From the sequence record OZ196593.1: a stretch of DNA of 64,000 nucleotides. One strand, given 5' to 3'. Under the pieces are notes generated by a model that was not told the DNA's origin, ran no database searches, and saw nothing but the letters and a program-made list of their open reading frames with translations. A program made the position numbers and the translations under genes. Positions 1 through 64,000 of the stretch are shown here, piece after piece; within the stretch, counting starts at the first letter, position 1; each line of letters begins with the position of its first letter.

Positions 1-54
1 ATGTCGTTGGTGCAAGAAGTCGCAATCACGCGTACGTATTGGTAAAGATCAGGG

Positions 55-315
55 GTGGCACTAATGGTTAATGCAGCAGAACGACTCAATCTAATTGCAT
101 TGTGTAAAGACCGATGCACGTACAATCTAAAATATGCTTGTCATATGTTCGAAGAGCATGGCTTTGAATTCTATTGTATGGATAAGCCGCTCGTTGGCGA
201 TGAAATTAACAGCGTGACCTTTCTATACAAAGGCATCATGGCTCAGATTACGCCAAACACGTACTTCGGTTGTACAGTGAACATCTTGACCGATGAACAT
301 GGTATTTTAAAATAA
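55..315 (+). CDS. hypothetical protein
   Basis: 86-aa ORF followed by a T4-type early promoter for the next gene. Confidence 0.6.
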   Translation: MALMVNAAERLNLIALCKDRCTYNLKYACHMFEEHGFEFYCMDKPLVGDEINSVTFLYKGIMAQITPNTYFGCTVNILTDEHGILK

Positions 316-328
316 TTTAAATAAAGTG

Positions 329-358
329 GTTTACAAGGTCTGCGGATGGCTGTAATAT
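329..358 (+). promoter_or_regulatory. T4-type early promoter
   Basis: GTTTACA-17 nt-TAATAT with an AT-rich UP element, upstream of the AAA ATPase. Confidence 0.75.
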
Positions 359-410
359 TCTCTACATCGAAACGAAACACACAAATCGACTACTAAAGAG
401 AGAACATTAC

Positions 411-1415
411 ATGCAAGCAATCATCACTAACGCACTTTACCGCAAAACAGAAATCAACGGCACATTCACTCTTATCGAAAAATGTTGGAATTCGTCTGAC
501 GCTGGTGAGAAGAACGGTCGTATGAAAATCATGTTAGACGGTGCTGTTCGCACGATTCGAGTGAACAAAGAAGATGTACAGTACGTTGATGAAGCTGACG
601 CGTCTCAAACACCAGTAGCTGCACTAGCGCCTGTAGTTGTTCAAGAAACGACTGAAGAAATCGCAGACCGCATCATTGAAGCGTTCGACGCAATGGACAT
701 CTTCACGGTTGGTGCTATCGCAGGTCACGTTAAGTCACTTATCATTTCTGGCGCAGCAGGTGTTGGTAAAACATTCACTCTAGAGCGTGAACTAAAAGCA
801 GCAGAAGCACGCGGTGACATCAACTTCAAGAAAGTAGCAGGTACTTGTTCTGGCATCGGTCTTTTCACTAAACTTTGGGAATGTCGCGGTCCAAATGATG
901 TTCTACTACTAGACGACGTAGACGTTTTCAAAGACGAAGATCAAATGAACACTCTAAAAGCTGCACTAGATACTGGCGAAGAGCGTTGGGTTTCTTGGGC
1001 AAAAGCAAGCTCTTACCTAGAAGAGCAAGGCATCGACAAAGAATTCTTGTTTGAAGGTACTGTAATCTTTATCTCAAACAAAGACTTTGACCGCGAACTA
1101 GCAGCGAACACTAAGCTTTCTCCACACTTCGAAGCTTTAATCTCGCGCTCAATCTACCTTGACCTTGGTGTTCACACTAAAGAAGAAATCATGGTACGCA
1201 TTAAGCAAGTAGTTTCTGCTTCAACTATGCTAGAAGATCTTGGTCTAGTTACTGAACAAATCGTAGACATGCTAACGTGGATCGAGTCTCACATCTTCGA
1301 ATTGCGTTCACTTTCTCTTCGTACTTGTTTACACATCGCTGATATGATGTTAACCTCTCCTACGAAGTGGAAATCACTTGCTAAGATGACTATGCTTACA
1401 AAGAAGCGTAAATAG
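411..1415 (+). CDS. AAA+ ATPase, T4 NrdC.10-like
   Basis: Walker A ISGAAGVGKT, Walker B LLLDDVD; overall layout resembles T4 NrdC.10. Confidence 0.75.
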   Translation: MQAIITNALYRKTEINGTFTLIEKCWNSSDAGEKNGRMKIMLDGAVRTIRVNKEDVQYVDEADASQTPVAALAPVVVQETTEEIADRIIEAFDAMDIFTVGAIAGHVKSLIISGAAGVGKTFTLERELKAAEARGDINFKKVAGTCSGIGLFTKLWECRGPNDVLLLDDVDVFKDEDQMNTLKAALDTGEERWVSWAKASSYLEEQGIDKEFLFEGTVIFISNKDFDRELAANTKLSPHFEALISRSIYLDLGVHTKEEIMVRIKQVVSASTMLEDLGLVTEQIVDMLTWIESHIFELRSLSLRTCLHIADMMLTSPTKWKSLAKMTMLTKKRK

Positions 1416-1422
1416 ATTTTTA

Positions 1423-1445
1423 AACTGGGGCTTTCGAGCCCCTTT
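1423..1445 (+). terminator. intrinsic terminator
   Basis: GGGGCT-TTCG-AGCCCC followed by TTT. Confidence 0.7.
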
Positions 1446-1462
1446 GTCAACTGAGGAAAACG

Positions 1463-2749
1463 ATGGAGAGAAAACTTACAGATATTGTAAATGATGAAGC
1501 ACTTGAATATGCAATGTACACAATCGAGAATCGAGCTTTAGCAAATGGCGTTGATGGTTTGAAACCAGTTCAACGCTTTGTGCTTTATAGCGTTCTGCGC
1601 GACGCATCGACATCGTTTGATAAGGTAGCAGCACTCGGTAGCTCAGTTTCAAAGATTGGTTACAATCACGGTGAGACTTCAGCTCAAGACGCTCTAGCGT
1701 TAATGGCAGCTAACTGGAAAAACAACGTGTCGATTGTTGAGGGTCGTGGTAACTTCGGTTCACGAATGGTTCAAGAGCCCGCGAGTGCTCGTTACGTGTA
1801 CGCGAAGCTGCACGAAAACTTCAAGCAATACTTCAAAGATATTCACCTTGCACCAGAACACAAAGACGTTGAACACGTCCCACCGCAGTTCTACGTGCCC
1901 GTGATACCGACAATTCTATTGAATGGCGTGTTCGGTGTTGCGACCGGCTTTGCGTGTAACATTCTACCGCACGATCCGAAATGGGTTAAGAAAGCAGTTG
2001 TTGAATATCTCAGCGGCAAAGAAATCAGTGAGCCAGTGATCATGTATCCCGAGTTCAATGGTCGCGTTGAGAAGCTTGAGCATAACAAGTACGCACAGAT
2101 TGGTACAGTTGAGATTAGCGGTCTAACGGCAGTCGTTACAGAAGTTCCGACGACGTTCGATCACACAAAATATCTCGCAGTGCTTGACAAACTCGTAGAA
2201 ACGGGTAAAATCAGTAGCTATGTTGATGAGACTAGCGAGACGTTTCAATTCAGAGTGCGTTGCAAGCGCGGGACGAAGATGGACGAAGCGAATATCATCA
2301 AACTGTTAAAGCTTCAGTCTAATGCGACTCAGAACATCAACGTTATCGACGAGAACTATGAAATTCGTCATTTTAACGATGTCAGAGAGCTTGTGAAGTG
2401 GTTCGTTGACTACAGACTAACGTTCTTACCAACTCGCATCAAAGACGCGATACAGACGACTACAGCGCGTTCTAGTTTAGCGATTGCGAAAGCGTCGTTC
2501 ATCAAAGACGTTGTTAGTGGTAAGATTGTATTGTTCGGTAAGAAGCGTGCTGAAGTTTCAAAAGAGCTGAAAGCAGACGAGCGATATTCAACGCACGTAA
2601 CTGAGCTTCTAAATATGTCGGTTGATAAAATGACCGACGATGAGATTGCAAAACTCGATAAAGACTCAGACACAGCGTTGAAAGAACTCGATTACTGGAA
2701 TAAGACAACTCCGCAAAAAGAGTTTATCAAAGATCTAAAGGGTATATAA
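1463..2749 (+). CDS. 52: DNA topoisomerase II medium subunit (GyrA/ParC-like)
   Basis: DGLKPVQRFVLY, YNHGETS, EGRGNFGSR, ASARY catalytic Tyr, PTILLNG motifs. Confidence 0.95.
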   Translation: MERKLTDIVNDEALEYAMYTIENRALANGVDGLKPVQRFVLYSVLRDASTSFDKVAALGSSVSKIGYNHGETSAQDALALMAANWKNNVSIVEGRGNFGSRMVQEPASARYVYAKLHENFKQYFKDIHLAPEHKDVEHVPPQFYVPVIPTILLNGVFGVATGFACNILPHDPKWVKKAVVEYLSGKEISEPVIMYPEFNGRVEKLEHNKYAQIGTVEISGLTAVVTEVPTTFDHTKYLAVLDKLVETGKISSYVDETSETFQFRVRCKRGTKMDEANIIKLLKLQSNATQNINVIDENYEIRHFNDVRELVKWFVDYRLTFLPTRIKDAIQTTTARSSLAIAKASFIKDVVSGKIVLFGKKRAEVSKELKADERYSTHVTELLNMSVDKMTDDEIAKLDKDSDTALKELDYWNKTTPQKEFIKDLKGI

Positions 2750-2991
2750 TGAACAACATAATCGTAAATAACGGTTTTGTTCAAGTCACAGATCATGCTA
2801 CACTATTCGGCGACGAAGAAGTTATCTTCGTCGATCCGATGAATCTCACTGATTTAGTGTGTTCACTTGGCTTGTACAAATCGAAATCTCAAGCTCGTCA
2901 AGCAAAGCGCGTTGGTGAGATACCTCCCGGTTACTCAGAATTCAAAGGCAACAAGAAAACGCCTCTGTACGTCTGGAACCCTACAGAATAG
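2749..2991 (+). CDS. small protein with S4-like RNA-binding motif
   Basis: LTDLVCSLGLYKSKSQARQAKRVGEI resembles the S4 domain at the C-terminus of TyrRS. Confidence 0.5.
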   Translation: MNNIIVNNGFVQVTDHATLFGDEEVIFVDPMNLTDLVCSLGLYKSKSQARQAKRVGEIPPGYSEFKGNKKTPLYVWNPTE

Positions 2992-3022
2992 GTGAAATAC
3001 ACCTAATCCTTGACAATGAAGT

Positions 3023-3030
3023 TATAAATA
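3023..3030 (+). promoter_or_regulatory. T4 late promoter (TATAAATA)
   Basis: exact TATAAATA about 30 nt upstream of the endonuclease ATG. Confidence 0.65.
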
Positions 3031-3062
3031 CTTAAAATATTGACAGAGATTAGGAGTATTAT

Positions 3063-3788
3063 ATGAGATATCCGGCACATCTTTTACTGAAAGAAACTTT
3101 GAGAGACAATAAGCCATATTTTTACTTGTGCAAGTGTGCAGTGCAGAAGAATGTTGATTCTTATAAGGGTTCTGGGTTAGTATGGCTATCAGTTTTAAAG
3201 AAATACAAATCGCCCGTTAAAACAAGAATATTAGGAACGTATGACGATCATGACAGCTTCAAAGAGGCAGGTAGATTTTATAGTGAATTGCTCAATGTAG
3301 TTGAAGATGAAAATTTTGCAAATTTAGTTCCTGAGTTAGGGGACGGTGGGTGGATAAATGATCAAACAGGCAAAACATGGACTATAAAAGACACTTCAAA
3401 TATGAACGGGGGTCAGTGTTGGAATGACGATATTCGCGTGAAAGAAGCATCTGAGAGGATGAAAAAAGAAAATCCAATGCATTCTAATGATGTGCGCATG
3501 AAAATGTCGAGCACGAGAAAAAATAACGGGACGTATAAAAGCGGAATTGACAACCCATCAGCCGTTGCATTGTGCTTGACGTTCAATGACGGGACGTGTA
3601 TAATCGCCACAGGGAAACAATTATCATCAATCATAGGAATATCTGCGGCACAAATAAGCACATTGGTTAATAATGACGATAGGCAGAGAAAGCAAGAAGA
3701 AATGATTTTGAATTACAATAGTGGGAAAAGCAAGCGCATTCCTGCATGTAAAGGGTATATTATAAGAAAGGTGGAAATATGCAAGTGA
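3063..3788 (+). mobile_element. freestanding GIY-YIG (Seg-like) homing endonuclease
   Basis: N-terminal YFYL...YKGSG...E...N pattern of T4 Seg endonucleases; visibly more AT-rich than its neighbours; overlaps the queE start. Confidence 0.75.
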
Positions 3789-4648
3789 AATGGACCGAGC
3801 TATTCTATAGCGTTCAGGGTGAGGGGAAATACACTGGTCAAGCTAGTTTATTCTTTCGCTTCTGGGGCTGCAATTTGGAATGTTCAGGGTTTGGTCAAGA
3901 CGATCCAACCGATCCTGATTCGTACGTACTCGACTTCAAAGAATACGACCCTAAGGCGCATAACGTAGAGACGGTCGAAGATTTACCAGTATGGACGCGC
4001 GGCTGTGACTCAAGCTACACATGGGCGAAGAAATACGCACATCTAGCTTCTAAGTCTGAAGTCGAAGACGTTTGTGAAGCGATGCTTGACAAACTACCAA
4101 ATCGTCAATGGGGTGATATTCATCTTGTATTGACGGGCGGCGAAACGATGATGAATCAAAAATCTATCGCTGCTATCATCACGTACTTCGCGGGGATTGG
4201 TAATTTCCCGAAAAACGTGACAATCGAAACTAACGGTACTAAAGTGATGTCGCAAGAATTCGGTGATTTCATCGACCTCGTATCACCGTACACGAAAGTT
4301 AGTTTCAGCGTATCTTTCAAGCTTTTCAACGTTACTGGCGAATTGTCAGAAAAAGCTATCTGCCCGGGCGTAGTAAATCGCTATGCTCGCTATGCAGAGA
4401 CATGGCTCAAGCCGGTTGTCGTCGATACTGACGCATGTTGGGACGAAGTTGACACGCATATCGCGCAATACAAAGCGTGCAGTGCTCTTCACAATGTTCC
4501 CGTGTATATCATGCCTTGTGGTGCTACTCAAGAAGAGCAAGAACAAGACGGGTATATGGCATCGATTGCTAACAAAGCATTGAGTCGTGGTTATAATTTC
4601 TCACTCAGAGCACACGTGTTCATATGGGGAAATGCAGTCGGCACATAA
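3779..4648 (+). CDS. queE: 7-carboxy-7-deazaguanine synthase (radical SAM)
   Basis: ELFYSVQGEG, FFRFWGCNLEC...GCDS cluster motif with a long loop, LTGGE, IETNGT, SLRAHVFIWGN. Confidence 0.88.
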   Translation: MQVKWTELFYSVQGEGKYTGQASLFFRFWGCNLECSGFGQDDPTDPDSYVLDFKEYDPKAHNVETVEDLPVWTRGCDSSYTWAKKYAHLASKSEVEDVCEAMLDKLPNRQWGDIHLVLTGGETMMNQKSIAAIITYFAGIGNFPKNVTIETNGTKVMSQEFGDFIDLVSPYTKVSFSVSFKLFNVTGELSEKAICPGVVNRYARYAETWLKPVVVDTDACWDEVDTHIAQYKACSALHNVPVYIMPCGATQEEQEQDGYMASIANKALSRGYNFSLRAHVFIWGNAVGT

Positions 4649-4677
4649 GTGCCGTTTTAACTTAAAGAGGAATTGAA

Positions 4678-4992
4678 ATGATTCTATTTGGACACATTGT
4701 AGGCACGCTTGGTATGATTCTTATCTGTCTTGCGTTTTGGTTTGTAACTAGCGAGAAGTACGGTCCAAAAGACAACACGTATCTGTGGACTAACATGACT
4801 GGCGCGGTATTGCTGACCATCAGCTTGCTTATTAACTTCAATCTAGGTAGCTTTATGATCGAGCTATTCTGGATCGCGATCTCTGGTTCAGCCCTGTACA
4901 AGAACTACACCGGCAAAGAGCTTAAAGTAGTGATTAATGAGAAGTTCAACGACTTCCGCACATCGACTACAAATCGCGGTGGCCCGAAATAA
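4678..4992 (+). CDS. small 3-TM membrane protein (CBU_0592-like)
   Basis: hydrophobic helices with YLWTNMTGAVLLTISLLINFNLGSFMIELFW. Confidence 0.6.
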   Translation: MILFGHIVGTLGMILICLAFWFVTSEKYGPKDNTYLWTNMTGAVLLTISLLINFNLGSFMIELFWIAISGSALYKNYTGKELKVVINEKFNDFRTSTTNRGGPK

Positions 4993-5061
4993 AGTAGTTT
5001 AATTCATTGTCGTTTCGTGTATAATCAACTGCGAAACGACAATCTAACAGAGAACATTAAA

Positions 5062-5250
5062 ATGTCTAGAAAATCAAAGAACAAAAAGAAGCAGAAGCAA
5101 CGCGATGCTTTAGAAAACAAGCCGCGTGATTTCGTCGCAAAGTACATGAATGAGTTCAATCATGCTACGGTCGAGACTGATCGCAAGAAAGAAGAGAAAC
5201 GACGCACACCGCGTAAAATGAAACACAAAGGGAAAGCCTATGGGGATTGA
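5062..5250 (+). CDS. basic hypothetical protein
   Basis: Lys/Arg-rich ORF; start revised to the ATG at 5062. Confidence 0.55.
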   Translation: MSRKSKNKKKQKQRDALENKPRDFVAKYMNEFNHATVETDRKKEEKRRTPRKMKHKGKAYGD

Positions 5251-5572
5251 TCAAGAGCTAGATATTTTCGACGACTGGCCAGTGGCGTCAGCGTCTATAC
5301 CTATGCCGAAAGCACCTGCTAAATTTGAGCCAGAAAATGAGCTTCATCAGTTCTTTCATGACTGTTCGAAGTTCGATTGGTATTACAACTACAGCGATGA
5401 TCATCGTGTGTGGACGCGTGGTGAACGCGAATCGAAAGCTCTTCAGGCGCGTAGTCGTGCAAACTCTGTGACGACAGCGATTTACGAAGCATGGTCAAAG
5501 TACATGTTCACGGGACCGAACTACGGTAATGAACGTGCACCTAAACCACAATGGGAAGATTATCGTGCATAA
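5240..5572 (+). CDS. hypothetical protein
   Basis: ORF overlapping its neighbours in an operon; FDWYYNYSDDHRVW motif. Confidence 0.6.
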   Translation: MGIDQELDIFDDWPVASASIPMPKAPAKFEPENELHQFFHDCSKFDWYYNYSDDHRVWTRGERESKALQARSRANSVTTAIYEAWSKYMFTGPNYGNERAPKPQWEDYRA

Positions 5573-5837
5573 AGACGTGCTTCAAAATACAATTGAAATG
5601 AAAGACATTGTTTTTCGTCTGTCAAAAGAGCGATTGTGCGTTGAGCCGTGTATTGTTGTCGGTTTTACTGAACACAAAGTTTTACTAAACGATGGCTTGC
5701 AATGTGATCCGAATCGCGTTGTAGTTATTACTGAACAAATTCAAAATAACGGTGTTGATCTCTGGTCTACTGTGCTAGAATTCAAATATCGAGAATACAT
5801 CATCAAGGGCTTTAAACGCCTCAAACAACAAAAGTGA
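5529..5837 (+). CDS. hypothetical protein
   Basis: ORF in an operon; start uncertain. Confidence 0.45.
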   Translation: MNVHLNHNGKIIVHKDVLQNTIEMKDIVFRLSKERLCVEPCIVVGFTEHKVLLNDGLQCDPNRVVVITEQIQNNGVDLWSTVLEFKYREYIIKGFKRLKQQK

Positions 5838-5844
5838 GCAAAAC

Positions 5845-6123
5845 ATGAAATTTCTACAAAAAATCTGGGCAGTTCTAACAGGCGACACAACTCCACGTAC
5901 ACCTGAAGACATCATCGCTGATATGAACAAAGGTGCGGTTGAGCTTCGAGCGCGTTCGACATTCGATAAAGATCAAATCGACAAGAACGTAGCAGAGCAA
6001 GCAGAAATTGCCGCAGAAGCTGCGCGTAAAACTGCCGAGCTTGACGCAATCAACACTGGTCACGCTGCTTCAGCAGAACATGCAGATCGCGTTGCTAAAC
6101 GCTTCGAAGATCTGACTGCGTAA
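5845..6123 (+). CDS. hypothetical coiled-coil protein
   Basis: ORF followed by a hairpin terminator. Confidence 0.6.
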   Translation: MKFLQKIWAVLTGDTTPRTPEDIIADMNKGAVELRARSTFDKDQIDKNVAEQAEIAAEAARKTAELDAINTGHAASAEHADRVAKRFEDLTA

Positions 6124-6153
6124 TGCGTTAAAACATACGCATTAACCGAATTA

Positions 6154-6197
6154 AAGCCCCTTAATGAGTGCATTTGCATACATTAAGGGGCTTTTTT
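6154..6197 (+). terminator. intrinsic terminator
   Basis: AAGCCCCTTAATG...CATTAAGGGGCTT followed by a T-run. Confidence 0.75.
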
Positions 6198-6236
6198 GTT
6201 TCTGTCATAAATACAAGTAAACAAATGAGAGACGCT

Positions 6237-7343
6237 ATGAAAAAATTAAACACATTCATGGAAGAACTTCAGGCACTTAATGAAGTGTTCGTTCGTGGCG
6301 GCAAACCGCGCGACGGGTCTAAAGTTCTTGCAAACGGAAAAAACATTTGGGTATGGAATAACGAGCGTGAGCTTGAACGTCTATTGCCTTTCATCAACAA
6401 AGAATTCAACTCCGATTTTGAAGACGAGTACGAGATCGATGAGTGGTACATGAGTGGAGCTGACGCAGTGTACGGGGAGATCGAACGCAGCAGCCTAGAT
6501 ATGCACGGTGATTCGACTTATCGCCCGTCTACGGCGTCTGACACGCTCAGAAAGACGATTAAAGCACTGAATCTACGTGGCGTGACTCGTCGTTCGCGTT
6601 CTTTTACTACTGATTATGACGAAATCGACCACGACTTTGAAACGTCGCGTGCTGAATTCAACAAAAAGCTAGGTCAAAAAACGTTCTATCACGGCACATC
6701 GACGACTTACATCGAATCGATGCTCAAGATCGGTCTAAAACCAGACGTAGGTGAATCGCAGTTCGATAAGATTGAACACAGCGACAAGGTGTTTGTCACG
6801 ACTGAGCTTGATAAAGCAATGTTCCACGCGACTCATTCAGCGAATCAAAACAGCTCATTCCCTGTAATAATCGAGCTGAAGATTCCAGATGAGGCTAAAC
6901 TAGTGTCGGATTACGACGTTGTTATCGACACGCTAGGTGCTGATTCTGACGAAGCACTTGAACTTGGCTACTCTGACATCTATTACGGTGCAGTAAATGG
7001 TCGCGATGACGGCAAAAAATACGACGATATGCACCAACGATTTGGTAAGCGTATCGGCAATCTATCGACTAAATTCGGTGTGTTCGGCTACAAGGGTCGT
7101 ATCCCTGCAAGTCATTTCACGAAGATTCTAGCAGATACTGACGTAATCGAAGATGAAATCTCGATGAACTTCTATGAAATGGAAGACGAGTTCAAATTAT
7201 CTGCGATGACATCAGAAGCGGGAAATCATCGTTCAATTGATTACTGGTCTGAACAACGACCTGACAAATTCATTTCGAATCTTGAAGATCGTTGGGAAGA
7301 GATTCGCGACGAGAACGAAGAAGAAGAAGACGATTGGGATTAA
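6237..7343 (+). CDS. ADP-ribosyltransferase/Tpt1-like fold protein with a capsid-targeting-like N-terminus
   Basis: FYHGTS...GLKP...VFVTT...AMFHA...IELKIP motif series; CATAAATA late promoter at 6206; N-terminus MKKLNTFMEE. Confidence 0.55.
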   Translation: MKKLNTFMEELQALNEVFVRGGKPRDGSKVLANGKNIWVWNNERELERLLPFINKEFNSDFEDEYEIDEWYMSGADAVYGEIERSSLDMHGDSTYRPSTASDTLRKTIKALNLRGVTRRSRSFTTDYDEIDHDFETSRAEFNKKLGQKTFYHGTSTTYIESMLKIGLKPDVGESQFDKIEHSDKVFVTTELDKAMFHATHSANQNSSFPVIIELKIPDEAKLVSDYDVVIDTLGADSDEALELGYSDIYYGAVNGRDDGKKYDDMHQRFGKRIGNLSTKFGVFGYKGRIPASHFTKILADTDVIEDEISMNFYEMEDEFKLSAMTSEAGNHRSIDYWSEQRPDKFISNLEDRWEEIRDENEEEEDDWD

Positions 7344-7346
7344 ATA

Positions 7347-7374
7347 CTAGGGAGCATTTAGCTCCCTTTTTTAT
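7347..7374 (+). terminator. intrinsic terminator
   Basis: AGGGAGC-ATTTA-GCTCCCT followed by a T-run. Confidence 0.75.
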
Positions 7375-7386
7375 TGAGGTAAGAAA

Positions 7387-7866
7387 ATGTACAAATGTAA
7401 ATATTTCGAAATATATGAACTCGTAACTCCGCAGATGTATGAAGCGTGGGGCGAGAAATGTTGGCAACTATTCGACGAGCGCGTTCTAATCACGCTAGAC
7501 GCTCTCAGAAAGAAGTTCGGCTCATGCGTAGTCAATGACTGGAAGTGGGGCGGAAGATTCGATGACAGCGGTTTTAGAGACGTTCACTTCTATAGTTCAG
7601 TCGATGCGTACTTGAAGAGTCGTTCGCAGCACAAATATGGTCGCGCAGTCGATGCAAAATTCAAAGTACCCGCTCACGAAGTGCGTAAATACATATTAGA
7701 GAACCCCGACGAATTCCCACACGTGAAATTCATCGAAGTGGGTCCGTTAAAAGACGGCTCTGATATGTCATGGGTTCATATCGATGTTCGCAACGGTGAC
7801 TTGCTATGTTGGTCGCCATTAGAGGGTGTCGTTTCAAAAGAAGATGTGATTCGTCGAAAACTTTAG
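7387..7866 (+). CDS. peptidase M15 family (putative endolysin)
   Basis: SGFR...SQHKYGRAVD...WVHIDVR zinc peptidase motifs. Confidence 0.8.
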   Translation: MYKCKYFEIYELVTPQMYEAWGEKCWQLFDERVLITLDALRKKFGSCVVNDWKWGGRFDDSGFRDVHFYSSVDAYLKSRSQHKYGRAVDAKFKVPAHEVRKYILENPDEFPHVKFIEVGPLKDGSDMSWVHIDVRNGDLLCWSPLEGVVSKEDVIRRKL

Positions 7867-7937
7867 TTTAACACTCGATGTTTTAGCATTAATATAACAT
7901 TGTCAACAAGACATTTATCAACTAAAAGGTCTACTAC

Positions 7938-8648
7938 ATGGGCAAAAAGAAAACTCAAGAAGATCCGCGCTCAAGTCAACGCGTCGAGTTACTTTCATTC
8001 AATCAAGAGCAGTACGCAGCAGCAATTCACGAAGAGATTAAAGAAGACGGCTCAGGTGCATTTGTGTTCGCGATTGGGTCAGCAGGTACCGGTAAAACGT
8101 GGCTAGCGACTACTCTCGGTGCTGACATGTATTCCATGTTTGAGTACACGCAGTTCATCATTCTAAAGCCGACACTTTCGTGTGGTGAAGAACTGGGTTA
8201 CTTACCGGGAACACTTGAAGAGAAAATGGAACCTTGGATTCAAACTGTCACACAGCCGTTGAAAGACCGCTTGGGTGCAGACAAGTTCAAATGTGATTGG
8301 AACAAGCGAATTCATGCAGAGCCTATTCAGTTCGTACGTGGTAAAACGTTCGATAACTGTTTCATTATAGTAGATGAAGCTCAGAACTTAACTAAAACTG
8401 AAATTCAGACGATCATGACTCGTATCGGTGAAAATACGAAGATGGTATTTTGTGGCGACTTGAAACAAGACGACCATAAGATGATCTATCGCACTGGTCA
8501 GAAAGAAATCAGTGGTCTAGCGTGGATGGTTAACGAGATTCAGCGTCAACAACGCGCAGGTATCGAGATCATTCAATTCACTAACGCTGACGTTGTACGT
8601 TCTGGCGCTTGTAAGATGGCTCTAGAAATTATCGACAAGGCAGATTAA
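7938..8648 (+). CDS. phoH: PhoH-family ATPase
   Basis: GSAGTGKT, LGYLPGTLEEKMEPW, RGKTF, IIVDEAQN, TRIGEN, GDLKQ. Confidence 0.93.
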   Translation: MGKKKTQEDPRSSQRVELLSFNQEQYAAAIHEEIKEDGSGAFVFAIGSAGTGKTWLATTLGADMYSMFEYTQFIILKPTLSCGEELGYLPGTLEEKMEPWIQTVTQPLKDRLGADKFKCDWNKRIHAEPIQFVRGKTFDNCFIIVDEAQNLTKTEIQTIMTRIGENTKMVFCGDLKQDDHKMIYRTGQKEISGLAWMVNEIQRQQRAGIEIIQFTNADVVRSGACKMALEIIDKAD

Positions 8649-8956
8649 TGAAGAAAGAAACAAACAACGTCACGTGCAAAATCACTGACGTTGGCAATTT
8701 CAATGTGCTCGTTAAATCGTGGTATGTTGAGGGTGACTTCGTTCGCGGGGTCACGCTTGAAGTAGGGGATGTCGTTAACATCAAAGAATACAAAGACCCG
8801 TTGGTCTCAGGCGGTGAATATTCTGCTATCAAAGTATCTAAAGATGGGAACGTTTACTCGACTACGGTCTTAGGTCGGTTAGTATTTGACCGAACAGACC
8901 CGTCATACGTCATGAAAAACGACAAACATCGCATTCAATACAGCACGACACTATAA
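8648..8956 (+). CDS. hypothetical protein
   Basis: ORF coupled to the phoH stop, followed by a terminator. Confidence 0.6.
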   Translation: MKKETNNVTCKITDVGNFNVLVKSWYVEGDFVRGVTLEVGDVVNIKEYKDPLVSGGEYSAIKVSKDGNVYSTTVLGRLVFDRTDPSYVMKNDKHRIQYSTTL

Positions 8957-8957
8957 C

Positions 8958-8982
8958 AAAAGCGCCTACGGGCGCTTTTTTT
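8958..8982 (+). terminator. intrinsic terminator
   Basis: AAAGCGCC-TAC-GGGCGCTTT followed by a T-run. Confidence 0.75.
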
Positions 8983-9064
8983 GTTTAGAACGCGTCATTT
9001 CTGAAGTAAAATAAATGACGGGAGGTGTCAATGACAAATAAACAAATTCACGTCGGGGCGATTA

Positions 9065-9796
9065 ATGGAAAGAACTGAAATCGTAATTCCCACCAAAAGC
9101 ATTCGCAACGCAGGTTATGAATTCGATGTAATCGATACGAGCAAACTAGATCACTTTCACGTTCGATGCGTGACAAATACGTTATACGACAACAGCATAA
9201 AAGGTTCGCTACTAGACGGATTTCGTGCTGAGATTACTTTAATGGACGCAGAATCACTAATATTCTTGAACTCAATGAATCTTTATGCTAACTTTACTGA
9301 GTCGAACCGCGCAAGTAATGGTATGAAGCGTATCAAATCGGCTCGATACAATTATCATCATTATTATCAACAACAAGAGGACTGGTTTAAAAGCATACTA
9401 CGAAAGAACAAAGTCACCGTGAAATATCCGAACGGGGAAAAGCGAGAAAAGCTTCCTACGTTCTACACGTGCGGCTTGCGTTTATCAAACGTAAGACGTT
9501 CAGCAGATAAAGCTTGTGCCATGCTCGTACTCGATGAGAACGGGAAGCCCAAGATGTATGCGTTCGCTATCGGAAAACTAAGATACATTTTCGATGCCTA
9601 CGACCGAACCAACAACCCAAACTGTCCCGCGCAGATCGGGAAGAAAACAGTTGACGTAATTGAATGTTTAGATTACAATGACGGAGACGATTGGAATGAC
9701 GAAAACGAGTTCGAAGAAACGCGTAAATTAATGTCGATTCCAGATGTATCCGATTTAGACAAAGTATTAATGTCATTAGACGAAGAAGAGTTTTAG
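9065..9796 (+). CDS. hypothetical protein
   Basis: 243-aa ORF with an acidic tail. Confidence 0.65.
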   Translation: MERTEIVIPTKSIRNAGYEFDVIDTSKLDHFHVRCVTNTLYDNSIKGSLLDGFRAEITLMDAESLIFLNSMNLYANFTESNRASNGMKRIKSARYNYHHYYQQQEDWFKSILRKNKVTVKYPNGEKREKLPTFYTCGLRLSNVRRSADKACAMLVLDENGKPKMYAFAIGKLRYIFDAYDRTNNPNCPAQIGKKTVDVIECLDYNDGDDWNDENEFEETRKLMSIPDVSDLDKVLMSLDEEEF

Positions 9797-9797
9797 T

Positions 9798-10091
9798 ATG
9801 AATGAAGTAACAACTTACACCGACACAAAAGAACTAGCACTAGACATCGCAGCATACGCATCACTATTAGTTAAGATGGGATATTGCGAATGTGTTGAAA
9901 ATCAAAAACTCTTTGTTGAAATGTGTAACGAAGCAGGGTTCAGAACAGTAACCGGAAAAGAATTTTCTCAAATGTCATTTCGACAGATGTTCGCTCGACT
10001 TCCAGCACGCATTAGTGAAGAAATTAAAGCACAATTCTCATGGGGTAACAACGCACCAAATGAGTCTATTCTTGAAAGCGTTTACGTATAG
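9798..10091 (+). CDS. hypothetical protein
   Basis: ORF in an operon. Confidence 0.6.
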   Translation: MNEVTTYTDTKELALDIAAYASLLVKMGYCECVENQKLFVEMCNEAGFRTVTGKEFSQMSFRQMFARLPARISEEIKAQFSWGNNAPNESILESVYV

Positions 10092-10098
10092 GTAACAC

Positions 10099-10392
10099 AT
10101 GGACTTCGGAAAAGCACTAGAAGCACTGAAATCAGGTCAAAAAGTAGCACGCGCAGGTTGGAACGGTCAGGGGATGTTTATCGTTCTAATGCCCGAACTA
10201 TATCTCCCATCGTTTAACACTCAAGACACGTTCAAAAAAGTAAATGATCGAACCGCGAAACACATCGGCAAAGACACTCCGCTAGACAGTCAGCCGTATA
10301 TCGCTATGTTCACATCAGATGAAAAATGGCAGCCAGGTTGGGTTGCGTCGCAAGCTGATCTTCTAAGCGAAGATTGGGCGATTGTAGAATAA
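10099..10392 (+). CDS. DUF2829 / Thoeris anti-defence 2 (Tad2)-like sponge protein
   Basis: MDFGKALEALKSGQKVARAGWNG..MF...W..SQADLLSEDW matches the DUF2829/Tad2 termini. Confidence 0.8.
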   Translation: MDFGKALEALKSGQKVARAGWNGQGMFIVLMPELYLPSFNTQDTFKKVNDRTAKHIGKDTPLDSQPYIAMFTSDEKWQPGWVASQADLLSEDWAIVE

Positions 10393-10430
10393 AAAAAAGG
10401 GCAGTCTGCGTAATGCAAACTGCCCTTTTT
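10392..10430. terminator. bidirectional terminator
   Basis: A8-GGGCAG...CTGCCC-T5 between convergent genes. Confidence 0.75.
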
Positions 10431-10442
10431 GTTGGTCACTCG

Positions 10443-11006
10443 TTATTTCTGGTCGGTTAATTTCTCTACCCTAACATCTAACGCGTCAATGCGTTCTTTC
10501 AGCATGTCCGCCTCAGAACCAGTGAATCGGTCGCTACTAACTGCCTCAACTTGAGTTTGCACTTTAGCAAGTTCAGCTTCAAAACGCCCATCTTTCTGGT
10601 TTCGAGCATCGATCTTGATACCCAATTCTTTCTGAGATTCGTACAATGCATCATACGAATTACGCAGATTTTCATCCGCTGCCTGTGATGTTGCTCTTAG
10701 AGATTCTACACTTGATCCAAGTCTGCCGTACTGCACTAACATTTCATCTTGTTTTTTCACGATGAGAGATTGTTGTCCCTCTAGCGAAATAAGTTGCTGT
10801 GCTTGTGTAGCATCGGTTAATTTAATGTCGGTAATCTCTTTCATAATCGCGTCGTACTGCTTGATGTTGGTCTCGCCTTGCGCTTGCACTATTTCTAGTG
10901 CTTCCTGCATTCCACCATACTGAGTCGCGACGCTCAATGAAGATATTGATAGAGGAATAAGAATCGTCCCAACCACAGCTAATGCCGCTTGCCAGAACTT
11001 TGTCAT
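10443..11006 (-). CDS. N-terminally membrane-anchored coiled-coil protein (holin or spanin candidate by position)
   Basis: one N-terminal hydrophobic helix plus heptads; follows the last tail-fibre gene, as T4 holin t does. Confidence 0.4.
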   Translation of the reverse strand: MTKFWQAALAVVGTILIPLSISSLSVATQYGGMQEALEIVQAQGETNIKQYDAIMKEITDIKLTDATQAQQLISLEGQQSLIVKKQDEMLVQYGRLGSSVESLRATSQAADENLRNSYDALYESQKELGIKIDARNQKDGRFEAELAKVQTQVEAVSSDRFTGSEADMLKERIDALDVRVEKLTDQK

Positions 11007-11049
11007 AGTATTGGTTCCTATGTTCGTTAATCTTAGTCTTCAATCGTAT

Positions 11050-14000
11050 TTATAAGCCCAGAATTTTCTTCCACCAAGGTTTTTTAAGCTCGTGTACTTC
11101 GCTCTGAAGCGTTTCGACTTTCTCGTTAAGCTCTTTAATCGATTCAATCAAAAGACCGCTTAGATTGCCGTACGCGACTGATTTGATACCATCTTCGTCG
11201 TTCTCATCGACTCTAACAGCTTCTGGCAGCACTGCTTCAACTTCTTGAGCAATCACACCCGTTTCGCGTGAAGTCTCGTCCTCGTGTAGAGAGCGTTTCT
11301 TATCGTACACGTAACCATTCAACTGCAACACTTTTTCAAGTGGGTTTTCAATGCGCTCGATGTTAGACTTTAGTCGAATATCAGAGTACGCAGTTACGTT
11401 ACCCGTTGCCGTGAAGTGTCCCGCATCATCAAACGTGAATCGAGTCGTTGACGCATCGCGAATATACCAGTTGCCAATTCCGTCATTCAAATCAGTGTAC
11501 ATGTGCGAACCGTTACAGAAGAACTCAACGTCGTTGCCAGTACCAAAGTAAATGTAGTCATTGTCGTCTAGAGCAATACCTGCATTCGCATTGATCAATC
11601 CAGTGAACGTAGCACCTGCCAGTTGCGCGTATTTTGCATTCGATTCAGATTCAGTGTAGTAGCGACCATCATGCGTGTGACTATCGTTCGCAACAGTCGT
11701 CGTAATCGAAACTGTTTTGTTACCACTACCGTCAACTGACATACTAGCAGAACCCGTAACATCACCAGTAAGTGTTGTTGTTAACGTTCTTGCAGTTGTC
11801 CATTTATCAGCATTTGGGTGATAGTTGTCTGCGAATAAACGCTCCCAGCTACTCCATGTGCCGTTATCTTGACCACGAACATACCATGCATTCGTTCTCC
11901 AATCACTCGCTTGTTGCGTCTGCCACGAACTTGAATATGAATTCGTTTGAATCGCATGGTCTTGACCCTCAGGTGCACCAGTAGCGCCGGCTGTTAGATA
12001 GCGAACTAGGAAGCCCGAGTTATCGCCTACTGTGTCTGCATTACTAGTTGTTCGACTTGATAACGTAGTTTCAAACTTATCATGCCTATGCGAATCATCA
12101 GCAACAGTAACCGTTAGCGTTTTATTCGCTGAACCGTCAATTGAAACACTACCACTTGCATCACCGCTTAATGTGATTGTACGAGCAGTTGTCCATTTAT
12201 CAGCATTTGGGTGATAGTTGTCCATGAAAATGCGTTGTTCTGCATGGTCAGCAGCCGTCGTACTCGTGTTGTTTCTGTACGCGTAACGCAGTTGATCAAT
12301 AGCACCGGTCGCTGAATATAGCGTATGTCTGAACTTCGAACCACCATTATGACCCCACTGAATCCAGTTGATGAATTCATCAGTTGGTGCGCCTGCAACA
12401 TTCGAAGCTGAACCCGTTCTGAATTCATCAGTTTGGGTGTTCCAGTTCGCGTTCAAAGGGTCTAGTCGTGTGTGCAAGTGACTATCGTTCGCAACAGTCG
12501 TCGTAATCGATACTGTTTTGTTGCCACTACCATCAACTGACATACTAGCAGTACCAGATACATCGCCAGTCAGTGTTGTTGTCAACGTTCTTGCAGTTGT
12601 CCATTTATCAGCATTTGGGTGATAGTTGTCTGCGAATACTCGCGATGAGTTGTTGGCATACAGATTACCAGCCGCGTACGTGTTACCAGATGTACCACTA
12701 ACCCAGAATGAACGTTTATTGATTACATGTCCACTTGTAGTAGTACCCGTCGATGACAATACATTGAACGCATCATTGCCGTCATTCGCATATAACACAA
12801 CATTCACGTGACCATTACCCGGCCCGTGAATATTCAAGCCGTTATTCGAGCCAGGGACTAGACTAGTACCCGGGTTGACATCACGCGTGATGAATGCATC
12901 AGTATCAAAGATAAGGTCATTAGCACCAAGCGTCAAATCACCAGTCATCGTGTCACCAGATTTTGTTACGTAAACGCCACCGCTTATTGGAGCAAATCGA
13001 GAATCTGATTCTGTTTCAGTGTAGTAGCGACCATCATGCGTGTGCGAGTCATTTGCAACAGCAACAGTTAACGTTACGTTAGTCGAGCCATCCCACACTA
13101 TCGAACCGCTTGCATCACCTGAAAGTGTCAACGTACGCGCATTAGTCCATTTATCTGCGTTAGGGTGATAGTTGTCTGCAAATACACGTTGGTTTGCGTT
13201 CGCGTAAATGCCACCATTCATATACACGTTATTGCTTTCACGAGTACCAGACATGACTACGTTATCAACATTACTGTTACGACGAATCAACTGCCAGTCA
13301 TTTTCATCACCTTCATAGCGAAGAATCACACCGTGATTACCGCTGTCTTCAGTCAATCGTAGTTCTGCGTTTGTGTTTGCAGTCGAGTTAACTTCAAGCG
13401 AGCCATTGCTTTTGGCAACTTTCAAGTCACCAGTCATCGTGTCGCCTGCAACATTCACGTAACGCGAGTCTGATTCTGTTTCAGTGTAGTAACGACCATC
13501 GTGCGTGTGCGAGTCATTCGCGACAGCAACAGTTAACGTTACGTTAGTCGAACCGTCCCAAGAGACAGACCCACTAACGTCACCTGATAATGTCAACGTT
13601 CTAGCAGTCGTCCATTTGTCAGCATTTGGGTGATACGCATCGTGAAATACGCGATTGTTTTGGTATTTGAATGTACTACTCGTGGCATATAGGCCGCTCG
13701 TAGTAGACGAGCCAACTTGCAACGTCCCGTCAGTACGAACCATCGACGAACCAAAGTAAATACCGTCAGTGAATCCAGCATCGTCGTTAATTCGAAGCCA
13801 TGAATCGAATGCACGAAACGCAGCTTTGCCTTGCAATTTAACGGCATCGACCGAAATGTTGAAATCGTCACTCGACAAGATTAGTCGCTGCGTTGATGTT
13901 GTGTCTTCTCGAACTGACCAGTTGCCGCCGTCATTAACGACGAACCATTTCTTAGCACCATCGACTAGGGTTAGACGCGGTGAGCTGCCTTGTATTTCAA

Positions 14001-14280
14001 TATCATTACCAGAAGTAGTCAACTTACCGGTCATTGTATCGCCATCTTTGCGCACATAACCAGCCGCATGAATCGGGGCAAACGTCGCATTTGATTCTGT
14101 TTTTGTATATGCCGAAGTTGTCCCACCGTTGCCTAGTTCGCTTGGCAGTGGTGTGTCGTGTTCAGTAAAAACTTTATGACCGTTGTACAGAACTGTTTCG
14201 CCTTGAGGATCAAAGCGTAAGTTCCCTCCGTGCCATACTATGTTACCACCGATTGCGGTAGTAGATCTTAGTTCTGCCAT
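11050..14280 (-). CDS. long tail fibre distal subunit with C-terminal S74 intramolecular chaperone
   Basis: five YHPNADKWTTART..GD.SGS repeats; AYSDIRLK...GVIAQEV...VAYGNL chaperone. Confidence 0.85.
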   Translation of the reverse strand: MAELRSTTAIGGNIVWHGGNLRFDPQGETVLYNGHKVFTEHDTPLPSELGNGGTTSAYTKTESNATFAPIHAAGYVRKDGDTMTGKLTTSGNDIEIQGSSPRLTLVDGAKKWFVVNDGGNWSVREDTTSTQRLILSSDDFNISVDAVKLQGKAAFRAFDSWLRINDDAGFTDGIYFGSSMVRTDGTLQVGSSTTSGLYATSSTFKYQNNRVFHDAYHPNADKWTTARTLTLSGDVSGSVSWDGSTNVTLTVAVANDSHTHDGRYYTETESDSRYVNVAGDTMTGDLKVAKSNGSLEVNSTANTNAELRLTEDSGNHGVILRYEGDENDWQLIRRNSNVDNVVMSGTRESNNVYMNGGIYANANQRVFADNYHPNADKWTNARTLTLSGDASGSIVWDGSTNVTLTVAVANDSHTHDGRYYTETESDSRFAPISGGVYVTKSGDTMTGDLTLGANDLIFDTDAFITRDVNPGTSLVPGSNNGLNIHGPGNGHVNVVLYANDGNDAFNVLSSTGTTTSGHVINKRSFWVSGTSGNTYAAGNLYANNSSRVFADNYHPNADKWTTARTLTTTLTGDVSGTASMSVDGSGNKTVSITTTVANDSHLHTRLDPLNANWNTQTDEFRTGSASNVAGAPTDEFINWIQWGHNGGSKFRHTLYSATGAIDQLRYAYRNNTSTTAADHAEQRIFMDNYHPNADKWTTARTITLSGDASGSVSIDGSANKTLTVTVADDSHRHDKFETTLSSRTTSNADTVGDNSGFLVRYLTAGATGAPEGQDHAIQTNSYSSSWQTQQASDWRTNAWYVRGQDNGTWSSWERLFADNYHPNADKWTTARTLTTTLTGDVTGSASMSVDGSGNKTVSITTTVANDSHTHDGRYYTESESNAKYAQLAGATFTGLINANAGIALDDNDYIYFGTGNDVEFFCNGSHMYTDLNDGIGNWYIRDASTTRFTFDDAGHFTATGNVTAYSDIRLKSNIERIENPLEKVLQLNGYVYDKKRSLHEDETSRETGVIAQEVEAVLPEAVRVDENDEDGIKSVAYGNLSGLLIESIKELNEKVETLQSEVHELKKPWWKKILGL

Positions 14281-14323
14281 GTTATTGTCTCAGTTGTTCA
14301 TTTATCATGTATTTATGCAGATA

Positions 14324-14350
14324 TAAAAAAAGCCCCTTTCGGAGCTTTTC
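14324..14350 (-). terminator. intrinsic terminator
   Basis: AAAGCTCC-GAAA-GGGGCTTT followed by a T-run on the - strand. Confidence 0.7.
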
Positions 14351-14351
14351 G

Positions 14352-16109
14352 TTATTTGAAAAGTCGTTTCCACCAAGGCTTCTTCAACTCATCAATTTGT
14401 TGTTGCTGTTCTTTAATCGCTTCGATTAGCAAACCAACCATGTTCCCGTATGCAACGCTCATATGTTCTTCACCGTGAACAATTGCTTCAGGCAGCACTT
14501 CTTGTACCTCTTGAGCAATTACACCTGTTTGGCGAGGGCATTCAACGTCAGTACGATCAAACGTGTAACCGTTTAATTGATTCACTTTATCAAGTGCATT
14601 ATCAATCTTCGCTATATTCGTTTTCAATCGAATGTCTGAGTATGCAGTAACGTTGCCCGAACATGTGAAATCACCACCAGTCATTGACAATAGACTAGAT
14701 GATGAACAATCCAATCGAATATCATTGTCTGCGGTACTATTCGTAGTGTGAAAATCAATATATCTACCGACCTCAAGAACACCAGATGAAGTTACCTTAC
14801 CAAGATACTTTCCTGCAATATCAGCAAATGTTTGCGCAGTTGCAAACTCACTGATCTGAGTGTATCGAGTGTCGTGCGTATGTGAGTCATTTGCAACAGT
14901 AACTGTTAGTGTTTGATTAGCCGAACCATCGATTGAAACACTACCACTTGCATCACCGCCTAATGTGATTGTACGAGCAGTCGCCCATTTCGTTGCAGAC
15001 GATGCATTACCAACAAACGCATTTGCTCGAATGCTACCAGTCGAACCTTGAATTTCAACGTTCGTGCTTGAATACAGCGTATCACCACTATGCCATACGA
15101 TGTCATACCATGTTGCCGACGTATTAGAACCATTCACATCGACTGTATCAGCCCATGTTGCAGTAGTCGCATTACCCGATAACGCTCCACTAAACGTTCC
15201 GGCAGTTACTGTACCCGTAACAGTGACACCACTTGTTGTAGTTTCAAGTTTCGTGCTGCTATTGTAATAAAGACGAATGCCTGCACTGTCAGTTGCTTGC
15301 CACAACCATACATTACTAGTGTCATCATACAGACCACACGTAGTACCATCAGCCATCAACGACCAAACTGTCTCACTTGCGGTATTGTCAATGCATATAC
15401 CAGCCCACCCCGACGTTTGCGACTCAACCACTAGCAGGTCCGGTCGATGAGAAGCTTCACCGAGTTTAACACCAGACCCCAATGTGATTGACGTACCACT
15501 CAGATTCGTAAATGTATCAGTTGCATCAGAACGCAAAAACGATGTTGAATTGATGCCATCCAGCAACTGAGCATCGGCTGCTTTTGCTGAAATTCCTAAG
15601 AATCTCGCGTCAGATTCCGTTTCAGTGTAGTAACGATCATCGTGCGTATGACTACCATTTGCAACAGTAACAGACAATGAAGCATTTGCAGAGCCGTCCC
15701 AAGACACAGAGCCGCTCACATCGCCCGTCAGCGTTAACGTACGAGCCGTTGTCCACTTATCTGCATTAGGGTGGTATGTATCATGAAACACGCGCTGACC
15801 CGTTGCATAGATTTCCCCCTCGACTTGCAAGTTAACCGTCGCAGCAGTCGAGCCACTTGAACGCAAGATTAGCGCCTGACCAGACCCGTATATATCACCG
15901 TCAGTGATTTCGTGAATCAACTCAGCATTTTGAGCTGCGCTAGTTGTCCACTCGATGCCGGAATTTCCTGTAGCGTAGTCAGTTTCTTCTATAACGAGGC
16001 GAGTGCTCACACCGCTAACAACTAAACTTTCGACACTTACATCTTTCAACGACGCGATTCCGGTCACGTCGATGCTACCATATACTTTAGTAGGGCCTAA
16101 CTTAGCCAT
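14352..16109 (-). CDS. second tail fibre with S74 chaperone
   Basis: two copies of the same fibre repeat; AYSDIRLK...GVIAQEV...VAYGNM. Confidence 0.85.
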   Translation of the reverse strand: MAKLGPTKVYGSIDVTGIASLKDVSVESLVVSGVSTRLVIEETDYATGNSGIEWTTSAAQNAELIHEITDGDIYGSGQALILRSSGSTAATVNLQVEGEIYATGQRVFHDTYHPNADKWTTARTLTLTGDVSGSVSWDGSANASLSVTVANGSHTHDDRYYTETESDARFLGISAKAADAQLLDGINSTSFLRSDATDTFTNLSGTSITLGSGVKLGEASHRPDLLVVESQTSGWAGICIDNTASETVWSLMADGTTCGLYDDTSNVWLWQATDSAGIRLYYNSSTKLETTTSGVTVTGTVTAGTFSGALSGNATTATWADTVDVNGSNTSATWYDIVWHSGDTLYSSTNVEIQGSTGSIRANAFVGNASSATKWATARTITLGGDASGSVSIDGSANQTLTVTVANDSHTHDTRYTQISEFATAQTFADIAGKYLGKVTSSGVLEVGRYIDFHTTNSTADNDIRLDCSSSSLLSMTGGDFTCSGNVTAYSDIRLKTNIAKIDNALDKVNQLNGYTFDRTDVECPRQTGVIAQEVQEVLPEAIVHGEEHMSVAYGNMVGLLIEAIKEQQQQIDELKKPWWKRLFK

Positions 16110-16145
16110 AAGATTCCTCGTAAAAAAATTTGTTCAATGAGATAT

Positions 16146-18782
16146 TTATACCTCATTGAACTCATTGACAATGAACGAACCGTCACTGTTCATTTTAGCT
16201 TGCGAATCACCAAGCGAATCAGGGTCAGTTATGACTTCAAGCAATTCACCCGCGTGCATGACGCCATTTTTAGTAACTTGCGGCTTATGAAAGCCACCCG
16301 TTGCAGCGTATTCTTTTGTGTAGTACGTAATCGAACCGCTTGATGCGTCATAACGACGACCGTCAGAGAACTGAGTCAATAACTCGCCATTCTTGATGCC
16401 GATGAAACCCCATGTACCGCGAGACGCAATAGCATGATTCTCAGTGACCCCGAAGTATCGTTCGAAATATTCACGCAGTGTACCATCTTGCGTCGTACTT
16501 GCATCACATCGAGCAGCAGTCATCAACCAACCATCTTCCATTCGATCAATCGCGTCTTTTAGATGATTCGCAGCGACTTGTGCTGAATCTGGGATATCGT
16601 TAGCAGATGCGACGATTACTTCACCGTCAAACTCGTAATATTGAGTCGTTGTACCTGAATACGTATCAAGACTACCGAATGCACGAAGCGTCATTGACGT
16701 ATCAAAGATGCAAAACCCGATGCCACGACTACTAGATTGATAACCAGTCTTCACACCATTCAAAAATGTACCAGTATTGCCACTGGAGCTGCTTCGAATC
16801 ATTATCGTATTTTCGCCGTCATGATCCCAACCCTCTTGAAACTCTACTGCATGTGCATTACCTAGATTATCAACAGACGCTTTCACATTGTACAAGCGAG
16901 AAACTTCATCGACTGACAGTGCTTTACCATGAATCGAAACTTCAGTAATATCACCGTTGAACGTAGCACCAGTCGTACTAGAATAAGGGTGCATATTCGC
17001 GCCAATAGTCCATACGTAGTTTTCTAGCGGCTGAATCACGCCTTCGCTATCAAGCGAGTTTGCAACTTCACGCACACCATCGACAAACATGTTAGCTAAT
17101 CGCGTATCGTAATCAAACGTCCATACATAGTGATGCCATTCGCCATCATTAGTATGCGTCGAACAAATCGGGTCACTTGAACCCCAACCGTGCATTCTAA
17201 ATCGATTGCCTTCAAGACACAGCAAAATAGCACCACCAGAGACTTGACTTCCCTCAGTATAAATGCCATCATCGTATTTCATGAATGGGTTACGATTATC
17301 ACCTTGTGTTGTTCTAGCCCAGAATGCAACTGATACTTGACGCGACATGTGATTCGCAGTTGTTCGAATATGTCTTCGAATATCATTCCAACCAGTACGT
17401 CCCGAAGACGGGAAGTGAAAATGACCAGAACCGCGTTCAGTGTCGTTCTCAACATAAGATGGCGCATAGTCGTATTCAAGAAGAGCATTGTTCTCTAGAC
17501 CAGTCATATCAGAGACGATAACATCGTCAGCACTGAATTTGCGATATGGGTTTGCCACGTCACGATGGCATTCAAATTGAATGTCTTTCGCTTCCATCGT
17601 CGCGCCCTCGACTGAGTAATGACCATAGAAGTAAATCGTAATAGAACGATTCACATCAGTGTCAGAGCCAACAGTCGTCGTATACGATTTGCGTTCCCAT
17701 TCACCTGCAACGTTTTGCGTGTGTGTTATCTTACCAGATTCCCACTTTGTAGAGTTATCAGCTCGACGCGTGTAAAATCCAACGTTGAACGTCGCGCCAG
17801 TGTGAGTTGAACGCTGCGTCCATGAGACTGTGATTCGGTCGCCAACTTCAAGACCATAATCAACTAAATTCCCATGACCGCATGAGATACCCATCCAACG
17901 ATCCCCGTAACCAAAACGCTGATTATCATTGATATGGCGCATTACAGCTTTACCGTCAATATTCACCCATTTCGCGTGATAGCCAATTTCCGGATCAGGG
18001 ACGCCGCCATTGTAGCCACTTGACCAACTTTCACACAAGATCGCGTCTTTGTTCAGTTCAGTGTCCCATGTTCCGTTGACGTACGCAGCACCCGGTAGAA
18101 AATCAGGGTTACGCGTGCTGTTACGCGGTAGAAACTCGTTCGCCCCGTTCATGTTCCACTTTGCAACTGTCCCAAGTGCGATGTCTTTCATTTCACGATC
18201 TGAAATCGCGTTGTCGTAAAAGCGAACATCTTGCAATCGCACACGAGCACTCGTGTGAGCAATCAATGTCACTGCCCCAGTAGGTGGTGATATATCATTC
18301 GATACGTTAAACATACGATCAAACTCTGCGTTGATGTATATGCTAACTCTCGTCGGAGTTCTGCGTATTGTTACGTGATGCCAATCAGCAATAGGCCCGA
18401 CCCGATAATTGGTTGTAACAACCCCATTACCACTAGTTGCGCCATTGAACCAGTTACACCAGTAATCATATTGATTGACATCATCATCAATATTACCACG
18501 CTCAAAACGCACCGTTGCTGCGCCAGTCGATGGTTGATAGCTAACAATGTCAGCCCAATCAGACCCATCAGAATCACCTTGCACCCAGAAACACAATGTA
18601 GCCTCGTCGCCTGAGAGAACTTGATCAAGTTGTTCATTTTTATCGATGTGCAATGTACTCTCAAGTACATTGCCCCCAATCACACCATTTCCGCTTGTCG
18701 AATTTGCACCATGTGCGTGATTCTCAAACCCACTCCAGTCATTGGTGTCTTTGTGGAGCGGGTACCATGCTAATAATGCCAT
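16146..18782 (-). CDS. multi-lectin-domain (LamG/ConA-like) tail-associated protein
   Basis: two LamG-like repeats (TLCFWV..WHHVT..DVRFYDNAIS; SVAFW..WHHYVWT..EVSIHGKALS); located inside the fibre operon. Confidence 0.7.
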   Translation of the reverse strand: MALLAWYPLHKDTNDWSGFENHAHGANSTSGNGVIGGNVLESTLHIDKNEQLDQVLSGDEATLCFWVQGDSDGSDWADIVSYQPSTGAATVRFERGNIDDDVNQYDYWCNWFNGATSGNGVVTTNYRVGPIADWHHVTIRRTPTRVSIYINAEFDRMFNVSNDISPPTGAVTLIAHTSARVRLQDVRFYDNAISDREMKDIALGTVAKWNMNGANEFLPRNSTRNPDFLPGAAYVNGTWDTELNKDAILCESWSSGYNGGVPDPEIGYHAKWVNIDGKAVMRHINDNQRFGYGDRWMGISCGHGNLVDYGLEVGDRITVSWTQRSTHTGATFNVGFYTRRADNSTKWESGKITHTQNVAGEWERKSYTTTVGSDTDVNRSITIYFYGHYSVEGATMEAKDIQFECHRDVANPYRKFSADDVIVSDMTGLENNALLEYDYAPSYVENDTERGSGHFHFPSSGRTGWNDIRRHIRTTANHMSRQVSVAFWARTTQGDNRNPFMKYDDGIYTEGSQVSGGAILLCLEGNRFRMHGWGSSDPICSTHTNDGEWHHYVWTFDYDTRLANMFVDGVREVANSLDSEGVIQPLENYVWTIGANMHPYSSTTGATFNGDITEVSIHGKALSVDEVSRLYNVKASVDNLGNAHAVEFQEGWDHDGENTIMIRSSSSGNTGTFLNGVKTGYQSSSRGIGFCIFDTSMTLRAFGSLDTYSGTTTQYYEFDGEVIVASANDIPDSAQVAANHLKDAIDRMEDGWLMTAARCDASTTQDGTLREYFERYFGVTENHAIASRGTWGFIGIKNGELLTQFSDGRRYDASSGSITYYTKEYAATGGFHKPQVTKNGVMHAGELLEVITDPDSLGDSQAKMNSDGSFIVNEFNEV

Positions 18783-18791
18783 TGTATTACC

Positions 18792-20432
18792 TTATGCAAA
18801 AATAAAGTCAATTGAGTTCGTTGAAGAATTGTACTCAATCGACGCTGTTCCATCGTCAAATTTCATTTCAGAACGACCATCGTGTTGCACGATACTATCG
18901 TTGTACGTCATTGCGTCTGTATTACTCGCACTTGATGTTGAATCAATTCGAAGCGTATTCCTACTACCTGCACCTGCACGCAATTCGATACCCTCAGTCG
19001 GACCCGTGCCGTCACCATCAGCTTGTATGATTACACTCGCATTACTTTGCAATGTCGGACCCGCATTACCGCCCATCAAATCTAAGAAGTAACCAGTTGA
19101 TGTACCGACAACCCACGCACTACCCATCGTCAAGTTACCAGTCATTGTGTCGCCCGATGCGTTTACATAACGACCATCAAGTTTTGACGTGTAGTTGCCC
19201 ATGTGAACAACATCATGTCCGTTAAACTCAAGCGAATTCACATTAGCTGCGCCACCTGCTACGCGTAGCGTATTCAAACCAGCTTTCAAGTTCAAGTATC
19301 GAGTAGTTTCATTATCGTTCGAGTCTGCTTCGATTGTGATGTCACCAACCGACTCCATCCAAATATTCGTCGAATTGAATTTCAATGCGTAGCTCGAAGA
19401 CTCACCCTCGAATCCGTAACCCGAATCAAATGTGATATTCGACCCCTTCATGTCCAAGCCACCGTTGGCAAGAAATTCCCACTTGTTGCCTTCAAGAGAG
19501 TTGCCGCGCAAATGAACTTCAGTTCCCGTAGTGCTGCCTAGATAAACGATTGGCGAATAAATGTATGTTGTATCAACGGTTGACTGAATATAAAAATCGC
19601 CATCTTTGAACGCTGTACGACCCGCAACATCACTGAAGAAATAGCCGTTAGCCTTGCTCGTACCTGCATACAAGCGTACACCTGATAGATACTGACTTGA
19701 TTCGACGTTTCCATCAAACTGAGCACTACCATCCGTTAAGTCAAACTGAACACGAACATCATTTACATCACGATCTATGAAACGCAATAAGCCCGCTGTA
19801 CTGAAGTCAATACCTGCCTGCTTTGCCGAGTTACGGAAGCGCAATTCATGTGAATAGCTCGTATCAGTATCATATAGTGTTACGTCACCGCCACCGAATG
19901 TAACAGCACCGGTAAACGTATCACCCGTTACATTAGCATAACGACCGTCTAGTGTTGAGTTAATGTTGCCAGTGTGCAGCATCATTCGATGAGCTGAACC
20001 GTCATAATACTGAAATTCACCGTCATGACCGAACTGCCAGTATTTCGGGTTCGAACCGTACGTACTTACAATTCTCAACTCATTGCCCGTTAGCCCCGAC
20101 GAGGTCCCGACGTAACGAATTTCCCACGAATATGACGTACTAGCTGTACCATTACCCATCGCAATCCAGTTGTCATAACCGCCAAGATCTGGGTGTGTTA
20201 AGTCTAGAGCACATCCATTAATGACAGGGATGTTTAACGTGCCAGACATCGTATCACCGCTACGCTTAACAACAGATTCGGTTAAATCAGTATGCGGGTC
20301 TGGCTTATCTAGTTCGGTGAATACTTTATAGCCGTCGTAAAGTACAGTCTCGCCCTGTGGGTCAAAACGTAAATTACCTCCATGCCATACTATGTTACCG
20401 CCAATTGCGGTAGTTGATCTTAATTCTGCCAT
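18792..20432 (-). CDS. tail fibre protein
   Basis: YVNxxGDTMTG fibre repeats; N-terminal 33 aa identical to the 11050..14280 fibre. Confidence 0.8.
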   Translation of the reverse strand: MAELRSTTAIGGNIVWHGGNLRFDPQGETVLYDGYKVFTELDKPDPHTDLTESVVKRSGDTMSGTLNIPVINGCALDLTHPDLGGYDNWIAMGNGTASTSYSWEIRYVGTSSGLTGNELRIVSTYGSNPKYWQFGHDGEFQYYDGSAHRMMLHTGNINSTLDGRYANVTGDTFTGAVTFGGGDVTLYDTDTSYSHELRFRNSAKQAGIDFSTAGLLRFIDRDVNDVRVQFDLTDGSAQFDGNVESSQYLSGVRLYAGTSKANGYFFSDVAGRTAFKDGDFYIQSTVDTTYIYSPIVYLGSTTGTEVHLRGNSLEGNKWEFLANGGLDMKGSNITFDSGYGFEGESSSYALKFNSTNIWMESVGDITIEADSNDNETTRYLNLKAGLNTLRVAGGAANVNSLEFNGHDVVHMGNYTSKLDGRYVNASGDTMTGNLTMGSAWVVGTSTGYFLDLMGGNAGPTLQSNASVIIQADGDGTGPTEGIELRAGAGSRNTLRIDSTSSASNTDAMTYNDSIVQHDGRSEMKFDDGTASIEYNSSTNSIDFIFA

Positions 20433-20491
20433 TAGCATAATCCCATTTATTAGATATATGCTTGTATTTAGTATAGCCGAAAAAAAGGACG

Positions 20492-21016
20492 CTATCTGCG
20501 TCCTTTAGTTTTGTTTCTTTTTAGTTTTCGTTTGAGCTTGCGAACTTCTTTACGCTTCGCGATTTTATCAGCTCGTCGCACTGCATCATAATCCGCAGCA
20601 CAAGACGCTGCAAACGCATCGGGCTTGAATACTGGCTCTTGACCCACATATCCGAAGATCGTGCCCTTAGCTTCGTTATACGCGACGCTAGACTTGTGTT
20701 TAGGGTCTGGGTTAATGTCAACGTGTACTTCAAAGCCGCGAGGGCCGCACATTGGCTTAACTTTCAACGCGCATTCACCTGCTTTGTATACTTCGTTCAT
20801 CAAGCGACTACGAATACCATCAGTAGATGACATATAGGCTTTCTCAGTTTCGATTGTTTTGAATACTTGAGCGCCTTTACTGCCTTCCAAGTGAATTATG
20901 ATTACAGTCGCGTAACTGATCATATCACTTTTTCGTTTACTGTCACACCCAACATAGATCGTGCTACTCGGGTGACTATTTTGAATCGCTGTTTCTACAG
21001 CTTCCCAATCGAACAT
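20492..21016 (-). CDS. RNase H-like YkuK family protein
   Basis: IYVGCDS, YATVIIIH, RLMNEV, EVHVDIN, KPDAFAASCAAD motifs. Confidence 0.75.
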   Translation of the reverse strand: MFDWEAVETAIQNSHPSSTIYVGCDSKRKSDMISYATVIIIHLEGSKGAQVFKTIETEKAYMSSTDGIRSRLMNEVYKAGECALKVKPMCGPRGFEVHVDINPDPKHKSSVAYNEAKGTIFGYVGQEPVFKPDAFAASCAADYDAVRRADKIAKRKEVRKLKRKLKRNKTKGRR

Positions 21017-21032
21017 GTTTCACCTCGTTACA

Positions 21033-21058
21033 AAAAAGGGTAGCGACGTGCTACCCTC
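21033..21058 (-). terminator. intrinsic terminator after the DUF2828 gene
   Basis: AGGGTAGC-ACGTC-GCTACCCT followed by a T-run on the - strand. Confidence 0.75.
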
Positions 21059-21065
21059 TGTGTAC

Positions 21066-22496
21066 TTATAAAGCGTATCGGTCGACGCCGACAGTCTTCA
21101 GCATGATTTTCACTGGCTCAAGCTCACCACCCAACAGCGACGTTAGAATTGAAGGGCTGCAACCCGACACTAACGCTGTGTTCGCTTCACCTGATTTAAC
21201 AGGCACGTTGTCTAGACGACCACGCAAGTTCCAGAACACGAGCTGCGGCATTTCGTAGCCCGCTTGAACGTATAGTTCTTTGATTGCGTCGAAGTTCGTA
21301 GTGTTACGAGTATGCCAGCCACCGCCAGAACGTGCTTGGTCGAATTCCATATCGCTCATGATAAGCAATTTGGTTGGCATTTCGTCTTGCGACAAGTTTG
21401 CCGTACGAGCGCGTTCAAGAAGAACTTCGAAGCATCGTGTGATGTTCGTACTCATATCTTCACCAGAGCGTTGCATGTTGTCAAGACGCGACTTCAAGCT
21501 ATCACCCGTCAACTTGTGAAAGTGTGGGTTGCTTGAGAACGAAATGAATTGATCTTTGAAGATACCCTCATTGCGTTCAGCGACGTAGATGCCAAGAGAC
21601 ATCGCAACGTCTTTACACGTCACAGTACCACCGTGTTCACCGTTGATACCACAGCCCATAGAGCCAGAAACATCAACAACTGGAATCACGCGTTCGTCAG
21701 AGCCTTCCATGTAGTTCGGTAGAGCTTTCCATTGCTCATTCGCAACACGATGGTCACCCATTTTAACGCTGCGAACAACGTCGTACGGGTAAACAGCACC
21801 AGCATTGATCTTCGCTTCACCTTTCACAAGCGATGTGATGTACTCACCGTATGCAGATTCAGCGTTACGACCGAATGCTTTCTGATAGCGTGCAGACGCT
21901 ACAGATGGCAGTTTGCCGAACTCGATCTCGTCCCAATTACGAGCACACATCTTCTGTTCAACAGTGTCAGACAAAAGAGAGATCACTTTACGCCACTGCT
22001 TCGCGTTTACACCAACCGACTTGATTGTGCGCTTGAACACGATAGCGTTTTTGCTGCGCTCACGAGGAAACCACTTAGCAGCAAGCGCGTTTTTGTCATT
22101 GACAATCGCGTGCGTCCAAAGAGTGATAGCATCAGCTTCAAGAGAAGTACCGAACGCAGATACTAAGTCATCGAAACGACCGAGTTCTGGGATCTTGCGC
22201 ATAACTAGACGCGCCACTTCTGGTTGTTCTTTACACAGACGTGCAAAGATTTTGCGGAAAGTACCGCGCTCACCTGCACCGCCACGCACGTCGCGAGACC
22301 ATAGCAAGATGCGAGTTGCAAGCTCAGGGTTTTCACCGAATGCGCGATTAAACGCAGTTAGTGACTGATCATTACCGCGCATAGCGCCGATAGTGAAGAA
22401 CAAGTTTAGACACTCGTTACCCGAAGTGCTGTGCGTAACTGCACCGTTTGCTGTACGTGAATCGTTTGATTGCATAGCGTTCATAAATGCTGACAT
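21066..22496 (-). CDS. DUF2828 + vWA protein (Ro60/TROVE-like RNA-binding by inference)
   Basis: RTANGA..STSG..LNLFF, RDVRGGAGER, GRFDDL, AAKWFPRE, MIDAS VVDVSGSM, LLIMSDMEFD, FWNLR. Confidence 0.75.
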   Translation of the reverse strand: MSAFMNAMQSNDSRTANGAVTHSTSGNECLNLFFTIGAMRGNDQSLTAFNRAFGENPELATRILLWSRDVRGGAGERGTFRKIFARLCKEQPEVARLVMRKIPELGRFDDLVSAFGTSLEADAITLWTHAIVNDKNALAAKWFPRERSKNAIVFKRTIKSVGVNAKQWRKVISLLSDTVEQKMCARNWDEIEFGKLPSVASARYQKAFGRNAESAYGEYITSLVKGEAKINAGAVYPYDVVRSVKMGDHRVANEQWKALPNYMEGSDERVIPVVDVSGSMGCGINGEHGGTVTCKDVAMSLGIYVAERNEGIFKDQFISFSSNPHFHKLTGDSLKSRLDNMQRSGEDMSTNITRCFEVLLERARTANLSQDEMPTKLLIMSDMEFDQARSGGGWHTRNTTNFDAIKELYVQAGYEMPQLVFWNLRGRLDNVPVKSGEANTALVSGCSPSILTSLLGGELEPVKIMLKTVGVDRYAL

Positions 22497-22531
22497 TGTT
22501 ATTTCCTCATGTTGTTTGCTGTATAATGTCT
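22492..22531 (-). promoter_or_regulatory. putative translational operator (helix-ATA-CAGCAA) over the RBS and ATG of the DUF2828 gene
   Basis: GACATT (22530-22525) pairs with AATGTC (22497-22492), which contains the start codon; the loop holds ATA-CAGCAAAC and GAGG. Confidence 0.7.
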
Positions 22532-22543
22532 AATATGTGATGT

Positions 22544-22572
22544 ATTATACACGCTTAATCAAGCGCGTAAAC
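22544..22572 (-). promoter_or_regulatory. early promoter of the DUF2828 gene
   Basis: GTTTACG-16 nt-TATAAT with TG extension; palindromic spacer CGCTT-GATT-AAGCG. Confidence 0.7.
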
Positions 22573-22594
22573 ACATTTTTCAAAGTTTTTTCAA

Positions 22595-22906
22595 TTAATT
22601 TGGACGACGTGTAAACGCAGTACCATTCTTATGAATTTCGACCAGAATCGTGCCACCAGTTTCGTAGTTCGTACGAACAGAACGATAGTCGTATTTCTCA
22701 AAGAAGTTGCGAATAATAGTCGCACCTTTCTTATCAGTATCGGTAAGATGCACATCAACTTTGATGCGAATCGGGAAATCTGCGTTATTCTTGACAGCCG
22801 CCATGAATTCGCGTTCGCACTGATTAGTGTAGTGCTCAGAAAGAACGCGACGTTCTTCTAGCACTCGCTCTTCGATGTTTTTACGTAGCTCGTCATGTTT
22901 AATCAT
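22595..22906 (-). CDS. hypothetical protein
   Basis: start revised to MIKHDEL. Confidence 0.6.
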   Translation of the reverse strand: MIKHDELRKNIEERVLEERRVLSEHYTNQCEREFMAAVKNNADFPIRIKVDVHLTDTDKKGATIIRNFFEKYDYRSVRTNYETGGTILVEIHKNGTAFTRRPN

Positions 22907-22908
22907 AA

Positions 22909-23235
22909 TTAAGAACCGTGATTTTTGTTGATAGTTAGTGTAACGTATGAATAAGAACACCCACCGTATTCACGCGGGTCAGGGTCATTGCGCCCGAACT
23001 CAGCAGTGAAGTTATTAAACCCCTCTTTGCGCATAAGCTCTTTGATGATCGTCATGAACTGCGAGTTTGCTTCTGTTTGACTCTTCAATGTCACTTGAAC
23101 AGTCACAGGAAACGCATAGCCATTCACCGAGTTGATTCTTTTCTCGAACGATTTGCGCATATCGCGACCAAACTCTTCCATGCGAGTCGTCTTGTTGTTC
23201 TCAACGCGCTCGACTAGTTGTTCGTATAAACTCAT
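22909..23235 (-). CDS. hypothetical protein
   Basis: start revised to MSLYEQ. Confidence 0.6.
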   Translation of the reverse strand: MSLYEQLVERVENNKTTRMEEFGRDMRKSFEKRINSVNGYAFPVTVQVTLKSQTEANSQFMTIIKELMRKEGFNNFTAEFGRNDPDPREYGGCSYSYVTLTINKNHGS

Positions 23236-23236
23236 A

Positions 23237-23536
23237 TTACACCCCAAGAACATTTGGCAATTGCGAAATGGTATATGTGCTTTCTTGCACACGACCGCGA
23301 AACTTCACAAGCATACGATGACTGAAGTCGTCCGGGTGCTCATCTAGAAGATCAGCGTACTTCCATAAGCCGCATTCATTGCGCATACTCTGACCGATTG
23401 AGTGGTGATACACTACTAAATCAGTTTCATCAGCAAGAAACGCTTCGCGATGTTCTTTCGGAGTATCTTGCCAGATACCTTTCAACCAACGCTGACAGTG
23501 CGCTTCTAAGATTTTTTTAACAATTGCAGTTTTCAT
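23237..23536 (-). CDS. hypothetical protein
   Basis: ORF in an operon with a 4-nt overlap. Confidence 0.6.
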   Translation of the reverse strand: MKTAIVKKILEAHCQRWLKGIWQDTPKEHREAFLADETDLVVYHHSIGQSMRNECGLWKYADLLDEHPDDFSHRMLVKFRGRVQESTYTISQLPNVLGV

Positions 23537-23901
23537 TGATAGTCCTTAATGTCGTTGTCGAAGTGACGAATGCACGAGCTATCAAGTCTCGGACGATCAT
23601 CGTCTTCAGTGATTGATGGTAGTGTGTAATTATCGTTAAACGGCTGACCGCTTGCTTTAGCGATTTCGTACGCGTCTGCACGATTGAAATACTCACCACA
23701 ATAGTTGATGAAACCTTGCCCGCGATCACCGAGTTCTTTTCGATGTTCGATTGTACAGCCCGCTTTCTTCAGTGCTTTCATAACACCAGACATGTTACGA
23801 CCGAAGTGACAGCTATCAGCTATCACAAGTTCTTCAGTTGAACCGTCGGGGTATGTTACGCGTATCGCGTTTGCAGCAGCAGAAATAATGTTTACGTGCA
23901 T
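23533..23901 (-). CDS. hypothetical phage protein
   Basis: GQGFIN..GEYFNRADAYEIAKASGQ motif. Confidence 0.6.
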   Translation of the reverse strand: MHVNIISAAANAIRVTYPDGSTEELVIADSCHFGRNMSGVMKALKKAGCTIEHRKELGDRGQGFINYCGEYFNRADAYEIAKASGQPFNDNYTLPSITEDDDRPRLDSSCIRHFDNDIKDYQ

Positions 23902-24248
23902 GTATCGAGCCTCATAAAAATGTTACCGATTTTCTTGTACTGTTTAGACGCCATGATCATGTTCGTCATCTTCAAGTTACCGACTGGATTACTAGTCACA
24001 AGAACAATCGTGTACGGATAATTGCGATGATCCATAGCGTGTGATAGAATATCGCTTCCCTCTTTGCCGACTACATCACCGAGATCATTGTCCATTAGCA
24101 ACGTAATGTCAGTCAAGTTCGTGTGCTTCACGAAATTCATTCCCTGTTCGAACGTTCGAAGTGTCAGCTTTTGAGCTGCATTCACTGTGTCGTTCGTCAA
24201 CTTGTTGATGTCTCGAAGATCATCAATCAAAATATACATGTGTTTCAT
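23892..24248 (-). CDS. cyclic-phosphate-processing receiver-domain-like protein
   Basis: ILIDDLR...LLMDNDLG...G.DI...VTSNPVG...M pattern. Confidence 0.6.
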   Translation of the reverse strand: MKHMYILIDDLRDINKLTNDTVNAAQKLTLRTFEQGMNFVKHTNLTDITLLMDNDLGDVVGKEGSDILSHAMDHRNYPYTIVLVTSNPVGNLKMTNMIMASKQYKKIGNIFMRLDTCT

Positions 24249-24496
24249 TACACAACCTCTAACCAATATGCTAATTCATTTGCTGAAGCTAAAGCAGGCG
24301 TATAAGAAATCCAGTAGTCTAGATTCTGAGACATCGACTCAAGATAGCAATACTCTGAGTCTGCGCTGAAACGATAAATGAACTCATCGTCTATATACGC
24401 ATCGACCACTTTAGAACGAGGATTAACTTTAACATCGAACCCTGCGTTCTTAAACAACGCAATCGCTGTCTCATGTTCTGCTTCAAGTAGCGTCAT
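24248..24496 (-). CDS. hypothetical protein
   Basis: start revised to MTLLEAEH. Confidence 0.55.
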   Translation of the reverse strand: MTLLEAEHETAIALFKNAGFDVKVNPRSKVVDAYIDDEFIYRFSADSEYCYLESMSQNLDYWISYTPALASANELAYWLEVV

Positions 24497-24555
24497 ATTA
24501 TTCTCAGTAGTTGTTTTGATAAATACAAGATACAGAAAAACTACACGAGTGTCAA

Positions 24556-24924
24556 ATGAAAAGTGAAAAAAGAACAGACTTTTCTTCGTACCTAGAGGAA
24601 TCATGGATTCAGAAGAAATACACAGAGTTTAAAAACGGGGCTGAAGCGCGTGCTATGAGACGCATCGGCAAACATCTAACGCGACTGAACAAGCTTGAGA
24701 AGAAAGCCGAATCAAACAAACACAAGCCAGAAGTGCAACGATTCAACTTGATGGACATTTCATTGACGGTAAATGAAGCTAGACACGACATCAAGAAGCT
24801 TCGACGCAAGAACATGAGCAAAGACATGCATGATGAACTAATCGAAGTAGAGCGCGAACTAGACCGGTTTAAGCAGTATTCCGATGATGGATTGAACTAC
24901 TTGATGATTAATCAGTTAATTTAG
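24556..24924 (+). CDS. late-expressed hypothetical protein (internal head protein candidate)
   Basis: GATAAATA upstream; FSSYLEE near the N-terminus; followed by a terminator. Confidence 0.55.
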   Translation: MKSEKRTDFSSYLEESWIQKKYTEFKNGAEARAMRRIGKHLTRLNKLEKKAESNKHKPEVQRFNLMDISLTVNEARHDIKKLRRKNMSKDMHDELIEVERELDRFKQYSDDGLNYLMINQLI

Positions 24925-24926
24925 AC

Positions 24927-24955
24927 CAAAAAAAGCCCGCTAAATGCGGGCTTTG
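24927..24955. terminator. bidirectional terminator
   Basis: A7-GCCCGC-TAAAT-GCGGGC-TTT. Confidence 0.7.
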
Positions 24956-24958
24956 TCG

Positions 24959-25246
24959 TTAATAGTTATGGCGTAACTTGCGATTGATCGTTTGATCAAC
25001 AATCGTGGAGTACATCAAATGCTCTTTGTAATATTTCTCATCAACTCGATTGCATTGAAATTGTCGAAAGTCTTTGCGCAGTCTCGCAATGAATTTATTC
25101 AGTGCTTTGCGAACTTTGCAGACTTCGTTTAATTCCATGTTTTTCAGTGTTTCTTCAGAAAGTATTTCCATGATTGTTACCTCTAGGTTATTAGACATAA
25201 AGGCGAGGTCGGGACTCGAACCCAAACATTGCACCATTCTCACCAT
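24959..25246 (-). CDS. hypothetical protein (true start probably MEILSEE)
   Basis: ORF ending at the bidirectional terminator. Confidence 0.5.
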   Translation of the reverse strand: MVRMVQCLGSSPDLAFMSNNLEVTIMEILSEETLKNMELNEVCKVRKALNKFIARLRKDFRQFQCNRVDEKYYKEHLMYSTIVDQTINRKLRHNY

Positions 25247-25271
25247 CGAGAAAGTTACACCATCTTACAGC

Positions 25272-25496
25272 TTAGTGTGCCATAGCTTGAAGTCTGCGCA
25301 TACGATCACGCAGTTCAAGTTCAGATAAGTCTTCGACTTTCTCTTCTACTTTGAATTCTTCTACTGGCTCGCCGTCTTTCTTAGCATTGGGACCAATGTT
25401 ATCCCACAATGGCGAGTTGTGCCACGCGTCTGAACATTGATTACCCATACCGCGCCCTTGACGAGCACTTGATTTATCGTGAATTGACTTTGCCAT
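25272..25496 (-). CDS. hypothetical protein
   Basis: coupled to the upstream ORF. Confidence 0.55.
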   Translation of the reverse strand: MAKSIHDKSSARQGRGMGNQCSDAWHNSPLWDNIGPNAKKDGEPVEEFKVEEKVEDLSELELRDRMRRLQAMAH

Positions 25497-25720
25497 TACT
25501 CGTTCGACTTCTTAGTTACTTGTCGACCAACACCAACTGCGGCACCTACAGCAGCAGCACCGGCAGCTTTACCCGCTTTCTTAGCACCAGACTTAGCAGC
25601 AGATTTAGCACGGTCTTTCACTGACGGCTTTTTCTTAGCAGGCTTTTTCTTGTCATCGGACGGCTTTTCTTTTTCTTCGTCTAACTGAGACATAAATTGA
25701 TCAAATGTTTTGTCACTCAT
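25496..25720 (-). CDS. small Lys/Ala-rich protein (internal head protein candidate)
   Basis: TCTAAATA late-like promoter; N-terminus MSDKTFDQFMSQLDE; histone-like KKPAKKK/KAAG repeats. Confidence 0.55.
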   Translation of the reverse strand: MSDKTFDQFMSQLDEEKEKPSDDKKKPAKKKPSVKDRAKSAAKSGAKKAGKAAGAAAVGAAVGVGRQVTKKSNE

Positions 25721-25751
25721 GTGAGTTCTCCATTGTTGTAGTTAAATGTAT

Positions 25752-26132
25752 TTAGACGAACAACTTTCGGGATAGCTGCACATCGAATTCACGACGGAAT
25801 GTACATCGTTCATCACCCATCAAAACATCATCAAGCGTAAAACGCTGACGCTTGCGAGAAGTCGCAGTTTCCATCCAACGCGTCATGGCGTCTTCTGTAT
25901 CGAATTCTAAGCGTCTACAACGCTGATTAGGTGCATTATGTTGACTTCTATCGGTATACGTCTCATAGAGAAACATGCCGCGAATTAGAACGGCATCAAG
26001 CGTGCTTCTGAACTTAACTGTCACACCATCAATGTCATCAAACGAACGCATAGTTAAAATCACGGTCGTGTCTTTTTCTTTAGCTATTCGCTTCATCTTC
26101 TCGATTGAAACTAGCTTTTCACTTTTGAACAT
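25752..26132 (-). CDS. hypothetical protein
   Basis: 126-aa ORF. Confidence 0.55.
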   Translation of the reverse strand: MFKSEKLVSIEKMKRIAKEKDTTVILTMRSFDDIDGVTVKFRSTLDAVLIRGMFLYETYTDRSQHNAPNQRCRRLEFDTEDAMTRWMETATSRKRQRFTLDDVLMGDERCTFRREFDVQLSRKLFV

Positions 26133-26192
26133 ATATTGTACCTTTCATTTCACTTTTCTTCAGCATACTGCATTTTCTAACCGACATAAACA

Positions 26193-26219
26193 AAAAAACC
26201 CGCCTAAAGAGGCGGGTTC
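26193..26219 (-). terminator. terminator at the end of the tRNA cluster
   Basis: AACCCGCC-TCTTTA-GGCGGGTT followed by T7. Confidence 0.8.
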
Positions 26220-26231
26220 ATCGTGCATAAA

Positions 26232-26430
26232 CAGACATTCGTGAACAGTTTTAAAGTCTTTCGCATTAATCACATTTGACTTTCATGTTTAACGATACAT
26301 GAATCCCTACCAACAAGTTGATAGTCTTACCTTCGAGTTTATTGCTTTAAGTCACCGAGAATGCGGCTATGCGTTACTCTATCTCTTATCTCTTATTTAA
26401 GTTTTGTTAGTTGGTTGCTGTACAATGTCT
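26232..26430 (-). ncRNA. stand-alone motif RNA (~200 nt), helix-GTA-CAGCAA family
   Basis: AGACATT-GTA-CAGCAACC ... AATGTCT closing helix; internal hairpins TTCATG/CATGAA and AAAGTC/GACTTT. Confidence 0.65.
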
Positions 26431-26440
26431 TTGCAAAATT

Positions 26441-26529
26441 TGGCGGAGATACTGGGAGTCGAACCCAGAGAACGCTATTAACGTCCGACACCTTAGCAGG
26501 GTGCTGTCATACCATTAGACCATATCTCC
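26441..26529 (-). tRNA. tRNA-Ser(GCT)
   Basis: cloverleaf with long variable arm, loop CTGCTAA, encoded CCA. Confidence 0.92.
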
Positions 26530-26665
26530 AGTTCGGAATGCTGCTCTCATTCTCAACTACATATTTGCTCTTATCGCTGCCGTGTAGTACGAGCTTCGCA
26601 GATCGCTTCCTATAATTTTAAGAGCAGGGCGACTCATACCAGCTCTATTCAAGCGAACTTGAATT

Positions 26666-26743
26666 TGGTGCCCAACCCGAGATTCGAACTCGGAACTTCT
26701 AGCGTTTGAAACTAGCGACTCTGCCAGATTGGCCTAGTTGGGC
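26666..26743 (-). tRNA. tRNA-Leu(CAA), short variable loop
   Basis: stem CTAGT/GCTAG, loop TTCAAAC, CCA. Confidence 0.85.
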
Positions 26744-26755
26744 ATATTCGTTAAT

Positions 26756-26947
26756 TTATGATGTAGTCACCAGTTCATAGCGAAGAATAGAATCGTGTAA
26801 ATCGTCGAGATACGCATATCCCGGATCACCGTCTTTGCACGTCCAATTCGAGAACATCATAGCAGGCTTCGAGTGAGTCATAAACAACACACCGACAGAA
26901 CTGCCACCACTTTCCCAATAAACTCGATATAAACCAGCCTTTTCCAT
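26756..26947 (-). CDS. hypothetical protein
   Basis: 63-aa ORF with RBS between tRNAs. Confidence 0.55.
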   Translation of the reverse strand: MEKAGLYRVYWESGGSSVGVLFMTHSKPAMMFSNWTCKDGDPGYAYLDDLHDSILRYELVTTS

Positions 26948-26970
26948 AATAAATCACTCATAATAAAAAT

Positions 26971-27047
26971 TGGTACGCGTGGGCGGATTCGAACCGCCAT
27001 CCCTGAGATTTTAAGCCTCATGCCTCTGCCAATTGGACCACACGCGC
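26971..27047 (-). tRNA. tRNA-Leu(TAA), short variable loop
   Basis: loop CTTAAAA, CCA. Confidence 0.88.
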
Positions 27048-27049
27048 AT

Positions 27050-27123
27050 TGGAGCTCGTACACAGAATCGAACTGTGACCACGTGATTTGCAATCACTTA
27101 TACTACCGTTATACGATACGAGC
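27050..27123 (-). tRNA. tRNA-Cys(GCA)
   Basis: loop TTGCAAA, U73, CCA. Confidence 0.88.
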
Positions 27124-27133
27124 AAATGTACTT

Positions 27134-27210
27134 TGGGGTGACAGACGGGGATCGAACCCGCATTTTCCGGAATCACAACCCGGAGGTATTTCCACTTCAC
27201 CCACTGCCAC
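27134..27210 (-). tRNA. tRNA-His(GTG)
   Basis: loop TTGTGAT, C73; encoded -1 base is T. Confidence 0.88.
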
Positions 27211-27281
27211 ACCAAAGTACACTCTGGGACATATAACGTTTATCAACCGGACTCATTTACGTGGGTCATTCGAGCAAAGCA

Positions 27282-27587
27282 CTACTTTGCTAGTAAGTTT
27301 TCTTTCTTGAGATATATACTATCACTTGAGAGTTCGCGAGTAAACATATTTCTGAAATAAATTTGCACATCGTCTTCAGTCGTGTTCGACTCAATTTTCT
27401 GCGCTAATTCGAGAATTTTGCTTCGCTTGTATCCCTTTCGCCAACAGTCAAACATCAGTTTGTCCATTTCTTTCAGTTTTTCGACCTGATTCGGGTGTAC
27501 ATATTCGCGTGTTTCAAGTAATGACATAGTATATTGCTCATAAAGAATGGTAGTCCCTGAGAATTTCGAAATCTCGACCTTCGCCAT
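27282..27587 (-). CDS. hypothetical protein (true start probably MSLLETRE, downstream of tRNA-Val)
   Basis: the called 5' end overlaps tRNA-Val, so the start needs moving. Confidence 0.45.
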   Translation of the reverse strand: MAKVEISKFSGTTILYEQYTMSLLETREYVHPNQVEKLKEMDKLMFDCWRKGYKRSKILELAQKIESNTTEDDVQIYFRNMFTRELSSDSIYLKKENLLAK

Positions 27588-27622
27588 GTAAAAGCGGTGC
27601 TCTGCCTCTGAGCTAAGGGACT
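27548..27622 (-). tRNA. tRNA-Val(TAC)
   Basis: loop TTTACAT, CCA. Confidence 0.87.
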
Positions 27623-27627
27623 ATAAT

Positions 27628-27703
27628 TGGAACGTGTAACGAGATTCGAACTCGTACCTTCGGTTTGGAAGACCGTAATGCTACCGTTAAACACCATACA
27701 CGC
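27628..27703 (-). tRNA. tRNA-Gly(TCC)
   Basis: loop CTTCCAA, U73, CCA. Confidence 0.9.
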
Positions 27704-27995
27704 ATTGTTAATCAGACGCATTGAACAAGTCTTGAATTGCTTTCAAGTTGCTCAACTCTACTTCAAGTGTTCTTATAAAGAACGGGTTAGTCTCTACAGA
27801 GAGACGATATTCAACATCGCGAATGAATCGACCGATGTTGCCCTTGCTTAGTGTAAAGTAGTCATGCTTCTTTCTCTTCGTTTGAGGTTAGAATTAGATG
27901 AACGTGTTCGTTAACTTCTTGCTCAATCTGCCATTGTTCATAGACATATTCAGCATACAAAAGTGTTTCGTACATAATTCACCTTTCTTAAAATG

Positions 27996-28072
27996 TGGTA
28001 GTGACTCTGAGGTTCGAACTCAGTACCAGCGGCGTATGAAACCACGACTTTACCATCATAAGCTAAGTCACC
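27996..28072 (-). tRNA. tRNA-Met(CAT) (elongator Met or Ile2)
   Basis: loop TTCATAC, CCA. Confidence 0.8.
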
Positions 28073-28234
28073 AAAGCAGATATTAACGTATTTAATCAGC
28101 ACACGGGCTTGACACCACATTGTTTGTGGTCTACGTGAAGAACCTCTGCACAACAATCCCGCTCTAATTGCGTTATGTGGTGACTGTCACGAGGAATCTA
28201 GTCTTCTTTAAGTGCCTTTCGGCTGTATCAAGTA

Positions 28235-28473
28235 CAGACAATAACGAAGTGTTTTTTCGTCTTTTACATAAATCGCAGTTGACTATCTTGTTACTCTAAC
28301 AAGCAAGTATCGACTACCTCAGCGTCGCGCCTAGACTGTGTATTTCTACACGCCACATCTTTCGTTACAAGTCTCGACCTTAGCACGTTGTTGCTGTGCT
28401 GAACGTCTCGAACCCACGCTAAGACCTAATCATTGTTTTAGTAGATTAGTAGTTTGGTTGCTGCATATTGTCT
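28235..28473 (-). ncRNA. stand-alone motif RNA (~240 nt), helix-ATG-CAGCAA family
   Basis: AGACAAT-ATG-CAGCAACC ... ATTGTCT closing helix; internal hairpins AGCAC/GTGCT, GTGTA/TACAC, CTTGTT/AACAAG. Confidence 0.65.
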
Positions 28474-28570
28474 TACCTCATGTTCTCAGTCAACGCCCGA
28501 GGGTAGTTGCTTCATCAAACACAAAGCTCTTATTTTTCAAGTTCACACTATCGTAGTGACTCTCGTGATA

Positions 28571-28646
28571 TGGCATCCCCAGAAAGATTTGAACTTTCAA
28601 CCCCGAATTTAGAAGATTCGTGCTCTTCCAATTGAGCTATGAGGAC
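28571..28646 (-). tRNA. tRNA-Arg(TCT)
   Basis: loop CTTCTAA, CCA. Confidence 0.92.
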
Positions 28647-28722
28647 ATCAATAAGATTCGAACCATAAGATCTTGTGACACGATGGTAGTAAAGAGAGTG
28701 TCTATCTCATGTGTTCGAAATT

Positions 28723-28798
28723 TGGTGGAGCTTGAGGGTTACGATCCCTCTACTTCTCCGTGCAAGGGAGATGTTTTACCGATTAGCACTAAAGCCCC
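28723..28798 (-). tRNA. tRNA-Ala(TGC)
   Basis: G3-U70, loop CTTGCAC; atypical T-loop ATCGTAA. Confidence 0.87.
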
Positions 28799-28805
28799 AA
28801 ATTGT

Positions 28806-29018
28806 CTATTTTAACTCTGTGACGCCTATATTTTTCCAATCAAACAGACCATCGACATCTTCAAGCGATTCGCCAGTCACGTCTGCAATATAAGCAGCGA
28901 CTTTCGATTCGATTTCGTCATTACTTAGAGACTCATCAACAGTGAAAATCTCTTCGTTGTTATTACCACCGAATGTGCCGTTAATGTCGTATTCACACCA
29001 AACTGATATGTATTTCAT
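28806..29018 (-). CDS. hypothetical acidic protein
   Basis: 70-aa ORF with GAG RBS. Confidence 0.6.
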   Translation of the reverse strand: MKYISVWCEYDINGTFGGNNNEEIFTVDESLSNDEIESKVAAYIADVTGESLEDVDGLFDWKNIGVTELK

Positions 29019-29043
29019 AATGTCTCACAAAGTTAATAAAATA

Positions 29044-29118
29044 TGGTGCTCCCGGACAGACTCGAACTGCCATAACCTGATTACAAAACAGGGATAATCG
29101 CCTTTATATTACGGGAGC
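29044..29118 (-). tRNA. tRNA-Thr(TGT)
   Basis: loop TTTGTAA, CCA. Confidence 0.85.
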
Positions 29119-29122
29119 GAAA

Positions 29123-29236
29123 CTGAGTGTCGTTTATACCGCGTCTCCAAGACCTGAGATACCAACTCAGCATGGGATTCGAACCCACCGACGTTTCTTG
29201 TATCGAAAGAAATTTTAAATTGCTGTAAACACTCTT
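29123..29236 (-). ncRNA. circularly permuted tRNA-like RNA (YrlA/Y-RNA-like topology)
   Basis: GAGTGT-TTA-CAGCAA / hairpin TTTCTT-TCGATAC-AAGAAA / T-arm GTGGG-TTCGAAT-CCCAT / closed acceptor CTGAG-TTGGTAT-CTCAG / D-like GTCT-TGG-AGAC / ACACTC. Confidence 0.75.
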
Positions 29237-29243
29237 AGTATTT

Positions 29244-29317
29244 TGGCTGGGGATAACGGACTCGAACCGATACTGCGAAAGTCAAAGTTTCGTATGCTGC
29301 CATTACATCAATCCCCT
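29244..29317 (-). tRNA. tRNA-Gln(TTG)
   Basis: loop CTTTGAC, G73, CCA; A1-A72 mismatch. Confidence 0.88.
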
Positions 29318-29325
29318 ATTGTTCT

Positions 29326-29550
29326 TTAGCGACTCGAATTGATCTCATCGATCATTCGTTTAGCTAGTTTCGTAGCTAGTGCTTTATCAGCATCGCCAGT
29401 TGTTTCTATGTCGTATGCAATTTTACTCACATACTTTGAGTCTAGCGCACCCGCTGATTGTTTAGACCAGTGATCCTTGACTTTCTGATATTTCGTCATG
29501 TCAATCGAATCTTTTGTCGCTTCACCCAAAAATTCTGCTAATGTTTTCAT
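29326..29550 (-). CDS. internal head protein candidate
   Basis: exact TATAAATA late promoter at 29580-29587; N-terminus MKTLAEFLGE resembles the T4 capsid-targeting sequence. Confidence 0.65.
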   Translation of the reverse strand: MKTLAEFLGEATKDSIDMTKYQKVKDHWSKQSAGALDSKYVSKIAYDIETTGDADKALATKLAKRMIDEINSSR

Positions 29551-29739
29551 ATCTCTATTCTTATTAAAGTGTAAAAACATATTTATATGCAAGATAACAT
29601 ACACGACGGCGTAAGTAGTCGTTCTTATGTTTAGACTAGAAATCCACGTCACATCATTAATGCTATAATTGCGCCACTCTCTACTATGAATATGTTATGC
29701 ATTATTCATGCAGACTCTTCTTGCGCTGTAAATTATCTT

Positions 29740-29815
29740 TGGCGGAACTGACGGGGCTCGAACCCGCTTCCTTCTCCGTGACAGGGAGGTATGCACCCAG
29801 TTACACCTCAGCTCC
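29740..29815 (-). tRNA. tRNA-Asp(GTC)
   Basis: loop CTGTCAC, G73, CCA. Confidence 0.92.
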
Positions 29816-29834
29816 CCAAAGATAACTCTTTGTA

Positions 29835-29912
29835 TTAAGACACTGTAATCGTTTGGTTTTTTTTCTTCAAATAAAAAATACTGGTTTGTTTGCAGAATGA
29901 TTACTATCTTAA
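29835..29912 (-). ncRNA. minimal motif RNA (78 nt), helix-ATT-CTGCAA family
   Basis: TTAAGATA/TGTCTTAA and GTAATC/GATTAC helices enclosing ATT-CTGCAAAC and an A/U-rich loop. Confidence 0.65.
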
Positions 29913-29915
29913 ATC

Positions 29916-29989
29916 TGGCAGGGGCATAGAGATTCGAACTCTAACGAACAGGTTTGGAATCTGTCATGCTGCCATTACATCATGCCCCT
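29916..29989 (-). tRNA. tRNA-Trp(CCA)
   Basis: loop TTCCAAA, CCA. Confidence 0.9.
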
Positions 29990-30037
29990 ATTGCGTATGA
30001 GGTGGCTTGAATCAGTGGTCACACTCACGCTAAAATT

Positions 30038-30111
30038 TGGTACTCACGAAGAGAATCGAACTCTTATCTGACGATTATCGGTCGTCTGCTTTACCGTTAA
30101 GCTACGCGAGT
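30038..30111 (-). tRNA. tRNA-Ile(GAT)
   Basis: loop CCGATAA (C33), CCA. Confidence 0.85.
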
Positions 30112-30176
30112 AGAGTACGCTCGAAAGCGCACAATGTTAATCGGTTAAGTGACTAGCTCGACCAATGTAACATATT

Positions 30177-30269
30177 TGGAGGAAGATAACAGAGTCGAAC
30201 TGTCACCGCGCTACTAACGCAATGGGCTGGTTTTCAAGACCAGTTGCGAACCACATCGCCCTATCTTCC
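30177..30269 (-). tRNA. tRNA-Ser(TGA)
   Basis: loop CTTGAAA, long variable arm, CCA. Confidence 0.88.
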
Positions 30270-30274
30270 TTTAA

Positions 30275-30523
30275 TTACTTATGTCGTCCCCAATACATCT
30301 TATCAAAGCTGTTTAGGTATTCTTCGACTTTAGCTACATCAGCCGCACTAACAACCCATTCGTTGTCTTGAGTCGTGCGTTTATTCGCAGGAACTGCTTT
30401 AGCGCCTAATTTAGCCATTGTGTTTCTGTGTCGTTCGCGATCCATTGAGCCACTAAAAAGTGAGCCAGATACGCCGTACGTAACGTCCGTTGCTTCTGCA
30501 AGAAACTCTTGTAAAGTTTTCAT
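30275..30523 (-). CDS. internal head protein candidate
   Basis: N-terminus MKTLQEFLAE is close to the T4 capsid-targeting sequence MKTYQEFIAE; TCTAAATA upstream. Confidence 0.7.
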   Translation of the reverse strand: MKTLQEFLAEATDVTYGVSGSLFSGSMDRERHRNTMAKLGAKAVPANKRTTQDNEWVVSAADVAKVEEYLNSFDKMYWGRHK

Positions 30524-30568
30524 GTTTTCCACCATTGTCTTAAAACAATATTTAGACGTTTTAAAAAT

Positions 30569-30647
30569 TGGATGCGTGGGGTTGGATTCGAACCAACGAC
30601 CTCTAGCTTATGAGACTAGTGAGCTGACCTGACTGCTCTACCCCGCA
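30569..30647 (-). tRNA. tRNA-Met(CAT), initiator-like acceptor/D region
   Basis: TGCGGGG TAGAGCAG..AGCTC; loop CTCATAA; acceptor has a bulged A; lacks the GGG/CCC anticodon-stem triad. Confidence 0.8.
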
Positions 30648-30651
30648 ACTA

Positions 30652-30846
30652 TTACTTATTGAACTGAACTACGCAAGTATCTGATTGATACATTATCATG
30701 CCAGTTGCTTCCGCGTCTATATGAACGATGCAGCCGTTTGCCCCATCTTCACCGCGTGATGCTACATCTTTAATCGAAATGCCACTTGAACAAGCTGTCA
30801 ATGACAGTGCAAGTGCTAATGCTGCTATTGCTTTCATGATGTTCAC
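30652..30846 (-). CDS. small lipoprotein
   Basis: signal peptide with lipobox LTAC. Confidence 0.6.
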   Translation of the reverse strand: MNIMKAIAALALALSLTACSSGISIKDVASRGEDGANGCIVHIDAEATGMIMYQSDTCVVQFNK

Positions 30847-30853
30847 CTTAATT

Positions 30854-30938
30854 TGGTGGGCGATAGAGGAATCGAACCTCTCTACCCTTTCGGGTCACGG
30901 GGTTACAGCCCGCTGTCTCACCTTGAGACGTACCGCCC
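30854..30938 (-). tRNA. tRNA-Tyr(GTA)
   Basis: loop CTGTAAC, variable arm CCC-GAAA-GGG, CCA. Confidence 0.9.
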
Positions 30939-30944
30939 ATAAAT

Positions 30945-31018
30945 TGGTACTCCGTACGGGAGTCGAACCCGTCCCTTTAGATTGAAAGTCTAACGATCTA
31001 CCAATAATCTAACGGAGC
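30945..31018 (-). tRNA. tRNA-Glu(TTC)
   Basis: loop CTTTCAA, CCA. Confidence 0.9.
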
Positions 31019-31142
31019 ATTGAAAAATTATTTATTAGCAAACTAGCAAGTTATCTGAGATAATCATTTAACGGGCCCAGCTAGTAAACTAATAGATAAT
31101 TTCTCATCTAGAGATAGTTTAGTGACTTCTCAACGGTCAATA

Positions 31143-31217
31143 TGGTGCGTCGCCTGAGATTCGAACTCAGACTTTTCTGGTTAAAAGCCAGATGTACTAC
31201 CATTATACGAACGACGC
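31143..31217 (-). tRNA. tRNA-Lys(TTT)
   Basis: loop CTTTTAA, CCA. Confidence 0.9.
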
Positions 31218-31223
31218 ATTAAC

Positions 31224-31298
31224 TGGTGCACCCTCTCGGAATCGAACCGAGCACTGTGGGACTTCACTCCACCGCTTTTCCTGATAAGCTAAGGGTAC
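31224..31298 (-). tRNA. tRNA-Phe(GAA)
   Basis: loop GTGAAGT, CCA. Confidence 0.83.
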
Positions 31299-31304
31299 TT
31301 TATT

Positions 31305-31379
31305 TGGCGGACGTGGAGAATTTCGAAATCTCGACCCCGGTGTTAACAGCACCGCGCTCTGCCTCTGAGCTACACATCC
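31305..31379 (-). tRNA. tRNA-Asn(GTT)
   Basis: loop CTGTTAA, G73, CCA. Confidence 0.9.
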
Positions 31380-31384
31380 AAATT

Positions 31385-31461
31385 TGGTACGCAGAGAGAG
31401 ATTCGAACTCTCAACTCCTAGTTTCTAAGACTAGCGGCTCTGCCAATTGGCCTACCTGCGC
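31385..31461 (-). tRNA. tRNA-Leu(TAG), short variable loop
   Basis: loop CTTAGAA, CCA. Confidence 0.88.
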
Positions 31462-31474
31462 ACTGTGTAAATAA

Positions 31475-31549
31475 TGGTCGGAGTAGAAGAATTCGAATCT
31501 TCACCGCTCGGCCCCAAACCGACTATGCTGCCATTAACACCATACTCCG
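31475..31549 (-). tRNA. tRNA-Pro(TGG)
   Basis: C1-G72, loop TTTGGGG, CCA. Confidence 0.88.
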
Positions 31550-31577
31550 AAAAACTTTTGTAGAACTTCGTTCTTAC

Positions 31578-31775
31578 ATTGTACATGATGTTTTCTTCGT
31601 TGTAAACATCTTTTTTGAAAAACTTTTCGTTCGTTTTCGAACGTTTAAATGCTTTTCTCTATTGTACATGATGTTTTCGTCATTGTAAACATCTTTTTTA
31701 AATCTTTTTGAATGACTTAACGTTTTTGTTTTAACACGTTAATCATATCACTCGTTTACGACTCGTTAAACACTT
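31578..31775 (-). promoter_or_regulatory. three tandem early-type promoters
   Basis: two near-identical GTTTACA-17 nt-TACAAT repeats (about 31580-31615 and 31660-31698) and GTTTAA...TATGAT. Confidence 0.7.
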
Positions 31776-31847
31776 ATTTGTGAATAATTTCGTTAAATTC
31801 TATCATCGCGACAGTAGATAACGAGACACGGTCCTAAACGTATCGTT

Positions 31848-31923
31848 TGGCACTCGATATAAGATTCGAACTTATAACCTGCGCCTTCGTAGGACGCTGC
31901 TCTTCCAATTGAGCTAATCGAGC
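31848..31923 (-). tRNA. tRNA-Arg(ACG)
   Basis: loop CTACGAA, CCA. Confidence 0.92.
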
Positions 31924-32292
31924 ATTAAAGCTTGTTTGCTTTCTTTGTTTATCATACTCTGCTTTGAAAGCATGTTAAACAAAGAATTTCAGTTTATTTC
32001 GCCCATAAAAAAGGACGCTAATCTGCGTCCTCAAGTATACTTCTATGTTATACTTTCGGACTACATTCGTGGATCCCATTTCTGGTTGCCAAACGTCGGA
32101 TTCGCCAGATATACCGATACTGAGCTAAAGCGCATTTCGCTTCGTAAAATCTCAATATGTGTATTAGAATGTGGCATCGTGGCTCTCTTTTCGAACGTAA
32201 AAATTGTTGTTTTGTTTTTTCTATAATTGTACTTATAAGACTAAAATCGAGGTTTCGTGCGTTTTTTGCAAAAAACCTCGAAAAAAGTGAAA

Positions 32293-32532
32293 TTATTTTT
32301 TAAAGTGCTTTCTTTTATTGCACTCAGCTAAGATTTCATTGTCATAATGATTCTGAAGCTGCTTGAATTTCTTGTGCTGATCTGGCGTTAGCTCATTCTC
32401 ATCACGAAGATTTTTCAAGAACCCAAGAGGTTTACGAAACGACTTGCGATACGCGTCTAGACGTTGATCAGTCAAACCGACTAGTTGTTTAGGCGTTAGC
32501 AATGTCTTATTAATGTCAAAGTTCTTACTCAT
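32293..32532 (-). CDS. hypothetical basic protein
   Basis: 79-aa ORF with AGGGG RBS. Confidence 0.6.
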   Translation of the reverse strand: MSKNFDINKTLLTPKQLVGLTDQRLDAYRKSFRKPLGFLKNLRDENELTPDQHKKFKQLQNHYDNEILAECNKRKHFKK

Positions 32533-32554
32533 GTGTTACCCCTTGTATTGAAAT

Positions 32555-32669
32555 TGGCTGACCGATGCGGGACTCGAACCCACGACCACGTGCTTAACAG
32601 GCAATTAGAAATGCGGTAGCGATACTTATCAATATCATTTACGTGCTCTACCACTGAGCTAATCGGTCA
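32555..32669 (-). ncRNA. tRNA-Asn(GTT)-like RNA with a 38-nt insertion in the anticodon stem
   Basis: canonical D and T arms; removing 32603-32640 restores CGTGC-CTGTTAA-GCACG; CCA end. Confidence 0.75.
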
Positions 32670-32674
32670 ATTGT

Positions 32675-32919
32675 TTAGTTCGCTTTTGCAGTGCACCGAG
32701 CCACCTCAGAATTGATACATTTCGGTTGACGCGCATTCGGATGGTTACGCTTTGCGTCGTGAGCCTGTCAGCGATGCCGCTTTCGCAATGCACCCCGTTT
32801 CTCACCTACTCTGCCCTACAGACGTTATCTGCTTGGTTAACAATTGCACTCGCATTAGGTATAACATGTCACCGTCATCTTCCGGACGATTTCAGTGTAT
32901 GCACTCAAAAGCGAACTAA
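32675..32919 (-). ncRNA. structured ncRNA (~245 nt), unknown family
   Basis: 14-bp terminal inverted repeat plus GTGCA/TGCAC; hairpins ATCGTC/GACGGT, TGC-GAAA-GCG, ACGC/GCGT. Confidence 0.6.
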
Positions 32920-32932
32920 TGTTGATTCTATT

Positions 32933-33481
32933 CTACTTCTCTCGCAATGTAAACAGCAGATTGCGATAATCGAAGTTTCGTTTGTTCTTTGTATTGTAGA
33001 AGCTAGTCCAGTCGATTGCAACGGGACAATTCTTACTACCGACACGAGCAATGAATATCTCGTGTGTCGCGCTGTGCTTCGCGTTATAAGCTCTTACTCG
33101 TTTTTCATAGTGAGCTATGTATTCTGCACAAGCAGCGTTGTAATCAGCTCTAGAGAACGTCTTACCTTTCATAAAGCGTGCATCAAGATACGGACGAATA
33201 ACTCGAACGCGTTCTCCCGACCATGCCATATTAAAGCTGTTTTCAATTTCACCTAGAATTTGACCAGTCTTTAAGTTACGGCTCAGTATGACCCAACAGC
33301 GTGTACGACGATAGTCTTCAAAACGCATCACCTTAATGTGTGCATTAATGAATTCATCGCGTTTAGCGTTGCACTCAATGCGTGCTGCACGACGCTGTTC
33401 TTCAGTCATCGACTCTCGAACTTCTTTCGGATACAATGTAGCAAAGCGTTTCGGGCAATCTGCCATCGTTAGCTTTTTCAT
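32933..33481 (-). CDS. hypothetical protein
   Basis: 182-aa ORF. Confidence 0.65.
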   Translation of the reverse strand: MKKLTMADCPKRFATLYPKEVRESMTEEQRRAARIECNAKRDEFINAHIKVMRFEDYRRTRCWVILSRNLKTGQILGEIENSFNMAWSGERVRVIRPYLDARFMKGKTFSRADYNAACAEYIAHYEKRVRAYNAKHSATHEIFIARVGSKNCPVAIDWTSFYNTKNKRNFDYRNLLFTLREK

Positions 33482-33688
33482 ATCATACCTCTCTTGCGTT
33501 TAAGTTGCGAACGCTCAATTTGATTGAAGACTTGCTTATCTTTTGCTTTATTGCGTCGAGAATTACCCCAACGACTTCCAGCACATACACCAAAGCGGTC
33601 TTTTTTAAGCTTCTTAGCTAACCACAATGGTACTTCGACACGAGCACGTAAGTAGTGCTTTGCGATGTCTTTATAAGTCTTGCCCATG
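33478..33688 (-). CDS. small basic protein (start MGKTYK)
   Basis: GAGG RBS before MGKTYK; the longer call overlaps an RNA T-arm. Confidence 0.55.
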
Positions 33689-33703
33689 ATAATTTCCTCT
33701 TGT

Positions 33704-33941
33704 TGCCGCTCCGTGGAATCGAACCACGTCAAACACAACACCTCGTCAGCCCAATAAGAGTTTCGAAGTAAGAGCTTACTAGCACATTAAAGCACGGGGC
33801 ATTATTTCTCTCAAGCAGTTTTCGACCACCGCGTGAGCTTTCTTATCCCCAGTCCCAGTGATTCAGAACGAAACATGATAGCGAGTCATGAGTTGAACTA
33901 ATGTTGGGAAAACACTGCGTATTGTACACCGAGTAAGCGGC
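33704..33941 (-). ncRNA. 238-nt RNA with tRNA-like acceptor stem and T-arm
   Basis: GCCGCTT/GAGCGGC stem, CGTGG-TTCGATT-CCACG T-arm, structured ~200-nt interior. Confidence 0.6.
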
Positions 33942-33955
33942 ATTGTTAATAAACT

Positions 33956-34075
33956 TGGTGCCCTACGTGAACGTTGAACGTTTTTCTACTTAGCTTCCAT
34001 CTACCTCACTCAACGAAGAGCTATAGATTCCGTCAAGGTCTACTTCCACTTGACTAAGCGATTCAAACGTAGGAC
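33956..34075 (-). ncRNA. 120-nt CCA-ended non-tRNA RNA (T4 RnaC/RnaD-like class)
   Basis: GTCCTACG/CGTAGGGC-A-CCA; three-way junction GCTTAG/CTAAGT, TCAAG/CTTGA, TCTA/TAGA. Confidence 0.6.
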
Positions 34076-34114
34076 ATATTTTGAAAGTAGTCTCGTAAAA
34101 CTACTTTGAGAATA

Positions 34115-34192
34115 TGGTGACCCTCGTGGGACTCGAACCCAACTATCTTTCGGTTATGAGCCGACTGCTTTTACCAGTTAAGCTAAAGGGCC
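34115..34192 (-). tRNA. tRNA(CAT), Ile2-like
   Basis: GGCCCTT acceptor and loop CTCATAA resemble bacterial tRNA-Ile2. Confidence 0.8.
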
Positions 34193-34193
34193 A

Positions 34194-34559
34194 TTATGTT
34201 TCTAGCCATCTACCAATCTTTGCAGCGAAGATGTTTTCTTCTTCGTTGATTAGCGCAGTCGATTTCATTTGATGAAACATATCTTGCTTGTGAAGCGTAT
34301 CAAGTTTGACTGCACATTGCAACAACTCTTTTACGCTTCGCATAATTTCTTCTGAATCAAGCTGCGACGTTTCAGGATGATAAATCAAATTCTGAAGCAC
34401 AGCTTCTATGTTGCCGTAACAACCCATACCAATAAAATTGATGATAAGTCGATACTGCATTTCTACTGAGAATGAACAATGCTTGCGCAAATTGCGCTTA
34501 ACGACTTCACATACTAGCAACTTCTCTTCGAGTTCTTGCTTTATTGCTGTAAACTTCAT
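34194..34559 (-). CDS. hypothetical protein
   Basis: 121-aa ORF with GAGGTG RBS. Confidence 0.65.
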   Translation of the reverse strand: MKFTAIKQELEEKLLVCEVVKRNLRKHCSFSVEMQYRLIINFIGMGCYGNIEAVLQNLIYHPETSQLDSEEIMRSVKELLQCAVKLDTLHKQDMFHQMKSTALINEEENIFAAKIGRWLET

Positions 34560-34575
34560 TGTTCACCTCTTAAAA

Positions 34576-34698
34576 TGGTGGAGAGTGCGGGATTCGAACC
34601 ACGCGGCCAAAAGATTTACTTAGTTAGTGTTTGCAGCATGAATACTTGACAATATTCTGTCAACGTTCTTTTGCTCTACCAGACTGAGCTAACTCTCC
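34576..34698 (-). ncRNA. tRNA-like RNA whose anticodon loop is replaced by a ~52-nt motif module
   Basis: acceptor GGAGAGT/ACTCTCC-ACCA, D, T and AAAGA/TCTTT stem intact; the loop contains a hairpin then ATG-CTGCAAAC. Confidence 0.75.
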
Positions 34699-34710
34699 AT
34701 TTAAAACACA

Positions 34711-34834
34711 TTGAGCAGGGTGCAGGATTCGAACCTGCGTCACGATCTTAGAATGATATGCTGTTTGGGTTGCTGAATACAAGCTATACAACTTGCGTTT
34801 ATGCTACGTGTGCTAGCCACTACACCAACCCTGC
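34711..34834 (-). ncRNA. tRNA-Arg(TCT)-like RNA with a 49-nt insertion in the anticodon stem
   Basis: removing 34758-34806 restores CGATC-ATTCTAA-GATCG; ends in TCAA (no CCA); 17-bp extended terminal stem. Confidence 0.75.
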
Positions 34835-34883
34835 TCAATGTGTTCTAGTGCAATGCCATATGAACTCACATGGCATCACTGAA

Positions 34884-35019
34884 CCTGTTTTATATTGCCT
34901 TAGCTAACTAACACAATCTGAAATCGTGCGCTTTAATAAAGGGAGTGCGTCCCTCTTCGCCAGTTAGCATAGATGTGTTGCTATGCACCCATTTTTCAAT
35001 CATGTCCAAGGCAAACAGG
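34884..35019 (-). ncRNA. putative structured ncRNA
   Basis: nested helices CCTGTTT/AAACAGG, TGCCTT/AAGGCA, GCTAACT/AGTTAGC, GCATAG/CTATGC. Confidence 0.45.
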
Positions 35020-35087
35020 ACTATGAATACGAGTGCGAGAAGATATACAATCAAATTGAAACACCTCGCTAAAAAGTTAGAGCATAT

Positions 35088-35208
35088 TGGTCGTGCGTAC
35101 TAGAATCGAACTAGTCCCACGATCTCCTAATGATATGCGTTATTGGTTGCTGAATACTTACTTGTCAGTAAGCGTATGCTACGTGTGCTGCCACTACACC
35201 AACGCACG
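35088..35208 (-). ncRNA. tRNA-Leu(TAG)-like RNA with a 47-nt insertion in the anticodon stem
   Basis: removing 35135-35181 restores CGATC-ATTAGGA-GATCG; ACCA end; 21-bp extended terminal stem. Confidence 0.75.
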
Positions 35209-35223
35209 ACCAATATGCTCTAG

Positions 35224-35378
35224 ATTATTTAATTTGCGTGCTACTTGCACGACGACTGAGCGAATTATAACTCAGCTAGTTTTTGTTCGAGAACTCGGCG
35301 GCTAAGCCTATTCACTGCTTGTCAGAACTTAGAACTGACCCTATGTTTTCATTGCGTCTAACACGCAAATTAAATAAT
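35224..35378 (-). ncRNA. putative structured ncRNA (155 nt)
   Basis: perfect 17-bp terminal inverted repeat; internal CTGAG/CTCAG and GTCAG/CTGAC hairpins. Confidence 0.5.
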
Positions 35379-35486
35379 TCTTATCTTCAGTAAAGAACAG
35401 AAACGATAAGACTAGTCTGTTTAATCAATAGTGTTCATCTTCAAGAAGAGGCGAAAACGATGAACTTAGTTCGCTTAATCAACTGT

Positions 35487-35625
35487 GTTAATCTTAGCAG
35501 CTTTTTCGCTGAAGTCAAACACTTTTTTCAAATTTCTTTCATCGAATCAAGAGTTTGTGTTGCTGTCTCTCGACTCGATGAAATACATTCTACAGGAAAA
35601 CAAAGCGAAGTCAACAAGTATTTTC
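35487..35625 (-). promoter_or_regulatory. two tandem sigma70-like promoters heading the RNA cluster
   Basis: TTGACT...TAGAAT and TTGACT...TAAGAT with A-rich UP elements. Confidence 0.7.
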
Positions 35626-35631
35626 AACTTT

Positions 35632-35883
35632 TTACGATTGAATGATAATACCGCTTTCCGTCTCACCGCGCTCAAGAGCTGCGTGCTTAATCTGTAGTTG
35701 TGCTACTGCTTGTTGAAGTTCTGTGATCGTCTGATCATATAGCTTCATGTTGCTTTGCATGTGTTTAATCTGATCGCTCTGCAAACCAACGATATAGGTA
35801 AGCAAGATGATGCTTTCATTATCTTGCAGTTCTTCACCGTCGTTGTATTTCTTCAGAACAGATTGAATTGTAATATCAGCCAT
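35632..35883 (-). CDS. coiled-coil hypothetical protein
   Basis: start revised to MADIT. Confidence 0.6.
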   Translation of the reverse strand: MADITIQSVLKKYNDGEELQDNESIILLTYIVGLQSDQIKHMQSNMKLYDQTITELQQAVAQLQIKHAALERGETESGIIIQS

Positions 35884-36331
35884 TGTTTTCAGCCCATGAC
35901 AAATCGAGTGGTTCAACGTATTCGTCTACAAGTCGAACTTCGGCTTCGACGAACAAGGGAGTGATTGCATCGTCATACGAAAGCGTGACGTGCGGAGTAT
36001 AGTCAGGGTAATCGTGAGTACCACCGATAGAGATAAGGTCTTCATGACGCGCTACAAGCTCAGGACATTTCATCTTCGCAACAACTGCGTGTTTGCCGTC
36101 TTGAGTTTTCCAGCAATCGATATACTCAATAGTTGCTACGAATGTCGTATCAACGGCAGGCACATCAATTTGATTGCGACTGTATAGAACAGTGACGTGA
36201 AATTTATCTGGATCTAAAGGATTTGCTAGACGAAGCGATGTCTGCAAGCGAACTAACTCTTGTTTACTCGATTCGTCTAGTTTGATACCAACGTACGTCC
36301 CCTGACCTTCAAGGAACGTAGATAGTTTCAT
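35876..36331 (-). CDS. 57B: 2H phosphoesterase gp57B (Acb1 family, anti-CBASS)
   Basis: FHVTVLYSR and YTPHVTLSY HxT motifs; WKTQDG; position next to 57A. Confidence 0.88.
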   Translation of the reverse strand: MKLSTFLEGQGTYVGIKLDESSKQELVRLQTSLRLANPLDPDKFHVTVLYSRNQIDVPAVDTTFVATIEYIDCWKTQDGKHAVVAKMKCPELVARHEDLISIGGTHDYPDYTPHVTLSYDDAITPLFVEAEVRLVDEYVEPLDLSWAENNG

Positions 36332-36600
36332 TATTCTGCTTCTTTTTCTTCAGTTGGTTCAGCAGGGCGTTCAGCCTTGCCAGTAAGAATCGCGATCTCG
36401 TCAACGTAGTTTTGAAGAGACGCTGCTTTCTCTTGATCGAAATCAAGTAGCTGTGCAAGTACACCCACGAATTGACCGAAAGACTGACGTTCAGCTTGTA
36501 GAGTTTCTTGAGTGTCGAATTGACGAACTTTCAGATCTTTTACTTGAGCTTGAAGAGTTTCGATTACTTGTTCTGGAGTTTGTTGTGACATTCTGTTCAC
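36331..36600 (-). CDS. 57A: tail fibre assembly chaperone
   Basis: small coiled coil (LK.R.FD..E) between 57B and gene 1. Confidence 0.7.
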   Translation of the reverse strand: MNRMSQQTPEQVIETLQAQVKDLKVRQFDTQETLQAERQSFGQFVGVLAQLLDFDQEKAASLQNYVDEIAILTGKAERPAEPTEEKEAE

Positions 36601-36601
36601 C

Positions 36602-37243
36602 TTAAATTTTTAATTGATTAATTTGATCATGTAGCTCAGATAGTGAGCCGTTATTATCTATTTGAATGGCTTCGGGTATAAACCCAAGCTCTGTGTCGCT
36701 AATGTGATTAGATGCCAGTGAACCGTTTCGGTTAACTTGAAGCATTGTCCCATCAAGCTCTTGTACTAACGCTAATTCGTTTTCGAATCGCACATCAGTA
36801 ATTATAAACTTTAAATCGGGTGTATTAAACACCAATTCGTTGTATTTGTTTCTAGCGTAATTGATCCAGTGCTGTTCGTCTATCGAACGCGCTACATCGG
36901 TGCCAGTCATTTGTAGTAAGTCGCGAATACTGAATAGTCCCGTATGCGGTAGCAAGCAAAAATAGACATAATCATAGTCAGCGTCTACGTTGGCGTACTC
37001 ACATGCAAGAAGAACGATTTCAACCGCTTCATCAAAAGTGAATGTTGGGATTTCTCTATCGAAGTCATCTTGACCATCTATATCAGCATATTCATACCCA
37101 TAGTCTTGAAGCCCGATAAGCAATCCCTCTTTAATAGGATCAGCAAATTTGTAAATGTAAGTCTGATCACTATGGGATTCTTTAATGACGGTTGCTACAG
37201 TATCTTTGCCTGAGCGTTTTTGTCCATTTATTCCAATTATCAT
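36602..37243 (-). CDS. 1: dNMP kinase
   Basis: IIGINGQKRSGKDT, FADPIK, RDLLQ..GTD, ITDVRFENE. Confidence 0.92.
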   Translation of the reverse strand: MIIGINGQKRSGKDTVATVIKESHSDQTYIYKFADPIKEGLLIGLQDYGYEYADIDGQDDFDREIPTFTFDEAVEIVLLACEYANVDADYDYVYFCLLPHTGLFSIRDLLQMTGTDVARSIDEQHWINYARNKYNELVFNTPDLKFIITDVRFENELALVQELDGTMLQVNRNGSLASNHISDTELGFIPEAIQIDNNGSLSELHDQINQLKI

Positions 37244-37339
37244 AGTGTTACCAGTTTAGTGTTGTTCATAAGCTAATTATACGCGGTTATCACCAGATTC
37301 TAAACAAGTAGCGATTTCGGCCCATTCTCTAATATTTCT

Positions 37340-37397
37340 AATATCTCGAATATCTCGAAGTTCACTAATACTACTAAGATGAGACGGAATTTTTCCG
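37340..37397. repeat. 58-bp intergenic repeat, copy A (inverted relative to 63298-63355)
   Basis: 55/58 identity to the reverse complement of copy B. Confidence 0.9.
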
Positions 37398-37430
37398 GCT
37401 CACCAATTCCTGCCGCTGACGCTCAGACCT

Positions 37431-37455
37431 AAAAAAGCCCCTGACGGGGCTCTTG
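37431..37455 (-). terminator. intrinsic terminator after gene 3
   Basis: AGAGCCCC-GTCA-GGGGCTTT followed by a T-run on the - strand. Confidence 0.7.
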
Positions 37456-37456
37456 A

Positions 37457-37987
37457 TTAAACTATCGGGCTTATAACAACTTCTTTGCCATCTATCTTGT
37501 GTATCATTTCAAAGTAAGCGTATTCAAACTCAACGTCACATGTTACGACTTCAACATCACCTGCTTCTGTATAGTTCCATTCAACTTGACTTAATGACTT
37601 AGGGAACGCATTGATAAAACGATACGTTGCTACAATCTTGTCTTTGTTGTTGTCTAGAATATGAAGCAGAAGCGTTGATGGAACTTTACCATCGGGATTA
37701 CTTGGTCCATTCGGATTATTCATCGTTAACATCCAACGATATAGCTCTGCGTATGTCTTGAGATCTTCATCGACTAGAAACTGAATCGATAACGAGTCAT
37801 AACTTGTTGCAGACCCTGCAATGTTGTTGTCAGCTAGTTTCGCGTATTTTGGACCTCTTGCGATACTAGCAACTTCCATATTGACACCTGGGATAGAAGC
37901 AGTTTGAATCTGCCACACGAACGTTTCAGTTGCGTTATTATCCGGTATGTCGATTCGGAAGTTATTCTTCATCGTTAAGTTTTTCAT
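37457..37987 (-). CDS. 3: tail tube terminator / tail completion protein
   Basis: NNFRIDIP, QTASIPG, YDSL.I.FLVDEDL..Y.E...WM, F.NAFP..LS. Confidence 0.85.
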   Translation of the reverse strand: MKNLTMKNNFRIDIPDNNATETFVWQIQTASIPGVNMEVASIARGPKYAKLADNNIAGSATSYDSLSIQFLVDEDLKTYAELYRWMLTMNNPNGPSNPDGKVPSTLLLHILDNNKDKIVATYRFINAFPKSLSQVEWNYTEAGDVEVVTCDVEFEYAYFEMIHKIDGKEVVISPIV

Positions 37988-39954
37988 TACTGCGATACCC
38001 TCTGTGTAGTTCCGTTGTGTTTAGCACCACCACCAGAAACTAATGGACTTGCAAAATTCGTTGTTTTTTGCTGCACTGAACTCACTGCTTGATTGACGAT
38101 GTTGTTACCAACCGATGCTGCGTTTCTAGCAGCTTCTGCCGCTGCTTTCTGCACTGCAAGGGCTTCTAGTATCACTGCATTAGAAACCGTCTTAGCGCCC
38201 GCTACACCCTCTGTAATCATACGCTGTCTTTCAGCTTCAATTGCTGCTTGTTCAGCCATTTGCTTCTTCTCAAGTTCCATTGACAAGAAGTTGTCTAGAC
38301 CTTCCGCCGAAGCTGCTAGTCCGTCAATTGGTTTAGAAAGCGTGTTACCAATGCTCTTGGCACTTTCAACAACGACTTGTCCCGCTGCTTTCGCACCATC
38401 GACTACAGCACTACCCATTTTCCCGATATAATCAGTTTCGTAGTTTGCGTTCAATCGTTCTTTGATTGCTGCGCTTTCGCCATCCAAGTTTTCGCGCTTC
38501 GCCGTCAACTTGTCTTTGGCTAATGAATCTGGTCTATCGATTCCCGGTATCCAGTCAATCATTTCAGCAGCCATTTCTTGAACACTTAGCATCATTCGTT
38601 CGATTGCGTTCATCAGCAACGCGAATGAATCAGGAATGCTCATGAAACTCGCGATGATCTTGTTCAAGTTGTTGACAAACATGTTGAACGTGCTCTTAAC
38701 AAACCCGACTACTTTATCAAACGCGCCAACGATTCCTTCGACTGCTCCCTCTGGAACTGCGTCTTTGATGTTGTCGCCAACTAATCCGAACCATGCACCG
38801 ATTCCGTGTATAACGTCGCTGAACCATTGAGATACTAATCCGAATAGCAATTGTCGTTTCTCAGGGTCCATGAATACAGATTTCAATGCACCGAAAATGC
38901 GATCAATCTCTTCTTCGAAGATCTTATAGATACCGTAACCTGCAACAAGACCGACTAGTGCAACTGGGTTCAATAGAACTGCAATCACGCGCCCAAGACC
39001 GAAGAATATCTGTCTCGCGACTGACTTCATCATTGTCTTAGCTACTTCTCCAAATCCCTGCTCGGCTAAGATTTTAATCATCTTACCACTGCCGCCAGTC
39101 AATTTACCGAATCCTGATAGAGCCATTGCAGCGAGTTGTCCGAGTTTGCCGAACTTAGTAGCAGCCGCTGCCGCTGTTCCCATCGCGCTACTGAAAGTCA
39201 CGATTTGACCACCAAGCATCATCAATCCAACGCCAACGATTCTGAACAACTTAGCAATCCAACCAAGTTGACGACCTGTTAGGTGATTCGCAATACGTTT
39301 TAGATCACTTGCTTGATTGCGCTGAACTTTCATGTTCGCTTTGTAGCGATGTAATTCAGTTTTACGGTCACGCGTGCGCGTAACTGTTTCATATGCGAAG
39401 ATCTTCTGATACAATGCGCTTATAAAGCCCACAGTGAGCGGTGAGTTATTACCCCGACCCGATGTTAGGAAACTATTCAAATCGTCGGCAGTCGTCTTCT
39501 GAAGCCCGATTATGCGCTTCATATCGTTCACTCTGAAGATTAAACGCTCGAACCAACGAGTGAACCCCTCTTGCATACGCATGAAACCGAGTTTAGCCGT
39601 CACTTTCATTTCTTGAATACCGCGATCAATGCGCGACAAATGACCTTTAAAGTCGAGTGTCGTTTTGATCACATCGGTCAGTGAAATGATCGACGCTCGT
39701 AGTTTATTTGATCCTTCTTGGAAGTTCTCGCCAATTCGCTGAAACAGTGATTTTTGCTGAATCGTTTGCTTTTCATTGACTTTGAAAACAGACTTCATCG
39801 TGTCGAGCAATGACGTGGTGCTCACGTCTATATTGGCGACGTGACGAGCCACACGCTGCATCGTGTAGACTTCTGGTCTGTCTTCTTGTTGTAAAATCAC
39901 ATGATCTAATCGGTTGATTATCTCTTGTAATTTTTTGTTATTATCAGCCGACAT
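37987..39954 (-). CDS. baseplate hub / tape-measure protein (gp29-like)
   Basis: 655-aa helical protein with hydrophobic Gly/Ala stretches in the hub gene block. Confidence 0.6.
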   Translation of the reverse strand: MSADNNKKLQEIINRLDHVILQQEDRPEVYTMQRVARHVANIDVSTTSLLDTMKSVFKVNEKQTIQQKSLFQRIGENFQEGSNKLRASIISLTDVIKTTLDFKGHLSRIDRGIQEMKVTAKLGFMRMQEGFTRWFERLIFRVNDMKRIIGLQKTTADDLNSFLTSGRGNNSPLTVGFISALYQKIFAYETVTRTRDRKTELHRYKANMKVQRNQASDLKRIANHLTGRQLGWIAKLFRIVGVGLMMLGGQIVTFSSAMGTAAAAATKFGKLGQLAAMALSGFGKLTGGSGKMIKILAEQGFGEVAKTMMKSVARQIFFGLGRVIAVLLNPVALVGLVAGYGIYKIFEEEIDRIFGALKSVFMDPEKRQLLFGLVSQWFSDVIHGIGAWFGLVGDNIKDAVPEGAVEGIVGAFDKVVGFVKSTFNMFVNNLNKIIASFMSIPDSFALLMNAIERMMLSVQEMAAEMIDWIPGIDRPDSLAKDKLTAKRENLDGESAAIKERLNANYETDYIGKMGSAVVDGAKAAGQVVVESAKSIGNTLSKPIDGLAASAEGLDNFLSMELEKKQMAEQAAIEAERQRMITEGVAGAKTVSNAVILEALAVQKAAAEAARNAASVGNNIVNQAVSSVQQKTTNFASPLVSGGGAKHNGTTQRVSQ

Positions 39955-40121
39955 TATTGTGCTTCCTTATTCTTTTCTTGAATATAATGAATTAGCTGTG
40001 CGGCGTAGATATCACGCTCGAATAGAACCATCGTTTCAACGTCATGAAGAGAGAAATTGCCATGAGTGATCATGGCAAAGTTTTCTTTGTAATACTCTTC
40101 AAGTGAGTATCCACCGAGCAT
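39954..40121 (-). CDS. baseplate hub assembly catalyst (gp51-like, 55 aa; absent from the ORF track)
   Basis: MLGGYSLEEYYKENFAMITHGNFSLHDVETMVLFERDIY read from the sequence; coupled on both sides. Confidence 0.65.
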   Translation of the reverse strand: MLGGYSLEEYYKENFAMITHGNFSLHDVETMVLFERDIYAAQLIHYIQEKNKEAQ

Positions 40122-40975
40122 TAGACGAAAAAATCTTCGATTCCTCGTAGTGTTACCTTTTCGCTGTTACCACACTTAGGGCAAACAACATCAATATGAG
40201 TAGTCAGACGCGGAACAGAATCGACGAATGTTTGAACTTTCGTGAATGTGTTCGTGTCAATCTCACCCATGATATTGATTAGCATGTTTTGTTGTTCAAG
40301 TTCTTCTTTGGTGTATACAACTTCGCCCACGTGAACTTCGTGAATCGATGCTACAGCGATGTTGAATAAACCCTCAGGTGTATTCGGGTCGTTGTTCTCG
40401 TATACTTTAATGTTCGGGTGTTTCAGCTTGATTACAACGTTGTCGTTCACTTTAACCGTGTCATCGCCTTTGAACTTCGGTACGTGCGCTTGATTCAAAT
40501 CAATGTGCGCGTGAATCTGCGTGCCGCATAGCTCTTTATCAGGCGCGAACACAGCTTCGATTGCTTCGTCGTCAGACTGATTCACGATTTCTGCAAACAG
40601 TTCATCGGCAGATTTCGCAAGCTCTGCTTCTTCTTCTGAGCTGATCTCTGCTAGTTCTTCTTCAGTTTTCGTTCCCTCTGCACAACAGTTATATGTTGCT
40701 TGGATGTTTGTCACACCGTTGCTGTTCATATACATGTGCATGAATAGAAATTCACCGTCACCGACTGTCAGTTCTTCCATTTTGATGTCAGACATGATGC
40801 AATTTTCAAGTGCTTGCTCGATTGCGTCAACTTTCTGATCTGACTCGTTCGCGATTAGCAACGCTTTGTGCTCTTTTGCAAGCATAGCGCGAAGCTTAAT
40901 CTCTTCACCCGTCGATGGTAGTTTAACTGTGTATTGTGGTGCTGCCAGTACGTTTAAATCAAATGTTTTAGTCAT
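40121..40975 (-). CDS. 26: baseplate hub subunit
   Basis: YTVKLPSTGEEIKLRAMLAKEHKALL; CPKCG zinc knuckle; LRGIEDFF. Confidence 0.75.
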   Translation of the reverse strand: MTKTFDLNVLAAPQYTVKLPSTGEEIKLRAMLAKEHKALLIANESDQKVDAIEQALENCIMSDIKMEELTVGDGEFLFMHMYMNSNGVTNIQATYNCCAEGTKTEEELAEISSEEEAELAKSADELFAEIVNQSDDEAIEAVFAPDKELCGTQIHAHIDLNQAHVPKFKGDDTVKVNDNVVIKLKHPNIKVYENNDPNTPEGLFNIAVASIHEVHVGEVVYTKEELEQQNMLINIMGEIDTNTFTKVQTFVDSVPRLTTHIDVVCPKCGNSEKVTLRGIEDFFV

Positions 40976-40984
40976 GATATTACC

Positions 40985-41725
40985 TTAAAAAAGACCCGTG
41001 ATTGCTTCGGTGCCCGTATTGTAAATGCTGTTATATGTCTTCTCGAATTCTTGCGAAATCTCTAGTTGACTTGAAATCTCGTTTTTAATATCTTCGGACA
41101 AGTATGTTGCGCTCTCGTACACAAATTCAACTTCGAATTCAGCGATTGCGTTGTTGTTTTCGTAGCCTAATTGAACGCCACCGACTCGTGTCGGGAATGC
41201 ATTCTTCAAGCTAGTCATAGTAACCATGTTCGAGTTGCGGTCATACGTGTAGATTTCAATTGTACGAGCATAGTTCGCCATGAATCCTACCTGTGCAGTC
41301 GCGCTAGTGTAAATCTGTTTGAACCAACCAAGCATCATTTTACGCTCTGGGTGAGTCGGTGACAGATACATTGTCATAGTCACTGTTTCGTCAGTTTTCG
41401 ATTTGACTATGTGATTTGGCGTGCGTCGAGTCTTATCGACATCAGTTTCGTACGATGACCCTGGGATGTTAGCTGCTTTCACCATCATCCCGATGTTGCG
41501 TTCGTACTCAAACCCCGCGCCAAACAGATCAATAGTAGACATGAACGCATCTTGAACGCCAACGCCCTTAACTGAATCAGTCGCAGCGTTGTACATTGTT
41601 TCGCCTGTGTTCATAACTTGTTTCGCTGTGTCTTGCAGCGATGCGAAACGCACCGCGTACAAGTTTTGACGAGCCAAGTCGTTCTTGGTGATTTGCGCCA
41701 AGAACTTCTTAACGTCAATGCTCAT
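40985..41725 (-). CDS. 54: baseplate tail tube initiator
   Basis: LARQNLY.V, KAANIPG, AFPTRVGGVQLGY tube-like fold. Confidence 0.75.
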   Translation of the reverse strand: MSIDVKKFLAQITKNDLARQNLYAVRFASLQDTAKQVMNTGETMYNAATDSVKGVGVQDAFMSTIDLFGAGFEYERNIGMMVKAANIPGSSYETDVDKTRRTPNHIVKSKTDETVTMTMYLSPTHPERKMMLGWFKQIYTSATAQVGFMANYARTIEIYTYDRNSNMVTMTSLKNAFPTRVGGVQLGYENNNAIAEFEVEFVYESATYLSEDIKNEISSQLEISQEFEKTYNSIYNTGTEAITGLF

Positions 41726-41727
41726 TT

Positions 41728-42324
41728 TTATCTCCCACGTCTATAACGATCATCGTAAGCACGTACAGCAGAAATATTACGACCATTTTTAGCAACGAAT
41801 TGCTGTAGAGGCATATGAATAACATTGAACCAGTCAGCAGGTTTGACTTCTTCAAGCGAGCCTTTAACGCGCTTCAAAATGTACAATTTAACCATGTGTT
41901 TGCTGAACTTCATGTTCTTCACTCGACCCCAGTCGATAATCAACTTTGTCTTGTTACTTACTGTTTTCGTGTTCGCGTATCTAAGTATTCTTTCCATGAA
42001 CTTCTCACGTTCCTTTGGCGGAATGTAGTGTAAGTTCAAACCGAGCATGTATCCCTTGCTAACGCCTAGACAAACAACGCAAGGGAACTTATCCCAATAC
42101 GGTAGTTTTGCTTTCGTCTTCGCGTCGTATGCGAATACATACATGTTTCCCTTGTGCGGGACTTGTACTTTTTTGCTTCGAATCGCATCATGCACGCGCT
42201 TCTTGAACCACGCTATTGATTTGCGCTGATTCTTCGCGACTGGCTGACGACCCATTTCATGCACTTGTGCTTTGAAACTTTGAAGCAAGCTTTCTTTTTT
42301 CTTCGGTGCGCCTGTTTTAGCCAT
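41728..42324 (-). CDS. 2: DNA end protector protein
   Basis: MYVFAYDAKTKAKLPYWDKFP, GLNLHYIPP. Confidence 0.92.
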   Translation of the reverse strand: MAKTGAPKKKESLLQSFKAQVHEMGRQPVAKNQRKSIAWFKKRVHDAIRSKKVQVPHKGNMYVFAYDAKTKAKLPYWDKFPCVVCLGVSKGYMLGLNLHYIPPKEREKFMERILRYANTKTVSNKTKLIIDWGRVKNMKFSKHMVKLYILKRVKGSLEEVKPADWFNVIHMPLQQFVAKNGRNISAVRAYDDRYRRGR

Positions 42325-42779
42325 TAGATTCTAAGTCCTATGAGTTTTCTCAAGCCATGCTCAGTGAGCACTTTAAACTGCCAGCCTTTTTGCTTCGCGA
42401 ACTTGATCGCAGCAGCCCATTTATCTTGATTGACTTGAAATGTGTATACCTCGTGAATGAGACGCTTTTTTGCTTTCTCAGTCAGTCGTTGAGGCTTCTC
42501 AGGTGGCTGAGTTTCTTTATGAGGCTTAACCTCGAAGATGAACTCGCGACCATCGCTGAACTTCACGTAAAAGTCCATAAAATATCTACGTTTTTTACCG
42601 CCATCAGCACTGCTCACGTACGGTATAACGATTTCTTCACTGTTCCAGCGAACAACGTCAGGGTTGTTATCGCACCAACGCATGAAAGATAGCTCCCATG
42701 AGCTGCGATATTCTATCTTCTGATAGTTGCCTTTGTACTTTTGTTTGTTCGATGGGACGAATTTTCCAGAATATGCCAT
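42324..42779 (-). CDS. 4: head completion nuclease
   Basis: MAYSGKF.PSN..KYKG, YRSSWE, RRYFMDF, EVKP. Confidence 0.92.
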   Translation of the reverse strand: MAYSGKFVPSNKQKYKGNYQKIEYRSSWELSFMRWCDNNPDVVRWNSEEIVIPYVSSADGGKKRRYFMDFYVKFSDGREFIFEVKPHKETQPPEKPQRLTEKAKKRLIHEVYTFQVNQDKWAAAIKFAKQKGWQFKVLTEHGLRKLIGLRI

Positions 42780-42847
42780 AAACGTCTCCTTTCTTATATT
42801 TAGTGAACTTCTAAATACGAGTATTACACATGAATAGGAGCCGACAT

Positions 42848-43984
42848 ATGTCTTGGATCGGTCTGACAGGAAAACAAACAAATACCGCTGAACGAATCTT
42901 ATCGATGGAATCGGGGCCGTCTGGCGGAGTAACAGAAACTAAAGAAATCACAGACGATGAGAAAGATGCCAAAGCTCAAGGAAGTAGCAATGTCGCGCTG
43001 ACATACCCCGCTAATCTTGGTGCAATGGGCGGTCATCCGAACTTCTTTATGTTTCGAGCATATGACATGGCGAGCACTACGAAGCAGCATTACACTGATA
43101 TGCGTAGCTCGTTCACGTCAAATCAAAGCGAACGCGAAAGTGCAGATAAAATTCCTCAAGAATTGATGGCTACCATCGCACTGTACGCACCTAACGTAGT
43201 GGAAGAAGTCTCACACGAGTTTGACAAAACGGCAACGTCTGTTTTCTCAGATTTCTTAGCCGATGCAGCAGCAGCGGTAGGTGCAGATTCGACGCAAGGG
43301 AAAGTTGAGGGCGCGGGTAAAGCGGTTCGAACTGGCGTGGGTGCGACACTAGCACAAGCAAAACGCTCGTTCATTCAGCAGAATGCAGCAGCACAATTGG
43401 AGAAGAATAGCTCAGTTGTTACCGATAACGTAACAGTTTCTTCGTACAAAGGTACATCACAGCGTCAACAAACATTAGTGTATATCTTTCACCCGAAATC
43501 ACTTGATGAATTGAAAACAGTCGGGCAGATTATTAAGACGTTCTACAGTCTTTCTCTTCCGATTAAGACGAGCATATCAGGCGATGATGTAGTCGGATAT
43601 GATGCTTTAGGTGCCGATGGTGCAGCGGGTTTCGCTAAGTATGCAACTCTTTTGAAAACACCGCCAGTGTGGTTAATCGAAGAAGTTTCAGATTCGAGTG
43701 CTGACAGATGGACGCCTCGTTTCATTTTCGGTCCCGCGGGTATCACGTCAGTGAAGTTGAACAGAACACCAGATCAATACTGGCGTACGTTCAGAGGCAC
43801 AGCAGGCGACCCGTCTGGCATTGAAATGGAAATTACGTTTACTGAACTTATTCCACTTGATCGCGCTATGTATCTTCGCGATGTCAATAGTAGCGTTAAC
43901 GGCTATCAAGATAATACAGTTCGAGCAGCGGGTGATAGTGAAGATAGCGGCAGCTTTATCGACGATGTTAAGGGGATTTTCTAA
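42848..43984 (+). CDS. 48: baseplate tail tube cap
   Basis: LTYPA.L, R.Q...Y.F.PKS..E, PPVW, GPAGITSV, ELIP. Confidence 0.8.
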   Translation: MSWIGLTGKQTNTAERILSMESGPSGGVTETKEITDDEKDAKAQGSSNVALTYPANLGAMGGHPNFFMFRAYDMASTTKQHYTDMRSSFTSNQSERESADKIPQELMATIALYAPNVVEEVSHEFDKTATSVFSDFLADAAAAVGADSTQGKVEGAGKAVRTGVGATLAQAKRSFIQQNAAAQLEKNSSVVTDNVTVSSYKGTSQRQQTLVYIFHPKSLDELKTVGQIIKTFYSLSLPIKTSISGDDVVGYDALGADGAAGFAKYATLLKTPPVWLIEEVSDSSADRWTPRFIFGPAGITSVKLNRTPDQYWRTFRGTAGDPSGIEMEITFTELIPLDRAMYLRDVNSSVNGYQDNTVRAAGDSEDSGSFIDDVKGIF

Positions 43985-44562
43985 TGATTTTTTCAATATT
44001 CGATAAAACAGAATATAGTGACGTTGAGACAGCCGACATTTTCAAGAACTTGAATTATTATCACAAGCAATTGATCGGCTCATTTGATGTCATGCAATAC
44101 ACAATCGTAGGCGACTTTCGACCAGAACAGATCGCGCATCGTCTATATGGTGATACGTCGCTGTATTGGATGATTCTTCTACTGAACGAACGCGTCGATC
44201 CGTTCTATGATTGGGTTCAGCCCAATGAAACAGTCGCTGAAAATGCAGAGTATCGCTATCAGTGGATTGGCGGTAACGAGCAAGTGCATCATCATGTAGA
44301 TGAACAAGGTCGTTGGTGGTACGATATGGTAGAAGACCCCGACAACCCACGAAACTGGTACAATGAATTTGACTTCATCAACAACGCGCCTGAAGAGGGG
44401 CAAGAAGATCATCGCGAGATTTTATATCACGGTGTCATGATTCCTGTATCAGTTGATGAATATGAGTTCAACACAAATGAAAACTCGCGAGTGATCAACA
44501 TACTATCGAAAGACGATGTTAGTACGTATGTCAGCTCGTTTATGAAATTAGCAGGGGTATAA
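43984..44562 (+). CDS. 53: baseplate wedge subunit
   Basis: RPEQIAHRLYGDTSLYWMILLLN..DPFYDW; E...NEN.R.I. Confidence 0.9.
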   Translation: MIFSIFDKTEYSDVETADIFKNLNYYHKQLIGSFDVMQYTIVGDFRPEQIAHRLYGDTSLYWMILLLNERVDPFYDWVQPNETVAENAEYRYQWIGGNEQVHHHVDEQGRWWYDMVEDPDNPRNWYNEFDFINNAPEEGQEDHREILYHGVMIPVSVDEYEFNTNENSRVINILSKDDVSTYVSSFMKLAGV

Positions 44563-44563
44563 C

Positions 44564-45835
44564 ATGTTTGAAATGCGCTCGGCTAACCCCGTTGAGAACT
44601 TCGTGGTTAGCTCAATACAGATTCGAGGCGTAAATTACAGTGCAGGTGTCGAGAACGAGATCACGCACTTGGAAATTTACGAATCGCTTGATGGCTTAAC
44701 GTCAGGGATCTTCATGTTCACTGACACTGCGGGTATCGCAGACACATTACGACCAATGGGATTTGAAGCGGTTGACATCGAATTCGCGTCTCTTGTCGGG
44801 GCGCAAGCACATAAGGTTTATAAAAAGTCGTTTCGTTGTACTGGTATCACGCGTCAGCCATCAAAAACTGGTGGCTATGAGACGGTCATGATTCGATTCA
44901 CGAACAACTTAATCACGATGAATGACTATGTGAAACGACCGTATGTGTTCAAGAAAACAAGTATCTCGAATATCATCACGGCAATTCTAGATGGTCTTGG
45001 TGATGAAGTGCCGGTATATGACATCGAGCAGTCGCTATATCAGCGTGATTTTGTCACGTCGATTACAAAGCCGTTCGATACGATCATGAGCTTAGTGGAC
45101 TATGCGAGTACCGACGTGAATAACTCGTGTAAGTTCAAGTTCTATGAAGACCGCGATGGTCTGAAGTTCAAATCACTCGGCACGATTCGCGATCAAGATT
45201 ACGACTTCATCATTCGCAAGGGTGCGAATACAGGCGACGGTAAGTGGACGTCGGGTGAAGGCAACGCGATCACTGCACTTCGTGTTGTTGTGAAAGAACA
45301 ATCAAACATGCACGAAATCAGTAGCGGAATATTCGGTGCACGAACGTACGCACACAGCTTGATTAATAAAAAGCTGACAACTAGTGATGTTCGACGTAAT
45401 GACTATATCGCGAGTGTTGGTATTTTAAATGACACTGCTCACATGTACACGAGCGAAGACGTGTTTCCTAGTGAAGTCACCGAGTCTGAACAGCCATTGA
45501 ACAGCATTCAGCTTGTATCGCACGACGGGTTTTATGAAAAAGACACGCAACACCCACTAGGGTCAACGCATAGCGTGTCTATCATGGAAGAAACGTACAT
45601 CAGATCTAAGACGATCATCGTTGAAATCCCGGGAAATACGAATATGACTGTAGGTGAAGTCGTTTACATGGACTTGCACTCAGTAACTGGTGAGAATCAC
45701 GCGAGTTTAGACGCGTCAGGTCGATGGGTAATTCAAGAGCTGAAGCACCGCGTTGAACTGAATCAATTTATAACGACACTTGAGCTAGTCAGTGATTCAT
45801 CATTGAACGTAGCAGTGGCGGGGAGTGACACATAA
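44564..45835 (+). CDS. 27: baseplate hub subunit
   Basis: LEIYESL, FKFYEDRDG.KFKSL, IPGNTN.TVG; lies directly upstream of gene 5. Confidence 0.75.
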   Translation: MFEMRSANPVENFVVSSIQIRGVNYSAGVENEITHLEIYESLDGLTSGIFMFTDTAGIADTLRPMGFEAVDIEFASLVGAQAHKVYKKSFRCTGITRQPSKTGGYETVMIRFTNNLITMNDYVKRPYVFKKTSISNIITAILDGLGDEVPVYDIEQSLYQRDFVTSITKPFDTIMSLVDYASTDVNNSCKFKFYEDRDGLKFKSLGTIRDQDYDFIIRKGANTGDGKWTSGEGNAITALRVVVKEQSNMHEISSGIFGARTYAHSLINKKLTTSDVRRNDYIASVGILNDTAHMYTSEDVFPSEVTESEQPLNSIQLVSHDGFYEKDTQHPLGSTHSVSIMEETYIRSKTIIVEIPGNTNMTVGEVVYMDLHSVTGENHASLDASGRWVIQELKHRVELNQFITTLELVSDSSLNVAVAGSDT

Positions 45836-47100
45836 TGTTTATGGGATTAGAGGGCTTTGAATGGTGGACTGGTGTGGTTGAAGATCGCACTAGCGACCCG
45901 CTCAAGCTCGGTAGATTAAAAGTACGAATGATTGGCTTGCATCCCGAGAAGAAAAACTCTGAGCAAGGCATCAAGACTGAAGATTTGCTTTGGGTTCACC
46001 CGATGCAGTCGCTTGATAACGCAGCAATGAACGGAATTGGTAATGCATCAATCGGTGTCGTTGAGGGTACGTGGCTGTTCGGCTTCTATCGCGACAAACT
46101 TAGACAAGATGCAGTTGCGATTGGTTCACTTCCCGGTATTCCCGGTGAAGTTGCTAACGGCTCACGTGGGTTCAATGACCCGAATGAGAAATATCCGTTA
46201 GCTGATAAGCTCAACGAGCCAGACACGAATCGACTTGCGCGTAACGACGTTTCGACAGACGAGTACGACGAACAAACAGCAGTCGATGACTTCAACAGCG
46301 GCACGACTGATTACGTGCATAGACCGCACCCTGTCATCGCAGCGAAACGCGCTTTAGATGAAACAGAAATTCCAACAGCGGGATATAACGAAGACGGTGT
46401 GCCGTATGATGAGCCTAGCACCCCGTATAACGCTCAGTATCCGTTCAATCACGTTCGTGAGAGTGAGAGTGGGCATATACAAGAAATCGACGATACAGAG
46501 GGCGTAGAGCGTCTGCATACGTATCATAGAACAGGCACGTTTGAAGAAATTCACCCCGACGGCACGAAAGTGACTCGAATCATAGGTGACGACTTTGAGA
46601 TCGTGAAGCGCGATCAGAACTTGCTTGTAAAAGGCAACTTGAATATCACGGTAGTTGGCGATGCGACGTTCTACTGTCAAAGCAATGTAACGCAGCAAAT
46701 CGACGGTAACTTGAAACAACATGTGAAAGGCAATGTTGATCAGCACGTTGAAATGGACGTGACGCAGACAGTTGATCAGAACGTGAATCAAACTGTACAT
46801 CAAAACGTGACTCAAGAAGTCGATGGCAACGTATCACAGACAGTTCATCAGAACGTCACACAGCAGGTTGATCAGAATGTGACTCAAACAGTGGGCGGGA
46901 ACGTGCAAAGCACTGTCTCAGGGGATTACACGCAGAATATCAGCGGTAATTATTCGATAACAGTCGGTGGCTCGATGTCTGAGAGTGTAAGTTCGTCTTA
47001 TACGAGATCGGCAGCTTCTATCTCAGATGATGGTGGCGGTGCAACATTGAGTCTTGCAGGTGCAGCAGCACTAGACGGTTCAACAGTGAGCTTAGGCTAA
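45835..47100 (+). CDS. 5: baseplate central spike (no lysozyme domain)
   Basis: WWTGVVEDR.DPLKLGR OB-fold; YPFNHV.ESESGH..EIDDT...ER.H..HRTGT; octapeptide beta-helix. Confidence 0.9.
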   Translation: MFMGLEGFEWWTGVVEDRTSDPLKLGRLKVRMIGLHPEKKNSEQGIKTEDLLWVHPMQSLDNAAMNGIGNASIGVVEGTWLFGFYRDKLRQDAVAIGSLPGIPGEVANGSRGFNDPNEKYPLADKLNEPDTNRLARNDVSTDEYDEQTAVDDFNSGTTDYVHRPHPVIAAKRALDETEIPTAGYNEDGVPYDEPSTPYNAQYPFNHVRESESGHIQEIDDTEGVERLHTYHRTGTFEEIHPDGTKVTRIIGDDFEIVKRDQNLLVKGNLNITVVGDATFYCQSNVTQQIDGNLKQHVKGNVDQHVEMDVTQTVDQNVNQTVHQNVTQEVDGNVSQTVHQNVTQQVDQNVTQTVGGNVQSTVSGDYTQNISGNYSITVGGSMSESVSSSYTRSAASISDDGGGATLSLAGAAALDGSTVSLG

Positions 47101-47582
47101 TGGCTAGTATTCTTCCGCTTTTGCTAGAAGAAACACCAGAATCGGAGAATGTCGATGTGACGTTCTCCGCTGTTCTTGAAGAGGGCGAGACTCTTGATAG
47201 CATTAGCATAACATCGCACAGAGAAAATAACGGCATAACAGTAGTCGGCGCGAGATTTCACGGTCAATACGTCGATTCGTTCGATTTGGGTCCGAGTGGT
47301 TTGCAGTATCGCGATACGCGAGATAATAGCTATCACTCAGTGAGTGGCTTTGATGAGCTACCCGAAAATCCACAAAACGGTCACGTGTATCGATTCGAAG
47401 CACCGAGTCCGTTGACGACTGATTATGACTACACAGTAACTTTAAATTACACGTATGAAGACCCATTAGTACCGGGAATGCCAGAAGAGTTGGAGATCGT
47501 AGAGACGTTTACGCAGACTGTAAAAGGCAAATATGACGCTTGGGGTCAACAATTGCGTGATTACATAGCATTGGGGAATTAA
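47100..47582 (+). CDS. gp5.1-like baseplate protein
   Basis: position between gene 5 and the PAAR gene. Confidence 0.55.
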   Translation: MASILPLLLEETPESENVDVTFSAVLEEGETLDSISITSHRENNGITVVGARFHGQYVDSFDLGPSGLQYRDTRDNSYHSVSGFDELPENPQNGHVYRFEAPSPLTTDYDYTVTLNYTYEDPLVPGMPEELEIVETFTQTVKGKYDAWGQQLRDYIALGN

Positions 47583-47583
47583 T

Positions 47584-47880
47584 ATGCCAGCTTTAGCGAG
47601 ATCAGGTGACCCGACAACAGGTCATGGGACGTATCCGCCAACTAACGTAGTGGGTGGTAGTCCGAAAGTAAGCGCACAGGGGATTGGAGTTTTGTCGCAA
47701 GCAAACTTAGTTCACGTGACGCATTGCAATACAGTAAAACCGCATGATTGTCATGCGGGTTCAGCAGCAACGTACAGCGATAAAGTTTTTATCGAAGGAA
47801 GCCCCGCAGTTCGCATAGGTGATATGCTAACTTGCGGAGATACTGTAGCGGGTGGTGCAGGTAAAGTCGTTAGTTCTTAG
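47584..47880 (+). CDS. 5.4: PAAR spike tip protein
   Basis: GDPTTGHG, VFIEGSPAVRIGD..TCG. Confidence 0.88.
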   Translation: MPALARSGDPTTGHGTYPPTNVVGGSPKVSAQGIGVLSQANLVHVTHCNTVKPHDCHAGSAATYSDKVFIEGSPAVRIGDMLTCGDTVAGGAGKVVSS

Positions 47881-48226
47881 AGTGCGAACGAATTTCATCT
47901 TCACGCGTTGGTGACGTATCAACAGGCTCTGGCTTGAACGAGTTATCGTTTGCAGTCGGAGCAACTAGAACAACATCAGCGTCAACTTTGTGCGCGCCAG
48001 TGTCATCGACTACTTCAGTCATCACAGGGCGCGTGATTGGCGATGTTACTAGCTTCACACCAGATGCAACTACAGTGAACACAACGATTGTTAAGATGAT
48101 TTTAGCGAACGGTACTTCAACGTTCTTTGTCTTTGTCAGTTTCATTACGAACCAGATGAAGAACAGAGCTAGAAGTAAGAACGCAGCGATACCAAGAACA
48201 GGTAATACGGGTAGTAAGAATTCCAT
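47870..48226 (-). CDS. membrane protein
   Basis: two hydrophobic helices. Confidence 0.6.
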   Translation of the reverse strand: MEFLLPVLPVLGIAAFLLLALFFIWFVMKLTKTKNVEVPFAKIILTIVVFTVVASGVKLVTSPITRPVMTEVVDDTGAHKVDADVVLVAPTANDNSFKPEPVDTSPTREDEIRSHSKN

Positions 48227-48281
48227 TTTATTTCCTTTTTAAAAAAGAAGAGCGACTATTTAGCCGCTCTTGAGTTTTTGA

Positions 48282-49157
48282 TTACTTAACTTGAGAAGTC
48301 AGGTTAAGATTGTCAATCATACCGCTTGGTACGAACACTTTGTTTGTGCCTTGAGCCATCATTCGAAGTGTTTTCTGCTCTTCAAGGAAGCGAACGTTGT
48401 CGTTCATTAGCTTGTCGGCAACAAGTTTCTTCGTTTCAGCTTCGTACAGTTCGATTTCACGCTCTTTCTTCGATACTTCTTCACGAGTCTTGATAGTCAA
48501 CAGGTCAAGTTTACGCTGTGCGTTCACTGTGTCTTCTTCTTGACGACGTTCAGCAGATTTAATCTGTGCATCGGTGATCGTTGATGGGTAAACAACATCA
48601 GTCACGCCAACAACTTTGATTACGAACGGTGTATCAGCTAGTTCTTGATTCAGACGTTGTTTTACAAATTCGTTCAGTTTCTGACGAGTTGACGCGACTT
48701 CTGCGATAGAGTATTCAGCGACAATCGACGGAATAATCGTATTCAGTTTTGCACGTGCATAACGTTCGAACACTGTGTTCTGCTCGATTACACCAACTTG
48801 GTCAGCGAGTGATTTAAACGGAACTTTAGTAAACACGAAGTTGTATTTCTTCGGGTTCATCGCCATCGTCATTTCGATGTCGTACTCTAGCATCAGTTCG
48901 TCTTTCGGCATGAACGTGTTGAAGTTCATTTCGTAGAAGCTGTCTGACACATCAAGCATTACTAGACGGTCAGGGTAGCGCCAAGCCCAATCTAGACGAA
49001 ACTTAGAAGGACCACGCGGTTGAGCTGACGCATCGAAACCATCTTTCGTCTGAATCTTGCCGACGTAACCAGTCGGGATTTCAGCAGGCGTACCACAGCC
49101 AACAAGTGCTAGACCTAGTGCAGCGACTGAAAGTAGTTTTGCGATTTTCTTAATCAT
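48282..49157 (-). CDS. SPFH/band-7 (prohibitin-like) lipoprotein
   Basis: lipobox LVGC; IPTGYVG; SPFH core and C-terminal coiled coil. Confidence 0.7.
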   Translation of the reverse strand: MIKKIAKLLSVAALGLALVGCGTPAEIPTGYVGKIQTKDGFDASAQPRGPSKFRLDWAWRYPDRLVMLDVSDSFYEMNFNTFMPKDELMLEYDIEMTMAMNPKKYNFVFTKVPFKSLADQVGVIEQNTVFERYARAKLNTIIPSIVAEYSIAEVASTRQKLNEFVKQRLNQELADTPFVIKVVGVTDVVYPSTITDAQIKSAERRQEEDTVNAQRKLDLLTIKTREEVSKKEREIELYEAETKKLVADKLMNDNVRFLEEQKTLRMMAQGTNKVFVPSGMIDNLNLTSQVK

Positions 49158-49289
49158 GTTTTTCTCTCTTAGTTAATGATGTTTACTTCATTGTTTGTGC
49201 GCTTCGTTGCGCTGAGGAGTACATAGTAGGCAAATTCGATGCACCTGTCAACACTTTTTCTATAAATAATTAAAAATACGGAGAATAAC

Positions 49290-49709
49290 ATGGCAATTTC
49301 AGAGCTAAACACGCTGAAACCCGGGAAATATTACTACAGTGATATACCCGCGAACTTCAGTAAGAGTGTTGTAAACAATGACTTGAGCGCGTCATACGAC
49401 TTAAAAGCAGTTCAAGAATCGATTGTCGGGATCGTGAGTACAAATAAAGGCGAACGTCCTTTCAATCCTGAGTTTGGTTGTGATATCAACAATCAACTAT
49501 TCGAGAATATTTCACCTGCGAGTGCTTTTGCAATAAAGTACAGCATTGAGAACGCGATTTCTCAATGGGAGCCACGTGTAATACTCAAGCGTGTTGAGGT
49601 TAGACCGTTGTACGATCAGAATACGTATCAAGTAGAGGTTCAATATCGCTTGAGAACAAACGTAGACCGCACATTCGCGACGACAACTACACTCGCTAGT
49701 CGAACTTAA
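49290..49709 (+). CDS. 25: baseplate wedge subunit
   Basis: YSDIP, T.KGERPFNPEFGC, WEPRV. Confidence 0.9.
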   Translation: MAISELNTLKPGKYYYSDIPANFSKSVVNNDLSASYDLKAVQESIVGIVSTNKGERPFNPEFGCDINNQLFENISPASAFAIKYSIENAISQWEPRVILKRVEVRPLYDQNTYQVEVQYRLRTNVDRTFATTTTLASRT

Positions 49710-49791
49710 TAGAAGCCCGCCAGTTGAGCGGGTTTTTTTGTGCATTAAATATAAGAAACGAATTCTACGAGAAATTTATCAAGGGGATAAC

Positions 49792-51750
49792 ATGACAACT
49801 AACTCGAATTTGCCTGTTAGTTCTGGATCTTTTGAGACTATCAAGCAAGACCTTATCAAATACTTGAAAGGTCAAGATCAGTTCAAAGATTATGACTTTA
49901 AAGGTAGTCGTCTGAACGTACTAACAGATTTGCTTGCGTACAACACAATGTACATGCAGCACTACTCAAACGCAGCACTGTTTGAGGGTTTTATTCGCAC
50001 TGCGCAAAAACACAGCAGTGTGGTTCAGCACGCGCAAGATATGGGTTACGCGCCAAGCTCCCTATCTGCTTCAACTCATACAATCGGAATCAAAGCGTAC
50101 AACGCTGCGAACCCAGTTGAAATTACTCTAGGTACAGGTACGCGTTTCAGTGCTGACGTTGATGGTATCGAGAACTACGGCTATATCGTATGGGAACCGC
50201 ACATTCTAATCGGTGCCAAAGAAGACGCGCTTGACCCTGCATCACCGCTTGTGTATCAAGATCAGATTGATGTTGTTCAAGGTACGCTTGGTCGTTACGA
50301 AACAACTTTCTCAGAAACGCAATCAATCACGATCAAAGACCCTGATTTAGACCGCAACTACGTGCGTGTGTTCGTAGATAGCGCGGAATGGACAAACTGG
50401 ACTGATAAGTCGATTGTGAACGTATCGGGTGGTTCAAACGTGTTCTACTTGCGTGAGACAGTTGATGGCTATACTGAAGTGTACTTCGGTGAGGGTGAAC
50501 TAACAGATTTCACAGAAACGGCAGGCGCATACGACCCACAATACATTGGCGGTCTACGTCCGATTGAAGGGCAGCGTGTTCGTGTTCAATATGTGAAAAC
50601 TCAAGGTCCCGTTGCAAACGGCTCGAAGAACTTCACGTGGGCAGATGATATTCCGAACTTCCAACTTGATGACAAGAACATCGACGACAACCCGAATGAC
50701 GATGAAAACTTCGTTGGTTCGATTGGTGGTGGTTATGCAGAAGGCACAGAGCGTATTCGTGAACTTGCACCTGTATTCCGTGAATCACAACGTCGCTGTG
50801 TTACTAAGCTCGATTACGAAACGTTCGTGTCTCAGAAATTCGGTAACATTGTTCAAGCAGTACAAGCATTCGGTAGCACTGAAAAGCCAGGTTACGTGTT
50901 TATCTCAATCAAGCCGAAGAGTGGTTTGACGCTACCGCAAGTTGCACGCGCAGATATCGAAGATTACTTGAAAGAATTCAACATCGTGACAATCACGCCG
51001 AAAGTTGTTGACCCAGATTACTTGTACATCAAGCATGATCTAGTCGTGAACTACAGAACGGGTTCATTGTCAGAGGGTGCGGATTACTTGAAAGCTCAGA
51101 TCACCGACGCGATTAGCGATTACTACTACAACGACGTTGAGATCTTCAACGCATCGTTCCACGTATCGAAGATGCTTGGCTATGTAGATGACGCGCACGA
51201 CTCGATTTTAGGTTCACGCTGTGATATCTCACTGATTCGCGAACTAGTGAACTTCAGTCAGACACCGATGAGCGGCTACAGTTTCTTGAACCCGATTATT
51301 GAACGTTCGGTTAATTCTGAAGCAATTACTTACATCGCGCATGATTGCGAAGTGTTTATCAAGTCAACTGATCGACGCACGACTGAGACGCAAGAAGACA
51401 TCGGTACATTGTTATTGGGTCCGTTCTCAGAAGGAACAATCACTGACCCGATTGACCCTGAGACTGGCGAGCCAACGACTGAATACACGGGCGACGATTT
51501 TAACCGCGAAGTTATCGACGGTCGTTCGTTGTACTACAGAATCGGTACAGTCAACTATGCAACTGGTATGCTAGATTACGAGTTCGCAAACTTGGGTGTA
51601 AATACATCAGAATGGGATGTCGTTGGCAATCTTGTTGTTTCAGCATCGCCTACGCGTTCAAATATATACACAGACGACGGTAGCTTAATCGTTTATGAAA
51701 ACGAGCTACGTCCTCAATACACTGATATTTTCCTAGAGGGTATTTCTTAA
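49792..51750 (+). CDS. 6: baseplate wedge subunit
   Basis: FKDYDFKGSRLNVLTDLLAYNT, RCVTKLDYE. Confidence 0.92.
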   Translation: MTTNSNLPVSSGSFETIKQDLIKYLKGQDQFKDYDFKGSRLNVLTDLLAYNTMYMQHYSNAALFEGFIRTAQKHSSVVQHAQDMGYAPSSLSASTHTIGIKAYNAANPVEITLGTGTRFSADVDGIENYGYIVWEPHILIGAKEDALDPASPLVYQDQIDVVQGTLGRYETTFSETQSITIKDPDLDRNYVRVFVDSAEWTNWTDKSIVNVSGGSNVFYLRETVDGYTEVYFGEGELTDFTETAGAYDPQYIGGLRPIEGQRVRVQYVKTQGPVANGSKNFTWADDIPNFQLDDKNIDDNPNDDENFVGSIGGGYAEGTERIRELAPVFRESQRRCVTKLDYETFVSQKFGNIVQAVQAFGSTEKPGYVFISIKPKSGLTLPQVARADIEDYLKEFNIVTITPKVVDPDYLYIKHDLVVNYRTGSLSEGADYLKAQITDAISDYYYNDVEIFNASFHVSKMLGYVDDAHDSILGSRCDISLIRELVNFSQTPMSGYSFLNPIIERSVNSEAITYIAHDCEVFIKSTDRRTTETQEDIGTLLLGPFSEGTITDPIDPETGEPTTEYTGDDFNREVIDGRSLYYRIGTVNYATGMLDYEFANLGVNTSEWDVVGNLVVSASPTRSNIYTDDGSLIVYENELRPQYTDIFLEGIS

Positions 51751-54700
51751 TGTCAAATTTACAAGCCCCACCAATTATGGGCGTGTACATCGACAAACTG
51801 ACGCGAAACTATGTTGATTTGCGTTGGGATGGTGTCGGTGAGAACTTCAGATATGAAATACAAGTACGTTCGGCTGGTTCAGCCGATCACGTGCTGACTG
51901 AAACTTACCAACCACTATACCCAAACCCGTACACGGGCGAAACAAGTCTGTTTGCGCAAATCAATGAATCTGTGCGCTACTACCAGTGGCGCATTCGTGC
52001 TGTTTACACGAATTTCGATCCGGGTGAATGGACAGCTTCAGATGTCGGTTACACGTCAGATTCAAACGATTACGAAATCGGTACTCAATCGACGTTTACG
52101 GCTGCTCAGTCGTTTATTGAAGAGCGTTTGAATAACGATAACGACAAGTACCTGAATGAGCGTAACGAGTTGCAAGCAACGCTAGTGCGCCCTGGGTATG
52201 AGTTCGATACGAACATGTTCAACGTAGATTCGGCTGCATATTGGTTCGTTACAAACCCAGGGTTCAGTGCGAATTACGGTGAAGTTCCAAACGTGTGTCA
52301 GAACAACATGCGCGTGATCCCATCAGTTATCGATGATGTGATCTATGCATTCGAGCGTTGGCAAGAAGTGTGTAAGATCTCGAACAACGGCGGTCAAACA
52401 TGGCAGACGTATCGTGCAACGAACAGTCGTCTAGGCAATCCAGTGTACGATTGTATCTGTAAGCAGTCAGAAACGTTCAGTTACTTGTTAGGGTACGATT
52501 ACCTTATTCAAGGCGTTGCGTCTAGTGACGTTGATTACTCGCACGATAACGGTACTGAATACAGCCACGCGTCGGTTGACTTGACGTTCGATAAGCTTGA
52601 TTTCGATTTAGGCTTCGGCTTTGACGTTGAGCGTTTTAAAGATCTTGCAGTTTTACCACCACAAGTGCGCCACAAAGCAGATGCATTTGGCGTTGATAAC
52701 GTAATGACAGTTGTAACCGCGGGTAACACGTACGTATGGCACAACAACAGAATCCCGACTATTTGGGAAGATGTCGTGAGTGATCTATACGGTGAGCGTA
52801 TCTTTGAAACAATCGGTACGTCTAACAACGAGCCAGTATACTTCGAATCATACGTTGTTCGCGATGACGTGTCAAGACCTGATTTTGACGAAACGACGGC
52901 TGACGTGTGCGTGAAGAAAATCGAATACTTTGATGATCCAGAAGTTGGAATCGACTATCAAGACGGCAAAATGTACGCTCTTGTGACTGGTGAATGGGTA
53001 CACGATGAAAACGGCAAACGTATCTCAGTTTCAGACGACAACGAAATTCGTGGCGTGTATCGCATGAATCGCGACGAAATCATGGACGGTGACATCGTAG
53101 TTGGTTACGAAAACATCGAATGGGTTCGTGTATACGGTAACATTGAACCAGAGCGCGACTTGATCAACGAACGCAGTGTTATTTCTCGCGATACTGAACA
53201 TCTAATTCTAGGTCATGACTTGACGCGTGCATACGGTGAAGAAGGCGACCCTGAATACGACAATCGTCAAGAGTCTAGCGGTGCACCGGGTGAATATCAC
53301 TCCCAACCGGGAGATCACTACGGTACAATCGATGATGCAGCACTTGTTCAAGACAATGCAGAAGTTAACGAAGCTGTTCGCATGTTCAGCAAGCCGTACT
53401 ACACGACGCACGCAAAGCCTATGTCACAGATCATTGCGACTAAAGACGGTGACACGTGGGAATATAAGCCGCAAGATTACTACGGTAACGCGCATTTCAA
53501 CTGGATGGAACGTGAGAAGACACGCGACTGGAAATCATGGTCAAATCAGATCATGTATTACAAGTCGGATTCGTTATTCCGTCGCGACTTTGATAACACT
53601 GACGCTGAAAAATGGTCTGAAGTTCTTGAAAACGGGTCATACAAGTTCGAAGCACCGAATCTAGACGTGTTCGGCTTCAACGGCTACTGTGACGGTGCGA
53701 TTATTCACACTGCAAACGATAACAAGGTAATCGGTTACTACAAGTTCCCGTATCGCGTTAGCATCACAGCACCGATTCACTGGTCGCCTGTTCGTACTGT
53801 AATAACAGGCGAGTTGACGAATTACATCCCTGTGCTAATCGAAGAGCCGGAAGCAGATCCGACTAAACTTCTAGATCCGACGCTGACGCCATTGATTTAC
53901 AAAATGATGCCAGAGAATTACCTTGATTCTGACGGATTTTACAAAGATTTCGCGAAAAGCTATCTTGATTTCATTAGTAAAGGCGACGGCACAGCGTACA
54001 ACAACGTGTATAACTTACTGAACAGCAAATATCCGCGTGACGAACACTACGAAGAATATCTGTACAAGATGGTATACGAACGTAACCGTATTCTTGAGCC
54101 AGAGAAGCGCGACGCAGTTGTGAAATTCTTCTTGAGTAGACGCGCAGACTTCTACAGCACGAAAGGGATCATCGACTCGTACGAGTTCTTGTTCAAGTTG
54201 CTGTACAATGAAACAGTTGAAGTTGAGATCGAATCACTGAACGCGTTCGAGTATGCGATTACCGTTGCATCGAATGACGTGACAGATGACATCGTAGGTC
54301 GTCGAATCATCACAGAGGGCGGTCAGGCTGACGTGACATACATCGAGCGTGAATACATCGATGGTCGCAGACACTGGAAGCTGACTCTGAATAACTTAAT
54401 CGGTGAATTCAAAGCAGGTGCTGAAATCACAATCGTGAATTATGATTTTGAAGCAACAGCATTGACGGGCGTTAAGGGTGAGCGAATCGATTATGACTCG
54501 AACGAGTATCTTGATCGAAGCAAAACGTACTACGTCATGAAGCTACGTTCTGAAATGCAACTGAGCCAGTACAAAGACGATATCATTCGTTTCGTACACC
54601 CAATCGGCTTCGGCTTCGTGGGTATCACATTGCTGACAGTTCTTGTGAATCACGGCATTTCAGTTGACCATCACGAAACAATCGTCGATTCGTTCCGTTC

Positions 54701-55244
54701 AGTTCGAATTGATAACGGTATCGGTCTTTCGTACACGGAAATGACGAGTTTACTCGATGATGATTTGAACAGACAGTACAACGATTTCGGTGAGTTGTTG
54801 ACTAAAGATCATCCGATTTACGGTCAAACTCCGATTGATAACGTGATACATGACAGAATCAACGGTACGCAAGGCGTTACAGTAACAGAGTACAACGATT
54901 ACTGGGCGAATGCACGTGAAATTCTAGTTCGCGAGAATATGGTCGAAGATAATGAACGATATATAGAAACAGACACAGGTGACGTTGACGATGAATTTGG
55001 CGGTAAACAGCGAGTTATTAACCCTGATTACAACCCGATTGCACAAGTTCAAGTTGCAGACGTGAATGGTTCTATTCAATGGGGAATGACCGCGTACGAG
55101 CGTGCTCCAGCATTTATGTTCGATACGTCGTGCGCTTCGCTGTCAATCAGTGACATGTACGCAGATGATGAGAATCGTCTGAAAGACAATGTTGGTAACC
55201 CATACGATCCGACTGAGCCGACTCAGAAATTTATAGGTGAATAA
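51750..55244 (+). CDS. 7: baseplate wedge initiator
   Basis: 1164 aa; Y.TKG...SY.FLFKLLYNE.V, FVHPIGF; RLKDNVGNP. Confidence 0.88.
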   Translation: MSNLQAPPIMGVYIDKLTRNYVDLRWDGVGENFRYEIQVRSAGSADHVLTETYQPLYPNPYTGETSLFAQINESVRYYQWRIRAVYTNFDPGEWTASDVGYTSDSNDYEIGTQSTFTAAQSFIEERLNNDNDKYLNERNELQATLVRPGYEFDTNMFNVDSAAYWFVTNPGFSANYGEVPNVCQNNMRVIPSVIDDVIYAFERWQEVCKISNNGGQTWQTYRATNSRLGNPVYDCICKQSETFSYLLGYDYLIQGVASSDVDYSHDNGTEYSHASVDLTFDKLDFDLGFGFDVERFKDLAVLPPQVRHKADAFGVDNVMTVVTAGNTYVWHNNRIPTIWEDVVSDLYGERIFETIGTSNNEPVYFESYVVRDDVSRPDFDETTADVCVKKIEYFDDPEVGIDYQDGKMYALVTGEWVHDENGKRISVSDDNEIRGVYRMNRDEIMDGDIVVGYENIEWVRVYGNIEPERDLINERSVISRDTEHLILGHDLTRAYGEEGDPEYDNRQESSGAPGEYHSQPGDHYGTIDDAALVQDNAEVNEAVRMFSKPYYTTHAKPMSQIIATKDGDTWEYKPQDYYGNAHFNWMEREKTRDWKSWSNQIMYYKSDSLFRRDFDNTDAEKWSEVLENGSYKFEAPNLDVFGFNGYCDGAIIHTANDNKVIGYYKFPYRVSITAPIHWSPVRTVITGELTNYIPVLIEEPEADPTKLLDPTLTPLIYKMMPENYLDSDGFYKDFAKSYLDFISKGDGTAYNNVYNLLNSKYPRDEHYEEYLYKMVYERNRILEPEKRDAVVKFFLSRRADFYSTKGIIDSYEFLFKLLYNETVEVEIESLNAFEYAITVASNDVTDDIVGRRIITEGGQADVTYIEREYIDGRRHWKLTLNNLIGEFKAGAEITIVNYDFEATALTGVKGERIDYDSNEYLDRSKTYYVMKLRSEMQLSQYKDDIIRFVHPIGFGFVGITLLTVLVNHGISVDHHETIVDSFRSVRIDNGIGLSYTEMTSLLDDDLNRQYNDFGELLTKDHPIYGQTPIDNVIHDRINGTQGVTVTEYNDYWANAREILVRENMVEDNERYIETDTGDVDDEFGGKQRVINPDYNPIAQVQVADVNGSIQWGMTAYERAPAFMFDTSCASLSISDMYADDENRLKDNVGNPYDPTEPTQKFIGE

Positions 55245-56268
55245 AGTGGCAAAAATTTACAGATCTACAATCACAACTGAATATCGAGTGAACAACTTGA
55301 TGAACTTCTACGATAGCGTCGGTGACGGCGCTGACGAGAATTCAATATATCTCATGTTCGGTCGAAATGAGTCATGGTCAGACCGCGAAGATGAAATAAA
55401 CTTCGCGCCACCTTACCCGAACGATACAACAGACGGCAAAGCTGACGTTTGGGCTCGTTCGCTTGGTATGATCAAGATTCCAAAGTCGCAGCTACGACCA
55501 GTATTGCCGCGCAAAGATTGGGGCGACCCGAATCTAAACAATTCACTGAAATTCACTTTCGGTGACATTGTTACAGTAAACACAATCACGCTGAACGCGC
55601 ACCCGAGTGCATTGAACGGCTACATGGTTTATCGATGCATTGATATCCCAGAAACAGACGCGAATAACTCAAACATTCGCGGTACATGTTCAGTGCCTAC
55701 AATCACGAACAAAAGCGACTGTGTAGCAGTTGGCGGTACATGGGATGCACCGAGTTCACCGGGTAACCAAGAGAACATTCCTCATGGTACAGGTAACGCG
55801 ATTGACACAGGTGATGGCTATGTGTGGGAATACATGTACACGATTCCACCGTCAGAAGTTCTAACAAGTGTTTCGCGTGAATACATCGTATGTCCGTTCC
55901 CCGACGAAGTGATCGAAGATCGCGAAGCGTGGGGATTAGATCAGAACATCATTTTCAATGAAAATTACGATGAGACGATCTTCAGCATCGGTGCAGTTAA
56001 CTTACGATTCAGAGCTAAATTAGCAGGCAGTGATTTCATTCACTTGTTCGGGCCCAACAACAACGGTTATCGTCAGATTACACTTGTTCAGAACCCATTG
56101 CTAGTGCGTGAAGATGGCGCAACTGAAGACATCAAAGCAACTGAATTGCTGTACAACCCTCACGAAATTCAAGAGGGTACAGGTCAGATTATCTATATGG
56201 AAAATCGACAGCCAATTCGCAAGACGTTAGACCAAGTAGAAGAGTTCAACCTGATCTATACATTCTAA
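55237..56268 (+). CDS. 8: baseplate wedge subunit
   Basis: YL.FGR...W, PRKDW, GDGYVWEYMY, YMENR.PI. Confidence 0.92.
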   Translation: MNKVAKIYRSTITTEYRVNNLMNFYDSVGDGADENSIYLMFGRNESWSDREDEINFAPPYPNDTTDGKADVWARSLGMIKIPKSQLRPVLPRKDWGDPNLNNSLKFTFGDIVTVNTITLNAHPSALNGYMVYRCIDIPETDANNSNIRGTCSVPTITNKSDCVAVGGTWDAPSSPGNQENIPHGTGNAIDTGDGYVWEYMYTIPPSEVLTSVSREYIVCPFPDEVIEDREAWGLDQNIIFNENYDETIFSIGAVNLRFRAKLAGSDFIHLFGPNNNGYRQITLVQNPLLVREDGATEDIKATELLYNPHEIQEGTGQIIYMENRQPIRKTLDQVEEFNLIYTF

Positions 56269-56322
56269 TAAATATATAAAACATACATCGGGCTTGATGT
56301 CAAGCCCTTTATGGAGATTAAA

Positions 56323-57279
56323 ATGGGAAGAAGTAGACTAGAAACTGGTACTGCGGGTTCAGTTGGTACAGGTGATACGATTCACAACGGTGGTAATAAA
56401 CTGCGCGATAACTCAGACGAGTTTTATCACATTAACGCTGACTTCGAATTAACCGAAGCAGGCGAACCGTATATTCCAGCCGTGAATGATTCAGCACCGC
56501 GTCCACATGCCGGTGGCTACTGGCAGAGAATTCCACCAAGCACAACCGCGGGTGGTTCAGGTGGCCCGAATGCTGCAAACTTGCTTACATCTATTGTAAC
56601 AGGCGGCAAGTACGATGTCGATACATCATCACTAGGTGGCGGCGCAGTAATGACGCTAAATCTGCCTAAAATCGGCACGAGTGCAGGTCAAGCAAAACGC
56701 GGTGAGAAAATCGAATTTCAAAACACGACTGCTACGCTAGATACAAATCCAGTCGTACTACGCGCAAGTGCAGGCGATGCGATTGTAGGGGCAAGCGAGA
56801 CGAATGGTGATCAAATTGTTCGTACGAATTATGCTCAGATAACATGCACAGTGATCGATGACGGCACAGGCATTGCAGGAACACCTCAGTGGGGTTTCAA
56901 AATTGAGCCGATTATCGGTGATTTCGGTGCACCAGTTAATGACACGATTTACACGATTCCAGACACAGTGACGCGTTCACTTGCCCTATTCGATGTGCTG
57001 TCATATGCAGCCGTGAAATTGATGGTATATGCTGAAAACAGCGACCCAGCTCAAGGCGGCATCGTTACACGTCGAACAACGTCAGAAATGTTGCTGCTAA
57101 ATAACATTACAAATGCCTATATTGATGAATACTCAGTAATCAATACGGACAGTGATTTCGGTAACTTATTGTCAATCGTTCCACGCGTGGCGGATGGTGT
57201 TGTCTATGTTGACATCACATCGAACGACGACAATGTATCAATGGCTATCAAATCAATCGAAACTATCAGACTATCGTAA
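56323..57279 (+). CDS. 9: baseplate tail-fibre connector
   Basis: GTGDT...GGNKL..N; position between genes 8 and 10. Confidence 0.8.
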   Translation: MGRSRLETGTAGSVGTGDTIHNGGNKLRDNSDEFYHINADFELTEAGEPYIPAVNDSAPRPHAGGYWQRIPPSTTAGGSGGPNAANLLTSIVTGGKYDVDTSSLGGGAVMTLNLPKIGTSAGQAKRGEKIEFQNTTATLDTNPVVLRASAGDAIVGASETNGDQIVRTNYAQITCTVIDDGTGIAGTPQWGFKIEPIIGDFGAPVNDTIYTIPDTVTRSLALFDVLSYAAVKLMVYAENSDPAQGGIVTRRTTSEMLLLNNITNAYIDEYSVINTDSDFGNLLSIVPRVADGVVYVDITSNDDNVSMAIKSIETIRLS

Positions 57280-57288
57280 GGGACAAAA

Positions 57289-59535
57289 ATGAAACAGACG
57301 ATCAACGTCGGGCAAGTTGTCGATGACGGTACAGGTGACTATCTAAGACAAGGTGGCATCAAGACTCGTGACAACTTCAACGAAATTTATAGTCATCTAG
57401 GCGACGGTAGTACACTTTATGCTGCCGGTGCGTGGCGCAAATGGAGATTTGCTGCTACTTACTTGAACGGTGACACTACATACAACGCAGCAAATGCCGA
57501 GAACTATTACGACGAAAACGGCGATGGTCAAGGTCCCGAGCTGCGTGCTGCATTCGGTGAATCGTGGACAGTTGATACTACTCTAGGCGCAGTTGATGTG
57601 TACCTACCGAGTGGTGTCGAAGAAGCAGACTACGGTAAAGCAATTCGCGTGCGTGACGTTAAGGGTACATGGGACAAACATCCCCTAACTGTATACCCTG
57701 ACTCGAAAGACTCAATCAAGCGCGTTGCAAGCAGCACAAACCGCGAACTTGGCACAGGCGCTGAGTTCACAAACGCATATCAAGATTTAGAACTTGTATT
57801 CACGCCACCACGCCACTGGGAATATGTTGCTCAGAAATACGTAAATGGCATGACATTTGGTGATGTACCGAGCGTATTGCGTCGTGCATTGCTATCACGA
57901 CAAGGTCAGCGTGACTTCAACATGACGCTTGAACTATCAGGCGGTGATTACAACGCAACTGCGGTTGAGATTTATCGTCGTGGTAACTTGATGTACTACG
58001 GGAACGAACTGAATGACTTTTCAGATTACGGCTCAATCCCGCTACACACAGTCGAAAGCTGGGAAGCTTCGCGTGCAGAACCATACTACGTAGGCGATTT
58101 AGTTCGTGGTGACGTTGCAGGTTCACGTGATGACCGCATTTGGCAGTGTATAGAAGATCACAACTCAATCGGTACATGGGACTCGACTAAGTGGTCTGAA
58201 TTCAGCGACTTCCCTGACTATGAAGAGCACGAGGGTTCGACTGAATACACAGCATCGACCGTTGTAACTCAAGGTCATGACGGATTCATGCAGACGTTCG
58301 AGTGTCTAATCACGCATACTTCTGCGGCTGGTTATACTGATCTAACGGGCGATGACCGTTGGAAGCAGCTTACAAACGATGATCTAGCACCGCTTGACGG
58401 TAAGACAATTCGTTTGCGTCTAGCAGCTAACGCAGGTGACCCAATCGCAATGGTAACATACTTGAGCGACGTGTCAAGCTTCCGTAGCAGCTACATGCTG
58501 AAATCGATTAAACTGATTGATACGAACAACTTTGGTATCGATGAATCACCGGGTTCAGTTGTCCGCAAAGACTTCGTACCGGGAATGACGATTCAACTAG
58601 TTGACTTCGGTCTGCCAAGCTACACGCAGTTTAACACTGAAACGCTTGAATTGCTAGTGAACGGTACTCAATTGACTCGTTCAAATACGGCAGGTCAAGG
58701 TGACTCAGACAATGGCGGTGAGTACGACTTCGATTACAAGAAAGATTCAGAAGGTCTTTGGAATACGCTTGTATTCAGCGAAGCTCTAGCCGATAGCGAT
58801 ATCGTGACAGTTCGTTGGTATGACAATGTAATCGGAACACTATTATCATGGGATGAAGGCGATGACAACTTGCAAGTTCGCACGCGTGAGTTATTCGTTT
58901 CTCGTGATGACTGGGCAGACGTTCGACGTGTTAACAAGATTGCGTATTCAGACACAGACAATCCGAGTGCGGCAGTTTCTGAAGTTCTACCGGACCCTGA
59001 GACATTCGCACCGGGTGGTACACTGACATCATTGATGGAAAGTATCTTCCCTATTGGCTCGATTTACACGAACGCAAATAACCCGAGCAACCCCGCTGAT
59101 TACATGGGCTTCGGTAAATGGGTTCGTTATGCTGAAGGGCGTACAATCGTTGGTTGGAATAGCGAAGATGACGGAAGTTTTCACCGCAACAACAACAATG
59201 AAAATATCGTTCAAGCGGGTGGTACTGGCGGTGCTATTGGTGTGACTCTTACACAAGAGAACATTCCAGAGTTGATAAGTACAACAAACGATGATCACGC
59301 GAACGACTCTAGTCGCGATATTGGTAACATCACAGAGCAATACAGCTTAGTAGCTCGTGCTGCAACGTCTGGTGGTGATATCAACTTGAATGGTTGTTTA
59401 GGTGACCCTGAAAACACGACGCCTTTAGCGTACTACGCTGAAGAGCCAATCAAAGTGAATCATGGTCAAATCGCACAAGCGGTTGATGTAACTCAACCTT
59501 ACATTACTGCATACACTTGGATAAGGACTGCATAA
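57289..59535 (+). CDS. 10: baseplate wedge subunit / tail pin
   Basis: MKQTINVGQVVDDGTGDYLRQGG; FPIGSIYTNA..P.NP..YMGFG; QPYIT.Y.W.R. Confidence 0.92.
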   Translation: MKQTINVGQVVDDGTGDYLRQGGIKTRDNFNEIYSHLGDGSTLYAAGAWRKWRFAATYLNGDTTYNAANAENYYDENGDGQGPELRAAFGESWTVDTTLGAVDVYLPSGVEEADYGKAIRVRDVKGTWDKHPLTVYPDSKDSIKRVASSTNRELGTGAEFTNAYQDLELVFTPPRHWEYVAQKYVNGMTFGDVPSVLRRALLSRQGQRDFNMTLELSGGDYNATAVEIYRRGNLMYYGNELNDFSDYGSIPLHTVESWEASRAEPYYVGDLVRGDVAGSRDDRIWQCIEDHNSIGTWDSTKWSEFSDFPDYEEHEGSTEYTASTVVTQGHDGFMQTFECLITHTSAAGYTDLTGDDRWKQLTNDDLAPLDGKTIRLRLAANAGDPIAMVTYLSDVSSFRSSYMLKSIKLIDTNNFGIDESPGSVVRKDFVPGMTIQLVDFGLPSYTQFNTETLELLVNGTQLTRSNTAGQGDSDNGGEYDFDYKKDSEGLWNTLVFSEALADSDIVTVRWYDNVIGTLLSWDEGDDNLQVRTRELFVSRDDWADVRRVNKIAYSDTDNPSAAVSEVLPDPETFAPGGTLTSLMESIFPIGSIYTNANNPSNPADYMGFGKWVRYAEGRTIVGWNSEDDGSFHRNNNNENIVQAGGTGGAIGVTLTQENIPELISTTNDDHANDSSRDIGNITEQYSLVARAATSGGDINLNGCLGDPENTTPLAYYAEEPIKVNHGQIAQAVDVTQPYITAYTWIRTA

Positions 59536-60221
59536 TGACAAGTAAAGCAAGACATTCATCAAGAGTATGGACGAACGATTCTCGCAAGAAGATCTTCGAC
59601 CAAGACTCGATTAGCGACTCTGGGCTTTATCCCGGGGATCGCTTCAACTTTCGAGGCGCTATTTTAGGCGACTCGACAGTTGACGAGATTCAACAAGGTG
59701 CATGGGATCCCAATGTACAATCAGCATTAATGCAGTTAGCAATGGCTGCAATTTTACCGATTGGCTCAGTTCTAATGTCGACCGACGCATCGAACCCGTT
59801 TAACACAAACCAGTTCAATGAAACGATTTCATATACAGGCACGTCGCTGGTCGATAACATCAACTTGTATGGCGTGTCAGTGTCGCTTTCAGTCGGTGAC
59901 TCAGATAACGACATCGCAGAGAAAGTGTTCACTGCGCTTCACGCTTCGCAGCTATTCGATACTGTGCCGACTGATCACGTCGCCCCGTCAAATACATTCT
60001 TGCTGAAGCATCGAAGCTCACGACCGCATAATACTGCGTATACGTCAACGTACGACGATATTCTCGATTCGAACGGTGACACTACGGGTATACAAGCTAA
60101 GAGCGTCGTAACGGGCGCGTCAGACGGCGAGACTAGCTTAGGCTACGGTGAGTGGGAGCTGTATCACACAGATACAACAACATACCCGTCAACAATGTAC
60201 TTTTATAGAAGGATTGGCTAA
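59535..60221 (+). CDS. 11: baseplate wedge subunit / tail pin
   Basis: position between genes 10 and 12; PIG...LG.GEW. Confidence 0.7.
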   Translation: MTSKARHSSRVWTNDSRKKIFDQDSISDSGLYPGDRFNFRGAILGDSTVDEIQQGAWDPNVQSALMQLAMAAILPIGSVLMSTDASNPFNTNQFNETISYTGTSLVDNINLYGVSVSLSVGDSDNDIAEKVFTALHASQLFDTVPTDHVAPSNTFLLKHRSSRPHNTAYTSTYDDILDSNGDTTGIQAKSVVTGASDGETSLGYGEWELYHTDTTTYPSTMYFYRRIG

Positions 60222-61762
60222 TGTCAGGTACAAACATATTCACGCACGTAAGCGACAAAGCGCAATATGTTTACCTACAACCGTTCACATCATCAGGCGC
60301 GGCATTCGAGTCTGGTGGTGATGTTCAGAGTCTTTTAGAACAGATTCATGTGAACGCTCTTGAGCCGTTGCCAACTTTACCGTTCGCGACGACAGATGAG
60401 CAAGGTTCGGTCGAATACTCAACTCAAGCAGAAGCAAATGCTTTAGATGACGTTTTGACCGTATTGACACCGCAATCACTTGATGGTGTCAATACACACG
60501 TTTCTCCGTCTACGACGACTCAGTTAGGTAACTTGCGCGAAGTTCGCACGAGTGATTTGACACGCGTTACCGCGTCGTCAGATGATACAAGATTGATGTC
60601 ATATCGTCGCTTAGATGAAATGACGAGTGTACGAAATGCATTAGCAGATGATGGTGATGTCGAGTCTCAAGGATTCGCTAGGCAATCAACATTAGCCGAA
60701 GCACTAGCATACAACCCGACGAACTTCATTTCGCCTCAAAAGACGTGGAATTTGATCAAGCAAGAGATTCCCAATCCATGGGCACAAGCTTCAGAAACAG
60801 AATCTGGTGTGTTGAGAACTGTGGGTCCACGTGACGCGACGAAATCAGATCGTACGATTGCAATTACAGTAGGTGGCATCGACAGCGTACACGCGACGAC
60901 ATCGAAACGCGGTGCATTTAAGCTGACATCAGACAACTTATTCCGCGATGATTTGACCGCGAACGAGTATGCAATTACACCTGCTACAATCGAGAACATT
61001 CTAGGCACACCAACACAACCGGGTTTCTTCAAACTACCGTCTGCGTTTGTTGACGAAGAATACGATGTAACAAGTGCAGCACGCGGGTTCGAACTAGACT
61101 TGAAATTGGGCCCGGATGGTGGTGTGATTACAGGTACGTTGAATGCTGACAATATCGTGGCTAAAATCACACAGTCAGTTAAGAAAACGACTAGTGGCGG
61201 CGGTACGTATTACGTTGATGAAACTAGCAATCGCGAAGTGTTCCCATCAAATCAACTTGACGCAAAAGTTGGACTCGAAGGGCGACCGATTGGTAGCATA
61301 TTTCACTGCACTCGCAACGTAGACCCAAATACTGTATTTGGTGGCGTGTGGTATCGCGTTCAGGGTGGACGCACGATGGTGGGTGAAGGGACAGGTAATG
61401 ATTACGTAAGAAAGCGTTACTTTAGCCCGGGCACACAAGGTGGTAATCGTCGCGAACGTTTATCAGAAAAACACTTGCCAGTTCACAAGCACGCAGGTTG
61501 GGGTGAAACGTACTCAACTAAGAACAGCGAATGTGTGAAATACGAGACAATACGCAACCCGTATGGCGTTACATATTACTGCAAAGAGTATTCAACAGTT
61601 GATTACTGGAGATTCGGTAAGACTGGCTCTAGAAACAACGTAGGCATGGGTAGTACAGACTCTGATAACTACATGTACTACAATGAACCAGTTGGCGGTA
61701 ACGGATATCACGAAAACATGATGCCGTATTACACAGTTTACATTTGGAGACGAGTTAAATGA
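60221..61762 (+). CDS. 12: short tail fibre (first copy)
   Basis: THVSDKAQYV, gp12-type repeats, C-terminal collar/receptor domain. Confidence 0.75.
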   Translation: MSGTNIFTHVSDKAQYVYLQPFTSSGAAFESGGDVQSLLEQIHVNALEPLPTLPFATTDEQGSVEYSTQAEANALDDVLTVLTPQSLDGVNTHVSPSTTTQLGNLREVRTSDLTRVTASSDDTRLMSYRRLDEMTSVRNALADDGDVESQGFARQSTLAEALAYNPTNFISPQKTWNLIKQEIPNPWAQASETESGVLRTVGPRDATKSDRTIAITVGGIDSVHATTSKRGAFKLTSDNLFRDDLTANEYAITPATIENILGTPTQPGFFKLPSAFVDEEYDVTSAARGFELDLKLGPDGGVITGTLNADNIVAKITQSVKKTTSGGGTYYVDETSNREVFPSNQLDAKVGLEGRPIGSIFHCTRNVDPNTVFGGVWYRVQGGRTMVGEGTGNDYVRKRYFSPGTQGGNRRERLSEKHLPVHKHAGWGETYSTKNSECVKYETIRNPYGVTYYCKEYSTVDYWRFGKTGSRNNVGMGSTDSDNYMYYNEPVGGNGYHENMMPYYTVYIWRRVK

Positions 61763-63189
61763 CACAAAAAGGCACTCAGATTTTCGACCACGTACTAGAC
61801 GACGCAGGTACGGTAACCGTTGAAGTTGATGGAACGGCATTTGAGGGTAGAACAGGCGGAAATGATGATTTACAGACGTGTCTTGAGTTAATTCAAGATC
61901 ACGCTGTGAGCGCAATCCCTGATTACCCGATTGCTAGTACAACTCAAGCAGGTATCACGCAGTTGAGCGATGAAAGTGCAGTTGTTGACGAGACGAATGA
62001 CTCGTCGGCAGTCACTCCATCCGCGCTTAACTACTGGTTTGAAAATCACGCAACAGCAACCGAAGTTCAATACGGATTCGTGAAGCTGATTAGTAACAAC
62101 ACGATTGACACAGTTGAGCCGTCTTCGTCTGTAGAAGAAGCTCAGAAGCACGCGTTTACGCTTCGCTCGTTGAACTATGCTCTTGACACTCGCTTTTATG
62201 CGACTGAAACAGATGCAGGTGCAGTTCGTCTAGCTACGCAAGCGCAAGCAACAACAACTGGTACTCTTTCGACTACGGTAGCAATGACACCGCAACGCGT
62301 TAAGCAAATGCTAGACGTTTGGGCTAATACTACAGCATCAGATGCGAGTGAGTCAACAAAAGGCTTGATTCGTTTAGCGAATGGAACTGAAGTGAACAGC
62401 ACATCGGCTGCGGAGAATGACTTAGCGATTTCACCGTATCGTTTTAACGATAGAACAGCAAGCACTTCGAGAAAAGCGGGTTTCTTTTTAGCAACTCAAG
62501 CAATCGCAGATGCGCGTACGTCAAACGACCACGCTGTTACAGTCGGGACACTTTCGTTATTTGATGCTACATCAAGTCGCGTCGGTGTTGCTAAAGTTGC
62601 AAACAACTTGACGACAAATGATGGCTCTCAAGCACTAAGCGCAGCAATGGGCTTTAAGTTGAACAATGAGAAGATCGGTGAAGCGGGTGGTACAGTTAAC
62701 GGAACATTGAACATTAATAACGTTCAGTCTGTATCAGGCGTTCAGTTGATGCAAAATGGCTTGATAACATCACGTGCTATGTTGAATATGTACCCAGTCG
62801 GTGCAGTTTACATGAGCTTAGAAAACACATCACCTGCTACGCTATTTGGTGGTGGTTGGTCACGTATTGCACAAGGTCGTGTACTTGTTTCTGAAGGCAC
62901 GTACGATGGTCGCACATTCAACGTGAGATCACAAGGCGGCGAGTATGCAGTTACACTAACCGAAAGCACTATGCCAACGCATAAACACGCAGGTTGGGGT
63001 GAAGCATACGACAACAGTCGAAACGGTATCGGGTTTGGTATTGCTAAAGAATACGGTAAAAATAACCCAGGTTCGAAAAGTACCGATTACGATAACTACT
63101 TGTATTACTCAGAACCACGTGGTGGTAGTGAAGCTCACCCGAACATTCAGCCGTATTACACGGTTTATATGTGGGAACGAACTTCTTAA
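61759..63189 (+). CDS. short tail fibre (second paralogue)
   Basis: ASTTQAGITQL, ATE...G.V repeats; C-terminus homologous to the first copy. Confidence 0.8.
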   Translation: MTQKGTQIFDHVLDDAGTVTVEVDGTAFEGRTGGNDDLQTCLELIQDHAVSAIPDYPIASTTQAGITQLSDESAVVDETNDSSAVTPSALNYWFENHATATEVQYGFVKLISNNTIDTVEPSSSVEEAQKHAFTLRSLNYALDTRFYATETDAGAVRLATQAQATTTGTLSTTVAMTPQRVKQMLDVWANTTASDASESTKGLIRLANGTEVNSTSAAENDLAISPYRFNDRTASTSRKAGFFLATQAIADARTSNDHAVTVGTLSLFDATSSRVGVAKVANNLTTNDGSQALSAAMGFKLNNEKIGEAGGTVNGTLNINNVQSVSGVQLMQNGLITSRAMLNMYPVGAVYMSLENTSPATLFGGGWSRIAQGRVLVSEGTYDGRTFNVRSQGGEYAVTLTESTMPTHKHAGWGEAYDNSRNGIGFGIAKEYGKNNPGSKSTDYDNYLYYSEPRGGSEAHPNIQPYYTVYMWERTS

Positions 63190-63297
63190 AGACAAGCATA
63201 GTATACATTGAAAGTCAATGAAATTAAACGGGTGAGACAAGTTCTTGCCCGTTTTTGTATCTGAAGAATCCAGAGCGAAGCGAAAGAATGGACGAGG

Positions 63298-63355
63298 CGG
63301 AAAAATTCCGCATCATCTTAGTAGTATTAGTGATCTTCGAGATATTCGAGATATT
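63298..63355. repeat. 58-bp intergenic repeat, copy B
   Basis: inverted copy of 37340-37397. Confidence 0.9.
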
Positions 63356-63495
63356 CATGTTATTAGTATAAATACCTTGTTTAACTCATTTCGCTTGACT
63401 GCTAAAATAGACGCATAAAGACAATCCCTCCTTGATCCTTTGTATTGCTATAAATAGTAGTAAGCTATGTTCATTTACAATACAAGGGAACAAAC

Positions 63496-64000
63496 ATGAC
63501 AATTCAAAAGCCTATCATTGAAGAGCTTAGATATGTAAATGGTCAACCAGATCCATCACTTCGTCCCGACCAAACTCGAATCAATTGGGCGAAAAACGGT
63601 GAAAGCATTCTTGGTGCTACTGGTGACACGACTTCTGACGGCGTACTTAACCGTGCTCCCGTGCAGATTCAAGAAAACATTCTGAACTCTCACAACAACA
63701 CTAAAGCACAGCAAGAAACAATCGGTCAGCTTGTTGATACTGTAAACGAACTAACAGGTGGCGAAGATGCTGACTTGGGTTCGCGTATGACAACTGCGGA
63801 ACATGATATTCAAGTTCTTGATACTGAAGTCAACAATCTACAAGCAGATGTTGGCGCGGCATCAACTGAGACTGCTCTTGCTACTGGTCTACATCTAACA
63901 ACTGAAAATATTGTTGATGACATTGGTGTTCGTAATCCGCAAGATATCCCGAATGACGTTGAGAATAACGATTCTGTACGCAAAGACTTGTACTTCATCA
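63496..64000 (+). CDS. wac: fibritin (neck whiskers), truncated by the window end
   Basis: YVNGQP...RINWAKNGESILGA...G.LNR N-terminus; TATAAATA at about 63450. Confidence 0.85.
   Translation, partial: MTIQKPIIEELRYVNGQPDPSLRPDQTRINWAKNGESILGATGDTTSDGVLNRAPVQIQENILNSHNNTKAQQETIGQLVDTVNELTGGEDADLGSRMTTAEHDIQVLDTEVNNLQADVGAASTETALATGLHLTTENIVDDIGVRNPQDIPNDVENNDSVRKDLYFI

What the first reader, a model, noticed from the sequence alone, without database searches (positions are those of the whole stretch)
29123..29236. Exact circular permutation of the chimeric tRNA, with YrlA/Y-RNA-like topology
The - strand order is: helix A GAGTGT, TTA-CAGCAA, anticodon-like hairpin TTTCTT-TCGATAC-AAGAAA, CG, short variable TCG, T arm GTGGG-TTCGAAT-CCCAT, acceptor closed by a loop (CTGAG-TTGGTAT-CTCAG), D-like GTCT-TGG-AGAC, G, CG, GTATAAACG, helix B ACACTC. 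The two CG dinucleotides can form the same C27-G43 and G28-C42 pairs as in the 34.7 and 35.1 kb chimeras, and TAAAC precedes the motif helix as in the 34.7 kb insert. It is therefore the same architecture opened in the motif hairpin loop. Known: YrlA Y RNAs have a terminal Ro-binding stem plus T arm, closed acceptor and D arm. This is the strongest single argument that the family is Y-RNA-like.
Basis: partly seen in the sequence, partly recalled or inferred. Interest (0 to 1): 0.88.

Follow-up and report, generated by a model that had tools for sequence, protein, structure and literature searches.

The report
Phage Y-RNA-like permuted tRNA mimic
Between two tRNA genes of a large Vibrio phage lies a conserved small RNA gene built like a tRNA that is opened at the anticodon end and closed at the acceptor end, the layout of bacterial Y RNAs, and it carries a short motif that travels with a Ro60-like phage protein in many unrelated phages.

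Summary
Only a 7-nt TTTAAAA and one G were left out.

The element is conserved between tRNA-Gln and tRNA-Thr in six KVP40-like vibriophages. Compensatory changes support the T arm, the loop-closed acceptor and the short junction helix. Distant homologues also show covariation in the terminal helix.

A covariance model built only from the vibriophage copies finds homologues beside the DUF2828 gene in Felixounavirus, Klebsiella, Bacillus, Enterococcus and Mycobacterium phages and in a marine T4-like contig. Several of these have a full D arm and give significant but sub-threshold Rfam YrlA scores (32-40 bits; gathering score 69).

The AlphaFold model of the DUF2828 protein matches Ro60 best. The shared module, a 6-bp helix followed by UUACAGCAA(AC), also covers the Shine-Dalgarno sequence and start codon of the DUF2828 mRNA.

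Best reading: a Y-RNA-like partner of a Ro60-like phage protein. It is a new variant of the YrlA kind, not a member of the Rfam family. It fails the Rfam model and lacks the GNCGAA motif. Binding and function are inferred, not shown.

The parts
29123..29236 (-). The Y-RNA-like, permuted tRNA-like RNA gene that is the subject of the finding. It lies 9 nt after tRNA-Gln (which ends at 29244) and 6 nt before tRNA-Thr (which starts at 29118).
   Evidence: sequence; orthologues in 6 phages; covariation; model R1, 111 bits.
29229..29234 (-). 5' strand of terminal helix P1 (GAGUGU). It pairs with 29125-29130.
   Evidence: Invariant in the KVP40-like phages. Five of its 6 pairs covary once distant homologues are added.
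29125..29130 (-). 3' strand of terminal helix P1 (ACACUC). It is preceded by AAACG and followed by AGU.
29220..29228 (-). Conserved single-stranded motif UUACAGCAA directly 3' of the P1 5' strand. Proposed protein-binding bulge.
   Evidence: Conserved in all homologues from Vibrio to Mycobacterium phages.
29194..29212 (-).
   Evidence: The stem is invariant in the six vibriophages and 3 of its 5 pairs covary in the wider set. The loop varies.
29191..29193 (-). 5' strand of junction helix J (CGU), pairing with GCG at 29140-29142. It stands in for the anticodon stem.
   Evidence: The pair at columns 52/106 has three states, C-G, U-A and A-U.
29140..29142 (-). 3' strand of junction helix J (GCG).
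29172..29188 (-). T arm, GUGGG-UUCGAAU-CCCAU, with a canonical T loop.
   Evidence: Two compensatory pairs.
29154..29170 (-). Acceptor-like stem closed by the conserved loop UUGGUAU (CUGAG/CUCAG).
   Evidence: Three of its 5 pairs carry compensatory changes. The rival pairing with ACUCAG at the 3' end is not kept in the orthologues.
29143..29153 (-). Reduced D arm: a GUC/GAC stem with a GG-containing loop.
   Evidence: Only one G-U change in the vibriophages. Homologues carry a full D arm at this position.
29842..29906 (-). 'Mini' paralogue, GUAAUC-AUUCUGCAAACAA...ACG-GAUUAC, without the tRNA-like domain. It lies between tRNA-Trp and tRNA-Asp.
   Evidence: KVP40 has the compensatory pair GCAAUC/GAUUGC.
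22488..22533 (-). The same module in the 5' UTR of the DUF2828 mRNA: GACAUU-AUACAGCAAACAAC-AUGAGGAAAUAAC-AAUGUC. The Shine-Dalgarno sequence is in the loop and the AUG is in the 3' strand. Proposed autoregulatory operator.
   Evidence: Model R2 scores it 27.7 bits, E 3e-4, the best non-self hit in the window. A promoter-like site lies at 22571-22544.
21066..22496 (-). Gene for the DUF2828/DUF7788 protein (476 aa), Ro60-like by fold. Proposed protein partner.
   Evidence: Pfam; AF2 model; best PDB matches are Ro60 9l5y and 9nep, TM about 0.54.
35080..35220 (-). Chimera A: tRNA-shaped RNA with an 18-bp terminal stem and the module, closed by a loop, at the anticodon position.
   Evidence: The motif hairpin covaries: CUUACU/AGUAAG, CAAGUU/AGCUUG, GUAAUC/GAUUAU.
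34707..34842 (-). Chimera B: like A, with a 14-bp terminal stem.
34579..34698 (-). Chimera C: Rfam tRNA hit with a 52-nt insert that holds the module.
32559..32668 (-). Chimera D: Rfam tRNA hit with a 49-nt insert. The motif is more diverged.
   Evidence: Annotated as tRNA-OTHER pseudogene in phage 6E35.1a.

Best explanation
The element is a gene for a stable non-coding RNA of roughly 110-125 nt that works like a bacterial Y RNA of the YrlA type.

**Maturation (inferred from geometry).** It is made as part of the long tRNA precursor on the - strand. Ordinary tRNA maturation cuts it out. RNase P cleavage at the 5' end of tRNA-Thr leaves a 6-nt 3' tail. 3' processing of tRNA-Gln leaves at most 9 nt at the 5' end.

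**Fold (largely shown by covariation).**
- A terminal 6-bp helix P1 formed by the two ends.
- A conserved single-stranded UUACAGCAA bulge next to P1.
- A short, tentative helix P2.
- A side hairpin.
- A 3-bp junction helix.
- A tRNA-like core: canonical T arm, acceptor stem closed by a conserved loop, and a miniature D arm.

**Partner (inferred).** P1 plus the bulge is the binding site of the phage's Ro60-like ring protein (DUF2828/DUF7788, 21066-22496). The same module on that protein's own mRNA covers its Shine-Dalgarno sequence and start codon. This would let the protein repress its own translation once the RNAs are saturated.

**Function (speculative).** The tRNA-like core would give the complex a tRNA-shaped handle. 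That handle could link the ring to tRNA-handling or RNA-repair/decay enzymes during infection. The tRNA-shaped chimeras at 32.6-35.2 kb are the same RNA in the other circular permutation.
For: **Structure and conservation**
- Orthologues sit in the same tRNA-Gln/tRNA-Thr gap in K566, F86, nt-1, VS1, KVP40 and ValKK3.
- Covariation on alignment A2: 97.5% of cells paired and 6 compensatory pairs, against 0-1 in slid controls.
- RNAalifold agrees.

**Homology beyond the vibriophages**
- Model R1, built only from the six vibriophage copies, gives as its top hit in each unrelated DUF2828 locus an element beside the gene:
  - Felixounavirus TP1, 40.3 bits
  - Klebsiella KP2025, 40.0 bits
  - marine contig L128, 35.5 bits
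  - Mycobacterium phage Faith1, 34.2 bits
  - Bacillus PJN02, 29.6 bits
  - Enterococcus EFDG1, 27.7 bits
.
- On the 10-sequence, model-fitted alignment, 18 of 27 pairs are compensatory, against 2-4 in slid controls.
- The homologues with full D arms score 32-40 bits on Rfam YrlA at E 1e-5 to 3e-3.

**The protein**
- The AF2 model (pLDDT 76) best matches Ro60 of Thermus phage phiLo (E 2e-7, TM 0.53) and Ro60 bound to misfolded pre-5S rRNA (E 4e-6, TM 0.55). These matches run over the full length. The next hits cover only the vWA domain.
- Mycobacteriophage orthologues at 30-34% identity are annotated 'Ro-like RNA binding protein'.

**Association of module and gene**
- All 14 hits of model R2 with E < 1 in seven further loci lie on the gene's strand, nearly all within about 2.5 kb of the gene.
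- The module starts 40 nt after the stop codon in L127.
- R2 run unfiltered over the whole window gives the DUF2828 5' UTR (E 3e-4) and this element (E 6.5e-4) as its best non-self hits.
- The UTR helix covaries: GACAUU/AAUGUC versus GACAUA/UAUGUC in L132.

**Context**
- DUF2828 neighbours include Rnl1 RNA ligase, PNKP, 2H phosphoesterase and RtcB, as well as tRNA clusters.
Against: - No Rfam YrlA hit on the element itself, even at E <= 10 in a 551-nt search.
- No GNCGAA motif.
- The D arm is vestigial in the vibriophage copies.
- The folding energy is not better than shuffles (z = -0.84).
- The DUF2828 gene is 6.6 kb away in this phage, beyond the 4 kb used to define YrlA loci (PMC4201824).
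- The protein has no sequence-level similarity to Ro60 or TROVE. The link rests on a medium-confidence model and on annotation.
- The loose motif-plus-helix regex is not enriched in the 64-kb window (5 found versus 3.3 expected).
- Several mini elements in alignment A5 were picked by a regex that requires pairing, so their 100% pairing is partly by construction.
- No expression, end-mapping or binding data were available.
- GAP32 gave no hit and Aeromonas AsFcp_4 only a weak one.
Confidence: 0.68

Rival explanations
1. It is a structured tRNA-like RNA that acts on its own, without the DUF2828 protein. It could be a decoy or sponge for host tRNA-targeting defence nucleases or tRNA-modifying enzymes, or a processing platform for RNase P or RNase E within the polycistronic tRNA precursor.
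For: - Canonical T loop and tRNA-like core.
- Position inside a 26-tRNA cluster.
- The gene for the proposed partner is 6.6 kb away in this phage.
- The chimeras replace exactly the anticodon loop, the target of anticodon nucleases.
Against: This does not explain three things:
- why the non-tRNA part (P1 plus UUACAGCAA) is the most widely conserved part;
- why mini versions without any tRNA-like domain exist;
- why the module lies beside DUF2828 genes, on the same strand, in many unrelated lineages and on the DUF2828 5' UTR.
Confidence: 0.17
2. It is a circularly permuted tRNA gene, as in the red alga Cyanidioschyzon merolae. Its transcript would be circularised and re-cut to give a working tRNA.
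For: The 3'-half-then-5'-half order (junction strand, variable region, T arm, acceptor 3' strand, loop, acceptor 5' strand, D arm, junction strand) is that of a permuted tRNA.
Against: - There is no anticodon loop at the junction. P1, the motif and P2 replace it.
- The acceptor is closed by a conserved 7-nt loop with no discriminator base or CCA.
- The stem has 5 bp and the D arm is vestigial.
- ARAGORN and Rfam tRNA give no hit.
- Mini paralogues lack the tRNA part altogether.
Confidence: 0.04
3. It is a decaying tRNA pseudogene (a tRNA-Ile(GAU)-like remnant) plus chance hairpins in a spacer, with no function of its own.
For: Upstream ACTAAGA can pair imperfectly (5 of 7) with GCTGAGT after the T arm. 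The hairpin loop TCGATAC could be read as a GAT anticodon loop.
Against: - The supposed acceptor pairing is not kept in F86, nt-1, VS1 or KVP40, and the hairpin loop varies freely.
- The local helices do covary.
- The element is kept across genera and has homologues in phages of other bacterial phyla.
Confidence: 0.02

Closest known systems
YrlA Y RNAs of bacteria and mycobacteriophages (Rfam RF02553; Chen et al. 2014, PMC4201824)
   Same: - Terminal stem made by the 5' and 3' ends.
- Then T arm, loop-closed acceptor-like stem and D arm, so a tRNA opened at the anticodon end.
- Sometimes an extra stem-loop before the T arm.
- Paired with shorter sibling RNAs that lack the tRNA-like domain, like YrlB.
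- Encoded near, and on the strand of, a Ro-type ring protein with a vWA domain.
- RNA-repair genes nearby.
   Different: - No Rfam hit for this element; relatives reach only 22-40 bits against a gathering score of 69.
- The stem-side motif is UUACAGCAA(AC), not GNCGAA(N)G.
- The D arm is vestigial in the vibriophage copies.
- The protein is DUF2828/DUF7788, with no TROVE sequence signature.
- The RNA sits inside a tRNA cluster 6.6 kb from the gene.
- The same phage also carries the non-permuted form.
Yrl1/Yrl2 and Ro60 of Thermus phage phiLo (PMC12135203; PDB 9l5y)
   Same: A phage-encoded Ro60-type ring with phage-encoded Y-like RNAs. It is the best structural match to the DUF2828 model.
   Different: The phiLo RNAs are stem-bulge-stem RNAs with a CGAA motif, directly upstream of the gene, and no tRNA-like domain is reported. 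Sequence identity to the DUF2828 protein in the structural alignment is about 15%.
T4 species 1 and 2 stable RNAs (rnaC, rnaD)
   Same: Small stable RNAs of unknown function, encoded inside the tRNA cluster of a T4-type phage and released by tRNA processing. rnaC carries a T-arm-like hairpin.
   Different: No match to model R1 beyond the T hairpin (11 bits) and no CAGCAA module was seen in the rnaC/rnaD sequence. Whether T4 has a DUF2828 gene was not checked directly.
Circularly permuted tRNA genes (Cyanidioschyzon merolae) and two-piece permuted tmRNA
   Same: Circular permutation of a tRNA-shaped RNA gene.
   Different: Those mature into a functional tRNA or tmRNA. Here there is no anticodon loop and no free acceptor end.
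KVP40 'tRNA-Pseudo' genes (tRNA-OTHER annotations)
   Same: Chimeras A-D of this window are orthologues of KVP40 tRNA-Pseudo-3, -4 and -5 and of tRNA-OTHER in phage 6E35.1a.
   Different: They are annotated as pseudogenes. The covarying motif hairpin shows that they are maintained RNAs. The permuted element studied here is unannotated in every record seen.

Membership tests
YrlA (Rfam RF02553) | Scores at or above the family's gathering threshold (69 bits) with the Rfam covariance model. | tested here: not met
   No hit at E <= 10 in 28900-29450. Homologues score 40.1 and 34.3 bits (KP2025), 32.4 bits (L128) and 21.7 bits (Faith1).
YrlA (Chen et al. 2014) | Order along the RNA: terminal stem of the 5' and 3' ends, T arm, closed acceptor-like stem-loop, D arm. 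| tested here: met
   The D arm is reduced to a 3-bp stem with a GG loop in this phage but is canonical in homologues.
YrlA (Chen et al. 2014) | GNCGAAN0-1G motif near the 5' end (proposed Ro60 contact). | tested here: not met
   Absent from the 5' region. UUACAGCAA is conserved there instead.
YrlA (Chen et al. 2014) | Encoded within 4 kb of a Ro60 (TROVE) orthologue, on the same strand. | tested here: inconclusive
   Same strand, but 6.6 kb from a protein that is Ro60-like only by fold. In other lineages, homologues lie 40 nt to about 2.2 kb from the gene.
YrlA / Y RNA | Bound by the Ro60-type protein in vivo or in vitro. | not testable with these tools
   Needs immunoprecipitation or a gel-shift assay.
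YrlA | tRNA-type modifications (pseudouridine 55, dihydrouridine) and recognition by tRNA enzymes. | not testable with these tools
   The T loop UUCGAAU is canonical. Modification is unknown.
tRNA (Rfam RF00005 / ARAGORN) | Cloverleaf with an open acceptor end and a 7-nt anticodon loop. | tested here: not met
   No ARAGORN or Rfam tRNA call over 29123-29236.
Permuted tRNA genes | The 3' half precedes the 5' half, and the two ends join to restore an anticodon arm and a free acceptor/CCA end. | tested here: not met
   The order of halves fits. But the ends form P1 plus the motif rather than an anticodon loop, and the acceptor is closed by the conserved loop UUGGUAU.
Ro60/TROVE proteins (for the proposed partner) | Alpha-helical repeat ring plus a C-terminal vWA domain. 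| tested here: met
   Full-length Foldseek matches to Ro60 9l5y and 9nep, E 2e-7 to 4e-6, TM 0.53-0.55, from a model with pLDDT 76. Ring closure was not inspected.
Ro60/TROVE proteins (for the proposed partner) | Pfam TROVE domain or other sequence-level similarity to Ro60. | tested here: not met
   Only DUF2828 and DUF7788 are found, even at E <= 10. Neither phmmer nor the profile search finds a Ro60 chain in the PDB.

The most novel reading that the evidence does not exclude
The element is one member of a very widespread and so far undescribed phage ribonucleoprotein system.
- The protein is a Ro60-like DUF2828 ring, found in 711 phage records and in more than 7,900 protein clusters.
- Its RNAs all carry a 6-bp helix followed by UUACAGCAA. 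They come in three forms: mini, YrlA-like permuted tRNA, and tRNA with the module in place of the anticodon loop.
- The protein controls its own translation through a copy of the module on its mRNA.
- The complex works on the phage or host tRNA pool, in repair, quality control or counter-defence against anticodon nucleases.
Probability: 0.45. Interest if true: 0.85.

Novelty: new variant of a known kind. Interest (0 to 1): 0.74.

Why it matters
Y RNAs and Ro60 are known in animals, in about 5% of bacteria and in a handful of phages. What they do in bacteria and phages is still poorly understood.

If this reading holds, several things follow:
- A DUF protein present in hundreds of sequenced phages would gain both a fold assignment and RNA ligands. 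These phages include laboratory models such as Felixounaviruses on E. coli K-12, nt-1 on Vibrio natriegens and cluster L phages on M. smegmatis.
- The 'pseudo-tRNAs' long annotated in KVP40-type genomes would be explained.
- The same RNA in both circular permutations within one genome would be a natural experiment showing which parts of the RNA matter.
- There would be a simple, testable autoregulatory operator.
- The recurrent neighbourhood of tRNA clusters and RNA ligase, kinase and phosphoesterase genes would make a role in tRNA repair or counter-defence directly testable.

Tried and rejected
- **Detectors on the element.** Rfam cmscan and ARAGORN gave nothing.
- **The window's only YrlA hit.** The hit at 34640-34766 (28 bits) joins the T arm of chimera B to the D arm of chimera C. 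This is the tandem-tRNA artefact that Chen et al. warn about.
- **Folding energy.** The MFE z-score is not informative.
- **Collection scan.** Scanning IMG/VR for GAGTGTTTNCAGCAA returned 80 loci that are mostly chance matches. None passed model R1 convincingly. L060 and L076 scored 21-25 bits and were not followed up.
- **Decayed tRNA-Ile.** This reading, and the alternative pairing of CUGAGU with the 3' ACUCAG, were rejected because the orthologues do not keep them.
- **T4 rnaC/rnaD.** Not homologous by model R1.
- **Sequence link to Ro60.** phmmer, a profile search of the PDB, and Pfam at E <= 10 found no similarity between DUF2828 and Ro60/TROVE.
- **Loose regex.** A motif-plus-helix regex is not enriched in the whole window (5 versus 3.3 expected). 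It is enriched only in the shorter tRNA-region loci, at 5-6 versus 0.6-0.9 expected.
- **Literature.** Searches for DUF2828, KVP40 with Ro60 or Y RNA, 'Ro-like' with phage and tRNA, and TROVE with RNA repair found no description of these RNAs. Two reviews and the supplement tables of Chen et al. were not held. Prior mention of cluster L mycobacteriophage copies therefore cannot be excluded.
Full report
**Source and setting.** The window is 100% identical to Vibrio phages K566/K567, 255-kb KVP40-like members of the Straboviridae. ARAGORN finds 26 tRNA genes on the - strand between 26.4 and 34.2 kb. The finding lies in the 125-nt gap between tRNA-Gln (29244-29317) and tRNA-Thr (29044-29118).

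**Observation.** The description omits a 7-nt TTTAAAA between CAGCAA and the hairpin, and one G before CTGAG. No detector recognises the element:
- ARAGORN gives no call.
- Rfam gives no hit at its gathering thresholds.
- Rfam gives no hit at E <= 10 in a 551-nt search, and that includes YrlA.
- The minimum-free-energy fold contains the terminal helix, T arm, closed acceptor and D-like hairpin, but its energy is no better than shuffles (z = -0.84).

**Conservation and structure.**
- blastn finds the element in the same tRNA-Gln/tRNA-Thr gap in F86 (93% identity), nt-1, VS1/VS2 and KVP40-type phages (72-75%). Model R1 finds it in ValKK3.
Six pairs carry compensatory changes: two in the T arm, three in the closed acceptor and one in the junction helix. 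Versions with the partner slid by 1-3 columns give 0-1.
- RNAalifold, run without my structure, returns the terminal helix, the side hairpin, the T arm, the acceptor hairpin and the D-like hairpin.
- Two alternatives fail because the orthologues do not keep the required pairings. One is a decayed tRNA-Ile using upstream ACTAAGA as acceptor strand. The other is pairing of CUGAGU with the 3' ACUCAG.
- A further 4-bp helix P2 (UUUA/UAAA in K566 and F86; UUAC/GUAA in the other four) fits all six sequences with two compensatory positions. I regard it as tentative.

**The family inside the phage.** Model R1 also detects a short paralogue in every phage, at 29842-29906 in this window. It reads GUAAUC-AUUCUGCAAACAA...ACG-GAUUAC and has no tRNA-like domain. 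KVP40 carries the compensatory variant GCAAUC/GAUUGC.

The common module is therefore: AACG, a 6-bp helix, then U(U/A)NCAGCAA(AC) directly 3' of the helix strand that comes first.

The four tRNA-shaped chimeras are A 35080-35220, B 34707-34842, C 34579-34698 and D 32559-32668. They correspond to the KVP40 'tRNA-Pseudo' genes. They carry the same module, closed by a GNNA-type loop, where the anticodon loop should be. All four are conserved across the KVP40-like phages (each in four or five of the five relatives compared), and their motif helix covaries strongly. For example, A reads CUUACU/AGUAAG, CAAGUU/AGCUUG or GUAAUC/GAUUAU in different phages.

**Test of the permutation claim.** I cut the chimeras in silico in the motif loop and joined their acceptor ends. 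The permuted forms align to the element and to its Felixounavirus homologue with z = 2.3-7.4. The native forms give z = -0.9 to 1.4. The linker I used favours the K566 and KVP40 comparisons by at most 14 points and does not affect the Felixounavirus comparison. The claim holds for the order of parts. 'Exact' overstates it, because the D arm and acceptor differ in size.

**The protein.**
- ORF 21066-22496 (- strand, 476 aa) matches Pfam DUF2828 and DUF7788. Its orthologues in KVP40 and other RefSeq records are named 'RNA-binding protein'.
- There is no sequence-level similarity to Ro60 or TROVE.
- An AlphaFold2 model from a 32-sequence alignment (pLDDT 76, pTM 0.68) finds Ro60 as its only strong PDB matches. 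These are Ro60 of Thermus phage phiLo (9l5y, E 2e-7, TM 0.53-0.55) and a Ro60/misfolded pre-5S rRNA complex (9nep, E 4e-6). Both matches run over the full length. All later matches cover only the vWA domain, with TM normalised to the query of about 0.25.
- tblastn finds the protein in 711 phage records, including mycobacteriophages. There the orthologue (30-34% identity) is annotated 'Ro-like RNA binding protein'.
- The protein database holds at least 7,966 related clusters.

**Association of RNA module and protein across phages.** Hits lie beside the DUF2828 gene and on its strand in each of the following:
- *Marine contig L127* (protein 53% identical): GGUUCC-UUACAGCAAAC...AAAC-GGAACC starts 40 nt after the stop codon. 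The gene's neighbours are Rnl1 RNA ligase, a polynucleotide kinase/phosphatase and a 2H phosphoesterase.
- *Marine contig L128*: a permuted element at 880-1011 reads GAGUGA-UUACAGCAAACAAAC, a 5-bp junction helix, T arm, closed acceptor, canonical D arm, then UCACUC. It scores 32.4 bits on Rfam YrlA (E 0.0025) and 35.5 bits on R1.
- *Felixounavirus TP1*: the gene is the first gene before the tRNA cluster. Three mini elements and one tRNA-like element (10396-10524; R1 40.3 bits, E 6e-6) lie between the first tRNAs. The D arm of the tRNA-like element, GGUGUAAUGGUAGCAC, nearly equals that of chimeras A and B.
- *Klebsiella phage KP2025*: two mini and two tRNA-like elements follow the gene. They score 40.1 and 34.3 bits on Rfam YrlA, and one scores 40.0 bits on R1.
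- *Mycobacterium phage Faith1*: three hits fill the gap after the Ro-like gene. The central one reads GGACUC-CUACAGCAAU..., T arm, closed acceptor, D arm...GGAGUCC-AGU and scores 34.2 bits on R1.
- *Listeria, Enterococcus, Bacillus and Campylobacter phages* give R1 or R2 hits directly upstream of the gene. Aeromonas AsFcp_4 gives only a weak hit and GAP32 none.

All 14 R2 hits with E < 1 in these seven loci are on the gene's strand. On the 10-sequence alignment made by R1, which is fitted to the model and so leans towards the structure, 18 of 27 pairs have compensatory changes, including 5 of the 6 pairs of the terminal helix. Slid controls give 2-4.

**An operator on the protein's own mRNA.** The stretch 22533-22488 reads UUA-GACAUU-AUACAGCAAACAAC-AUGAGGAAAUAAC-AAUGUC-AGCA.
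- The 3' strand of the helix contains the start codon, and the loop contains the Shine-Dalgarno sequence.
- A promoter-like site (TTTACG-16-TATAAT) ends at 22544, which puts the module at the very 5' end of the mRNA.
- The arrangement is kept in KVP40, nt-1, VS1 and F86. It is also kept in the distant contig L132, with the compensatory helix GACAUA/UAUGUC.
- Model R2 was built from mini elements only. Run unfiltered over all 64 kb, it gives this leader (27.7 bits, E 3e-4) and the focus element (26.4 bits, E 6.5e-4) as its best hits after its own training sequence.
- This is the classic layout of a translational operator that mimics the protein's RNA ligand. It is the most direct in-silico indication that the module is the DUF2828 binding site.

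**Mechanism.**
- *Shown:* a conserved, covarying RNA structure with YrlA-like order of parts; homology to elements next to DUF2828 genes in distant phages; Ro60-like fold of the protein model; and a copy of the module over the protein's ribosome-binding site.
- *Inferred:* release from the tRNA precursor by RNase P at tRNA-Thr (6 nt downstream) and by 3' maturation of tRNA-Gln (9 nt upstream); binding of the ring protein to P1 plus the UUACAGCAA bulge; and autoregulation.
- *Speculative:* the complex uses the tRNA-like handle to act on tRNAs, in repair, quality control, decay or counter-defence. This is suggested by the recurrent neighbourhood of tRNA clusters, Rnl1/Rnl2-type ligases, RtcB, PNKP and 2H phosphoesterases, and by what is known of Rsr-YrlA-RtcB operons and Ro60-Y RNA-PNPase complexes (PMC4201824, PMC7790460, PMC12135203).

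**Comparison with what is known.** The closest family is YrlA.
- The topology test is met.
- The Rfam score test and the GNCGAA motif test are not met.
- The genomic-proximity test is inconclusive in this phage but met in other lineages.

It therefore works like a YrlA-type Y RNA but should not be filed as a member of RF02553. It is a new variant with its own conserved motif and a sequence-divergent Ro-like partner. T4 rnaC and rnaD share only the context.

The searchable literature held no description of DUF2828-associated RNAs or of the KVP40 chimeras as Y-like RNAs. The supplement tables of Chen et al. and two reviews could not be read. Partial prior knowledge of the mycobacteriophage copies therefore cannot be ruled out.

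**Verdict.** The finding is a new variant of a known kind. Binding and function remain untested.

Noticed in passing
window 22488-22533 (-): The 5' leader of the DUF2828 gene folds into the same helix-plus-UACAGCAA module. The Shine-Dalgarno sequence is in the loop and the AUG is in the helix. This is a likely autoregulatory translational operator, conserved in KVP40, nt-1, VS1, F86 and contig L132.
   Followed up: yes
window 29842-29906 (-): A short paralogue of the module without a tRNA-like domain lies between tRNA-Trp and tRNA-Asp. It is present in all six vibriophages.
   Followed up: yes
window 34640-34766 (-): The only Rfam YrlA hit in the window (28 bits) is an artefact. It joins the T arm of chimera B to the D arm of chimera C, two adjacent tRNA-shaped genes.
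   Followed up: yes
window 35080-35220 and 34707-34842 (-): Chimeras A and B have terminal stems of 18 and 14 bp that extend the acceptor stem, with compensatory changes between phages, and no CCA end. They cannot be ordinary chargeable tRNAs.
   Followed up: partly
window 26353-26432 (-): Weak R2 hit (16.6 bits, E 0.17) just after the last tRNA-Ser. It begins AAGACAUU-GUACAGCAACCAAC, but the closing helix has two mismatches. It may be a further, degenerate module.
   Followed up: no
window 35876-36331 (-): This ORF is a gp57B-like 2H phosphoesterase (weak TIGR02258 match, 24.9 bits), annotated 'RNA ligase' in KVP40, F86 and ValKK3. It lies upstream of the chimeras on the same strand.
   Followed up: partly
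L006 (KVP40) 9348-9432 (-), also nt-1, VS1, ValKK3: Another conserved 85-nt module RNA, GCUUGC-AUACUGCAA...AGAAC-GCAAGC, lies in the tRNA cluster of four relatives. No counterpart was detected in K566 by the regex.
   Followed up: no
L127 11474-11900, L129-L131 downstream of the DUF2828 gene: In the marine clade the mini module is followed by a longer conserved non-coding stretch with a second motif, GGUACAGCAAAAAGUAC, and further conserved blocks. This suggests a larger RNA.
   Followed up: no
L128 1010-1095 (+): Right after the permuted element lies a tRNA-like sequence ending in an encoded CCA, with an odd D region. Neither ARAGORN nor Rfam tRNA calls it; the Rfam tRNA hit (40.9 bits, 1093-1166) lies just downstream of it.
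   Followed up: no
window 28907-28974 (-): Weak Hammerhead_3 match (14 bits, E 7) inside a small ORF. Taken as chance.
   Followed up: no
L138 (Listeria phage cka15) 5852-7063; L141 (GAP32) 1510-2775: An RtcB-type 'tRNA splicing ligase' and an RNA ligase lie within 1.5 kb of the DUF2828 gene. This adds to the RNA-repair neighbourhood seen in L127 and L129.
   Followed up: partly

What the first reader, a model, noticed from the sequence alone, without database searches (positions are those of the whole stretch)
34711..35208. Two complete tRNAs (Arg-UCU and Leu-UAG anticodons) interrupted between positions 28 and 29 by a 47-49 nt motif module
At 34711-34834 and 35088-35208 the D arm, T arm and acceptor are canonical. 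The anticodon stem 5' strand reads CG[insert]ATC. Deleting the insert gives perfect CGATC/GATCG stems with 7-nt loops ATTCTAA (TCT) and ATTAGGA (TAG, G37). Both inserts read TAGCAT..AC-hairpin(G.U closed)-ATT-CAGCAACC..GCAT. They are far too short for group I introns and I see no bulge-helix-bulge. Both anticodons already have intact tRNAs in the cluster, so the chimeras are redundant for decoding. Options: protein-tethered decoys for anticodon nucleases, or pre-tRNAs activated by excision and ligation. The Arg-like copy lacks an encoded CCA.
Basis: partly seen in the sequence, partly recalled or inferred. Interest (0 to 1): 0.87.

Follow-up and report, generated by a model that had tools for sequence, protein, structure and literature searches.

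The report
tRNA-shaped phage RNAs, probable Ro60 partners
The two "interrupted tRNAs" are real, but they are not decoders awaiting splicing: they belong to a conserved family of tRNA-shaped non-coding RNAs with a branched anticodon arm, and the same phage encodes a Ro60-like RNA-binding protein that is their most likely partner.

Summary
The sequence description holds, on the minus strand. E3 (34704-34845) and E4 (35078-35222) have acceptor, D and T arms, and a 49/47-nt insert after position 28. The window is a KVP40-like Vibrio phage.

Two more copies lie nearby: E2 at 34576-34698 and E1 at 32559-32668. Relatives carry a fifth class.

All copies share a 37-nt module: a 6-8 bp hairpin topped Y-U-[GNNA]-A-G, followed by nUnCnGCA. 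A model of this module finds only these four sites in 64 kb. It also finds two untrained copies in an Aeromonas phage.

Stems covary strongly: 99% of cells paired, 21 of 41 pairs compensatory. This excludes decay.

The "anticodon loop" is a second, variable hairpin. It is 7 or 8 nt long with different triplets in orthologues, so decoding or splicing into Arg/Leu tRNAs is not supported. In E3 and E4 the acceptor stem continues into a 16-20 bp terminal stem.

At 21066-22496, on the same strand, lies a Ro60-like protein; its top structural matches are all Ro60. In the Aeromonas phage the module RNAs sit 2.4 kb downstream of that gene.

Best reading: Y-RNA-like tRNA mimics. The RNA family is solid; the Ro60 partnership is inferred.

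The parts
35078..35222 (-). E4: whole RNA including the 19-bp terminal stem.
   Evidence: Sequence. MFE -57.1 kcal/mol, z = -6.05. Orthologues in 9 phages; terminal helix 11 of 20 pairs compensatory. Coordinates.
35209..35222 (-). E4 leader arm (UAGAGCAUAUUGGU). It pairs with the trailer arm at 35078-35091; UGGU pairs with the encoded ACCA.
35185..35199 (-). E4 D arm (GUGU-AGUGGCA-GCAC), invariant across E3 and E4.
35156..35173 (-). E4 hairpin H1 (GCUUACU-GACA-AGUAAGU), the conserved module hairpin.
   Evidence: Module model R1 scores 43.0 bits here.
35145..35155 (-). E4 module tail AUUCAGCAACC (family consensus nUnCnGCA).
   Evidence: Invariant U26, C28, G30, C31, A32 in 25 distinct module sequences.
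35122..35134 (-). The loop varies among orthologues.
35088..35115 (-). E4 T arm (ACUAG-UUCGAUU-CUAGU), acceptor 3' strand, A73 and CCA.
34704..34845 (-). E3: whole RNA including the 16-17 bp terminal stem. No CCA.
   Evidence: MFE z = -4.18. 75% identical to E4. Covariation.
34779..34796 (-). E3 hairpin H1 (GCAAGUU-GUAU-AGCUUGU).
   Evidence: R1 scores 38.2 bits.
34745..34757 (-). E3 hairpin H2 (AUC-AUUCUAA-GAU). The loop is 8 nt in most orthologues.
34576..34698 (-). E2: open tRNA-shaped sibling ending in ACCA. Its anticodon stem AAAGA/UCUUU encloses the module (H1 at 34640-34657). It starts 12 nt after E3.
   Evidence: Rfam tRNA 49.8 bits with a 52-nt insertion. R1 39.1 bits. Orthologues.
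32559..32668 (-). E1: sibling with a CACG/CGUG anticodon-stem base and the module (H1 at 32620-32637).
   Evidence: Rfam tRNA 49.1 bits with a 49-nt insertion. R1 33.2 bits. alifold.
21066..22496 (-). Ro60-like protein, 476 aa: helical-repeat ring plus a vWA domain with a DxSxS MIDAS motif. Proposed protein partner.
   Evidence: Pfam DUF2828 + DUF7788. PHROG 850 'RNA-binding protein'. MIDAS residues invariant. AF2 pLDDT 77. Foldseek top 5 hits are all Ro60, E 1e-7 to 1e-6. 30% identical over full length to mycobacteriophage 'Ro-like RNA binding protein'.
20492..21016 (-). RNase H-like protein (PF04308) immediately downstream of the Ro60-like gene. The pair is conserved in a metagenomic T4-like contig.
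23892..24266 (-). cREC_REC (cyclic-phosphate-processing receiver domain) protein upstream of the Ro60-like gene.
35587..35614 (-). Sigma-70-like promoter match (TTGACT-16-TAGAAT) upstream of E4. A consensus match only.

Best explanation
E3 and E4 are two of four copies in this window (five classes in relatives) of a family of stable, non-decoding, tRNA-shaped RNAs.

Shown:
- Each copy keeps a tRNA body: acceptor, D arm, T arm and elbow.
- The anticodon stem opens into a branched arm.
- The first branch is a conserved hairpin, Y-U-[GNNA]-A-G, followed by nUnCnGCA.
- The second branch is a variable hairpin.
- E3 and E4 are additionally closed by a 16-20 bp terminal stem, so they have no free ends for aminoacylation.

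Inferred:
- They work like bacterial Y RNAs (YrlA type), as RNA partners of the phage's own Ro60-like protein at 21066-22496.
- The conserved module and/or the terminal stem docks the Ro60-like ring.
- The tRNA-like body engages a host tRNA-recognising or RNA-decay enzyme.
- The ribonucleoprotein thereby redirects or blocks host RNA turnover, repair or tRNA-directed attack during infection.
For: RNA family:
- Compensatory changes in the terminal stem (11 of 20 pairs), H1 (6 of 7) and T stem (4 of 5); 99.1% of cells paired.
- A gap-free 37-nt module alignment across 5 paralogue classes and 25 distinct sequences. H1 covaries in 7 of 7 pairs; six positions are invariant.
- The module model scores 33-43 bits on E1-E4, against 17 bits or less elsewhere in 64 kb. 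These four are training sequences.
- Untrained hits of 35.2 and 33.0 bits in Aeromonas phage AsFcp_1. They sit in a closed-plus-open tandem with a 13-nt spacer, as for E3-E2.

Non-decoding:
- H2 loops vary in length and sequence.
- Redundant with the 26 ordinary tRNAs.

Ro60 link:
- The fold matches to solved structures are to Ro60.
- Sequence homology to annotated phage Ro-like proteins.
- The gene is on the same strand, downstream in the same gene block as the tRNA cluster.
- In AsFcp_1 the module RNAs lie 2.4 kb from the Ro60-like gene and 9 kb from that phage's tRNA cluster.
- Ro-like genes abut tRNA clusters in FelixO1-like and Campylobacter phages.

Precedent:
- Y RNAs with a terminal stem plus a tRNA-like domain sit next to Ro60 genes in bacteria and phages (PMC4201824).
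- A phage Ro60 with Yrl RNAs attenuates host PNPase (PMC12135203).
Against: - No expression, processing or binding data exist.
- In the window the RNAs lie 10-13 kb from the Ro60-like gene. Published YrlA RNAs lie within 4 kb.
- The published Ro-binding motif (GNCGAAN0-1G or GGUCCGA) is only approximated: GGUCGAG in most E4 copies, GGUCGUG in the window, absent from E3.
- The Rfam YrlA model scores 28 bits against a threshold of 69, and that hit is an artefact spanning E3 and E2.
- The tRNA-like part is not circularly permuted as it is in YrlA.
- The Ro60-like family occurs in 711 phage records. In three sampled loci outside the KVP40 and Angelvirus groups the module was not found.
- Linkage could reflect shared T4-like gene order.
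- Other structured RNAs in the cluster (RA, RC, RD) are equally eligible partners.
Confidence: 0.45

Rival explanations
1. Ro60-independent decoys. The tRNA bodies mimic particular host tRNAs and soak up host tRNA-directed defence nucleases or toxins (anticodon nucleases, OLD/PARIS-type Toprim nucleases). The rebuilt anticodon arm makes them uncleavable.
For: - The bodies resemble host-type rather than phage-type tRNAs. E5 matches E. coli tRNA-Asp in all 5426 genomes.
- E2 best matches tRNA-Lys, weakly.
- The 3' half of E3 matches tRNA-Arg at 85% over 45 nt.
- None resembles the phage's own tRNAs closely.
- Phage tRNAs are known counter-measures to such nucleases (PMC10264068, PMC11464382). 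OLD cuts off the anticodon arm (PMC12445682).
Against: - A mere decoy does not explain why one specific module, with invariant bases, is kept in all five classes.
- E4 and E1 match no host tRNA.
- The E-values of the E2 and E3 matches are weak.
- No nuclease is known for these hosts, and nothing was tested.
Confidence: 0.2
2. Processing punctuation. The tRNA-like bodies serve as RNase P / 3'-processing signals that release and stabilise the small mRNAs interleaved with them. The module has only a structural role.
For: - E4, E2 and E1 are each followed within 10-30 nt by a ribosome-binding site and a small conserved ORF: 34908-35054, 34194-34559 and 32293-32532.
- RA is followed the same way by a small ORF.
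- tRNA-mRNA co-transcripts are normal in T4-type tRNA clusters (established knowledge).
Against: - Ordinary tRNAs would do this job. It does not explain the invariant module, the closed terminal stems of E3 and E4, or the E3-E2 tandem.
- In AsFcp_1 the pair sits apart from the tRNA cluster.
Confidence: 0.12
3. Pre-tRNAs with an excisable insert. The 47-49 nt are removed, the halves are ligated, and functional Arg and Leu tRNAs result.
For: - Removing the insert gives a perfect 5-bp stem and a 7-nt loop in both window copies.
- The junction sequences CACGUAGCA and GCAUAUCAU are invariant.
- T4-type phages carry RNA ligases and a polynucleotide kinase (established knowledge).
Against: - Loops are 8 nt or carry different triplets in orthologues.
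- No bulge-helix-bulge motif, and no ribozyme or intron family hit.
- E1, E2 and E5 carry the same module but could not yield an anticodon loop.
- E3 has no CCA, and both copies have paired ends.
- The neighbouring '57B RNA ligase' is actually Acb1, an anti-CBASS phosphodiesterase.
Confidence: 0.06
4. Decaying tRNA pseudogenes, as annotated in GenBank records of KVP40 ('tRNA-Pseudo').
For: - KVP40 annotates E1, E2 and E5 as tRNA-Pseudo-3, -4 and -5.
- tRNA finders fail on E3 and E4.
Against: - Pairing is kept at 99% through many double substitutions across two phage genera.
- The module is conserved across paralogues and into an Aeromonas phage.
Confidence: 0.03

Closest known systems
Bacterial and phage Y RNAs of the YrlA type, partners of Ro60/Rsr (PMC4201824; Rfam RF02553)
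   Same: - ~110-145-nt RNA with a stem formed by the 5' and 3' ends (E3, E4), plus a tRNA-like domain with D and T arms.
- No usable CCA end.
- Encoded on the same strand as a Ro60-type gene.
- Several copies per genome.
   Different: - In YrlA the tRNA-like part is permuted: the Ro stem leaves from the anticodon position and the acceptor is a closed hairpin. Here the terminal stem extends the acceptor and the special module sits in the anticodon arm.
- The GNCGAA motif is not conserved.
- The Rfam model does not match.
- Distance to the Ro60-like gene is 10-13 kb in this phage.
- E1 and E2 have open, CCA-type ends.
Thermus phage phiLo Ro60 with Yrl1/Yrl2 (PMC12135203; PDB 9L5Y)
   Same: - A phage-encoded Ro60 ring plus vWA protein. 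It is the best structural match to the window protein.
- Its partner RNAs are encoded by the phage.
- The proposed role is capture of a host RNA-decay enzyme.
   Different: - Yrl1 and Yrl2 are simple stem-bulge-stem RNAs with a CGAA motif, directly upstream of the gene. They are not tRNA-shaped.
- Sequence identity of the proteins is only 16% in the structural alignment.
KVP40 'tRNA-Pseudo-3/-4/-5', and 'tRNA-Asn/Phe/Cys/Val with intron' calls in related GenBank records
   Same: They are the same genes: orthologues of E1, E2, E5 and E3.
   Different: The records treat them as pseudogenes or intron-bearing tRNAs. I found no paper that recognises a family, a shared module or a partner protein.
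Phage T4 stable RNAs species 1 and 2 (rnaC, rnaD)
   Same: - Small stable RNAs of unknown role, co-transcribed with the tRNA cluster of a T4-type phage (PMC3014915).
- Same gene neighbourhood: 1-57A-57B-tRNA cluster.
   Different: - No module: the R1 model finds nothing in the T4 region.
- No recognisable sequence similarity.
- They lie at the end of the cluster, not the beginning.
Archaeal and eukaryotic intron-containing pre-tRNAs
   Same: An insertion inside the anticodon arm of an otherwise complete cloverleaf, at a non-canonical position (28/29), as in some archaea.
   Different: - No bulge-helix-bulge motif.
- No splicing endonuclease is known in the host or phage.
- The 'exon' anticodon loop is not conserved.
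Phage tRNAs that escape anticodon nucleases (T5 tRNA-Lys versus PARIS; PMC11464382, PMC10264068)
   Same: tRNA-cluster-encoded RNAs whose altered anticodon arms matter in conflicts with the host.
   Different: Those are functional decoders with point changes. These cannot decode.

Membership tests
Canonical decoding tRNA | Recognised by tRNA gene finders / the tRNA covariance model | tested here: not met
   ARAGORN lists 26 tRNAs but neither E3 nor E4. The Rfam tRNA model gives no hit on E3 or E4 even at E<=10. E1 and E2 are hit only with 49-52-nt insertions.
Canonical decoding tRNA | 7-nt anticodon loop with a conserved anticodon among orthologues | tested here: not met
   E3: AUUCUAA, AUUCAUAA, AUUUCCAA, CUUCAAA. 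E4: AUUAGGA, AUAGGGA.
Canonical decoding tRNA | Acceptor stem with a free 3' NCCA (encoded or addable) | tested here: not met
   E3 has no CCA. E4 encodes ACCA, but it is paired with the leader inside a 19-20 bp covarying helix.
Canonical decoding tRNA | D arm, T arm, GG and UUCGA loop signatures | tested here: met
   Sequence. T stem: 4 of 5 pairs compensatory.
Intron-containing pre-tRNA (bulge-helix-bulge type) | Two 3-nt bulges separated by a 4-bp helix at the splice sites | tested here: not met
   By inspection of the invariant junctions CACG^UAGCA and GCAU^AUCAU, the 4-nt segments flanking the would-be bulges are not complementary.
Group I intron or self-cleaving ribozyme in a tRNA | Match to a known intron or ribozyme family; adequate size | tested here: not met
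   The insert is 47-49 nt. No Rfam family other than weak tRNA-clan hits at E<=10.
Y RNA (YrlA type) | A Ro60/TROVE-type protein encoded in the same genome | tested here: met
   Window 21066-22496. Foldseek top 5 hits are all Ro60. vWA MIDAS motif present. Homologous to annotated phage Ro-like proteins.
Y RNA (YrlA type) | Encoded within about 4 kb of the Ro60 gene on the same strand (PMC4201824) | tested here: inconclusive
   Window: same strand, but 10-13 kb away. Aeromonas phage AsFcp_1: same strand, 2.4 kb.
Y RNA (YrlA type) | Stem formed by the 5' and 3' ends | tested here: met
   E3 and E4: 16-20 bp, 11 of 20 pairs compensatory. AsFcp_1 copy 1: 17 bp. Not present in E1 or E2.
Y RNA (YrlA type) | Ro-binding motif GNCGAAN0-1G / GGUCCGA on the 5' strand | tested here: inconclusive
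   GGUCGAG in E4 of 8 phages and GGUCGUG in the window. Absent from E3 and from AsFcp_1 copy 1.
Y RNA (YrlA type) | Match to the Rfam YrlA covariance model | tested here: not met
   28.2 bits against a gathering score of 69. The hit joins the T arm of E3 to the D arm of E2 and is an artefact.
Y RNA (YrlA type) | Physical binding to the Ro60 protein | not testable with these tools
   Needs RIP/CLIP or EMSA.
tmRNA | tRNA-Ala-like domain with G3:U70, plus a tag reading frame | tested here: not met
   ARAGORN finds no tmRNA. Position 3:70 is A:U or G:C. The short AUG frame in the E2 module is not kept in frame among orthologues.
T4 rnaC/rnaD | Sequence or module similarity | tested here: not met
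   No R1 hit in the T4 tRNA region. Sequences are dissimilar.

The most novel reading that the evidence does not exclude
The module-bearing tRNA mimics are a new, non-permuted class of Y RNA. They are the previously unrecognised RNA partners of the DUF2828-type Ro60-like proteins that sit beside tRNA clusters in hundreds of large phages. In the resulting ribonucleoprotein, the conserved anticodon-arm module or the terminal stem docks the ring. The tRNA body captures a host tRNA-recognising enzyme: a decay exonuclease, a repair enzyme or a defence nuclease.
Probability: 0.35. Interest if true: 0.85.

Novelty: new variant of a known kind. Interest (0 to 1): 0.68.

Why it matters
If correct, this assigns a function to genes filed as "pseudo-tRNAs" since the KVP40 genome was published.

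It also supplies candidate RNA partners for a Ro60-like protein family found in 711 phage records, whose RNAs have not been identified as far as I could find.

It would extend tRNA mimicry by Y RNAs to T4-type phages, in a different topology from YrlA.

It makes one question directly testable in tractable laboratory phage-host pairs: what do phage Ro60 particles do during infection? The candidates are RNA turnover, tRNA repair and counter-defence.

Tried and rejected
- **Intron and ribozyme readings.** No bulge-helix-bulge motif. The insert is too short for group I. No Rfam ribozyme, riboswitch or intron hit.
- **Promoter inside the module.** The spacings of the TTGACA-like loop and the TATCAT-like box do not fit, and the stems covary as RNA.
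- **Other mimic ideas.** CRISPR-repeat mimic, type III antitoxin mimic, boxB/N-type hairpin and boxA-like tail were considered from memory. The sequences do not fit and nothing could be tested.
- **Anticodon-loop mimicry by H1.** The 7-nt-loop register leaves mismatched stems. The tetraloop register pairs in 95% of cells, and a U:A to A:U flip supports it.
- **Mini-ORF in the E2 module** (AUG CUG CAA...). Frame and length are not conserved.
- **Host homologues.** The GTDB scan gave 11 chance hits without tRNA context.
- **Wider phage collections.** IMG/VR holds only KVP40 and VH7D. One pattern was mis-specified and returned chance hits. The metagenome scan returned unrelated tRNAs.
- **Neighbouring small ORFs.** No Pfam, PADLOC or PDB match. 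The single-sequence AF2 model of the 182-aa ORF was too poor to use, pLDDT 48.
- **The '57B RNA ligase' next door** is Acb1, not a splicing ligase.
- **The recurring CAGCAACCAA motif outside the E RNAs** proved to be the 5' arms of two other closed RNAs, RC and RD.
- **Literature.** Ten searches found no description of these RNAs.
Full report
**What the window is.** It is 100% identical to Vibrio phages K566 and K567, and 72-82% identical to KVP40, nt-1, VH7D, phi-Grn1 and others. It is therefore a KVP40-like, T4-type vibriophage. Its tRNA cluster is on the minus strand from 26441 to 34192, with 26 ordinary tRNAs covering all 20 amino acids. The gene order 1-57A-57B-tRNA cluster matches that of T4.

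**The observation.** Read on the minus strand, 34834-34711 (E3) and 35208-35088 (E4) show:
- a 7-bp acceptor stem, then U8-G9;
- a D arm, GUGU-AGUGG(C)(U)A-GCAC;
- A26, then C27-G28;
- a 49-nt (E3) or 47-nt (E4) insert;
- A29-U30-C31, a 7-nt loop, GAUCG, a short variable loop and a standard T arm.

That includes the intact tRNA-Arg(TCT) and tRNA-Leu(TAG) elsewhere in the cluster, and the missing CCA in E3.

Three things were missed:
- ARAGORN and the Rfam tRNA model do not accept either copy.
- The acceptor helix continues without a break into the flanks, giving a 16-20 bp terminal stem. In E4 the encoded A73-CCA is paired with a leader UGGU.
- Two more RNAs nearby carry the same insert: E2 (34576-34698, ending ACCA) and E1 (32559-32668). 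Rfam scores both as tRNA, with 52- and 49-nt insertions.

**Conservation.** Orthologues of every copy exist in all KVP40-like phages examined. These include members of Schizotequatrovirus and Mylasvirus, and the more distant phage 1.081.O. A fifth class, E5 (KVP40 tRNA-Pseudo-5), is absent from this window.

On 16 distinct E3/E4 sequences, the cloverleaf-plus-hairpin model pairs in 99.1% of cells. 21 of 41 pairs show changes on both sides. Sliding the partners by 1-3 columns drops pairing to 27-49%. The terminal stem (11 of 20 pairs), the insert hairpin (6 of 7) and the T stem (4 of 5) carry the covariation. The D arm and the junction sequences are invariant, so they are untested by covariation. 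Neutral decay of pseudogenes is excluded.

**The shared module.** All five classes can be aligned without gaps over 37 nt (25 distinct sequences). The module consists of:
- an A-rich lead;
- a hairpin H1 of 6-8 bp, with the conserved top Y-U-[G-N-N-A]-A-G;
- a tail nUnCnGCA, with U, C and GCA invariant.

H1 pairs in 94.9% of cells and all 7 pairs covary. One U:A to A:U flip at the loop-closing pair supports a GNNA tetraloop.

A covariance model of the module scores 33-43 bits on E1-E4 (these are training sequences). Nothing else in the 64 kb scores above 17 bits. It finds nothing in the T4 tRNA region.

**One architecture for all classes.** The anticodon stem is 2-5 bp: CACG/CGUG in E1, E3 and E4; AAAGA/UCUUU in E2; CCGGC/GCCGG in E5. 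It opens into two branches. The first is H1 with its tail. The second is a hairpin H2 that differs between classes.

Its loop varies:
- AUUCUAA, only in the window lineage;
- AUUCAUAA in six phages;
- AUUUCCAA in two phages;
- CUUCAAA in 1.081.O;
- AUUAGGA or AUAGGGA in E4.

An anticodon that changes length and identity between close relatives is not decoding. E1, E2 and E5 could not yield an anticodon loop by any excision.

An alternative local pairing (GUAGC/GCAAC around H1, and CAUAUC/GAU-C-GUG) is thermodynamically comparable.

**Splicing.** I found no bulge-helix-bulge geometry at the invariant junctions. No intron or ribozyme family matched. The neighbouring "57B RNA ligase" is Acb1, an anti-CBASS phosphodiesterase. 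I rate the pre-tRNA reading at about 6%.

**Host-like bodies.**
- The E5 body matches E. coli tRNA-Asp in all 5426 genomes.
- E2 best matches tRNA-Lys, weakly.
- The 3' half of E3 matches a tRNA-Arg at 85% over 45 nt.
- E4 and E1 match nothing.
- None is close to the phage's own tRNAs.

This is a lead towards mimicry of host tRNAs, not proof.

**The partner candidate.** A scan of the larger ORFs found a 476-aa protein at 21066-22496, on the same strand and downstream of the tRNA cluster. The evidence on this protein:
- Pfam domains DUF2828 and DUF7788.
- PHROG annotation "RNA-binding protein".
- Invariant DxSxS MIDAS residues across 40 homologues.
- An AlphaFold model built on those homologues has pLDDT 77 and pTM 0.70.
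- The five best Foldseek matches in the PDB are all Ro60: Thermus phage phiLo Ro60, Xenopus Ro, and Ro60 bound to misfolded pre-5S rRNA. E-values are 1e-7 to 1e-6 and TM-scores 0.56-0.59 over the full length. Every later hit covers only the vWA domain.
- It is 30% identical over its full length to mycobacteriophage proteins annotated "Ro-like RNA binding protein", and occurs in 711 phage records.
- Its neighbours are an RNase H-like PF04308 protein and a cyclic-phosphate-processing cREC protein. The same neighbours recur in other T4-like phages.

**Independent support.** In Aeromonas phage AsFcp_1 (genus Angelvirus) the protein is 47% identical. There the module model gives two untrained hits, 35.2 and 33.0 bits (E 4e-7 and 1.5e-6). 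They lie in two tandem tRNA-shaped RNAs:
- The first is closed by a 17-bp terminal stem (z = -5).
- The second is open with a GCCA end. Rfam scores it as tRNA, 54 bits, 117 nt.
- The two are 13 nt apart, mirroring the closed E3 and open E2, which are 12 nt apart.

This pair lies 2.4 kb downstream of the Ro60-like gene on the same strand. It is 9 kb from that phage's tRNA cluster. That meets the published positional criterion for Y RNAs: within 4 kb, same strand (PMC4201824).

In a FelixO1-like coliphage the Ro-like gene is directly followed by the tRNA cluster. In a Campylobacter phage three tRNAs directly precede it. Neither locus has the module, and a mycobacteriophage locus had no gathering-level YrlA.

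**Interpretation.** Bacterial YrlA RNAs combine a terminal stem that binds Ro60 with a tRNA-like domain. They are modified by tRNA enzymes and cut by RNase P (PMC4201824). A phage Ro60 with its own Yrl RNAs binds host PNPase and slows it (PMC12135203). Jumbo-phage surveys note ROT/TROVE proteins "with a tRNA-like partner" (PMC7824862).

The E family fits this way of working, with a different wiring. The tRNA part is not permuted, and the family-specific module sits in the anticodon arm.

I therefore propose that E3 and E4, with E1 and E2, are Y-RNA-like partners of the phage Ro60-like protein.
- Shown: the RNA family, its structure, its non-decoding nature, the Ro60-like fold, and the linkage in two phage groups.
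- Inferred: the binding itself, which RNA element docks the protein, and the host target.
- Against: the 10-13 kb spacing in this phage, the poorly conserved Ro-binding motif, the failed YrlA model, and the existence of other eligible RNAs in the cluster.

**Novelty.** GenBank records list some of these genes as pseudo-tRNAs or intron-bearing tRNAs. Ten literature searches found no recognition of the family, the module or a link to a Ro60-like protein. I class it as a new variant of a known kind: a tRNA-mimicking, Y-RNA-like ncRNA.

Noticed in passing
window 33701-33941 (-): RA: a conserved structured RNA of about 245 nt with a tRNA-like acceptor stem and T arm and a large multi-helix insert. 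36 of 71 predicted pairs show compensatory changes in 7 phages. It has an invariant GUCGAA hairpin loop. It ends GCCA in KVP40 but ACA here. It matches no Rfam family and is followed by a very basic 69-aa ORF. It is also a possible Ro60 partner.
   Followed up: partly
window 26190-26432 (-) and 28225-28480 (-): RC and RD: two paralogous RNAs of about 230-250 nt. Each is closed by an AGACAWU/AWUGUCU stem with RURCAGCAAC next to the 5' arm. Both are conserved in KVP40. RC ends in an intrinsic terminator at the end of the tRNA cluster, about 3.7 kb upstream of the Ro60-like gene.
   Followed up: partly
window 32675-32919 (-): RB: an element of about 245 nt closed by a 20-bp terminal inverted repeat, directly upstream of E1. 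It is found only in this lineage and phage F86, so it may be a recent insertion or another ncRNA.
   Followed up: partly
window 35876-36331 (-): The gene annotated '57B RNA ligase' in relatives is Acb1, the anti-CBASS cyclic-nucleotide phosphodiesterase (Pfam PF23474, E 1e-44).
   Followed up: yes
window 34640-34766 (-): Weak Rfam YrlA hit (28 bits, threshold 69). It joins the T arm of E3 to the D arm of E2, so it is an artefact of two adjacent tRNA-like RNAs and not a YrlA.
   Followed up: yes
window 33478-33687, 32933-33481, 32293-32532 (-): Three small basic ORFs (pI 11.1, 9.9 and 9.8) are interleaved with the structured RNAs. None has a known domain. They are candidate RNA-binding proteins. 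The AF2 model of the 182-aa ORF was unusable.
   Followed up: partly
window 34908-35054 (-): A conserved 48-aa hydrophobic ORF with a TTG start lies between E4 and E3. It is present at the same place in KVP40 (KVP40.0319) and in phage 1.081.O.
   Followed up: no
L001 4295-4407 (KVP40); L034 3112-3230 (phage 1.081.O): Copy number varies between phages. Class E5, which has a tRNA-Asp-like body, is missing from this window. Phage 1.081.O has a single E3/E4-type copy whose H2 loop, CUUCAAA, looks like a UCA anticodon loop.
   Followed up: partly
L039 (FelixO1-like coliphage DE7) 6001-13029; L040 (Campylobacter phage F348) 5306-7377: Ro60-like DUF2828 genes sit directly beside tRNA clusters in unrelated large phages. 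This suggests a general functional tie between this protein family and phage tRNA or tRNA-like RNAs.
   Followed up: partly
L032 3363-3455 (metagenome contig Ga0210057_1010586): An unrelated tRNA whose AAAGA/UCUUU anticodon stem encloses 22 nt (CUCUUAA followed by 15 extra nt). It may be a small insertion in a tRNA-Lys(CUU)-like gene.
   Followed up: no
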